Shown in pieces: positions 1-33,893 of a stretch of 33,893 nucleotides of DNA. Below the pieces are notes generated by a model. The model made no database searches. It worked only from the letters and a program-made list of their open reading frames with translations, and was not told the DNA's origin. The position numbers were made by a program, and so were the translations under genes. The DNA is from a virus (taxonomy: Duplodnaviria; Caudoviricetes), in the IMG/VR virus record IMGVR_UViG_3300008255_000299, positions 1-33,893 of that record. One strand, given 5' to 3'. Numbering within the stretch: the stretch's first letter is position 1; each line of letters begins with the position of its first letter.

Positions 1-2
1 TG

Positions 3-266
3 CACAGGGCTCACCTGGGCACCCACGTAGTCGGAGACGGCCAAATCGTGACGTGGACGAGCACCTACTGGGCGATGTCGACGCGAGATACTCAGGGCGT
101 CCGCTGGCTACAATACGGGTGCGAGACTCTTCGGCTGGCAGAGTGGCGCCAGTGCGCAAGAAATCTGGCCGAGAAGCACGAGCCGAAGCGAGCCAAGCAC
201 TACGAAGCGGAGACCCTCGCGCTGGTGGCGTTGTGTGAGGCTCTGGATGAGGAGGCACAACAATGA
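3..266 (+). CDS. 5'-truncated protein, paralogue of the pentapeptide-repeat protein at 1875-2543 (C-terminal domain)
   Basis: Frame is open to the left edge (HRAHLGTHVVGDGQIVTWTS...). RDTQGVRWLQYGCE...HEP...YEAETLALV aligns without gaps to the C-terminus of 1875-2543 (33/55 identical by hand). Confidence 0.85.
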   Translation, partial: HRAHLGTHVVGDGQIVTWTSTYWAMSTRDTQGVRWLQYGCETLRLAEWRQCARNLAEKHEPKRAKHYEAETLALVALCEALDEEAQQ

Positions 267-314
267 ACACCAACGACCTGCGAAACACCCCAACCGATTC
301 GAGAGACTAGAACG

Positions 315-1436
315 ATGGCCGAACTCATGAACGCTTCCGATCAGCTTGTCACCCGCCCCGCCGACGAGCACTTCGCTTCCTTCCGCGATATGCAAAAGGC
401 CGCCCGCACTGACCAAGCCAACCACCGCGAGGTCGAGCTGCCGCTGACCGATCTGCGCTTCACTTCGTTGGACGGCACGCTGCGCGTGATGCGCAAGGAA
501 GGCGGTCACACCTACGGGCTGACGCACTACTCGTTCGGTCAGATCTGCCAAGCGGTTGGCAGCCGGCGCGAGTTCTTAGGCAGCCGCCTCAGCCTGCCGG
601 TCGCAGTCACTGCGCTCAACGATGCCGTGCAGCACGTTGATGACGGTGCGGCCAAGTTGCTGCTGGGCACCGTGACCAATTCCCGCTTGGAGACCGCGGA
701 GCCCGTGCTGCGCGCGATCACCAGCCCCGGTTACTGCCGCGTGTGGGACGCCGACCTGCTGAACGAAGTCAACGAGTGGCTGCTGCCGAACGGCTTCACC
801 CCCGCGTTGCCGACGATCAACACCGACGCCCAGCGCAACAACATCCTCGGCAACAACAAGCCGTGCTTGTTCCGCGGCGACCGTGGCACCTTCTCGTTCT
901 ACATGACCCCTGAGAAGGATAACCAGGACGGCCACGGTGACCGCCCTGTGCGCCGCGGTGTCATCGTTGGCAACAGCGAAGTGGGCCAGCGCAGCCTTTG
1001 GACCAAGCGTTTTGTGCTCGATGAGATGTGCGCCAATTTCATCATCTGGGGCGCCAAGGTCGTGAAGACTCAGCGCATCATCCACCGCGGCAGCAGCGAC
1101 CGCAACTTGCTGCGCCGCTTCCGCACTGAGCTGCGTCAGTGCACGCCCGGATTGGCGAAGCAGGAGATCGAGATCCTACGCAAGGCCAACAAGACCTTCT
1201 TCGCCCCCTCGACGAAGGAAGCAGCTGCCCGCCTGGCGAAGCAGTTCGGCCTCACCGAGGCCTTCGCTCAGCAAGCGCTCGCCGCAGCCACCGACGCCGA
1301 GAACCGCGGCACCAAGGCACTCACCCACGCTTGGATCGCGAACGGCGTGACCTCGGCCGCCAAGGCAACCGGCAACGCGGACACACTCGCGGCGATGGCT
1401 GAAGTTGGCGGTGACATCTTTGCTGCGGCCGTTTAG
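315..1436 (+). CDS. DUF932/DUF945-like phage/plasmid protein
   Basis: 373 aa. Motifs LTHYSFGQIC, LRAITSPGY and VGNSEVGQRSL..(x)..CANFIIWG followed by IIH are typical of this family. Confidence 0.7.
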   Translation: MAELMNASDQLVTRPADEHFASFRDMQKAARTDQANHREVELPLTDLRFTSLDGTLRVMRKEGGHTYGLTHYSFGQICQAVGSRREFLGSRLSLPVAVTALNDAVQHVDDGAAKLLLGTVTNSRLETAEPVLRAITSPGYCRVWDADLLNEVNEWLLPNGFTPALPTINTDAQRNNILGNNKPCLFRGDRGTFSFYMTPEKDNQDGHGDRPVRRGVIVGNSEVGQRSLWTKRFVLDEMCANFIIWGAKVVKTQRIIHRGSSDRNLLRRFRTELRQCTPGLAKQEIEILRKANKTFFAPSTKEAAARLAKQFGLTEAFAQQALAAATDAENRGTKALTHAWIANGVTSAAKATGNADTLAAMAEVGGDIFAAAV

Positions 1437-1465
1437 GTCGCAGATGCTTGAACGGAGAACGAACG

Positions 1466-1882
1466 ATGCCAAGGACACCAACCCTAAAACTGTTGAAGGT
1501 CTACCAGACCAAGGCCGGCACCGTGCCGGCGACGAGCGTCATGGTGCTGCAGGGGCTTCCCAAGCGGCGCCGAGGCTGCGACTGGCAACTCTGCACCGCG
1601 GTAACCCTCGCCGAGTGGACGCAGCAATCGGGCTGCAAGACCCTCGAGGACTGGATCGACGCCATTCGAGCGGCAAGCGACAAGGTGATGTTCGCCAAGC
1701 GCCGCCAGTATACGAATCCTCGGCATTCCGAGCGCTTGCCCAAGTTGCGCGCGGAGCTGCACGAGCTGCGCACCCGTTTGGATTCGTGGGTAGCTTCGCT
1801 TGGGATCAAGGCGAGCGACGGCGTGGCTTTCGTGCGAGGCGATGCCGAGCGCGTCCGATTCGTGGGGCCCTCCAATGGTTAG
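1466..1882 (+). CDS. hypothetical protein
   Basis: ATG at 1466 preceded by GGAG. Fills the gap between flanking genes; its stop overlaps the start of the next gene. Confidence 0.65.
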   Translation: MPRTPTLKLLKVYQTKAGTVPATSVMVLQGLPKRRRGCDWQLCTAVTLAEWTQQSGCKTLEDWIDAIRAASDKVMFAKRRQYTNPRHSERLPKLRAELHELRTRLDSWVASLGIKASDGVAFVRGDAERVRFVGPSNG

Positions 1883-2543
1883 CCAATCAGACCTCGCCGA
1901 GATCCTGCGCTTGCATGAGCTATGGCTGACGGGCAAGGGTGGCACCAGGGCCTGCCTGGTCGGCGCCGACCTGAGCGGGCTCAACTTGAACCGCGCCAAC
2001 CTGAGATACGCCAACCTGAGCAGATCCAGCATGCTCAGGTCCGACCTGAGCCGCGCCGACTTGAGATGCGCCGACTTGAGCCACGCCGACTTGGCCTACG
2101 CCGACCTGAGCCGCGCCAAGTTGGAGGGCGCCGACTTGGCCTACGCCGACCTGAGCCGCGCCAAGTTGGAGGGCGCCGACTTGGCATCCGCCAACCTGAG
2201 AAGCTCCAACCTGTTAAACACCAACCTGGGAAGCACCGACTTGAGAGACACCGACTTGAGAGGCGCCAACTTGGGCCGAGCTTCTCTGCTCGGCGCCTCA
2301 ATGGGCGGCTTCAACGTAGGACCCGGGCGAGTCGCGAGCTGGACCTCACCCAAATACTTCGCCTTCACCGCCAGGGACTACGACGGAGTCAGGTGGCTCT
2401 GCTACGGGTGCGAGGCGCTCACCTTGACCGATTGGGGCGTGCACGCGTCCTCTCTGGCCGCGGAGCACGAGCCTGCTGAAGCCGCGCGCTACGAAGCTGA
2501 GACCCGCGCGCTCGTCGAGTTGTGCCGAACCCTGGACCTCTAG
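1875..2543 (+). CDS. Pentapeptide-repeat protein with a C-terminal YGCE domain
   Basis: Start MVSQSDLAEILRLHELWL..G.RA.L is the typical phage pentapeptide N-cap, followed by >20 A(D/N)Lxx repeats. Confidence 0.93.
   Translation: MVSQSDLAEILRLHELWLTGKGGTRACLVGADLSGLNLNRANLRYANLSRSSMLRSDLSRADLRCADLSHADLAYADLSRAKLEGADLAYADLSRAKLEGADLASANLRSSNLLNTNLGSTDLRDTDLRGANLGRASLLGASMGGFNVGPGRVASWTSPKYFAFTARDYDGVRWLCYGCEALTLTDWGVHASSLAAEHEPAEAARYEAETRALVELCRTLDL
2085..2185 (+). repeat. Perfect 45-bp tandem repeat (2.2 copies) inside the pentapeptide gene
   Basis: GCCGACTTGGCCTACGCCGACCTGAGCCGCGCCAAGTTGGAGGGC at 2085-2129 and 2130-2174, plus 11 nt at 2175-2185. Encodes ADLAYADLSRAKLEG. Confidence 0.95.
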
Positions 2544-2716
2544 TGAATTACCTCCCTACCTTCACCTGCTTGGCGTTGGCGGTGCTTGCCGCCTTCGCTT
2601 CTCACTTCGCTGACCGCAAGCGCAAGCCTGTGTTGAGCGCCACCCTGACCGCTCTCGCGGTTGGCGCGATTGCGGTTGCTTTCCTTCGAATCCCTGACCC
2701 CCTGTTCGACCGATGA
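2543..2716 (+). CDS. Small two-TM membrane protein
   Basis: GTG overlaps the upstream TAG. 57 aa with two hydrophobic stretches separated by DRKRK. Confidence 0.65.
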   Translation: MNYLPTFTCLALAVLAAFASHFADRKRKPVLSATLTALAVGAIAVAFLRIPDPLFDR

Positions 2717-2853
2717 GTTCTGGATCCTTAAGTAGCGCGTTCTTGATCGAAAGGGGTGAGCCTGACATCCCCAGCGACATCCTGAAGCAGCTGCAAGGCC
2801 GGTCTAACTACACCGCGATTCGGGGGCCCCGTGAACCGCTGCCGGACGTGTAA
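2713..2853 (+). CDS. Small hypothetical protein (46 aa, not in the ORF track)
   Basis: ATGA overlap with the upstream stop. Reads MSSGSLSSAFLIERGEPDIPSDILKQLQGRSNYTAIRGPREPLPDV*. Confidence 0.5.
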   Translation: MSSGSLSSAFLIERGEPDIPSDILKQLQGRSNYTAIRGPREPLPDV

Positions 2854-3028
2854 GTTTTGGGGCGCGTCCGCGCTCCACGAGCACCCGGTGGGGCGGTGCC
2901 ACATCCGATCCACCCCGGGCCCCTTCCCTATTCGACATTCCGAAGACTGGTGCGAAGAGCACCGGCAATTGGCTTTTCCTCGAGACCCTGACCCGAAAGA
3001 GACTGATGAAGATCACCTGCACAATTGA
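2831..3028 (+). CDS. Small four-cysteine protein (CxxC...C...DWC)
   Basis: CRTCKFW...GRC...EDWCEEH; same pattern as 8794-8991. Confidence 0.65.
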   Translation: MNRCRTCKFWGASALHEHPVGRCHIRSTPGPFPIRHSEDWCEEHRQLAFPRDPDPKETDEDHLHN

Positions 3029-3377
3029 AACCACCACCGACGCCGAGCAACTCGAGCTCGCGCAGCTGCTCGCGCACCTCACCAAGCTGGAGCCCGCGCC
3101 GCTAACGGTGGGCGACACCGCGGCCACGCCTGGCCTGGCAGCTCCGAAGCCGCGTGCCTCCCGCACCAAGAAGGACAAGGACGCCGCGCCGGCTGCCGAT
3201 GCCAAGGCGGACGCAGGCCCGACCATTGACGACGTGCGCGTCGTCTTGCGCAAGCTGGTGGGCGAAGGCAAGGCCGAAGGCGCCCAAAAGGTGCTTCTAT
3301 CCTTCGGGGCTGAGAAGCTGCCCGACCTCAAGAAGGCCGACTACGCGAAAGTGGTTGCCGCGCTCGAGGAGGTCTGA
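3006..3377 (+). CDS. Conserved phage protein usually found upstream of DUF2800 nucleases
   Basis: Ala/Pro/Lys linker, then PTIDDVR..L...K.LL..FGA.KL.DL...DY helical domain. Sits directly before the DUF2800/DUF2815 pair. Confidence 0.75.
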   Translation: MKITCTIETTTDAEQLELAQLLAHLTKLEPAPLTVGDTAATPGLAAPKPRASRTKKDKDAAPAADAKADAGPTIDDVRVVLRKLVGEGKAEGAQKVLLSFGAEKLPDLKKADYAKVVAALEEV

Positions 3378-3380
3378 GCG

Positions 3381-4550
3381 GTGCATGACCACGCGAAACT
3401 ATCGCCGTCTTCCGCGCATCGTTGGATGGTCTGCCATGGCTCGGTTGAGTTGGTGGCGCGGGCGCCTGACCGTGACTCGTCGTACGCCCGCGAGGGCACC
3501 TTTGTGCACGAGATCGCGGCCAGGTGCCTGACTGAAAAGAAGGACGCCAACAGCTTCCTGAACGTCAAGTCACGCAACCCCAACAAGCCGGACCTAGACG
3601 GTGAGTTCACCTTCACCGAAGAGATGGCGGGCCACGTCAACAACTACGTGGAGTTCAGCGAGTCCCTCGTGTTGTTGTGGGGTGGCACTCCGAAGATCGA
3701 GACCCGGGTGACCGTCGCAGAGCACGTCTGGGGCACCGCCGACATGATCTTGCTCAGCGGCTGCGGCACCGTGCTGCACGTTGCGGACCTCAAGTATGGC
3801 GCCGGCAAGGTCGTTGAGGTGCAGGGCAACTACCAAGGCATCTGCTACGCAGTGGGCGCACTCCGCGGCCTCGAAAAAGAAGACCCCGTCGCTGCGGCGA
3901 AGGTCGAGCGTGTGCTGATCCACATCTACCAACCACGCGCCGGCCTGCAGCCTTGGCGCGAGTGGGAGGTGACCCGCGCCGGTATCGAATCCGCGGCTAC
4001 CAAGCTGATCGAGGCGCGCGACTTGATTATCGGGGGCAGCAAGAAGCTCGTGACCGGGGACCACTGCGGTTTCTGCGACGCAGCTGCTACTTGCCCCGCA
4101 CGTGGCCGTGAAGCCAACGCGGTAGCCACGGACGTGTTCAGCAACCGAGCACCGCCGGCGATCGAGACGCTGACTCAGGAGCAGCTCTTGCAGATTCTGG
4201 AACTCGCGCCCCGAGTGAAGGAGTGGCTGAACGCGGTGCACACGTTCGTAGAGCGCAAGCTCGAGCGTGGTGAACCAGTGCCCGGCTACAAGCTGGTGGA
4301 GTCGGTGGGTAACCGCCGGTGGACTGACGCAACGCAAGCGGCGGAGCTGCTTGCCATGGAAGGGATCGACCCGTACGGGAAGGCCCCTATCGTTTCGCCC
4401 GCTGAAGCCGAACGCCGGCTCGCAGCAGCGAAGGTGCGTGTGTCGCTCGCCTCGTTGGTGGAGCGGCCTGTGAGTGGGCACAAGATGGTGCCCGATTCCA
4501 ACGGGAAGCCCGCCGTGCCAGCCACCGCGGTGTTCCCAACATCTGACTGA
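3381..4550 (+). CDS. Cas4-like PD-(D/E)XK exonuclease (DUF2800 family)
   Basis: HAKLSPSSAHRWMVCHGS, AREGTFVHE, WGTAD...VADLKYGAG and HCGFCDAAATCP (putative Fe-S cysteines). Confidence 0.92.
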   Translation: MHDHAKLSPSSAHRWMVCHGSVELVARAPDRDSSYAREGTFVHEIAARCLTEKKDANSFLNVKSRNPNKPDLDGEFTFTEEMAGHVNNYVEFSESLVLLWGGTPKIETRVTVAEHVWGTADMILLSGCGTVLHVADLKYGAGKVVEVQGNYQGICYAVGALRGLEKEDPVAAAKVERVLIHIYQPRAGLQPWREWEVTRAGIESAATKLIEARDLIIGGSKKLVTGDHCGFCDAAATCPARGREANAVATDVFSNRAPPAIETLTQEQLLQILELAPRVKEWLNAVHTFVERKLERGEPVPGYKLVESVGNRRWTDATQAAELLAMEGIDPYGKAPIVSPAEAERRLAAAKVRVSLASLVERPVSGHKMVPDSNGKPAVPATAVFPTSD

Positions 4551-4561
4551 GGATTAGACCG

Positions 4562-5155
4562 ATGACGTATTTCACGACTGAAACCCCCGTTCGCATCATG
4601 TTCCCCAACCTCAAGAAGCCGCGCGCCCAGCGTGGCGGAGCTGAGAAGTATGGGGTGATGGTGCTCGTGCACAAAGACAGTAAGGAACTGCAGCAGCTCA
4701 AGGATGCCGTCGTCGACGTGATGATGGAAAAGTGGGGCAAGACGGTGAAGCTCACCGGCCGCTACAGCCCCATCAAGTCGTGCGCTGCGGCTGATGCCGT
4801 GCGGGCCGCCGAAGGCAAGGCCCCGATGTTCGGGAAGTTGGAGAACGCCGCCGACTACTACTTCTTTAACGCGCAGAGCCACGACCGCCCCGGCTTCGTC
4901 GATTCCAAGGTGCAACCCTTGGTCGACTTGTCGGTGTTCCAGTCCGGCTGCTACGTGCGGGTAAACGTCAACCCCTACGCATGGAAGGAGGAGGAGGGTA
5001 TCAGCATCGGCCTCAACCATGTGCAGTTTGTGAGCGAGGGCGACTCGCTCATGACTGGCAACACCGGTAACGCCGGAACCCCGCAAGCGGCCTTCGGCGG
5101 CCTGGGCGGGGCCGCGGCGGCTGTTGGCGCTGGCGAAGACGACATCTTCGGCTAG
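4562..5155 (+). CDS. ssDNA-binding protein (DUF2815 / T7 gp2.5-like)
   Basis: RIMFPNL..P, KYGV.VL..K, SGCYVRV, GISIGLNHVQF..EGD and an acidic C-terminal tail EDDIFG. Confidence 0.9.
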   Translation: MTYFTTETPVRIMFPNLKKPRAQRGGAEKYGVMVLVHKDSKELQQLKDAVVDVMMEKWGKTVKLTGRYSPIKSCAAADAVRAAEGKAPMFGKLENAADYYFFNAQSHDRPGFVDSKVQPLVDLSVFQSGCYVRVNVNPYAWKEEEGISIGLNHVQFVSEGDSLMTGNTGNAGTPQAAFGGLGGAAAAVGAGEDDIFG

Positions 5156-5162
5156 TACACCT

Positions 5163-5263
5163 GGGGCGTTCGCGCAGGGTGCAACCGGCCCCGTAGGCCA
5201 AAATCCCACGCCCTGCAGCCGGCTAACCCCGGCGCACTCACCATGCCGGGCGCCCCTTCTTTT
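5163..5263 (+). other. Structured intergenic element followed by a U-rich tract (possible terminator/attenuator or ncRNA)
   Basis: Nested stems 5163-68/5251-56, 5174-81/5209-16, 5187-90/5196-99 and 5228-33/5245-50, then TTCTTTT. Confidence 0.5.
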
Positions 5264-5281
5264 ACTCAGGACACTCAGACC

Positions 5282-6445
5282 ATGGACACCATCACACCCA
5301 ACACCGAGCAGCAAGCCGCGCTCGATAAGATCCACGCCTGGCTCGACGACGAGTTCATGCAACGCCGCGAGTTCGTGCTAGCCGGCCTCGCCGGCACCGG
5401 CAAGACCTCGCTTATGCGCCTCGTGGAGGGCGTGGCCGGCGACCGGCACGTGCACTTCCTCGCCCCTACCAACAAGGCCGCCAGCGTGCTGCGCTCGAAG
5501 GGCATCCCGGCGAGCACCATCCACTCCACATTCTACCAGGTGGTGGGGACTGACGAAGACAGGGGCCCTGTCTTCGAGTTCTCCGGCGCCTGGGCTTCGC
5601 GCCGGCACCTGTTTGTCATCGACGAGGCTTCGATGATCGACACCCATATGCTAGACGATCTGCGAAGCACCGAGGGGATGTTCCTCTACGTGGGCGACCA
5701 CGGCCAGCTCCCCCCGGTGGGCGACGATCCGGGCTTGTTGCGCAATGCGGACGTGAAGTTAGAGCACATCCACCGGCAAGCCGAAGGCAACGAGATCCTC
5801 GCCTTTGCGCACCACCTCCGCCAAGGCGGTGACCCGTTCGAGTTTCGGCCAACCGGCGCTACCCGAGATGTGATGCTCCCGGCCGCCGCCAAAAAGTTGA
5901 AGGCCCGCCCGAACGTCTGCATGTGGCTGTGCTGGCGGAACTACACCCGAGTGCAAATCAACATGTGGCTGCTACACGAAGCGGCTGACCGAGACGTAGG
6001 GTTCGGGATGCGGCGCCCGGCAGTCGTGCCGGTTCAGATCCGAGGCAACTACCCCGAGCACCAGCTCTACAACGGTGAGGTCTACAACGCCGAAGGCATC
6101 GATTGGGACCGCCGCACGGGGCACCCTGATTCGGGGCACCTGCAGATGGCCCACGGGGAAATGCTTCACGTGCGCTTCCACCCGAGCAACTGGCACCAGG
6201 AAAAGCGTTCCCGCTTTGGCACCAAGTTCGAGCACGGGGTGCTCGCCGACTACGGGTTCGCGATCACGGTGCACACTTCGCAGGGCAGTGAGTGGGAGCG
6301 CATCGTGGTAGTCGACGAGGCCCCAGAGTCAGACGCAGCTCGGTGGCGCTACACCGCGGCAACCCGAGCCCGCCAACAAGTGATCTGGCTGCCGTTCAAC
6401 GCGTTGCCCATCAAGGCACCGCCCATCTACTCCGGGGTATTCTGA
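5282..6445 (+). CDS. SF1B helicase (Dda/RecD2-like)
   Basis: GLAGTGKTS (Walker A), LAPTNKAA, STIHS, IDEASM (Walker B), VGDHGQLPPV, AITVHTSQGSEW, YTAATRA. ATG at 5282 follows AGGA. Confidence 0.93.
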   Translation: MDTITPNTEQQAALDKIHAWLDDEFMQRREFVLAGLAGTGKTSLMRLVEGVAGDRHVHFLAPTNKAASVLRSKGIPASTIHSTFYQVVGTDEDRGPVFEFSGAWASRRHLFVIDEASMIDTHMLDDLRSTEGMFLYVGDHGQLPPVGDDPGLLRNADVKLEHIHRQAEGNEILAFAHHLRQGGDPFEFRPTGATRDVMLPAAAKKLKARPNVCMWLCWRNYTRVQINMWLLHEAADRDVGFGMRRPAVVPVQIRGNYPEHQLYNGEVYNAEGIDWDRRTGHPDSGHLQMAHGEMLHVRFHPSNWHQEKRSRFGTKFEHGVLADYGFAITVHTSQGSEWERIVVVDEAPESDAARWRYTAATRARQQVIWLPFNALPIKAPPIYSGVF

Positions 6446-6510
6446 TGGATTCCTCGGAAGTTGAATCGCTACGGGTGCAGTTGTTGGACGCGAAGCAGGC
6501 CCCTCGGTGA
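6445..6510 (+). CDS. 21-aa mini-ORF coupling helicase to polymerase
   Basis: TGATG overlap with the helicase stop and GTGA overlap with the polymerase start. Reads MDSSEVESLRVQLLDAKQAPR*. Confidence 0.45.
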   Translation: MDSSEVESLRVQLLDAKQAPR

Positions 6511-8537
6511 CTACCAAGCCCGCGGAGATTCTATGCATCGACGTGGAGTCTGCGAGCCACGCGGACATCAGCGTGGGCAACGCGGCCTACGCGCAGCACC
6601 CCACCACGCGGGCACTGTGCTGCGGGTTCACGCTGCAGCTCGTAGTCGCCGGCGAACTCTGCTTGCGCGAGTGGCTTTGGACCCCGGGGCAGTCGATCCC
6701 GCTAGAAGTGCAGGAGTGGACCGCCGCCCGGCGACCGGTGCTAGCTCACAACGTCGCGATGGAGATCGAGATGGTGAAGGCCGGCCACATTCCGATCGAG
6801 CTGCCGTCGATGGAACTGTGGCACGACTCCATGGCCATGGCTGCAGCAAGCAACCTGCCTCAAGGCCTCGACGGGTTGGCGGCTGCGCTAGGCGCCGGCG
6901 TCAAGAAGGACAAGGAGGGTCACGCCTTGATGAAGCGGCTTTGCGTGCTTCACGAGGACGGTCGGCATAAGAACCCCCCGAAGCCGGGGGAGATCGAGCG
7001 GTTGGGGGCCTACTGCCTCACCGACAACCGGGCGGAGCTAGCCTGCTACAACGGTCTGCCGGCGATGACCGCGGCCGAGCGGGAGACGTGGGTGGTAGAC
7101 GCCCGCATGAACGAGCGGGGGGTGCACCTCGACTTGAGCTTTATCGGGCAACTCGCCAAGGCCGCCGACTACCAGAAGCGCAGGATGCTCGCCGACTCTT
7201 GGGCCTTGCCGAAGAGCGCCGACCTCGACCCCCTAAGCTACACCCCCGACACTGTCGCCAAGCCATACTTGAAGTCGCGCGGGGTCAATCTGCCCCAGCG
7301 CAAACGTGCGGGGGGCAAGCTGTCCGAGTCCCTCGATGCTGCGGCCTGCGAGGAGTTGTTGGAGCGGGTCGCCGAGCTACCCGCGGACGTGGTCGAAGTG
7401 CTCAAGCGAAAGATGGAGTGGGGCAAGCTCACCTCCCTCAGCAAGCTGAAGAGCGCTACCGCTATGCTCTCGCTCGATCACCGCATTCGGTGGCAGCTCC
7501 GCTTTTGCGGCGCGAGCCAGACCGGCCGGTGGTCCGCGAAAGGACTGCAGTTGCACAACGCGCCAAAGGACCGGCGCAGCGCCGCGCACACCGCTCTCGT
7601 GCGGGAGCTGGTGCGATCCGAAAGCTACAAGCTGCTGCGCTACTGCGAGCCCAATGTGCTCCGAGCGTTGTCGCAGTGCTTGCGCTCGATGGTGATGGCG
7701 GGGCCGGGCGAAGACCTGATCGGCGCCGACTACGCAGCGATTGAAGCTCGGGTGCTCCCTTGGCTGGCCTACGACGACCGCAAGTTGCAGGTGTTCCGCG
7801 ATGGGGTGGACATCTACGTGCAATCTGCTCGCGCCGTGGGGAGCACGGTGCGCAACTTGGGTAAAGTGCAGGAACTCGCGCTGCAGTTTGGAATGGGGCC
7901 CATCAAGTTCCGCGACACTGCAGCCAGCTACGGGGTTGACTTGGAGCTACTAGAAGCTCGGCGGATCACGCGACTATGGAGGGACCGCAACCCGTGCACC
8001 GTAGACTTCTGGCGCCACATCGAAGAAGAGTCCCGCGTGTTGGTCGCCGGCAAGCCGGGGCGGTCCACTCGGGTGGGCCGGTGCATCCTGCGCCGCACCG
8101 CGGACCGGTTGGCTATCGAGCTACCCTCGGGCCGCATGCTCAGCTACTGGCACCCGCGGGTAGTTCCGATGGTGAAGAAGTTCCCCTTCGTCAACGACTC
8201 CGGCAAAGTGGAGAACGGCGAGATGGAGGTGGATGCTATTCAGTTCTGGGGGCCCCGCGGCAAAGGCATGACCCTGAAGGACACTTACGGGGGGAAACTC
8301 TCGGAGAATGTGACGCAAGCCGCGGCCCGTGATCTTCTTGCTCACGCCCTCGTTGTAGTAGATCACCACCCGGTCTACACTCCCGCGTTACACCTCCACG
8401 ATGCGGCTTGTGCCCGGGTTCGCTCCGGCACTGGTTCGCCTGAAGAGTTTTGCCAGTTGTTGACTGACCTCCCCGCGTGGGCCGAAGGGCTGCCCGTGGA
8501 TGCGGAGGGTTACCGCAGCCCTGTGTTTCTTGGATGA
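6507..8537 (+). CDS. polA: Phage family A DNA polymerase with 3'-5' exonuclease domain
   Basis: Exo motifs DVES, AHNVAME and YCLTD; TGRWS..LQLHN; motif A DYAAIEARVL; motif B RNLGKVQELALQFG; ENVTQAAARD; motif C HLHDA. Confidence 0.96.
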   Translation: MTTKPAEILCIDVESASHADISVGNAAYAQHPTTRALCCGFTLQLVVAGELCLREWLWTPGQSIPLEVQEWTAARRPVLAHNVAMEIEMVKAGHIPIELPSMELWHDSMAMAAASNLPQGLDGLAAALGAGVKKDKEGHALMKRLCVLHEDGRHKNPPKPGEIERLGAYCLTDNRAELACYNGLPAMTAAERETWVVDARMNERGVHLDLSFIGQLAKAADYQKRRMLADSWALPKSADLDPLSYTPDTVAKPYLKSRGVNLPQRKRAGGKLSESLDAAACEELLERVAELPADVVEVLKRKMEWGKLTSLSKLKSATAMLSLDHRIRWQLRFCGASQTGRWSAKGLQLHNAPKDRRSAAHTALVRELVRSESYKLLRYCEPNVLRALSQCLRSMVMAGPGEDLIGADYAAIEARVLPWLAYDDRKLQVFRDGVDIYVQSARAVGSTVRNLGKVQELALQFGMGPIKFRDTAASYGVDLELLEARRITRLWRDRNPCTVDFWRHIEEESRVLVAGKPGRSTRVGRCILRRTADRLAIELPSGRMLSYWHPRVVPMVKKFPFVNDSGKVENGEMEVDAIQFWGPRGKGMTLKDTYGGKLSENVTQAAARDLLAHALVVVDHHPVYTPALHLHDAACARVRSGTGSPEEFCQLLTDLPAWAEGLPVDAEGYRSPVFLG

Positions 8538-8797
8538 CCAAAGCAAAGACACCCACCCCGACCCTCGCAGTCCTAGCTCACCGAGCGCGTGCTCGGAATG
8601 CCCTCCCCCGCCCCGTCCCTATGCAGACGATCCTGAAGCGAGCCGGCGTTTCCCCGCAATGGTGGAACCAGCTTTCGCGCGGCTTGAAGATCGAGCCCAA
8701 CCCGGAGCTGCTCGATAAACTTGCGGCTGCGCTGCAGGTGTCGCGCGCCTCACTCGACCGGTCCCTCGCGGAGACCAAGCGCAGGGGGGCACGATGA
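8534..8797 (+). CDS. XRE/Cro-like helix-turn-helix regulator
   Basis: ATGA overlap with the polA stop. MQTILKRAGVSPQWWNQLSRG...P..ELLDKLAAALQVS matches the XRE pattern. Confidence 0.82.
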   Translation: MTKAKTPTPTLAVLAHRARARNALPRPVPMQTILKRAGVSPQWWNQLSRGLKIEPNPELLDKLAAALQVSRASLDRSLAETKRRGAR

Positions 8798-8991
8798 GCG
8801 AAGAAGACCCCGAAAGCTGCATGAGCTGCAGGAGTTGCGCCGTCAACAACGAAGGCGCCCTCGAATGCCGTGGATCTTACCCGCGCGCCAGCTCCCACGG
8901 GCCCCGCTGGGCGGAGGTGCTCCCGACTGACTGGTGCCGCAAGTGGGAGTCTGACATCGGCCTAGACTCTGAGGAGGGCCCCAATGCTTGA
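8794..8991 (+). CDS. Small four-cysteine protein (CxxC...C...DWC)
   Basis: ATGA overlap. CMSCRS...LECR..P...W.EV.PTDWCRKW. Confidence 0.7.
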   Translation: MSEEDPESCMSCRSCAVNNEGALECRGSYPRASSHGPRWAEVLPTDWCRKWESDIGLDSEEGPNA

Positions 8992-9211
8992 TCTCGCCAG
9001 CCTGTTTTACCAGCCGAGCCGGCCGCCAGTGCCGGCACCAACTCGGGGTTGGGGCACCTGCCCCGCGCGCATGGGGTTCACCGGGCGGTTGATCTCTGTG
9101 CGCACCGACTCCGGGGGGCGGGAGGTCGAAGTGCTGCGGCCCCTTCGGTGGTTTAGGGGCCACCGAAGGGGCCGCTCCGGGCCGAAAGTTGTCCGGGCCG
9201 ATACTGACTAG
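8984..9211 (+). CDS. hypothetical protein
   Basis: GAGGAGG ribosome-binding site before the ATG; last ORF of the + strand operon. Confidence 0.55.
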   Translation: MLDLASLFYQPSRPPVPAPTRGWGTCPARMGFTGRLISVRTDSGGREVEVLRPLRWFRGHRRGRSGPKVVRADTD

Positions 9212-9310
9212 GCCTAGCCCGTCAGGGGCTCAGAAGCGCGCTCAGGCGGTTGGCCTAGGCAGCCCCGCTCGGTAGAACTGAGCCCCGAGCCGCGGATATG
9301 CCGCGCGCTT

Positions 9311-9351
9311 GAAACCCGCCCCCCTTGAGACACGGGGGCGGGTTTCTTTTT
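9311..9351 (+). terminator. Intrinsic terminator between the convergent arms
   Basis: Perfect 13-bp stem GAAACCCGCCCCC (9311-23) / GGGGGCGGGTTTC (9334-46), 10-nt loop, then TTTTT. May also act on the - strand. Confidence 0.9.
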
Positions 9352-12300
9352 ACCTGCCGACGAACAGCCCACGAGCCACCTCGCCGGCGCCGTCGCTGCC
9401 GTCCAGTTCCTCGAGGAACTTGACGCGCTTCCCGAACCCTTCGAGGGGGACGTGCAGCACCGCGCCGATCGCGGTCACCGCGTCGAGCAGCACCCCGCCG
9501 GGGGTCAGGGTGTCGTCGATCAGCTGGTGCGGGATCTCGGCCAGGCGCTCCATGAGCTTCAGGTAAGGAGGCGAGGGCATTCGGTTGTTCCAGGCCTCGT
9601 CATCGAAGAAGGCGCCGGCGAGACGCACGGTGTCACCCACGAGGGGCATCGCCCCGGTGAACAGGTCCAAGTGCGAACGCGCGATCAGCCCCGCCGAGTC
9701 GTCGAGGTAGCCATCGTTCTCTTCGTCGTCGAAGTCACCGCGCAGGCCTTCCGCGATCAGCGTGGCGATCACGCCCGGAAGGAAGACTGACGTGGCGTAG
9801 GTGCCCAGCAACGCGGCCACGCGGTCGACGCCTTCCTTGCGCAAGTCCAGCTTGGTCCGCGTCGCGGTGTAGTTGAACCAGTTGATAAACCAGCTCTTGA
9901 ACGGCGCGATCGCCTTCCACATGCCGCCGAGCCCCTCGAAGGATGAGATGTCCTCGGGCGCCCCTGCCATCTGCGTGCGCCTAATCAGCGAGTCAGCCTC
10001 GCGGATTGCCAGCGTCTCCGCTTGCTCTGCTGAGGCACCCTGCTGCAGCTGCTCGGCGAAGACTTGATCGTGGTGAGCCCACCATCCGATCACGTCCACC
10101 GTGTGCTGCGTCGCCGTTTGCGCGATGTAAGTGTTGCGGTTGAACCACCGGCCGGCGCGCTTGATGCGGCCGTCCCCGAGCAGGATCTCGTTCGTCTGCT
10201 GCGTGATCTCGAACACCTGCCGCTCCATGCGCGCCGCCATTTCAGGCGAGATCGCGGCGGCCTCATGGCCCATCTTGCGCGGGCCCCGCATGTAGCGCAT
10301 CGAAGCCCGGCTGATGTAGCCAGCCTTCGTCTCGCGCAGGATGGGGCCGAAGCCCGTGTAGTTCTGCAGCGCGTTCACGGTGTTGAGGAACATTGTGCCC
10401 ATCTGTGCGCCCCTCGCTAACCACGCGACGATCTTCGCCATGGTGGAGTCTGGCGGCGGGCCTAGCGTCTGCTCGGCCGACCGCTTGAGCCACGGTTGAA
10501 TGACCACCTGTACGAACTTGTGGCCGATGTCGCGGTTGATGATGTTCTGCACCTCGATGTTGCCAAGCACTAGGCTCACATCGCGCACCGCGGGGTGCAT
10601 GTGGATGAAGTTCAGCACCGATTCCACGTGGATAATCTGGTTGCCAATGTTGAAGTCGAGCTTGTGCGCCACGTTGGCCGAGCGTTCCTTCGTGAACCCG
10701 CGTTCGTAGACCGGCCAAGACGCGTAGGCGTCAGCGAGCCGATCCTGCTCGAACGTCGCGAGGCGGGCCACCTTCTTCGGGTTGCCGCGCGCCGGCACGT
10801 AGCCGCCTTGGAACTCGCCGAACTTCGTCAGGAAAGGCTCCGTCTTCATGGTCTTCATGTAGAAGCCATAAGCCGCGTAGTGCGCCTTCTGCACGCGCTC
10901 CATGTAGCTGCCGTTGCGGTCGTAGGCCGACTGCATCCATCGGAAGTCGGCCTCGGTGAGCACGCCTTCGTCCTGCATGCGATCGAGGAACTTCTGCACG
11001 TCACCCTCTTCCCACTCGTAGCCGGCGAGCAGCTTGTCTCGGTTGCTCACCCCGCGGCTATCGGACCCGTGGCTGTAGAAGTGCAGCGCCAAGCCGAGGA
11101 TCTCGCCCTTCGCCTTGACGCGGTTCCCAAACACGTAGCCCCCGAGTTCCGGGGCCACGATCTTCGTCCCCGTGCCGAGGTTGAGCCGGCGGATGCCTTG
11201 CTCGATCGAAGCAGCCTCGCGCCGCAGATCCATGCGCTTCGCGTTGCCGGCGTCCTTCACCCGCTGAAACAGCTTCGGAAAGATGCCGCCGATCTGGCGG
11301 AACAAGTGCTCGATGCGAACAAGGTGCGCGAAGTAGTCCTTGGTCGCGCCGATGGCGTCTTCGGTCTTGGTGATCTCGCCGCGTAGGCCACGCTCCTCGC
11401 GTTGCTCATACGCCACCGCCAGCGACGCCTTTGCTTCAGCCACCGCGTCCTCGCGCAGCACGCGCTTGCCATCCAACTGCAGCTGCCGGACCTTCGCGCT
11501 TTGGTGCCAAAGCCCTTTCGCGAGTTCAGCAAACTCACGAAACTCGTCAACCGTCAGCGCTTCGAACCTAGCCTCGGAGCCACCCGGTGGCTTGCCCGCC
11601 ATCATCTCCCGGGCGCGGTTGAGGCGGGGGGTCCACTCTTGCACCAGCTCCGGCGCGTAGCGGTTCACCAGGGCAAGATACTCGTCCGGGTTGGTGTCCT
11701 GCCTGCCGGCGTCTAGCGTCGCTAGCAACGAGCGCAGGATGTGCACCACGTTGATGTCCCGGGTGGGCGTCAACTTTTCGTCGCGCTTGAACGCCTTGCG
11801 CCATAGCGCGATTGCCTTCGTCTTCTCGGTGCGGAAGTTGGCGGCCACTTCGGCCATGGTTTCCGCCAGTAGCTCGCGTCGCTTAGCCGACTGCGCGGCT
11901 GCGTAGTCGCCCTTCTTCACTGCCGCCGCAGCCTCCTGGCGTGCACGTCGAGCTGCGAGCGCGAACTTGGACACCGACACGTCTCGGACATCCATGCTGC
12001 GCAAGCGTTGCGCGGCCACATTCTTCGCAGCCTTGCGCAGCATGCGTACCGGTTGCTCGCTCTTGAGCAGCAAGCGGAGTTCTTGCGCCACGATCTGGCG
12101 GCGCACTTTGTTGTGCAGCGCCTCCGCCACCTGCTCACGGATGAGCTTAGGGTCAGTGAGTTCCGGGTGCTCCGCCTTCATGCGGGCATCGGTGTCTCGC
12201 TTCACCACCGCGCCGAACTCCGGCTCGTCGATCAGAGCATCCACAAGCTGCTGCCCGCTCGGGTACCCAAACAACTCCGCCACTGTGTCGGGGTTCAACC

Positions 12301-15300
12301 CGGTGTTGGTGAGCGCGTTGAGCTTTTCTAGCTTTCGGATTCGGTTGGGGTCCATCCCCGTCACCACCGCGCCGCGGTTGAGTTTGTGCGACGTGTTCGC
12401 GCCCACCGTCGACACCACGGCGCCGGAATCGTCGAGGTGCTCCCCGTTCCGCAGCCACGAGCGCACTCGTTCTACCAGGGTTAGCCGGGTGGCGGCCTCC
12501 ACTTCCTTGCGGATCTCCCTCCGGCGAACCACGTGCTGCTGCTGCAACCGCTTCAGTTCGCCTTGGGTGGCCCCGCTAGCCAGCTCCATCGTCCTGAGAC
12601 GCTTGCGAGTTAGCTCGTCCACTGCGAGGTCTTCGGCCTTCTGGTGCTGCTCCAGCTGCTTGGCGTAATCCTCAGCGGTCCCGCCGGCAGCCACGAACTC
12701 CTCCTCGGTTTGGAACAGAGCCTCGAACTGCTGCGCCTCCACCAAGGATCGAACTTCGGCCTCGGTGGCCACCATGCGCCCAAAGACTTGGCGAACCTCA
12801 TCCGTGAGGGCGGGAAGGTCTTCACCGAATCGCCGCCTAAAGAGCGAGTTGAGCTTCTGCACCACATCGGTGTAGACGCCCACGATGAACGCCCGCAGCC
12901 GCGAGAACAGATCGCGCATTGGCTCGCTCGGGGCGACCCCCTCGTATAGCCAGCGCTCGAAGTTGAGCGCGAAAGCCTCGTGCGTCCGGCGCCGTGCCTC
13001 GGTGGACTTGAGGGCCCACAGCTCGGGCTTCTCGCCGGCCCAATCCAGCACCGTGTTGAGTTCGCGCGCAGCTGACGACTCTGGCCCCGTGGCTTGCGCG
13101 ATGCGCGTCAACTCTTCGAGGTAGTAGTGCGCCATCTCGTGAAACAGGGTCGAACTGTCCGACTTGCTGTTCATCAAGATCTGGTTGAGCCTAGGTACGA
13201 AGCCGCCTCGGCTGTTCTCGTCTCCGTCTTGGAACAGTGCGAGTCCGCCTTCCAGTTTCTGCAGCGCTTCATCGCTCAGTTCAAACCCGAGCTGCTCCAT
13301 GTAGCCTCGCTCCACCTCGAACCCTGTGATCGGGTTGCCCGTCGCCGCGGAGGCCTCTAGGCGTTCCAGCTCGGTCAAGGAATGCACCCGAGTGCCCCGG
13401 GGGGCGCCCCGCTCCTGCTTCACGTCGACCGTCCCACCGGCAGCGAGTTGCGCCACCGCCTGCTCGCGGGTCAGCTCCCCCCTAGAGTATTCGTTGACTG
13501 CGGAAACCTTCACCACCTCCATCTTGGTGCCAAGGCTCTTCAGCAGCGGCTTCGCGGTGCGCGGGATCACCCCTTCATAGAACGAGATCATGCCTTTGGC
13601 CCCGATCTCGAAGTCGGCAACTTCGATCGTGTGCGGCTTGTCCAACGCGAGCGCAGCTTCCGCCAGCTCCTTGCCAACGATGTCCGACAACTTCTTGCCT
13701 GTCATGGTGTGGCCATTCGGACCCTCCGCGGAGCGGACCCTGCCGCGGGAGTTCACCCAAAGTTGCAGCGTGCCTTTGTCGACGAGCGTGAGGCTGAAGA
13801 GTTTCACACCTCGGATCTTCTCGTTGCGCGGGTGGATGTTGGAGTGCTGCACGTAGCGGATCTCACTGAGCACCGTGCCCAACCCGTACAGCGCCGCGTT
13901 CTGTGTGCCTGTTGCGAAAGCCACGTGCTTGTAGCCCTGCTCAGCTGCGAGCAGCAGGATTCGCTTGAGGCCGAGAGTCACCCACGAAGTGGTATTGGCG
14001 CGGTCGCCCAGATCCACCACTTCGCCCTTCTTCGCCTTCTTGACGTAGGCCTCGGCTTCTGAGCGAGACCCGAACAGCTGAGGGCCCCCCGCCTTGTTGG
14101 TCACCTGCTCCCCGTCCACTGAAACGGCGAACATCCGGTTAGAGATGAGGGGGGCGGCTCGGTGGCGAATGTCTTCGCGCACGTCTAGCAGCTCGTCATC
14201 GAGCGCGCTGATGTCGTTCAGCAGTTCGTTTTGCTCGAACGCGGTGTTGGACCTTGCAAACGCGGACTCAAGCCGGGCCTTCTCAGCTTCGAGCATCCCC
14301 ACCTTGCGCGCGTAGTCCAGCCGCAGGCCTCGGCGGACTTCTAGGCTAACCAACTCCGCCATGTCGAGCTTGGATTCCAGCGCAGCCACATTGGCATCCT
14401 CGTCGAACTGTTGGCGCGCCTGCGTGATCTCCTCCTGCAAGATACCCACGTTGGCGGCCCGCTCGTCGTCGCCGACCAGGAACCCTTCCCGCGACTCTTG
14501 CGCCCAGTCGCTTTGCAGTTCCTCCACAAAAAACAGGGGCTGCCCGTCCGCGGTTAGCCGCCGACTGGTGCGGATGTGGAGCAAGCGGTTGAAATTGCGC
14601 TCGGCGGTGGCCATGCCGTGACCGCTCGACTGCGCGTCAAACATCACGTCGGCGGCGTCCAGCACAATGACGTGCTCCTCGTAATTGTCCTTCTGCCCCG
14701 GAGTGGTGTAGCTCGAAAAGGCCGTTTGGCGCGGCACGTCGGCGTCGGCGGCGTCGGCGTTTTCGCGCTCCGCTAGCAGCTCATCCACCCGCTCGTTGTG
14801 ATCGGTGTTCTCTACAACGTAGTACCCGTCTTCGAGGTAGTAGTCCTCTAGTGCCCGGTCCCGCGCTGCGATAGCCTCCGCCTCGGTGTCAAAGGTTTGG
14901 CGGTCTGAGGGGCTGTCGAGCACCCAAACATCCCTAGCCGCGTAGACCTCGGCCAAGCCCCCCTCCACCGACACATCGGTGGCACCGGTGGCCGCGATAG
15001 CCCTTTCGAGCACGGCAATGTAGTCCTCCAACAATTCGTCGAGGAACTGCCGCGCTGAATACTGTTCGTCGTAGAACGTGCCTTCCGCGGCGAGGTAGAG
15101 CACTGTTCGCCCGTAACTGCTTTGGCTCTCCACGATGTTGAGGCCGGCACCCCCGAGCGCAGCCTCGATCGCATCCCGGTCGGCCACGCCCGCCTTGATT
15201 ACCAAAGTAGGCCGCCATTCTGGAGTATCGTCGACCACCGAGCCCCCCGAGATGACATACTGCTCTTCACGAGCTTCGCGGTTGAGTCGGTTGAGGCGGG

Positions 15301-17848
15301 CGGCCTCCTCCCGCGCTTCGATCCTGGTGGGGTGGTGACTTGCGAGCCCCCCGTCGCTGAAGACGTCCCAACGGTAAACTAGGTCTTCGTCTCCCGGGGG
15401 AACGAGGACCGGCGCAAGGGGCATTCGCACTCTCACCGCCTTCTTCTCGAACTGAGCAACCACCGCAGTGCGCGAGACTTTGCCCGTCTGCAACTTCAGC
15501 CAATCGAGGATGCCCGATAGTTCCACCTCCTCCCGCTTCACTTTCCCCTTTGAGATGAGCGAGTTGATGTTGCCGCGCCAGGTGGCCGGAGGGAACGCCT
15601 TGTCAGGCATGTCGAGCAGCGCGTTTTGCACCGCGGAGAACAGCCGAAACTTGGAGGGGCCCGCCTCCTGCTGCACTGGTTGCCAGCCCCACTCAAGCAC
15701 GCTATCGCCTCTGGTGAACAAGTCCGAGGCCGCTACTTGGTGCTCCAGCACCACGTAGTCCCCGTTCAGCGCGGCGCCGCCGTGGTCTTCTGCGTAGCCC
15801 TTGACTGGGGTTACCCAATCGCCGGGCCGGACTGGGGAGCTGGCGAACTCGGAGGGCACCGCGCGATAGACGGTGACGAGTGCCCCGGGGTTGCCTCGCA
15901 TCTGGCGCAGGATGCCGAACATCTCCGCGTCGTGCTTGCCCTTGGTGCCGTAGTTCTGCGGCCCGTGAACGGTGTCGTAGACCGTTTGGTCGAAGGGGCC
16001 TTGGGTGAGGTCGTGCAGCGGGGTGCCTTCCTCGCGAGACGGGGGCCGGTCCGCGCTCCAGTAGTCTTCTTGGAACAGTGTTTCGGGCGCTGGGTTCTGG
16101 CCTTCCGCCATCCTGATCGAAAGAGCATTCTGCCGGCCGAGGAACTCTTGCAGAGTTACCCCCTCGTGCTTTGCCAGAGTCACCGCCATGTTGCGCACGA
16201 ACAGCGCAACGGCGCGCGCCTCCTCGGCGGGTCTGCCGACCTCCACCGCCTGGGCGTATGCGTCCCCGTAGACCTTGTCCAAGGTGGCGCGGTAAGCGTC
16301 GTCCGTTTCCGCTCGAGCTGCCGCCTCCGCCATCTGGGGCGCGAAGTCGGCTTCCAGCGGCATCAGCGCTTGCCGTTCGGAAGCGGTGTCGGCGTCTTGG
16401 TGGAATACCGCGTGAGGCATCAAAGCCCGGCCAAGCGCAGACGTGGCTAGCTTGGTCTGCCAGTCCCCAATCGGTAGCTCGACATCGGTGCCTTCTTCGG
16501 CGGCTTGCTTCGCCCTCTCCAAGATGCCGGGGAACGAGGTCTCTAGCTGCTCACTCACCCCCGCGGTGTTGGGGTCTTGCTCGAGCTTCTCGACCGCAGC
16601 GAGCAGCTTGTCCGGCCGGATGTAGACCTTCTTCATGTCCGGCGCGGCTGCGTCGTTGACGAAGGCGGCGCGGTCAGCGGGGGACCGTGTGCTCAGCTTC
16701 GAGTCGGCTTCGAGCTTCTCCAGTAACTGGTGGGCGACCACGGTTTGGTCCGCGTTGGCTGCTCGCCGGTACCCGTCCGTGATGCGCACCCCCATACCCG
16801 GCAACCCCACGAGGGCCATGCCTCGAGCCGTGTGAACGAAGGTGTCCCAAAGCTCGCCGGCCACGTCGACCTCGAACGCCCCCGACCGGTATTGCAGGTG
16901 CGCTTGGTACCGAGCTGCGATCGAGGCCGTCTGCTGCAGCACCTCAGTCACTGACTCAAAGCCCCCGTCGATGGCGTATTCCTTTACCGCGGACAACAGC
17001 AGCGCCTTCTTGGTCTCGACGGAGAGGCCCTTGTTGAACAGCGCCGGCAGCAGCTTCTTGCCGAAGGTCTTCGAGAACGCCGAGGTCACCCGGCCGGCGC
17101 CGACGAGATCGAGCGACGCCATCACCGCGCCCCAGCCATCCGCCAGCGGCGCCGCTTGGCCTGGCGTGTAGCCGGTGTTGATCAGCTCGTTGTAGAGCTC
17201 CCCCGAGGACATCGCGTAAGACACCGATGCAGCGCCTGCCAGTGCACCCGGCGGGCCAGCCACCGCGAAGCCCGCCAAGCCTCCTGTGACGGTCGCAGCG
17301 AGCGAAGTGACCACGTTCACCGCGTCGGCCCCCCAGTTGTCCCCGTCGCGCTCAGCAGCCACCTGCTGCTTTTCACGGCGAATCTGGCGCTGCGCTGGGG
17401 ATTCCACTGGGGCGTCACCGGTCAACCGGCCAATGCTCACCCCGATCGAACGCCGGAGACCTTCCACGCTGTTGTCAAACGCCCGGCCCAGCCAACCGAG
17501 GGTGCTCTCGGTCGATGTCAGGTTTCCGAGGTCGTCTCGGGCCATGGTGAGAAACTCGAAGTCCCCCGCCACTCGGGAGGCCAGCACCGGGAAGTCGCGG
17601 TCGAACGACGGCTCGGTGACTTGGCGCTGCATGGCAACAGTGCGCGCGTGGCTGACATCAGCCAGCACACTCGCCACCGGGCTGCCCAACCGTTCCGCCA
17701 GCCGGCGAGCTTCGCCGAGGTCTTCGGCGGATCGCTCGTCGCTCATGGCCGCAGCCACGCGCGCAGCCCGGTCAATTTGGGACTGCCGCAGCCTGTCCCC
17801 GAAGTTTGGAAGGGCTTCCCCTTCGGGGATCAAACTGAAGTCGGTCAT
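9350..17848 (-). CDS. Giant internal virion (ejection) protein, large polyvalent type, with ART-like domain, EELQSDW domain and HExxH zincin motif
   Basis: 2832 aa; last of three internal-protein genes after the nozzle. Gly/Ala-rich hydrophobic N-terminal segment; YRAVP..PGDWVT..YA..H..EWGW (aa ~661-722); VEELQSDWAQ (aa ~1108); TLFHEMAH..HEAFA..FE.W (aa ~1570). Confidence 0.88.
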   Translation of the reverse strand: MTDFSLIPEGEALPNFGDRLRQSQIDRAARVAAAMSDERSAEDLGEARRLAERLGSPVASVLADVSHARTVAMQRQVTEPSFDRDFPVLASRVAGDFEFLTMARDDLGNLTSTESTLGWLGRAFDNSVEGLRRSIGVSIGRLTGDAPVESPAQRQIRREKQQVAAERDGDNWGADAVNVVTSLAATVTGGLAGFAVAGPPGALAGAASVSYAMSSGELYNELINTGYTPGQAAPLADGWGAVMASLDLVGAGRVTSAFSKTFGKKLLPALFNKGLSVETKKALLLSAVKEYAIDGGFESVTEVLQQTASIAARYQAHLQYRSGAFEVDVAGELWDTFVHTARGMALVGLPGMGVRITDGYRRAANADQTVVAHQLLEKLEADSKLSTRSPADRAAFVNDAAAPDMKKVYIRPDKLLAAVEKLEQDPNTAGVSEQLETSFPGILERAKQAAEEGTDVELPIGDWQTKLATSALGRALMPHAVFHQDADTASERQALMPLEADFAPQMAEAAARAETDDAYRATLDKVYGDAYAQAVEVGRPAEEARAVALFVRNMAVTLAKHEGVTLQEFLGRQNALSIRMAEGQNPAPETLFQEDYWSADRPPSREEGTPLHDLTQGPFDQTVYDTVHGPQNYGTKGKHDAEMFGILRQMRGNPGALVTVYRAVPSEFASSPVRPGDWVTPVKGYAEDHGGAALNGDYVVLEHQVAASDLFTRGDSVLEWGWQPVQQEAGPSKFRLFSAVQNALLDMPDKAFPPATWRGNINSLISKGKVKREEVELSGILDWLKLQTGKVSRTAVVAQFEKKAVRVRMPLAPVLVPPGDEDLVYRWDVFSDGGLASHHPTRIEAREEAARLNRLNREAREEQYVISGGSVVDDTPEWRPTLVIKAGVADRDAIEAALGGAGLNIVESQSSYGRTVLYLAAEGTFYDEQYSARQFLDELLEDYIAVLERAIAATGATDVSVEGGLAEVYAARDVWVLDSPSDRQTFDTEAEAIAARDRALEDYYLEDGYYVVENTDHNERVDELLAERENADAADADVPRQTAFSSYTTPGQKDNYEEHVIVLDAADVMFDAQSSGHGMATAERNFNRLLHIRTSRRLTADGQPLFFVEELQSDWAQESREGFLVGDDERAANVGILQEEITQARQQFDEDANVAALESKLDMAELVSLEVRRGLRLDYARKVGMLEAEKARLESAFARSNTAFEQNELLNDISALDDELLDVREDIRHRAAPLISNRMFAVSVDGEQVTNKAGGPQLFGSRSEAEAYVKKAKKGEVVDLGDRANTTSWVTLGLKRILLLAAEQGYKHVAFATGTQNAALYGLGTVLSEIRYVQHSNIHPRNEKIRGVKLFSLTLVDKGTLQLWVNSRGRVRSAEGPNGHTMTGKKLSDIVGKELAEAALALDKPHTIEVADFEIGAKGMISFYEGVIPRTAKPLLKSLGTKMEVVKVSAVNEYSRGELTREQAVAQLAAGGTVDVKQERGAPRGTRVHSLTELERLEASAATGNPITGFEVERGYMEQLGFELSDEALQKLEGGLALFQDGDENSRGGFVPRLNQILMNSKSDSSTLFHEMAHYYLEELTRIAQATGPESSAARELNTVLDWAGEKPELWALKSTEARRRTHEAFALNFERWLYEGVAPSEPMRDLFSRLRAFIVGVYTDVVQKLNSLFRRRFGEDLPALTDEVRQVFGRMVATEAEVRSLVEAQQFEALFQTEEEFVAAGGTAEDYAKQLEQHQKAEDLAVDELTRKRLRTMELASGATQGELKRLQQQHVVRRREIRKEVEAATRLTLVERVRSWLRNGEHLDDSGAVVSTVGANTSHKLNRGAVVTGMDPNRIRKLEKLNALTNTGLNPDTVAELFGYPSGQQLVDALIDEPEFGAVVKRDTDARMKAEHPELTDPKLIREQVAEALHNKVRRQIVAQELRLLLKSEQPVRMLRKAAKNVAAQRLRSMDVRDVSVSKFALAARRARQEAAAAVKKGDYAAAQSAKRRELLAETMAEVAANFRTEKTKAIALWRKAFKRDEKLTPTRDINVVHILRSLLATLDAGRQDTNPDEYLALVNRYAPELVQEWTPRLNRAREMMAGKPPGGSEARFEALTVDEFREFAELAKGLWHQSAKVRQLQLDGKRVLREDAVAEAKASLAVAYEQREERGLRGEITKTEDAIGATKDYFAHLVRIEHLFRQIGGIFPKLFQRVKDAGNAKRMDLRREAASIEQGIRRLNLGTGTKIVAPELGGYVFGNRVKAKGEILGLALHFYSHGSDSRGVSNRDKLLAGYEWEEGDVQKFLDRMQDEGVLTEADFRWMQSAYDRNGSYMERVQKAHYAAYGFYMKTMKTEPFLTKFGEFQGGYVPARGNPKKVARLATFEQDRLADAYASWPVYERGFTKERSANVAHKLDFNIGNQIIHVESVLNFIHMHPAVRDVSLVLGNIEVQNIINRDIGHKFVQVVIQPWLKRSAEQTLGPPPDSTMAKIVAWLARGAQMGTMFLNTVNALQNYTGFGPILRETKAGYISRASMRYMRGPRKMGHEAAAISPEMAARMERQVFEITQQTNEILLGDGRIKRAGRWFNRNTYIAQTATQHTVDVIGWWAHHDQVFAEQLQQGASAEQAETLAIREADSLIRRTQMAGAPEDISSFEGLGGMWKAIAPFKSWFINWFNYTATRTKLDLRKEGVDRVAALLGTYATSVFLPGVIATLIAEGLRGDFDDEENDGYLDDSAGLIARSHLDLFTGAMPLVGDTVRLAGAFFDDEAWNNRMPSPPYLKLMERLAEIPHQLIDDTLTPGGVLLDAVTAIGAVLHVPLEGFGKRVKFLEELDGSDGAGEVARGLFVGR

Positions 17849-20418
17849 TGCTTCTTCGTGCCGTTGAGGTCGTAGGTGAACCGGATGCCCGCGGGGTTCT
17901 GCTCCAGGTAGGCCCGCTGGAACTCTTCTTCGGAGGGTGCGCCCCAGTGCGCCCCGGCGCCCGGTCGCGCTGCGGGGACGCCTTTAGGGTAACGGTGCGC
18001 AGTCAGCACGCTAGGCGCACTTTGCCCTTGCCGCCCGGACCAAACCCAGAGCAGGTGCCGATCTTCCGCGGGTGCACCGCTAAAGAGCGAGTCGATCACC
18101 GCGCGGCGGAAGTCGTCGCTGTTGTGCGGGAACGCGGACCCGTAGGCCGCCTTCAGCTGCTTGCCGAACAGCTTCTCGAACGAGGGCCAAAAGCGCATGA
18201 ACGCTTCGTCGTCTCGAGTCACGTTCAGCTTGTCCCCTTCCAAGTAGAGGTAGTTGCTGAGTGCACTCGACCACTGCGAGCGCAGGGTTGCGTAGCCCTT
18301 GCTGCGCTCCTGCTGAGCCGGCCCGACCATCGCTTCCAGCTCCGCCGGCAGTGGCTGCCCTTCGTCCAAGATGGGCGCAGCTTTCCGCCCTTCTTGGCGA
18401 GCGTTGTATTCGTCGAGAGCCAGCTTGCGCATCACGTCGGTGTCCGTGACGTAGCTCGGGGTCATATCCTGCGCCTGCCTTACCAACTGCGGCTTGATGG
18501 TGTTGTCCGCGGTGCCCAATTCGGAGCTGAGCTTGACCCGCTCCCCTTGCGCGTCAAAGACCCCGAATTGCTCCACCCCGTCTTTCGCCCCGATCGAGCG
18601 GACTGAGTGCCCCTTGGGTGCGCCAACGAGGTAGGCCAGAGTCTGGGGGGTGCCTAGTTCAATCAACTGCTGGCGGGCTTGTAGCATCCGGTCCTTGGCT
18701 GCCACACTCGCAACGCTACTCCCCGGGGGGGCCTGCCGCGCGAGGTTGAATTGCGCGGTGCGCCCGTCGCTGAAGTTGAACGACACATTGGCCTTCTCCA
18801 GCTCCTCCGAGGAAAGCCCAAACAGCGGCCGGTCCGGGTCATCGTAGAACATGCCGGTCGCACCTGAAGCGCGGACCTTCAGCACCTCGCGGGTGGCGGT
18901 CATCACGTCTTGATCGGTGGGCTTCTTGCGCCCGGCCACGCGCGCCAGTTTGCCCGCTTCGATGCGCACCTTGGTGCGCAACTGTCGCCGGCTCTGCGCC
19001 AGCTCCGGCCCCATCGCAGCATCCGACGACATGTTGACCCCACCCCAGCGATCGGGGTAGAGGTCCACCAAGTGCTGGTCGATCACGTCATCCAGATCGA
19101 GCAGCGCGTCGGTGTCGGCCGCCTTGTCCGCGTAGGTAGACCGCTTGCCCAGCGACCCCCCAGCTTGCTCGGATGCCTTCATGCGGAGTTGGAGTTCCTC
19201 GCCCATGGTGCGGTCCCACATCGCGCGGAGCCGGCGCCGATCGCTCACGGATAGCTCGTGCGCGTAAGCGTTGATGAGAGACTCGGGGGTCTCGAACGCG
19301 CGCAACTGGGCGCCCGTGATGGTCTCCATGACAACCTCCCCTTGGGGTGTCGTCACGTTCGCCATCGCGTTGCGCGCCTGCTCCAGCATGCCCAAGTCGC
19401 GGAGTTCGGTCTCCAACTTCTCGGGCAGCTCCTCACCGCGCAGCGCGTGCTCAGTGGCTTGGCCCATCGCTTCCGTACGCCGGTATTGCACCTCCGCGCG
19501 GTCCTCGGAGATGAACCCGCGCACTCGTCTGAGCAGTTCATCTTTCACCTCCACGGGCACGTCCATCTCTTGGATGAGCGAACGCTGCTCGAGTAAGTCA
19601 CCGGGGGCGTGCTTCCTCACCCCGGGCACCAGTGCGTCAGCCTGCTGCTTGATGCCAGCGGTGCGGATGCGCTGTTCTAGCTTGGCCTTCTTGACCGGGT
19701 CTTGGATACGTCCGTCGATGGACTCCAAGAAGTTCCCGGCTCGCGCCACGGCGCCGGCATCGAGCAGGCCCTCCACGATCGAGACGCTCACCGTGTCCTC
19801 GGCCTTGTCGGTGGCTGCGGCTACCTGCTCTTCGGAGAAGCCGTTCAGTTCCGCCAGCTGCGTGAGCTTGCGGTGCATGACCATCGACTGCCGAATGTAG
19901 TCGGTGGTGTCCCCCTTCACCCCTGCGTTGACTCGGTCCCGCATTGCTTGGTCGAGCGACGCAGATGCTGCTCCGATTCGGTAGACGCGCAGCTGATCGG
20001 CTCGGCGAGCGTTCATCCGGTTCAGGGTCGCAGTTTGCCTAGTGGATGCGTCCAAGCCAAACGCGCGGCGCTGCTCGCTCGACGTGAGGTTCTTCTCAAG
20101 TTCCGTTCTGCGGGTGGCCAGCTTGTCGCGCATCCGGTCGAAGTTCTGGTGCGCCTGGTCCCCCACCAGCTGGTCGAACTCGGCCTCGGTGTTGGCGAGC
20201 ATCTCCGCGTAGCGGGCGCTGGCTTCCTGGAACTTGGCGTTGTCAAAGTCGCGCTGCATCTCCCGCGTGAGGCGGAAGGTCTGCGCTCCTGTGTTGCCCA
20301 GCGCTTCACCTAGCGCAGCCGCTTGCTGAGACTGCGCCCCCTGCACGGGGGTGACTTCGGTTGCCGAGGCCCGGCCCCCGTTGGAGCCGATCGAGAGAGA
20401 CTGCTGAGGGGTGACCAC
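17845..20418 (-). CDS. Internal virion protein (second ejection protein)
   Basis: 857 aa, helical and Ala/Gln/Arg-rich, with N-terminal AALGEALGNTG. Position equivalent to T7 gp15; coupled to neighbours by overlapping stop/start codons. Confidence 0.75.
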   Translation of the reverse strand: MVTPQQSLSIGSNGGRASATEVTPVQGAQSQQAAALGEALGNTGAQTFRLTREMQRDFDNAKFQEASARYAEMLANTEAEFDQLVGDQAHQNFDRMRDKLATRRTELEKNLTSSEQRRAFGLDASTRQTATLNRMNARRADQLRVYRIGAASASLDQAMRDRVNAGVKGDTTDYIRQSMVMHRKLTQLAELNGFSEEQVAAATDKAEDTVSVSIVEGLLDAGAVARAGNFLESIDGRIQDPVKKAKLEQRIRTAGIKQQADALVPGVRKHAPGDLLEQRSLIQEMDVPVEVKDELLRRVRGFISEDRAEVQYRRTEAMGQATEHALRGEELPEKLETELRDLGMLEQARNAMANVTTPQGEVVMETITGAQLRAFETPESLINAYAHELSVSDRRRLRAMWDRTMGEELQLRMKASEQAGGSLGKRSTYADKAADTDALLDLDDVIDQHLVDLYPDRWGGVNMSSDAAMGPELAQSRRQLRTKVRIEAGKLARVAGRKKPTDQDVMTATREVLKVRASGATGMFYDDPDRPLFGLSSEELEKANVSFNFSDGRTAQFNLARQAPPGSSVASVAAKDRMLQARQQLIELGTPQTLAYLVGAPKGHSVRSIGAKDGVEQFGVFDAQGERVKLSSELGTADNTIKPQLVRQAQDMTPSYVTDTDVMRKLALDEYNARQEGRKAAPILDEGQPLPAELEAMVGPAQQERSKGYATLRSQWSSALSNYLYLEGDKLNVTRDDEAFMRFWPSFEKLFGKQLKAAYGSAFPHNSDDFRRAVIDSLFSGAPAEDRHLLWVWSGRQGQSAPSVLTAHRYPKGVPAARPGAGAHWGAPSEEEFQRAYLEQNPAGIRFTYDLNGTKKQ

Positions 20419-21089
20419 TAGCGGCGCCTCCCTTCAACCCCGAACCGATCGTAGAACATTCCCGACACCCGGCCGGCGTTGCCTACCTCCGTCGCCACGT
20501 AGGCCGATACTGGGGACAAGGAACGCGCGGTCGAGCGCACATTTGCCGCCGAGGTGCGATTGAGTAGCGCGCGGTTGCGTTGGTCCGTGGCGCCGGCTTC
20601 AAGGCTGGCCATCTGCTCGTCGCCGCTGGCTTCGATGGTCATTGCGTCGATCTGGCTCATCAGGTTCAGCGCGGCCTCGTATTCGGCAGCAGATCCGCTA
20701 TCGACCTTCACACCGCGCGCCGCGGCCGAAGCCCGCGCAGTAGCTTGGGCCTCCGCGTAACGCATGCGCGAGACCCCGACTTGTTGGCGAACCGACTGGC
20801 CTAGCCGGGCCGCTTGCTGCTGGATCATGTTCGAGTTGAACTCGGCCACCTGCCCCGCAAAGTCCAAGCTCAGCGCTTGCGCCTTGAGCTGGTCCTGCTG
20901 CTGCTTGACCGCGTAGAAGTTGCCAATCGCTTGAGTCACCGAGCCCCCGATCGACATCGCCAAGCTGAAGCCGCTGAGGGAGTCGATGAAGCCTTGGTAG
21001 TTGCGGTCAGCGTTGTAGATCTGAGTCGCCTGCTTGGCTTGCGCGTAGCTCATGCCCCGCAGCGAGGGCGGGCCTTGGTTGTCTGGCAT
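20418..21089 (-). CDS. Small internal virion protein (T7 gp14-position)
   Basis: ATG at 21089 with GGAGG upstream. Q/A-rich, with the motif A.A.AAARGV.VDSGSA characteristic of this family. Confidence 0.8.
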   Translation of the reverse strand: MPDNQGPPSLRGMSYAQAKQATQIYNADRNYQGFIDSLSGFSLAMSIGGSVTQAIGNFYAVKQQQDQLKAQALSLDFAGQVAEFNSNMIQQQAARLGQSVRQQVGVSRMRYAEAQATARASAAARGVKVDSGSAAEYEAALNLMSQIDAMTIEASGDEQMASLEAGATDQRNRALLNRTSAANVRSTARSLSPVSAYVATEVGNAGRVSGMFYDRFGVEGRRR

Positions 21090-21094
21090 CGGTA

Positions 21095-24000
21095 TCAGCC
21101 TCCAAAAGAAACGTCCAGGGTGACGCTGCACACGGTAGCGGGCAGCGGTCGAGGCTGGTTGAAAGATACTTGCCCGTCACGGGACCAAGTTTGCTCGATC
21201 AGCTCCCGCGCCTCTTCAGAGCGCAAGCTGAAGTCGCCCGGGAACATGTCAGACAGGTGGCTCATGTCAGGGCCCACTTGCAGCCCAGCGGTCTCATAGA
21301 TCCGCGTGTAAGCGTGCGAGATCGCTTTCACTCGGCCGAGCCCCGCAGCTTCCATCTGTGCGGTGACTGGCATCGTGCGCAGCTCGTTGAAGTAGAGGTC
21401 ACCGATGTGCACGGTGCGGCAGGGATACGGGAGGACCACTTTGCCGTCGCTCGCCACGCTGAGAGTGGCGAACCCGATAGTGCCATCCACCGCCTCCAGC
21501 AATGCGGTGACTCTCTCGTGTTGGCTCAGGGCGGTGAGGTTCCGTAACCGGGTCACGGTCACCCCCCAGTTAGAGAATACACCCACAACTGCCGAGCCCA
21601 CGTTGGTCACCCGGCAAGTCACTTGGCTGGCCGTCTCCCGAGAAGTGATCTGCATCCGCAGACCGGTGTCAGGGAAGTAGAGCACCTCCCCCACCATGTT
21701 GAAGTCGAACGACAACCGGGTGGACGCAACCCTCATCTCGCCGCCTACCCGAAGCGACCCTTTCACGGTTAGGCTTGCAGGGTCCGCTCGCAGAGTGTTG
21801 CGCACGTGGCACATGTCGAGGTGCGCCGAACTGATGGGGCTGCTGATGTTCGTGGATTGCAGGCGAGCGAGGAACCACGCCCCTGTCGATCGGTGCTCCA
21901 GGGTCACGTAGAGACGATCCTCCGCGCCTTCCTGGACTGCTGCCACGGAGCGCACGCTGTAGTGACCTAGCTCGTGCTGGTGCCACCCGGACACCTGCTC
22001 CTCCTCCGCGTAGGTGAGGCCCAGCAGGCGACCGGTGTCGGTTGTGTACCATGCCGCCGGCAACCGCGACTTGGTGGTGGCGGAGTCGACTAGGTTCACG
22101 TTGTCGAAGATGTGCGCCGCTCGAGTGGACTGGTTGGCTCCGCCGAAACTGTTCTCCGTGAGTTGGTAGCCCAACCGGTAGACGTGGTTGCCCCCCGACA
22201 CATAGAGCACCGAGTTGTCCATGACGAGCGGAGTCACTCGGTTGGCGCCCACCGTGGTCTGCAGCCGCAGCTTGGCCGAGGTCGGGGTGAGGGCGTCGGT
22301 GTTCTGCGTGGATAGCGACCAGGTCGCGCTGTTCGTCAGGATCAGCAGCTCGGACACTGGCACGATGTGCCGCACGGACTGCCCTTCCTTCGCTGCGATC
22401 TCTAGCGCAATCCGGTCGGTGTCCAGCTGCGCCCGCCGAGTCACTAGCTCACTGTCACGCCCCAACGAGCTGAACCAGAGCCCTTGCGGCTTTGCCGTGT
22501 TGCCGCCGAACACCCCACGCTGATCGTAGAAGCCGACCGCGCCCGGGTAGTCCAATTGCAGCTCACTGTCAATGCTAGGGGCTTGGGTTGCGTAGTCAGG
22601 GTCTACATTCCGGTCGAGGAACGGGGGGGCCCCCGCCTCGGCGACGAACCCGAAAAGCTCCGTGCCGTCGACTTCCTTGTAGATGCGGTAGGCCGCCGCC
22701 CCCGCCGATGGCGTCCAGCCCACCGTGTTGTAAGCCTCCGCATTGCGGAGCAAGTTGAAGGTGCTCGCCGAAGGCGCCGACCGAGCGTATTCACGCCCCC
22801 GCTCGTCTACCGCGGTGATGATGTAACGGGCCAGCGAGTCTGCGGTTGATTCCGCCACGGTCAGCGTCCCGCCCCCGAAGGTGCTCAGGCTGGACGTGGC
22901 GAGCGCACCGGACAGGTCGAACAGCTCTTGGATGGTTCTGCCCCCTGCTGCAACTAGGCCCACGACGTAGAACCCGTCAGCCACCCCCGTCGTGCTCGGC
23001 GTGCCCGAAGCGTAGACCAAGTCCCCCGCGCCCAAACCGGTGTCACCTACCAGCGTGATGGAGCCGAACGTCCCCACTGCGGCACTCTGCACCTGGATCT
23101 GAGCCCCTCTGAACGGCGTCACGGTTGGGGTGCTCAGCGACGCGTCAGCGGCTAGTGGAGTGCGGTAGGACCATTGGCCCAGTTCCGTGAGATACAGCTC
23201 AAGAGTGGGGTGGTTGCGGTGCGCAAACCTGATCTTGCCCGCGGTCTGGGCGTAGGTGACCTCGTTCAGCTCTGCAGCGGTGTAGTTGTTGGGCAGCTCC
23301 AGCCACGGTGCTGGCACCAACTCCCAATCCGCAGCGCTTGGGACGGCTACCCCCCACACTCCTGCCTTGGCCCTGATGAAGCTCCCTGATGGGAACGGGC
23401 CCAGCGCCGAGCGCAAGAAGCACATGAAGCCCGCCGGGTAGTAACGCTCCGCGGACACCGGTGGGGTGAAGGCTGGAGTCCCGGGGGCAGATACCGAGAC
23501 CGTGTAGGAAGTGCTGCCCGCTACAACTACTCGCGAAGCTTCGAACGCAGACGACGACAGGGGGAACCCGAGGGCTGAGCCAGGGTCATCCGCGACCACC
23601 GTGAACTCTTGCCCATAGTAGGGGTCCACATACCCGTTTGGCGACACTACCGGCGGCGCGACCCCGCCCCCCGTGGTGTTCCATCGCCACCGGGTGCCAA
23701 CCGGCCACCCGTGAGGGGTCGCCAGCACGACGCTCGAAGAAGCATGCCCGTAACCAGACGGGCCGCCCCCGGTCCGAGTGGTCACGGAGACGAGCGGGAT
23801 CGAAGGCCGGTAGTCTTCGGGCAGCCCTGCCTCACGCCAAACCGCCAGCGTGCCCGTGTTGAGACTGGTGATGTCCACCGGGTCGTCCGTCAGCCGTTTG
23901 AACTGCAGCCCGTAGGGGCCGGCTGGCCGAGCCTCGTAGATCGTCGTCGAGTTGAGCCCGCCGGGTTCGCCAGTCCCCCCGGTCGAGATCACGCGCAGTT

Positions 24001-24397
24001 CTTCGAGGTCTGTGAAGTTGTGAGGGCGCTGGGTGTATATGACATCGTTCACCACGTCGATGTTCCCCGAGGTGGCTTGGTCCCCCACCACGAACACATC
24101 GTCGAAGCCCCCGTTGACGCTGATGGGCACCCCGTTTCGGAACAGGCGGAACGACCCCGCGGATAGCGCAACCAGGTAGTCGTCACCGTCATCCTTGAAA
24201 GGGATCAGGCGAGCCCGTGAGTCAAGCGGGGCGATGGTCTCAAACCCCGGGCGCAGCTGCGCCGCGCCTGAGGTCTTCGAAATCCAGTTGAAGAGTCGAG
24301 CCGCCCCAAAGCGGAACTGCTGCAGGTCAGGCCTTCCAAGAAGCTCGGGGCTGATCTCGCCCGCGTTGAACGAATTGTGCAGCAGTTTTGTGTTCAT
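21095..24397 (-). CDS. Tail tubular protein B / nozzle
   Basis: SFNAGEISPEL.GR.DL, G....RPG, RLIPF, YAQT...FAH.NHP, YPGAV.FYDQR..F and EEEQV.GWH.H. Enlarged to 1100 aa. Confidence 0.92.
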   Translation of the reverse strand: MNTKLLHNSFNAGEISPELLGRPDLQQFRFGAARLFNWISKTSGAAQLRPGFETIAPLDSRARLIPFKDDGDDYLVALSAGSFRLFRNGVPISVNGGFDDVFVVGDQATSGNIDVVNDVIYTQRPHNFTDLEELRVISTGGTGEPGGLNSTTIYEARPAGPYGLQFKRLTDDPVDITSLNTGTLAVWREAGLPEDYRPSIPLVSVTTRTGGGPSGYGHASSSVVLATPHGWPVGTRWRWNTTGGGVAPPVVSPNGYVDPYYGQEFTVVADDPGSALGFPLSSSAFEASRVVVAGSTSYTVSVSAPGTPAFTPPVSAERYYPAGFMCFLRSALGPFPSGSFIRAKAGVWGVAVPSAADWELVPAPWLELPNNYTAAELNEVTYAQTAGKIRFAHRNHPTLELYLTELGQWSYRTPLAADASLSTPTVTPFRGAQIQVQSAAVGTFGSITLVGDTGLGAGDLVYASGTPSTTGVADGFYVVGLVAAGGRTIQELFDLSGALATSSLSTFGGGTLTVAESTADSLARYIITAVDERGREYARSAPSASTFNLLRNAEAYNTVGWTPSAGAAAYRIYKEVDGTELFGFVAEAGAPPFLDRNVDPDYATQAPSIDSELQLDYPGAVGFYDQRGVFGGNTAKPQGLWFSSLGRDSELVTRRAQLDTDRIALEIAAKEGQSVRHIVPVSELLILTNSATWSLSTQNTDALTPTSAKLRLQTTVGANRVTPLVMDNSVLYVSGGNHVYRLGYQLTENSFGGANQSTRAAHIFDNVNLVDSATTKSRLPAAWYTTDTGRLLGLTYAEEEQVSGWHQHELGHYSVRSVAAVQEGAEDRLYVTLEHRSTGAWFLARLQSTNISSPISSAHLDMCHVRNTLRADPASLTVKGSLRVGGEMRVASTRLSFDFNMVGEVLYFPDTGLRMQITSRETASQVTCRVTNVGSAVVGVFSNWGVTVTRLRNLTALSQHERVTALLEAVDGTIGFATLSVASDGKVVLPYPCRTVHIGDLYFNELRTMPVTAQMEAAGLGRVKAISHAYTRIYETAGLQVGPDMSHLSDMFPGDFSLRSEEARELIEQTWSRDGQVSFNQPRPLPATVCSVTLDVSFGG

Positions 24398-24400
24398 GCT

Positions 24401-27298
24401 CTAGTCCCACGCATAGCTCTGCGCGGATGGGTTGGAGTGACGCAGCCGCTGCGCCGTGTGCTCCTTCGCCAGATCGGTGTAGTAGTTAGCTAGCTGCATT
24501 TGCGCTTGAGCCAAGGCCGCCCCCTTGTCCCCCTGCGCCAGTGCCGGCGCGATCTCTGCGGCTAGCTGGTGCGCGAGGGCGTTGGTGTAGTGCTGCGAAT
24601 AGTCAGCAGGGTCTGGGGACGCTGAGGTGTAGCGCAAAGTCACGGCCGACAAGTTGCAGTAGAGCACGGAGCCTTCGATCGAATGCTCGATCTCGTCGCG
24701 CACAACGGCGCCGGCAGCGTCGGGGCCCAGCCCCACTACGCTCAGGAAGTTGGACGGCAAGCGGTAGGCATATTGCCAATCCAGGTCTGCCCTGGAGTTG
24801 GCCACCTGCACCAGGGTCTGCGTTTTGGTGGCGAACTGCCACGCAAACGATTCCAGCAAGGTGCGCGAAGCCACTGGGTAATACCGCAAGCACAACCGAG
24901 CTGCCGCCGAGTCTTCAGTCAACGATTGGATGGCCTTCGTTTCCCCCACGTTCTTCAACGCTTGGTTGCAGATGTCGATCCGCGTGCGGTCGCTCAGGGA
25001 CGGCGCAATAGTCGCCCAGTCAGCAAAAGCGTGCAGGCCCAAAGTCCACTGGTAGCCCCCGCTGTAGTGGATGCCGTCGTAGCCCACGACCGCGTCGGGA
25101 AGGGCCCGGGTAACAAAGTAAGGATCTTCCTCCGCCAGCTCTGTCAGGATCTCGTTGAATGCCACATTACTGGCGTAACCGTCCATGCCCCAATCCCCAC
25201 CCACCGACGTGGGGAGTTGTGGTTGCCACCACGGGATTGTCTCGGCCGGGCCGTCCCACAGACCTAGCTCGACGATCTTCGCCCGCACCGCGGCCACGAA
25301 TGCCCTGATGTTGTCGGGATACCTCGCGAGCATGGCTGCGTCGGTGGTGTCAGTCTCCCCTTGGGGGAAGAACACGCCCACGATCTTGAGAGTGTGGCCG
25401 AGCGCCGCTGCAGCACGCTTGGCACACTCCAGCTTGGTGACCAGGCGAGCGTAGCAGTTATCCACCTCGCCGCTCGGCGACCAATCGAGCAGCACTTTGG
25501 GGTCAAACCCTCCATGCGCGACTCCAGCCACTGAGTTCCCTGAGACCTCGCGGCGAGCTAGTGCAGTCCCTCCTACGTTCGCGTGCACGAGGTAGAGGGG
25601 GCGCCCGAGCTTCTCGTGCATCGCCAACGCGAGAGACGTGGTGAAGGTCGCTCCGGGCTCTCCTCGCTGCAACCCCACGAAGTTCCCGAAGTAGGGTTGG
25701 TAACTCTCGGGGATCGGACTGGCGTTGTCGAAATTGAACCCGGGGGGCATTGGGTTGCCTCGGTCCGGGTGCTCCAGTTGGAAGACGGTAACAAAGCCCG
25801 CAGCCAAGGTGGCGTCTGCGATGGGGGTGCCGCCATAAGACGTGGCTACTTGGTAGGAGCCTGCCGCATAGTCGACGTTCACCGCGTAGAGAGTCTGGCC
25901 CGCCCCCTGAAATGACCCCGAGGTAGGGGCGGGGGTGATGGCCGTCGACCCCAGATTGTAGTAGTCGTAGATGCCAATGCGCATTCCTTCGAACACCGCG
26001 CCGAGCGTGCTCTGAAAGGTCACCGCGGTCCCGGGCGTGACTGCCGCATAGCTATGCGCGACGGCGACCCCGCCAGTGGACGCCGGCCCTTGCATTCGGC
26101 ACTCAGGCACGAAGTGCTGGAACTCCTGCCAGCCCACGTCTTCGTTGTTGATCTGCTGGGGCTCGATCTCGAAGGTGTCCCCGATCTGGGGGATGAAGGG
26201 CATCACCTCCAGGGTCTTCAAGTGGAAGTGATCGGTAGGGGCCGCAGATACTAGCTCGCAGTCGTCCAGGTCGAACGCTAGCCCTGCCATCGTGCCCGAG
26301 GTCCACCGCACACGCGTTCCCGCCATGGTCGCGTCGAAGGACTGCGGGAGGACCGCTAGCATCTGAGTGCCCGAAGGGGCTGCGCCCGTGCTCAGCACCT
26401 CCGAGCCCCCTCGGTTGGTGGTCACGTAAAACTTGGGGCTGCCCGCCGTGTTGTCTACCCGCGCTACCCAGTAGTCGGTGGTAGTTGCGACCAAATCCCC
26501 TAGCGACCCCGTGGTGGTGAACCGCAGGCGTTGCCCAACTCGCATATGGCGGGTGGGGCAACGCAGCTCGACCGGGGCGCCAATCGGGCTTCCCGGGATT
26601 GTGACGGGGTAGGGCTGCACCACGTGCCCCCCAAGGGTGGCGGTGGTGCCCCCTAGCAAAGCGGCCTCGAGCAGGCTGCCGCCGTCGTGGTAGCCCCCGA
26701 AGCGGACGTTGGTGGGGATGGTTTGGTTGGTCCCAACCGCGTAGCACTGCAGCGGGAGCTTGTAAATCTCCCCCGGCACGTGGGGGGTGGGGTCCGACGA
26801 GAGCAGCGTAATGAGCCCCGGGGACGCACTTGACCAACCGGGGCCGATGATGTGCGAAGTGCCCGTGCCTTCACGCACGACCACCAGACCCGAAGGGGGA
26901 TCCTGAAACGCGCAGGCCAGCTCGACCTTGGCGGTGTCTGAGCCCGGCTGCGAGAAGGAAGCTGCATAGCCGGGGAACGCGGATGTAAAGTGGCTAGTGA
27001 ACGCGCCACTGCCAACGTCCTGCATCTCGAAGTAGGTTGAGACCGGGTTGAACTGCGCGAGGCGCATGACCGCCGTTGTCGCCCGACCCCGCAGCCGGAA
27101 GTTGCGGTAGCGCTCCGGCCACACCCCGGGGAGCGTGTAGGTGTCCTGAGTAAAGGATCTGCTGACGGTTGGAGTCTTGGGCCCCGCGTCAGGCCGGCGA
27201 ACCGAAGTTGCCGGCGCCTGCGCCTCGAACCAGGCCAGCTCGCCAACGAGGTTGCCTTGGGACTGCCCCGCAACCAGGATTCCGTATTGCTCCGCCAT
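24401..27298 (-). CDS. Fusion: split SGNH (SASA-type) O-acetylesterase + beta-rich insert + C-terminal tail tubular protein A (adaptor)
   Basis: ILVAGQSQ (aa 7-14), VGGT (aa 575), QGETD (aa 646), DGIH (aa 741). From aa ~770: IDICNQAL..VGE...I.SLTE.S..A.LC...Y......L....W.FA...WQYAY.LP. Confidence 0.88.
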   Translation of the reverse strand: MAEQYGILVAGQSQGNLVGELAWFEAQAPATSVRRPDAGPKTPTVSRSFTQDTYTLPGVWPERYRNFRLRGRATTAVMRLAQFNPVSTYFEMQDVGSGAFTSHFTSAFPGYAASFSQPGSDTAKVELACAFQDPPSGLVVVREGTGTSHIIGPGWSSASPGLITLLSSDPTPHVPGEIYKLPLQCYAVGTNQTIPTNVRFGGYHDGGSLLEAALLGGTTATLGGHVVQPYPVTIPGSPIGAPVELRCPTRHMRVGQRLRFTTTGSLGDLVATTTDYWVARVDNTAGSPKFYVTTNRGGSEVLSTGAAPSGTQMLAVLPQSFDATMAGTRVRWTSGTMAGLAFDLDDCELVSAAPTDHFHLKTLEVMPFIPQIGDTFEIEPQQINNEDVGWQEFQHFVPECRMQGPASTGGVAVAHSYAAVTPGTAVTFQSTLGAVFEGMRIGIYDYYNLGSTAITPAPTSGSFQGAGQTLYAVNVDYAAGSYQVATSYGGTPIADATLAAGFVTVFQLEHPDRGNPMPPGFNFDNASPIPESYQPYFGNFVGLQRGEPGATFTTSLALAMHEKLGRPLYLVHANVGGTALARREVSGNSVAGVAHGGFDPKVLLDWSPSGEVDNCYARLVTKLECAKRAAAALGHTLKIVGVFFPQGETDTTDAAMLARYPDNIRAFVAAVRAKIVELGLWDGPAETIPWWQPQLPTSVGGDWGMDGYASNVAFNEILTELAEEDPYFVTRALPDAVVGYDGIHYSGGYQWTLGLHAFADWATIAPSLSDRTRIDICNQALKNVGETKAIQSLTEDSAAARLCLRYYPVASRTLLESFAWQFATKTQTLVQVANSRADLDWQYAYRLPSNFLSVVGLGPDAAGAVVRDEIEHSIEGSVLYCNLSAVTLRYTSASPDPADYSQHYTNALAHQLAAEIAPALAQGDKGAALAQAQMQLANYYTDLAKEHTAQRLRHSNPSAQSYAWD

Positions 27299-27341
27299 GA
27301 GTGCAGGGTGAGCCGCACCAGGGGGCGCGGCCGGTTAGGGG

Positions 27342-27929
27342 TTAGCCGATGTCAACGCTGGCCGGGTAGATACCGCCCACATACTTGCTGCCCGGCATGG
27401 GTGCCCCCGGCGACATCGAATCCTTCGTGAGGATCGCGTCAATCGCACCCGAGAAAGTGCCCGTGCCGCTGAACTGGTAGGCCACGCGCATGTAGCGCTT
27501 GCCCAGCGATCGAGACAGCAGAGAGTTCTGCGGGTTGATGGCGCCGCCCTGGGGCGAAGCAATGGGTAGCGTGAAAGTCTGCCCCGCCGCCAACGACACC
27601 GCGAAGCCGACCCCCAATTGATTGACGATCTCGTGGCTGGCGGGTAGGAAGACCGCCGTGGCGTTCCCCGAGCTTGGGGGGCTCACGTCGTCGATGAACA
27701 CCACCGCGCGGAAAGCTGCTGCCACGTTGAACGTGGAGCTGGAGAACCCCGACGCTGCTCTGAAATGCACGTAGAGTTGCTCCCCCGCTGCGATGTCAGG
27801 GCTAGAGACAACCCCTTTGGCGTCCGTGAACTGCCCGAGGTCGATCCAGTTGTCAGACTGGTAGATCCCCGCAGTCACCGCGGAGAAAACTTGCGCGTTC
27901 GAGAACGCGGCTGCTTGGTCGAGGATCAT
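27342..27929 (-). CDS. Bbp16-like capsid cement/decoration protein (copy 2)
   Basis: MILD....FS.AQ.....S.N.IDLG...DI..GE.LYV and RY.RV.Y...GT...G.IDA.L. TAAGGAG RBS. Confidence 0.8.
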   Translation of the reverse strand: MILDQAAAFSNAQVFSAVTAGIYQSDNWIDLGQFTDAKGVVSSPDIAAGEQLYVHFRAASGFSSSTFNVAAAFRAVVFIDDVSPPSSGNATAVFLPASHEIVNQLGVGFAVSLAAGQTFTLPIASPQGGAINPQNSLLSRSLGKRYMRVAYQFSGTGTFSGAIDAILTKDSMSPGAPMPGSKYVGGIYPASVDIG

Positions 27930-27941
27930 GCCGGGGGCTCC

Positions 27942-28472
27942 TTAGACGATGGTCGATGTGGGGTAGAACTTCTTGCCGCCCTTCTGGTTGCCGTGCACGA
28001 AGTGCGCGTCAATCGTGGCGTTGGCGAGATTGGTGCCACCCACCGCCGACACCGCGCCGCCGAGGTAGCGTTGCAAGATGCTATCCTTGAACTCGGGGTC
28101 GAACTGCACACGCAGCACGATCTCTTTGCCCGCCACCATGGAAGCCACGGGAATCTCGTCCGTGCGGATCAAGACCGTGGGGGAACCGAGTAGCCCGGTT
28201 GCCGAGGTAACCAGCTCGAACACGACCGAAGTCACACCCGAGAACGTCGCGCTGCCCACGTTGGTGAACACGAGGTAGAGGGGCTCGCCCTCGCCGATGT
28301 CCCGTGTGAGTGACGCACCGGGTGCGAGGTTGACGCCCAGACCCGCGGGGTCTGTCATCGCCGAGACTGCGACGCCGCCCACGTCCACCGAGGACTCGGT
28401 GACGGTGCGCCCGCCGGCTGCCGTGGTGAGCACCTGCGAGGTGGCCACCTGTAAGTTGATGTCTGAGATCAT
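27942..28472 (-). CDS. Bbp16-like capsid cement/decoration protein (copy 1)
   Basis: MISD......SQ......SVDV...RDIGEGEPLYLV and QRYLG....G.N....IDA. Directly follows the capsid gene. Confidence 0.8.
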   Translation of the reverse strand: MISDINLQVATSQVLTTAAGGRTVTESSVDVGGVAVSAMTDPAGLGVNLAPGASLTRDIGEGEPLYLVFTNVGSATFSGVTSVVFELVTSATGLLGSPTVLIRTDEIPVASMVAGKEIVLRVQFDPEFKDSILQRYLGGAVSAVGGTNLANATIDAHFVHGNQKGGKKFYPTSTIV

Positions 28473-28535
28473 TGGGAGTTCCTGTTTGTTGGTTGGGGCC
28501 GCGGGTTGCCCTAGTCGAGCAGCCCGCGAGCGGGA

Positions 28536-29567
28536 CTAGAGGACTTCCGCCTCATCAACTCGCAGCGCATCGCAGCGGCGAATTGGGACGCCCAAGCAGC
28601 TCAGGTAGCGCGTCGGCGAACCGAACTGCGTGAGACCTTCTTGCAACGCAAGCGCGCCTTGGCTCTTCTCCATCGCGATCCGGGCGAGCGCACTGTGCGC
28701 CAACCGGTTCACGTAGAACGCGGGCCTGCACATGTTCAGGTTCGGAATGCGGTAGACAGCCCTCACCATTTGGTGGAGCAGGTTGTTGAGGCTCGCGGGG
28801 TTTTGGAGGCCGCCGAGGATCTGCGAATCGCTCGTATCAATGTTGCAGATCCGGACCACGTACCGCCAGTCCTGAACTACCAGACCGTGGTGCCACTGGA
28901 ACAGGTCGACGAAGGCCTGCATCCGGTTCGCGGCGACGCCGCCGGCACCGTAGACCGTCTGCTCGCCGAGGTCTTGGTGAACGATGCCGGCCTGCGAGCC
29001 TTCGGGGAAGGTGCAGTAGACCGTTTCGTCACCCCAGCCCACAAGGTAGACCGACATTTGACCCGCGCCAGTACCGCCGGCGTTGATCACGTTCTGGGAG
29101 TTTGCCGCTCCCGAGAGCACGCCGAAGCGGTCGCCCAGACCGAGGTAGGACGCCGGCTGCGTGGCAGTGCGCCCGTAGAACATCGTGTTGGCCTGCGTCT
29201 GGCCCATCGACTCGATGTGCGTCCGGCTTTGGCCGAAGCGGAACTTGTTCACGTCGCCACTCAGGCGAGCGAGCACGCAGTCCGTTTCGCTTCGGGCTTC
29301 GAGCATGCCGATGCCTTCATCGACTTGCGCGGTGGTTGCCTTGCTGGGTGGGATGCCTTGGTTGACCTGGCGCCAGTAGGACGCCGGCAAACCGGTGGAG
29401 ATCGTCACCCGGTGGTGAGTCTTGCCGTTGGCCTGCTTGAAAACGCAGTCCTCCAGAATCTCGTTTGTTTGCGAGAGGACGTTGGTGACGACGGCGATCT
29501 TGCCATCGGGGTCGAACATCTTGGCCCAGTCGGCCAAGGTGAGGCTGGTGTTGCTGAGTGCTGCCAT
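28536..29567 (-). CDS. Major capsid protein (BPP-1 Bbp17-like)
   Basis: TLADWAK..DPDG....V..L.QTNEILED, TGLP...WR..NQG, W..GL.V.DWRYVVRICNID and G.PIRR.DAL...EA.V. Confidence 0.95.
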   Translation of the reverse strand: MAALSNTSLTLADWAKMFDPDGKIAVVTNVLSQTNEILEDCVFKQANGKTHHRVTISTGLPASYWRQVNQGIPPSKATTAQVDEGIGMLEARSETDCVLARLSGDVNKFRFGQSRTHIESMGQTQANTMFYGRTATQPASYLGLGDRFGVLSGAANSQNVINAGGTGAGQMSVYLVGWGDETVYCTFPEGSQAGIVHQDLGEQTVYGAGGVAANRMQAFVDLFQWHHGLVVQDWRYVVRICNIDTSDSQILGGLQNPASLNNLLHQMVRAVYRIPNLNMCRPAFYVNRLAHSALARIAMEKSQGALALQEGLTQFGSPTRYLSCLGVPIRRCDALRVDEAEVL

Positions 29568-29576
29568 CTGATTGGA

Positions 29577-30293
29577 TTACTTGGAGTCGCCGTACATGAC
29601 CGAAGCAGCGTGGCTCGCGTCCTTGAACACGTCGCCGCTGATGCTCTTGCCCTGCAGGGGCGCCCCATTGGCGCCGGGTTGAACTGCTGGGGGCTCGGTG
29701 ATTGCCGCGCCGATCTTCGCGAGGAAGCGGAACACCGCTGGCTCTTGGCCAAGCGGTAGCTCACCGGCGTTCAGTAGTTCCTTCAGCGCTTCGTCACCGA
29801 ATGCTCGTACGGCTGAATCCCTCAACGCCTCACTTTGCGGAAGGCGCTCGCCTCCGAACTTGGGGTCGTTCGCGATCTCTGCTGCCCAGCCTTCCCGGGT
29901 CTCCTTGAGCATCTGCGCCTGCGCCGCATCAAGCGACGGAGCGACAGAGTCAAGCAGTGCCTGGGTTTGGGCTGCGGTCAGGTTTTGGGCGCGGGCGGTC
30001 TCGATGAGCTTGGCAGTGGTTGCCTCGTCGAGCAGCATCGTCTCGGGGACGTTGAGGTCGAAGGCTTCCGGCTCAGCGGGATCGTCGGGGGGCGTATCGC
30101 CACCGTCCTTTGGTTCCACGGGCGCAGGCGTCGGCGTCGGCTCTTCTGGCGGCGGGACCACCAGTTTCGGCGTTGGCGTTGGCGTGGGCTCGGGAGCCAC
30201 TGGCGTGGGAACTACTGGGGTTGCAGCGGGTGCTGCGGGGGTTGCAGCGGGAGCTGCGGGTTGAGCTGCGGCAGGTGTTGGAATGGCTGTCAC
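29577..30293 (-). CDS. Capsid scaffolding/assembly protein
   Basis: GTG at 30293 overlaps the upstream TGA. Pro/Thr/Ala-rich N-terminus; DP.FGG, LG..P.VFRF..KIG.AI.E and C-terminal A..MYG. Precedes the capsid gene. Confidence 0.85.
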   Translation of the reverse strand: MTAIPTPAAAQPAAPAATPAAPAATPVVPTPVAPEPTPTPTPKLVVPPPEEPTPTPAPVEPKDGGDTPPDDPAEPEAFDLNVPETMLLDEATTAKLIETARAQNLTAAQTQALLDSVAPSLDAAQAQMLKETREGWAAEIANDPKFGGERLPQSEALRDSAVRAFGDEALKELLNAGELPLGQEPAVFRFLAKIGAAITEPPAVQPGANGAPLQGKSISGDVFKDASHAASVMYGDSK

Positions 30294-30523
30294 AGAAGTT
30301 CTCCGATGATCTTGTTGAATTGGTTTTCGTCGACACCGCGCAGCTTGTGCAGCAGCTCGACTCCGATGGCGCGGCGGCCGGCGTTGAAGCTCATCTGCGA
30401 GTTGCTCAGCGCGAACACTTCCTCGCGGAAGCCCGTGGTATCCACTAGCCACCTCAGCACCACGCGGCCCTGCGGCTGGCCCATCAGCCAGCGCAGTGCA
30501 TCGCTCGGCGAGGTGTCGCTCAA
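30290..30523 (-). CDS. Bbp19-like small phage protein
   Basis: LRWLM..PQGR.VL..L....G......F......M.FN.GRR.IG..L. TTG start with GAGG upstream. Confidence 0.82.
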   Translation of the reverse strand: MSDTSPSDALRWLMGQPQGRVVLRWLVDTTGFREEVFALSNSQMSFNAGRRAIGVELLHKLRGVDENQFNKIIGELL

Positions 30524-30582
30524 TGGGTTTGCCTCACGGTGGGAAGTGCCATGCGGGGGAAACTACCTCGCCCCGAGGCGGC

Positions 30583-30870
30583 TTATGTGCCCCCTGCGGA
30601 AGCGAAAGCCGCTCGCAGGAACACGAACACCGCCTGCGAGATCCACGTCTCGACCACGTCTTGGACCGCTGACATCTCAGATGCGGCGATGTTGGCCATC
30701 GACGCGCGCAGGTATTTGGCCTCCTGCTCCGCCTTGGCAGGGTCGCTCAGTGCCATGGCCGCGATGCGAGTAGCATCTGCTGCAATGGTGGCCAACTGCA
30801 TCTGCATCTCCGGGTTCGCCACTCGTGCCTGAAGTTCCAGCAGCAACGCTTCCGGCGTCGGGTTGCTCAC
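30583..30870 (-). CDS. hypothetical helical protein with hydrophobic C-terminus
   Basis: GTG at 30870 overlaps the lipoprotein stop (GTGA). 95 aa. Confidence 0.65.
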   Translation of the reverse strand: MSNPTPEALLLELQARVANPEMQMQLATIAADATRIAAMALSDPAKAEQEAKYLRASMANIAASEMSAVQDVVETWISQAVFVFLRAAFASAGGT

Positions 30871-31088
30871 TTCAACACCCCTGGCGCCGTGTAGAGTCGC
30901 GCCCGCCACGTCTCGACCACCAGCAGCCGGCGGTCCTTCTCCGGCTGGTTCAACAGTGGGTCGGCCAGCACGTACGCGGAGTAGCTCGGCGCGATGGCTT
31001 CGAACGTGGCAAGGTCTGCTTGCACGTATCCCGAGCCGGGAGCGGTGCAGGATGCGAGCAGCAAGCCCGCGAGGAGTAGTTTCTTCAT
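30867..31088 (-). CDS. Small lipoprotein (possible o-spanin)
   Basis: MKK + hydrophobic core + lipobox LASC; ATGA overlap. Confidence 0.78.
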   Translation of the reverse strand: MKKLLLAGLLLASCTAPGSGYVQADLATFEAIAPSYSAYVLADPLLNQPEKDRRLLVVETWRARLYTAPGVLK

Positions 31089-31405
31089 GATGCTCTCACT
31101 TCGCGCAGCAGCTCGTGCAGCTTGGCCTCGCGTTCACGGTTGTCCTTCAGCAGGATGACTTGGGTTTCCTGCATCTGTGCCATGCCTTCCTTCACATCAG
31201 CGCTGACGTTGCGAATTGTCTGACTGAACTCGGTGGTGATCCCGGCGATCGTCTGATCCTTTCGCCGCGACTCCTCGAGTTCGAGCACGCGCTGCTCCTT
31301 GAGATACTTCAGCACGAGCCAGCCCATGCCGAGCGCGACGCCAATGCCGCCACCGCTCAGCAACTCCGACCATGGGACCACCGCTGCTACTTGTTCGAGT
31401 TGCAT
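31085..31405 (-). CDS. Single-TM coiled-coil protein (holin- or i-spanin-like)
   Basis: N-terminal TM (GGIGVALGMGWLVL) followed by a charged heptad-like region. Confidence 0.65.
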   Translation of the reverse strand: MQLEQVAAVVPWSELLSGGGIGVALGMGWLVLKYLKEQRVLELEESRRKDQTIAGITTEFSQTIRNVSADVKEGMAQMQETQVILLKDNREREAKLHELLREVRAS

Positions 31406-31408
31406 CTG

Positions 31409-33106
31409 CTAGATCCCTCCGTAGCCCTGGAACGCCCCCGCGAGATCGGGGGCGTCTCGGTTGGCAGCTGCCACGTCTCGCATGGCGCCGGCTTGCACCG
31501 CCTGCGCCTCGGCCTGCGCTTGCTGGCTCTGCGCTTCTGCTCGGGCTTGCCGGATAGCAGCCACGTCGTTCGGGTCGCGCAAGTTGTCGGGCTCGATGGC
31601 GAGCATGTCCGCGTAATCGCGCGCCACGTTGTCCGCGTCCACAATGTCGAGCATCTCGGGGAACGCGCCTCCGCCGGCCGAGACCATCGAGAGGAAGCGC
31701 TCCAAGGTCACGACCCCCGAGGCTTGCTGCAGCTGCTGTAGCATCGAGACGAACTCGACCTGCAAAGGCACGCCCTGCAATTCACTGGGCACCGCGGGGA
31801 GCAAGCCCGCCTCCTCCATGTAGCCGAACACGCGCTCGACCAGAGGACGAAGCAACTCGTTGTGCAGACGCTCCAGCGCTGGGCCGAGCATCAGCATCTT
31901 CTCTTCGTGCATCTCGTCAACTTCGGTCGCGGTTTTTGCGCGGCGCGAGTTCATGAGCAGCATGAACAAGTCGTTGTAGAGAGCGCGGCTGATCTGGTCC
32001 TGCGTGCGCTCGATCTGGTCACTGAGCGCAACCACGTCGAGGTTCACCTTGAACATCGACTCGATCTTCTGGTTCGCTCCGTTCGCCACTGGGGTGTAGC
32101 CACCTGGGCGTAGCTTGATGTCCTTCTGCGTCAGGCCCGGCGGTCCTTGCAACGGGGGCTTGGCGCCGAAGGCGACTGCTTCACCCATTGCAAACTGCAT
32201 CTTCTGCAGTCGCTTCGCGTGGGGCAGCACCTCGTGGCCTGGGCCGGAGCCCCACGAGTTCAGGTCAGTGACTGACCACCGCGGCACCAAGTAGGGGAAT
32301 GTTTTATAGCCGCCCTCGCGCAAGATGCCGCGGGTGCGGTTGTCGCGTCTCTCACCTTGCAGGAAGTAGACCGACCGGAAGCGCATGTTGAGCTGGTCGA
32401 GCTTGTCCATGAGCCGATCCTCGCGTGGCTCCACCGCGTGCGTGACCGTGTGAGTGGTCTCAAGCATTCCCTCGTCGTATTGGTGGCGGATCTCTTGCGT
32501 CACGTTTTCCAATCCGAACTCAGCCACGATCTGGCCAACCGTCATCTCGAACTCGCGGTAGACACAGTTCACTACCCCGAGCGGACTGGTGGCTAGGAAG
32601 TAGCTGCCCACCGTGAGCGTGTGCAGGTGCACCACGGTGTCGAAGTTCCGCTCCATCAGCACGCAAGCGGTGCCGAAGGCGCTGATCTCTTCGTACGCGT
32701 TGTGCAGCGCTTGGTAGACGTTCGAGCGCGACATCACGAAGCGCATGCGCCGAGCTGCCTCCGCGAAGAACGCGCGCACGGAATAGACTTCCTCCAGCCT
32801 GGGGTCAGGCGGCTTCAACCTGAACCAGTTGCGCGCGGGGCTCGACCCGCCGCCCATGAGGAACGCACCCATGCCACGGTGCGCGCGAACTGCAGTCGAG
32901 TCGTAAACCGCGTTCTGCTCGGTGACCTGCTTGTTGGCCCGAGTCTTCTGGGTGAAGCGGCCTCGCCACGGACACATCTGCGCAGCGATACTCTCGTGCG
33001 ATGAGCGTTGGTCGCTGTATTCAGACTTCAGCCGGTTGTGACGCGCGAGCAACCGCTGTAGCAACAGCTCGTTGGTCTTGCGCTCCGGTGCCGTAGCTAC
33101 TGCCAT
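31409..33106 (-). CDS. Portal / head-to-tail connector (BPP-1 Bbp21-, T7 gp8-like)
   Basis: 565 aa. YDSTA.RA, SPAR.WF.L, FGTA, FPY.VPRW, G.GPG, TATEV....EEK..MLGP..ERL..E.L.PL. Confidence 0.96.
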   Translation of the reverse strand: MAVATAPERKTNELLLQRLLARHNRLKSEYSDQRSSHESIAAQMCPWRGRFTQKTRANKQVTEQNAVYDSTAVRAHRGMGAFLMGGGSSPARNWFRLKPPDPRLEEVYSVRAFFAEAARRMRFVMSRSNVYQALHNAYEEISAFGTACVLMERNFDTVVHLHTLTVGSYFLATSPLGVVNCVYREFEMTVGQIVAEFGLENVTQEIRHQYDEGMLETTHTVTHAVEPREDRLMDKLDQLNMRFRSVYFLQGERRDNRTRGILREGGYKTFPYLVPRWSVTDLNSWGSGPGHEVLPHAKRLQKMQFAMGEAVAFGAKPPLQGPPGLTQKDIKLRPGGYTPVANGANQKIESMFKVNLDVVALSDQIERTQDQISRALYNDLFMLLMNSRRAKTATEVDEMHEEKMLMLGPALERLHNELLRPLVERVFGYMEEAGLLPAVPSELQGVPLQVEFVSMLQQLQQASGVVTLERFLSMVSAGGGAFPEMLDIVDADNVARDYADMLAIEPDNLRDPNDVAAIRQARAEAQSQQAQAEAQAVQAGAMRDVAAANRDAPDLAGAFQGYGGI

Positions 33107-33109
33107 GCG

Positions 33110-33424
33110 TTACCCTAGCGTGCGAGACGCAGCTGCGCCGGTGACGGCAGTGGTGGAGTCAAGAGCGGTAGGGGTTGAGGCACTCGTGGGGTTCGTGCCC
33201 GTCCGCGTCGCCTGAGCAATTGCGATCTGGCGGCCTCGCCGGCGTTGCGCTTCGCGTCCCTGCGAACGCGCAGCGGTTGCCGACTGCTGCGACATGGCTT
33301 GCCGTTGCGCTGCTTGCTGCCGGTTCCGCCCCTTGCGCGCCGCGGCCGATTGCGTCTCACCTGCGTAGATGCCGTAGCCCGTTCCGATCACGGCTGCCAC
33401 TGCGCCAGCTGCTGCCCAGCCCAT
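33110..33424 (-). CDS. Small basic virion protein upstream of portal
   Basis: ATG at 33424 overlaps the GNAT stop (TGATG). Gly/Ala N-terminus, Q/R-rich middle and terminal TLG, as in small pre-portal proteins of podoviruses. Confidence 0.72.
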   Translation of the reverse strand: MGWAAAGAVAAVIGTGYGIYAGETQSAAARKGRNRQQAAQRQAMSQQSATAARSQGREAQRRRGRQIAIAQATRTGTNPTSASTPTALDSTTAVTGAAASRTLG

Positions 33425-33893
33425 CAGACCCCCTCGCTGTAGATGACGTCCCGGCACTTGAACCGGGTGGACTTCTCTAGCTGCTTGTGCAGCTCCGAGC
33501 CCTGCTTCGCGTGCCAAGCAACTTCGCTCGCGCCTCGCTCCTTGGCAAAAGCTCGCGTGGCTGACATCAGACGGCCCCCGATGCGGGTGCCCCGGTGGTC
33601 CTCGCGCACGAACAGCACGTCGTTCTGCACGTAGCTGAAGTCGTAGTGCAGGTGCCGGGGGACGAAGATGCTGACGGAGTAACCCACGATCTCTTCGCTG
33701 TGCCCCCGGCTGGCAGCCACGTAGGCCGCCACCACGTGCAAGTCTCCCCGCTCCTCGATCGCATCGAGCACCGGCCATGCAACATCTAGCCCACGCTCAG
33801 CGTCTACCGATAACTCGGTGAAGTGGGCCTCGAACAAGGCCCCCGCTTCTCGCCTGAGTTGGGCGAGCGGGATCTGCTGCACGGATAGCTGCA
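33424..33893 (-). CDS. GNAT-family N-acetyltransferase (start probably at or just beyond the window edge)
   Basis: IVGY..F...HLHY, DVLFV.EDHRGTRIG.RLM (acetyl-CoA motif A) and AKERGA. Frame is open to the right edge. Confidence 0.85.
   Translation of the reverse strand, partial: QLSVQQIPLAQLRREAGALFEAHFTELSVDAERGLDVAWPVLDAIEERGDLHVVAAYVAASRGHSEEIVGYSVSIFVPRHLHYDFSYVQNDVLFVREDHRGTRIGGRLMSATRAFAKERGASEVAWHAKQGSELHKQLEKSTRFKCRDVIYSEGV

What the first reader, a model, noticed from the sequence alone, without database searches (positions are those of the whole stretch)
24401..27298. Tail adaptor fused to a split SGNH O-acetylesterase: candidate built-in receptor-binding/deacetylating collar
Seen: one uninterrupted 965-aa ORF. 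It carries all SASA-type SGNH catalytic blocks (GQS at 27260-27268, VGGT at ~25565-25576, QGETD at 25349-25363, DGIH at 25067-25078). About 500 aa of Gly/Thr/Pro-rich beta-type sequence lie between the nucleophile block and block II. A complete tail tubular protein A domain follows at aa ~770-965 (24401-24991). Known: podovirus adaptors (T7 gp11, P22 gp4) are ~200-aa ring proteins under the portal. In T7 the separately encoded fibres dock on gp11, and some phages such as G7C carry SGNH deacetylases on separate tailspikes. Inference: this phage displays up to 12 covalently attached esterase/carbohydrate-binding arms from the adaptor ring and strips O-acetyl groups from host surface glycans. The operon ends at a terminator with no fibre gene, so this may replace tail fibres. 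I do not know of a characterised virion with this architecture.
Basis: partly seen in the sequence, partly recalled or inferred. Interest (0 to 1): 0.85.

Follow-up and report, generated by a model that had tools for sequence, protein, structure and literature searches.

The report
Esterase collar on phage neck adaptors
In this uncultured short-tailed phage the head-to-tail adaptor gene is fused to a predicted sugar de-acetylating enzyme, and related enzymes are fused to at least four different adaptor families in short- and long-tailed phages, so these viruses likely wear a ring of twelve enzyme arms at the neck that would strip acetyl groups from host surface sugars.

Summary
One 965-aa ORF carries SASA motifs at the stated coordinates and a Carin-1-type adaptor at aa 770-965. 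Contigs from three further studies bridge the junction, and ten homologues (43-62% identity) keep the fusion. In the model the Ser13 strand and the C-terminal half form one SGNH fold around small beta-barrel inserts.

A profile of the esterase part alone shows a wide family. Of 148 other representatives, 87 end in this podovirus adaptor, 30 in an SU10-type, 6 in a siphovirus Ad1 and 3 in a gpW-like adaptor; 4 end in an unassigned domain at a Mu-like adaptor position. A quick esterase tree needs 12 partner changes.

The likely reading is a neck-mounted O-acetylesterase collar, reused across tail types. General replacement of tail fibres is unlikely; in this phage it stays open. Activity, display, substrate and host are untested.

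This scan noted the fusion before on other DNA (e1-3484535, e1-3423727). My literature and deposited-phage searches found no description.

The parts
24401..27298 (-). 965-aa fusion gene: split SASA/SGNH esterase with inserted beta-barrels, followed by a podovirus head-tail adaptor
27254..27298 (-). aa 1-15: first core strand and Block I (G11-Q12-S13); Ser13 is the predicted nucleophile, Gln12 the SASA oxyanion-hole Gln
   Evidence: GQS in 9 of the 9 homologues whose N-terminus is present; L001 also has it. The model aligns from residue 1-3 to SASA esterases, but pLDDT is under 50 at aa 12-54
26750..26977 (-). aa ~108-183: inserted small beta-barrel 1
   Evidence: insert model, mean pLDDT 82; weak fold matches to barrels in phage tail tube and tailspike proteins, Z 7.4 or less
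26345..26686 (-). aa ~205-318: inserted beta-barrel resembling the E1 FCCH and endosialidase barrels
   Evidence: 4P22 Z 7.0 (rmsd 2.7, 79 aligned), 4HIZ Z 6.2 (rmsd 2.7, 77 aligned); ESM Atlas leads under 0.9. Leads only
26153..26338 (-). aa ~321-382: further all-beta segment, probably a barrel like barrel 1; barely tested
   Evidence: secondary structure; conserved block
25766..26077 (-). aa ~408-511: inserted beta-barrel (riboflavin-synthase/reductase-type topology)
   Evidence: Z 6.9 or less
25004..25663 (-). aa 546-765: C-terminal half of the SGNH esterase with Block II Gly (575-578), Block III QGExD (646-650) and Block V D741-x-x-H744
24404..24991 (-). aa 770-965: complete head-tail adaptor (PHROG394; Carin-1 connector, BPP-1 and epsilon15 type)
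   Evidence: 8CK1 E 1.9e-11, TM by target 0.73; Z 16.8
21095..24397 (-). nozzle (tail tubular B), 1100 aa against a 712-position profile, so enlarged by inserts
27342..27929 (-). second Bbp16-like cement/decoration paralogue directly upstream; hotspot of natural variation
27942..28472 (-). Bbp16 capsid cement protein
28536..29567 (-). major capsid protein
31409..33106 (-). portal protein (PF12236), the ring on which the adaptor is expected to assemble
9311..9346 (.). 13-bp perfect hairpin between the converging operons; long T-run on the + strand

Best explanation
The gene encodes the phage's head-tail adaptor with a SASA-type SGNH esterase fused to its N-terminus, which is likely displayed in twelve copies as a collar at the neck and is predicted to remove O-acetyl groups from host surface polysaccharide. 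Shown: the fusion, its conservation, the SASA signature residues, the lack of an internal start before the adaptor, and the adaptor's gene position between cement and nozzle genes. Predicted: the Ser13 strand folds back into the esterase core, so the ~480-aa insert loops out as three to four small beta-barrels. Inferred: the uncleaved protein forms the 12-mer under the portal with the esterase outside; the variable barrels add reach or glycan grip; de-acetylation gives reversible attachment to, or passage through, a capsule or slime layer, as esterase tailspikes do. The esterase behaves as a portable neck module that has been joined to different adaptors many times. It is therefore more likely an accessory adsorption device than a general substitute for tail fibres.
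For: S13, QGExD, D741 and H744 are kept in all close homologues that cover them. In 139 esterase halves H744 is kept in 133, D741 in 119, E648 in 127 and D/E650 in 139. A Block I Ser is found in 111 (strict pattern) to 125 (loose pattern) of 139; many misses are N-truncated records. The model aligns aa 3-765 to 1ZMB (Z 17.9, rmsd 3.1, 211 aligned), 2APJ (17.4), the Pan3 tailspike 9VYH (17.2) and NanS 3PT5 (17.0). A profile of aa 1-765 only gave 386 hits at E<=1e-3. Of the 148 listed hits beyond P0004 and P0011, 87 end in a PHROG394 adaptor, 30 in an SU10-type, 6 in Ad1 and 3 in a gpW-like adaptor; 22 had no adaptor hit, of which 4 share a ~160-aa tail. In each locus annotated, the fused gene sits at the usual adaptor position. 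The quick tree needs 12 label changes against a minimum of 4; Ad1 needs 6. Precedents read as passages: esterase activity of Moo19 and B2 tailspikes, with host O-acetylation needed for entry (PMC11654681); an N-terminal Ig-like domain displayed on the 12-mer R4C adaptor (PMC10276861). Twelve 4-5 nm domains need a ring radius of 7.6-9.5 nm; that this is near adaptor ring size is recalled, not measured.
Against: There is no activity, virion or expression data. pLDDT is under 50 at aa 12-54 and 739-742, so triad geometry is not shown, and I could not measure distances. The barrels match no known sugar-binding module above Z 8. At least six full-length relatives have lost the Ser (P0024, P0035, P0055, P0120, P0160, P0162), as has a group of loci reading GQN, so the fusion can persist without catalysis. 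The R4C authors judged their adaptor's Ig-like domain unlikely to act in adsorption because it sits near the head. SASA substrates range from sialic acid to acetylxylan (PMC9487903 passages). The host is unknown. The SU10-type esterases are only about 25% identical to this one and may be a separate recruitment.
Confidence: 0.62

Rival explanations
1. In this podovirus the collar is the main receptor-binding organ and stands in for tail fibres. This is compatible with the best explanation; it concerns this phage only.
For: No gene with a tail-fibre or tailspike family hit among the 22 window ORFs scanned, apart from a weak tail-fibre hit to the esterase itself. Only a 192-aa C1q-like gene among three ORFs scanned between the terminase genes of L018. 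The ORF after the fused adaptor is 917-1429 aa (23 of 28 loci gave an ORF over 400 aa), against 729-998 aa for the 9 complete cases after 14 stand-alone adaptors. All 6 natural variants seen in the gene change residues and lie in aa 1-765, none in the adaptor (not significant alone, p 0.17 for 6 of 6 non-synonymous).
Against: About 7.6 kb of the genome was not seen. Complete relatives carry separate fibre- or spike-like genes: G001 a beta-helix-like protein (Atlas scores up to 0.96) and G002 a 587-aa virion-protein-like gene. L097 has 905-aa and LamG genes. The same esterase sits on adaptors of long-tailed phages.
Confidence: 0.25
2. The SGNH domain is mainly a binding or scaffolding unit that presents the barrels; catalysis is dispensable.
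For: Ser-less full-length members exist; three of them (P0035, P0055, P0162) also lack the His. The Ser-to-QGE distance varies from 197 to 1162 aa.
Against: Ser, His, QGE and the Block I Gln are all kept in this protein and in most of the family.
Confidence: 0.15
3. The fusion is a precursor. The esterase part is cut off or released, or it acts on something other than host glycan, for example during assembly or lysis.
For: N-terminal processing of tail proteins occurs (A1002 gp41, PMC13730344 section 11). An abundant GDSL esterase in Peru-2 virions was not resolved and was proposed to lie inside the head (bioRxiv 10.64898/2026.06.25.734500, passages). 8 of 28 distinct junctions have an in-frame ATG in the 15 codons before the adaptor motif.
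Against: This gene has no ATG, GTG or TTG there. The esterase's last helix is followed by only about five residues before the adaptor. Repeated fusion to adaptors specifically is hard to explain if the enzyme is released.
Confidence: 0.12
4. The fusion is an assembly or sequencing artefact (a lost stop codon).
For: None found.
Against: The junction is bridged in 4 of 4 runs; L018 is identical there; the fusion recurs in 87 of 148 distant representatives.
Confidence: 0.005

Closest known systems
Carin-1 connector (PDB 8CK1), PHROG394 adaptors of BPP-1, epsilon15 and HTVC010P-like podoviruses
   Same: Aa 770-965 match in sequence and fold; same gene position before the nozzle.
   Different: The 8CK1 chain is 222 aa and stand-alone. 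No record among 50,697 deposited phages matched aa 1-765.
SASA / CE6 acetylesterases (PF03629; 1ZMB, 2APJ, E. coli NanS 3PT5)
   Same: Fold, Block I Gln-Ser, Block III QGE and Block V His (definition from PMC9487903 passages).
   Different: Split by about 480 aa of beta-barrels after Block I and fused to a structural ring protein; substrate untested.
Esterase tailspikes of Schitoviridae Moo19 and B2 (PMC11654681, passages), G7C (seen only as cited there), and the Pan3 tailspike (PDB 9VYH, fold-search row only)
   Same: A virion-borne esterase, or an SGNH fold, likely acting on O-acetylated host glycan.
   Different: Those are separate spike proteins docked on the tail. Here the enzyme is covalently part of the 12-mer adaptor and also occurs on necks of long-tailed phages.
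Roseophage R4C adaptor (PMC10276861, passages)
   Same: An extra N-terminal domain on a 12-mer adaptor is displayed at the periphery of the neck.
   Different: A single 106-aa Ig-like domain with no enzyme; the authors assign it a stabilising role.
Vibrio phage phiVC8 and VP2 741-aa tail tubular protein (PHROG9239)
   Same: A PHROG394-related adaptor fused to over 500 aa of extra domains in a cultured phage.
   Different: The extension is C-terminal, made of Ig domains and a Gly-rich domain, with no esterase.

Membership tests
SASA / CE6 SGNH acetylesterase | SGNH alpha/beta fold with the catalytic Ser after the first strand | tested here: met
   Z 17.9 to 1ZMB, model range 3..765; predicted model only, low pLDDT from aa 12
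SASA / CE6 SGNH acetylesterase | Block I Gln next to the Ser and Block III (H)QGE in place of Asn | tested here: met
   Q12-S13 and Q646-G647-E648; definition from PMC9487903
SASA / CE6 SGNH acetylesterase | Block V His, with or without Asp | tested here: met
   D741 and H744 in 11 of 11 rows; His in 133 of 139
SASA / CE6 SGNH acetylesterase | Pfam PF03629 above the curated cut-off | tested here: met
   28.6 bits against 24.8, partial match aa 548-675
SASA / CE6 SGNH acetylesterase | Assembled Ser-His(-Asp) geometry | tested here: inconclusive
   Halves co-fold, but pLDDT is under 50 at aa 12-54 and 739-742; no coordinates were available
SASA / CE6 SGNH acetylesterase | Hydrolyses O-acetyl esters of carbohydrates | not testable with these tools
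   needs an assay
Podovirus head-tail adaptor (PHROG394, Carin-1 connector type) | Full-length sequence and fold match | tested here: met
   PHROG394 positions 3-182 of 190; 8CK1 Z 16.8, rmsd 2.5, 177 aligned
Podovirus head-tail adaptor (PHROG394, Carin-1 connector type) | Gene between the capsid/cement genes and the nozzle; the only adaptor gene seen | tested here: met
   no other PHROG394 hit among the 22 ORFs scanned; about 7.6 kb of the genome unseen
Podovirus head-tail adaptor (PHROG394, Carin-1 connector type) | Forms a 12-mer under the portal in the virion | not tested
   inferred from homology; no complex was modelled
Tail fibre / tailspike receptor-binding protein | Trimeric elongated protein with an N-terminal docking domain | tested here: inconclusive
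   no docking-domain hit and no helix run or beta-helix in the insert model; oligomer state not modelled
Carbohydrate-binding module (inserted barrels) | Match to a known sugar-binding family or fold | tested here: inconclusive
   no Pfam hit in the insert; fold matches all under Z 8, among them the endosialidase barrel 4HIZ
Mu gp36-like adaptor (the ~160-aa tail of P0032, P0038, P0069, P0107, L043) | Profile match to an adaptor family | tested here: inconclusive
   no PHROG, Pfam or PDB adaptor hit; only gene position, after a Mu-type head and before Neck1; the likeness to Mu gp36 is recalled

The most novel reading that the evidence does not exclude
A widespread, undescribed class of virion organ: an enzymatic collar built into the head-tail adaptor. 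One esterase module has been grafted repeatedly onto at least four, possibly five, adaptor families in podo-, Ad1-sipho-, lambda-like and Mu-like phages. These phages probably share a host group with an O-acetylated surface coat. The module carries exchangeable beta-barrel arms, and in fibre-poor podoviruses such as this one it is the main receptor-binding device.
Probability: 0.4. Interest if true: 0.85.

Novelty: new variant of a known kind. Interest (0 to 1): 0.72.

Why it matters
Head-tail adaptors are treated as passive connectors, and phage glycan-modifying enzymes are expected on fibres and spikes. A catalytic domain joined many times to different adaptors, in both short- and long-tailed phages, would make the neck a general site for host-surface enzymes. 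It would give a marker for a large set of uncultured aquatic and subsurface phages and point to an O-acetylated coat on their unknown hosts. It is directly testable with one expressed protein and an inactive control.

Tried and rejected
Lost stop or frameshift: rejected. Internal restart giving a free adaptor in this phage: no start codon in the 15 codons before it. Sequence repeats within the insert, or shared with the nozzle: none by BLASTP; the barrel likeness is structural only. Host identification failed. The GTDB scan gave 2 loci, in bins holding 4 and 3 podovirus portal matches, which look like binned phage contigs. Twenty cluster look-ups gave no informative name. No RNA holder was listed, which says nothing on expression. 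Deposited phages: no match to aa 1-765 or to P0140. For P0047 the 15 listed of 248 matches cover only the Ad1 part and none covers 80% of the query. The first viral-contig scan found nothing. Foldseek on the insert found nothing at E<=0.001. TAL-repeat hits to the Mu-like tail are spurious, with no single stretch passing. Peru-2 was checked as a possible precedent; its esterase is a separate gene. The N4 gp65 SGNH-like match is not discussed as an esterase in the passages shown. The idea that the Bbp16 paralogues are GP4-type chain-fibre subunits found no support: PDB hits are capsid cement/decoration proteins. The careful tree did not finish; only the quick tree is used, and no test_one_clade was run. 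No complex was modelled. Ten paper searches found no description of an adaptor-esterase fusion; most subscription journals are outside that library, and no supplements were read.
Full report
Observation. Pfam SASA matches aa 548-675 above its cut-off. PHROG394 covers aa 772-960. The best solved relative of that part is the Carin-1 connector.

The fusion is real. A second assembly, L018, differs at 10 of 19,490 bases with no gap. Contigs of all 4 runs laid bridge the junction; one may be the window's source, and three come from further studies (aquifer, hot spring and cold spring by their labels). One search returned 10 other proteins at 43-62% identity, all with the same layout. Against L001 and L002, non-synonymous differences are lower than synonymous ones in every part of the gene.

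Structure. The full-length model has mean pLDDT 67. The wide fold search aligns model residues 3-765 to acetylxylan esterase 1ZMB (Z 17.9, rmsd 3.1, 211 aligned), with At4g34215, the Pan3 tailspike and NanS tied within one Z unit, and residues 771-959 to the Carin-1 connector (Z 16.8). So the N-terminal strand that carries Ser13 is predicted to fold back into the esterase core. The loops holding Ser13 and Asp741 have pLDDT under 50, so triad geometry is not shown. The SASA signature described in PMC9487903 (passages), a Block I Gln next to the Ser and a Block III QGE, is present. The insert modelled alone (aa 100-512, pLDDT 82) is a string of small beta-barrels. Its best matches are phage tail barrels, the E1 FCCH domain and the endosialidase barrel, all under Z 8, with nothing from Foldseek. 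Sugar binding by these barrels is an inference.

The family. I searched 1.84 billion representatives with a profile of aa 1-765 only, so that the adaptor could not drive the hits. It gave 386 hits at E<=1e-3, of which 150 were listed. Of the 148 listed hits other than P0004 and P0011, 87 carry a PHROG394-type adaptor behind the esterase, found with an HMM built from 12 stand-alone adaptors. Thirty carry an SU10-type adaptor: 9 by Pfam PF24175, 5 of those above the cut-off, the rest by a local HMM built from 7 of them. Six carry Ad1 (PHROG477/PF20557) and 3 a ~70-aa gpW-like adaptor (2 by PHROG2545/118, 1 by local HMM). Twenty-two have no adaptor hit; several are fragments, and 4 share a ~160-aa unassigned tail. 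The Ser-to-QGE distance runs from 197 to 1162 aa. The BFVD entry A0A516LTA4 (1084 aa) matches the whole model (TM 0.55). IMG/VR gave 65 loci and GTDB 2; of these 67, 43 have the podovirus adaptor, 13 Ad1, 4 gpW-like and 7 none.

Context of the other classes. L030 reads portal, head genes, esterase-Ad1, Hc1, Ne1, tail terminator, chaperone, tape measure and tail-tip genes, which is a long-tailed phage. L036 and L040 read lambda-like terminase, esterase-gpW, portal. L043 reads portal, head genes, esterase with the 160-aa tail, Neck1; the Mu-like label for it is my recall. L095 and L097 have an SU10 portal and capsid with the esterase gene after them; the adaptor hit was seen in L097 only. In each, the fused gene is at the usual adaptor position. 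A quick tree of 139 esterase halves (rows without an adaptor class or with under 170 aa left out) needs 12 label changes against a minimum of 4; Ad1 needs 6, all forced by starred branches. The careful tree did not finish. The SU10-type esterases are distant (about 25%) and may be a separate recruitment.

Catalysis across the family. His is kept in 133 of 139 rows, Asp in 119 and the QGE Glu in 127. The Block I Ser is seen in 111 to 125 of 139, depending on the pattern. At least six full-length members have lost the Ser, three of them the His too, and a group of loci reads GQN. Catalysis is the rule, but dead versions persist.

Fibre replacement. In the 37.3 kb seen of a 44.9-kb contig there is no large fibre gene. 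The only candidate is a 192-aa coiled-coil/C1q-like gene beyond the window. Complete relatives carry separate candidates: a beta-helix-like gene in G001 and a 587-aa gene after the portal in G002. The ORF behind fused adaptors is larger (917-1429 aa) than behind stand-alone ones (729-998 aa) (I did not confirm each as a nozzle). Replacement is open for this phage, but it cannot be the general reason for the fusion, since long-tailed phages carry it too.

Mechanism. Most likely twelve copies ring the portal with the esterase outside. The collar would de-acetylate a host capsule or slime polymer, helping the particle attach reversibly or work through the coat. The fusion and residue conservation are shown; co-folding is predicted; display, activity, substrate and role are inferred. 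Precedents for each half exist: esterase tailspikes of Moo19 and B2 (PMC11654681, passages), an N-terminal Ig-like domain on the R4C adaptor (PMC10276861, passages; its authors doubt an adsorption role), and the 741-aa Ig-bearing adaptor of phiVC8. Another independent fusion, P0013, joins a LamG domain to two adaptor copies with a CBM5/12 hit.

Novelty. Ten paper searches found no adaptor-esterase fusion. No deposited phage matched aa 1-765. I saw passages of PMC11654681, PMC10276861, PMC9487903, PMC13434306 and the Peru-2 preprint (also its abstract), and passages plus section 11 of PMC13730344; other papers only as search listings; no supplements. The Carin-1, Pan3, GP4 and VP1 papers were not read. 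The scan itself noted this fusion twice on other DNA: once with the same podovirus adaptor and once with a gpW-like one. What I add is the count across adaptor classes, their gene order, the tree, the Ser-less members and the read check. I class it as a new variant of a known kind, interest 0.72.

Noticed in passing
window 27342-27929 (-): The second Bbp16-like cement paralogue holds 5 of the 10 differences between the window and L018 (588 of 19,490 bp; binomial p about 6e-6, gene chosen after seeing the data), all changing residues. It may be a host-facing capsid decoration under diversifying selection.
   Followed up: partly
window 25004-27298 (-): Six natural variants (aa 16, 432, 478, 527, 531, 579) all change residues; none falls in the adaptor. 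Two come from single low-depth contigs.
   Followed up: partly
window 21095-24397 (-): The nozzle is 1100 aa against a 712-position profile. Its inserts look by eye like the barrels in the fusion, but BLASTP finds no significant match.
   Followed up: partly
L018:183-761 (+), beyond the window's right end: A 192-aa gene with a coiled-coil-like N-terminus and a weak BclA_C/C1q match between the terminase genes; a possible short fibre.
   Followed up: partly
protein P0013 (1463 aa): An independent adaptor fusion: LamG domain, two PHROG394 adaptor copies and a CBM5/12 hit inside the second.
   Followed up: no
proteins P0125, P0154, P0159: Esterase-adaptor fusions whose adaptor domain is itself interrupted by an insert of about 50-60 aa.
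   Followed up: no
L053, L055, L056, L061, L062, L069-L071, L092: A group of fusions reading GQN in place of GQS, so probably catalytically dead.
   Followed up: partly
L046, L053, L055, L061, L062, L064, L074 junctions: In-frame ATG six codons before the adaptor motif, resembling the start of stand-alone adaptors; a relic of the fusion or a second start.
   Followed up: no
L043:3300-21819: A phage with a Mu-like head region whose genes after Neck1 match no PHROG family; tail type unknown.
   Followed up: no
window 30867-31405 (-) and 33424-33882 (-): A small lipoprotein-like ORF with a lipobox-like motif and a membrane-helix ORF after the portal (spanin/holin-like by eye, suggesting a diderm host), and a GNAT acetyltransferase before the portal, as in relatives.
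   Followed up: no
window 9350-17848 (-): A 2832-aa internal virion protein with LPD22 and ParB-like matches.
   Followed up: no
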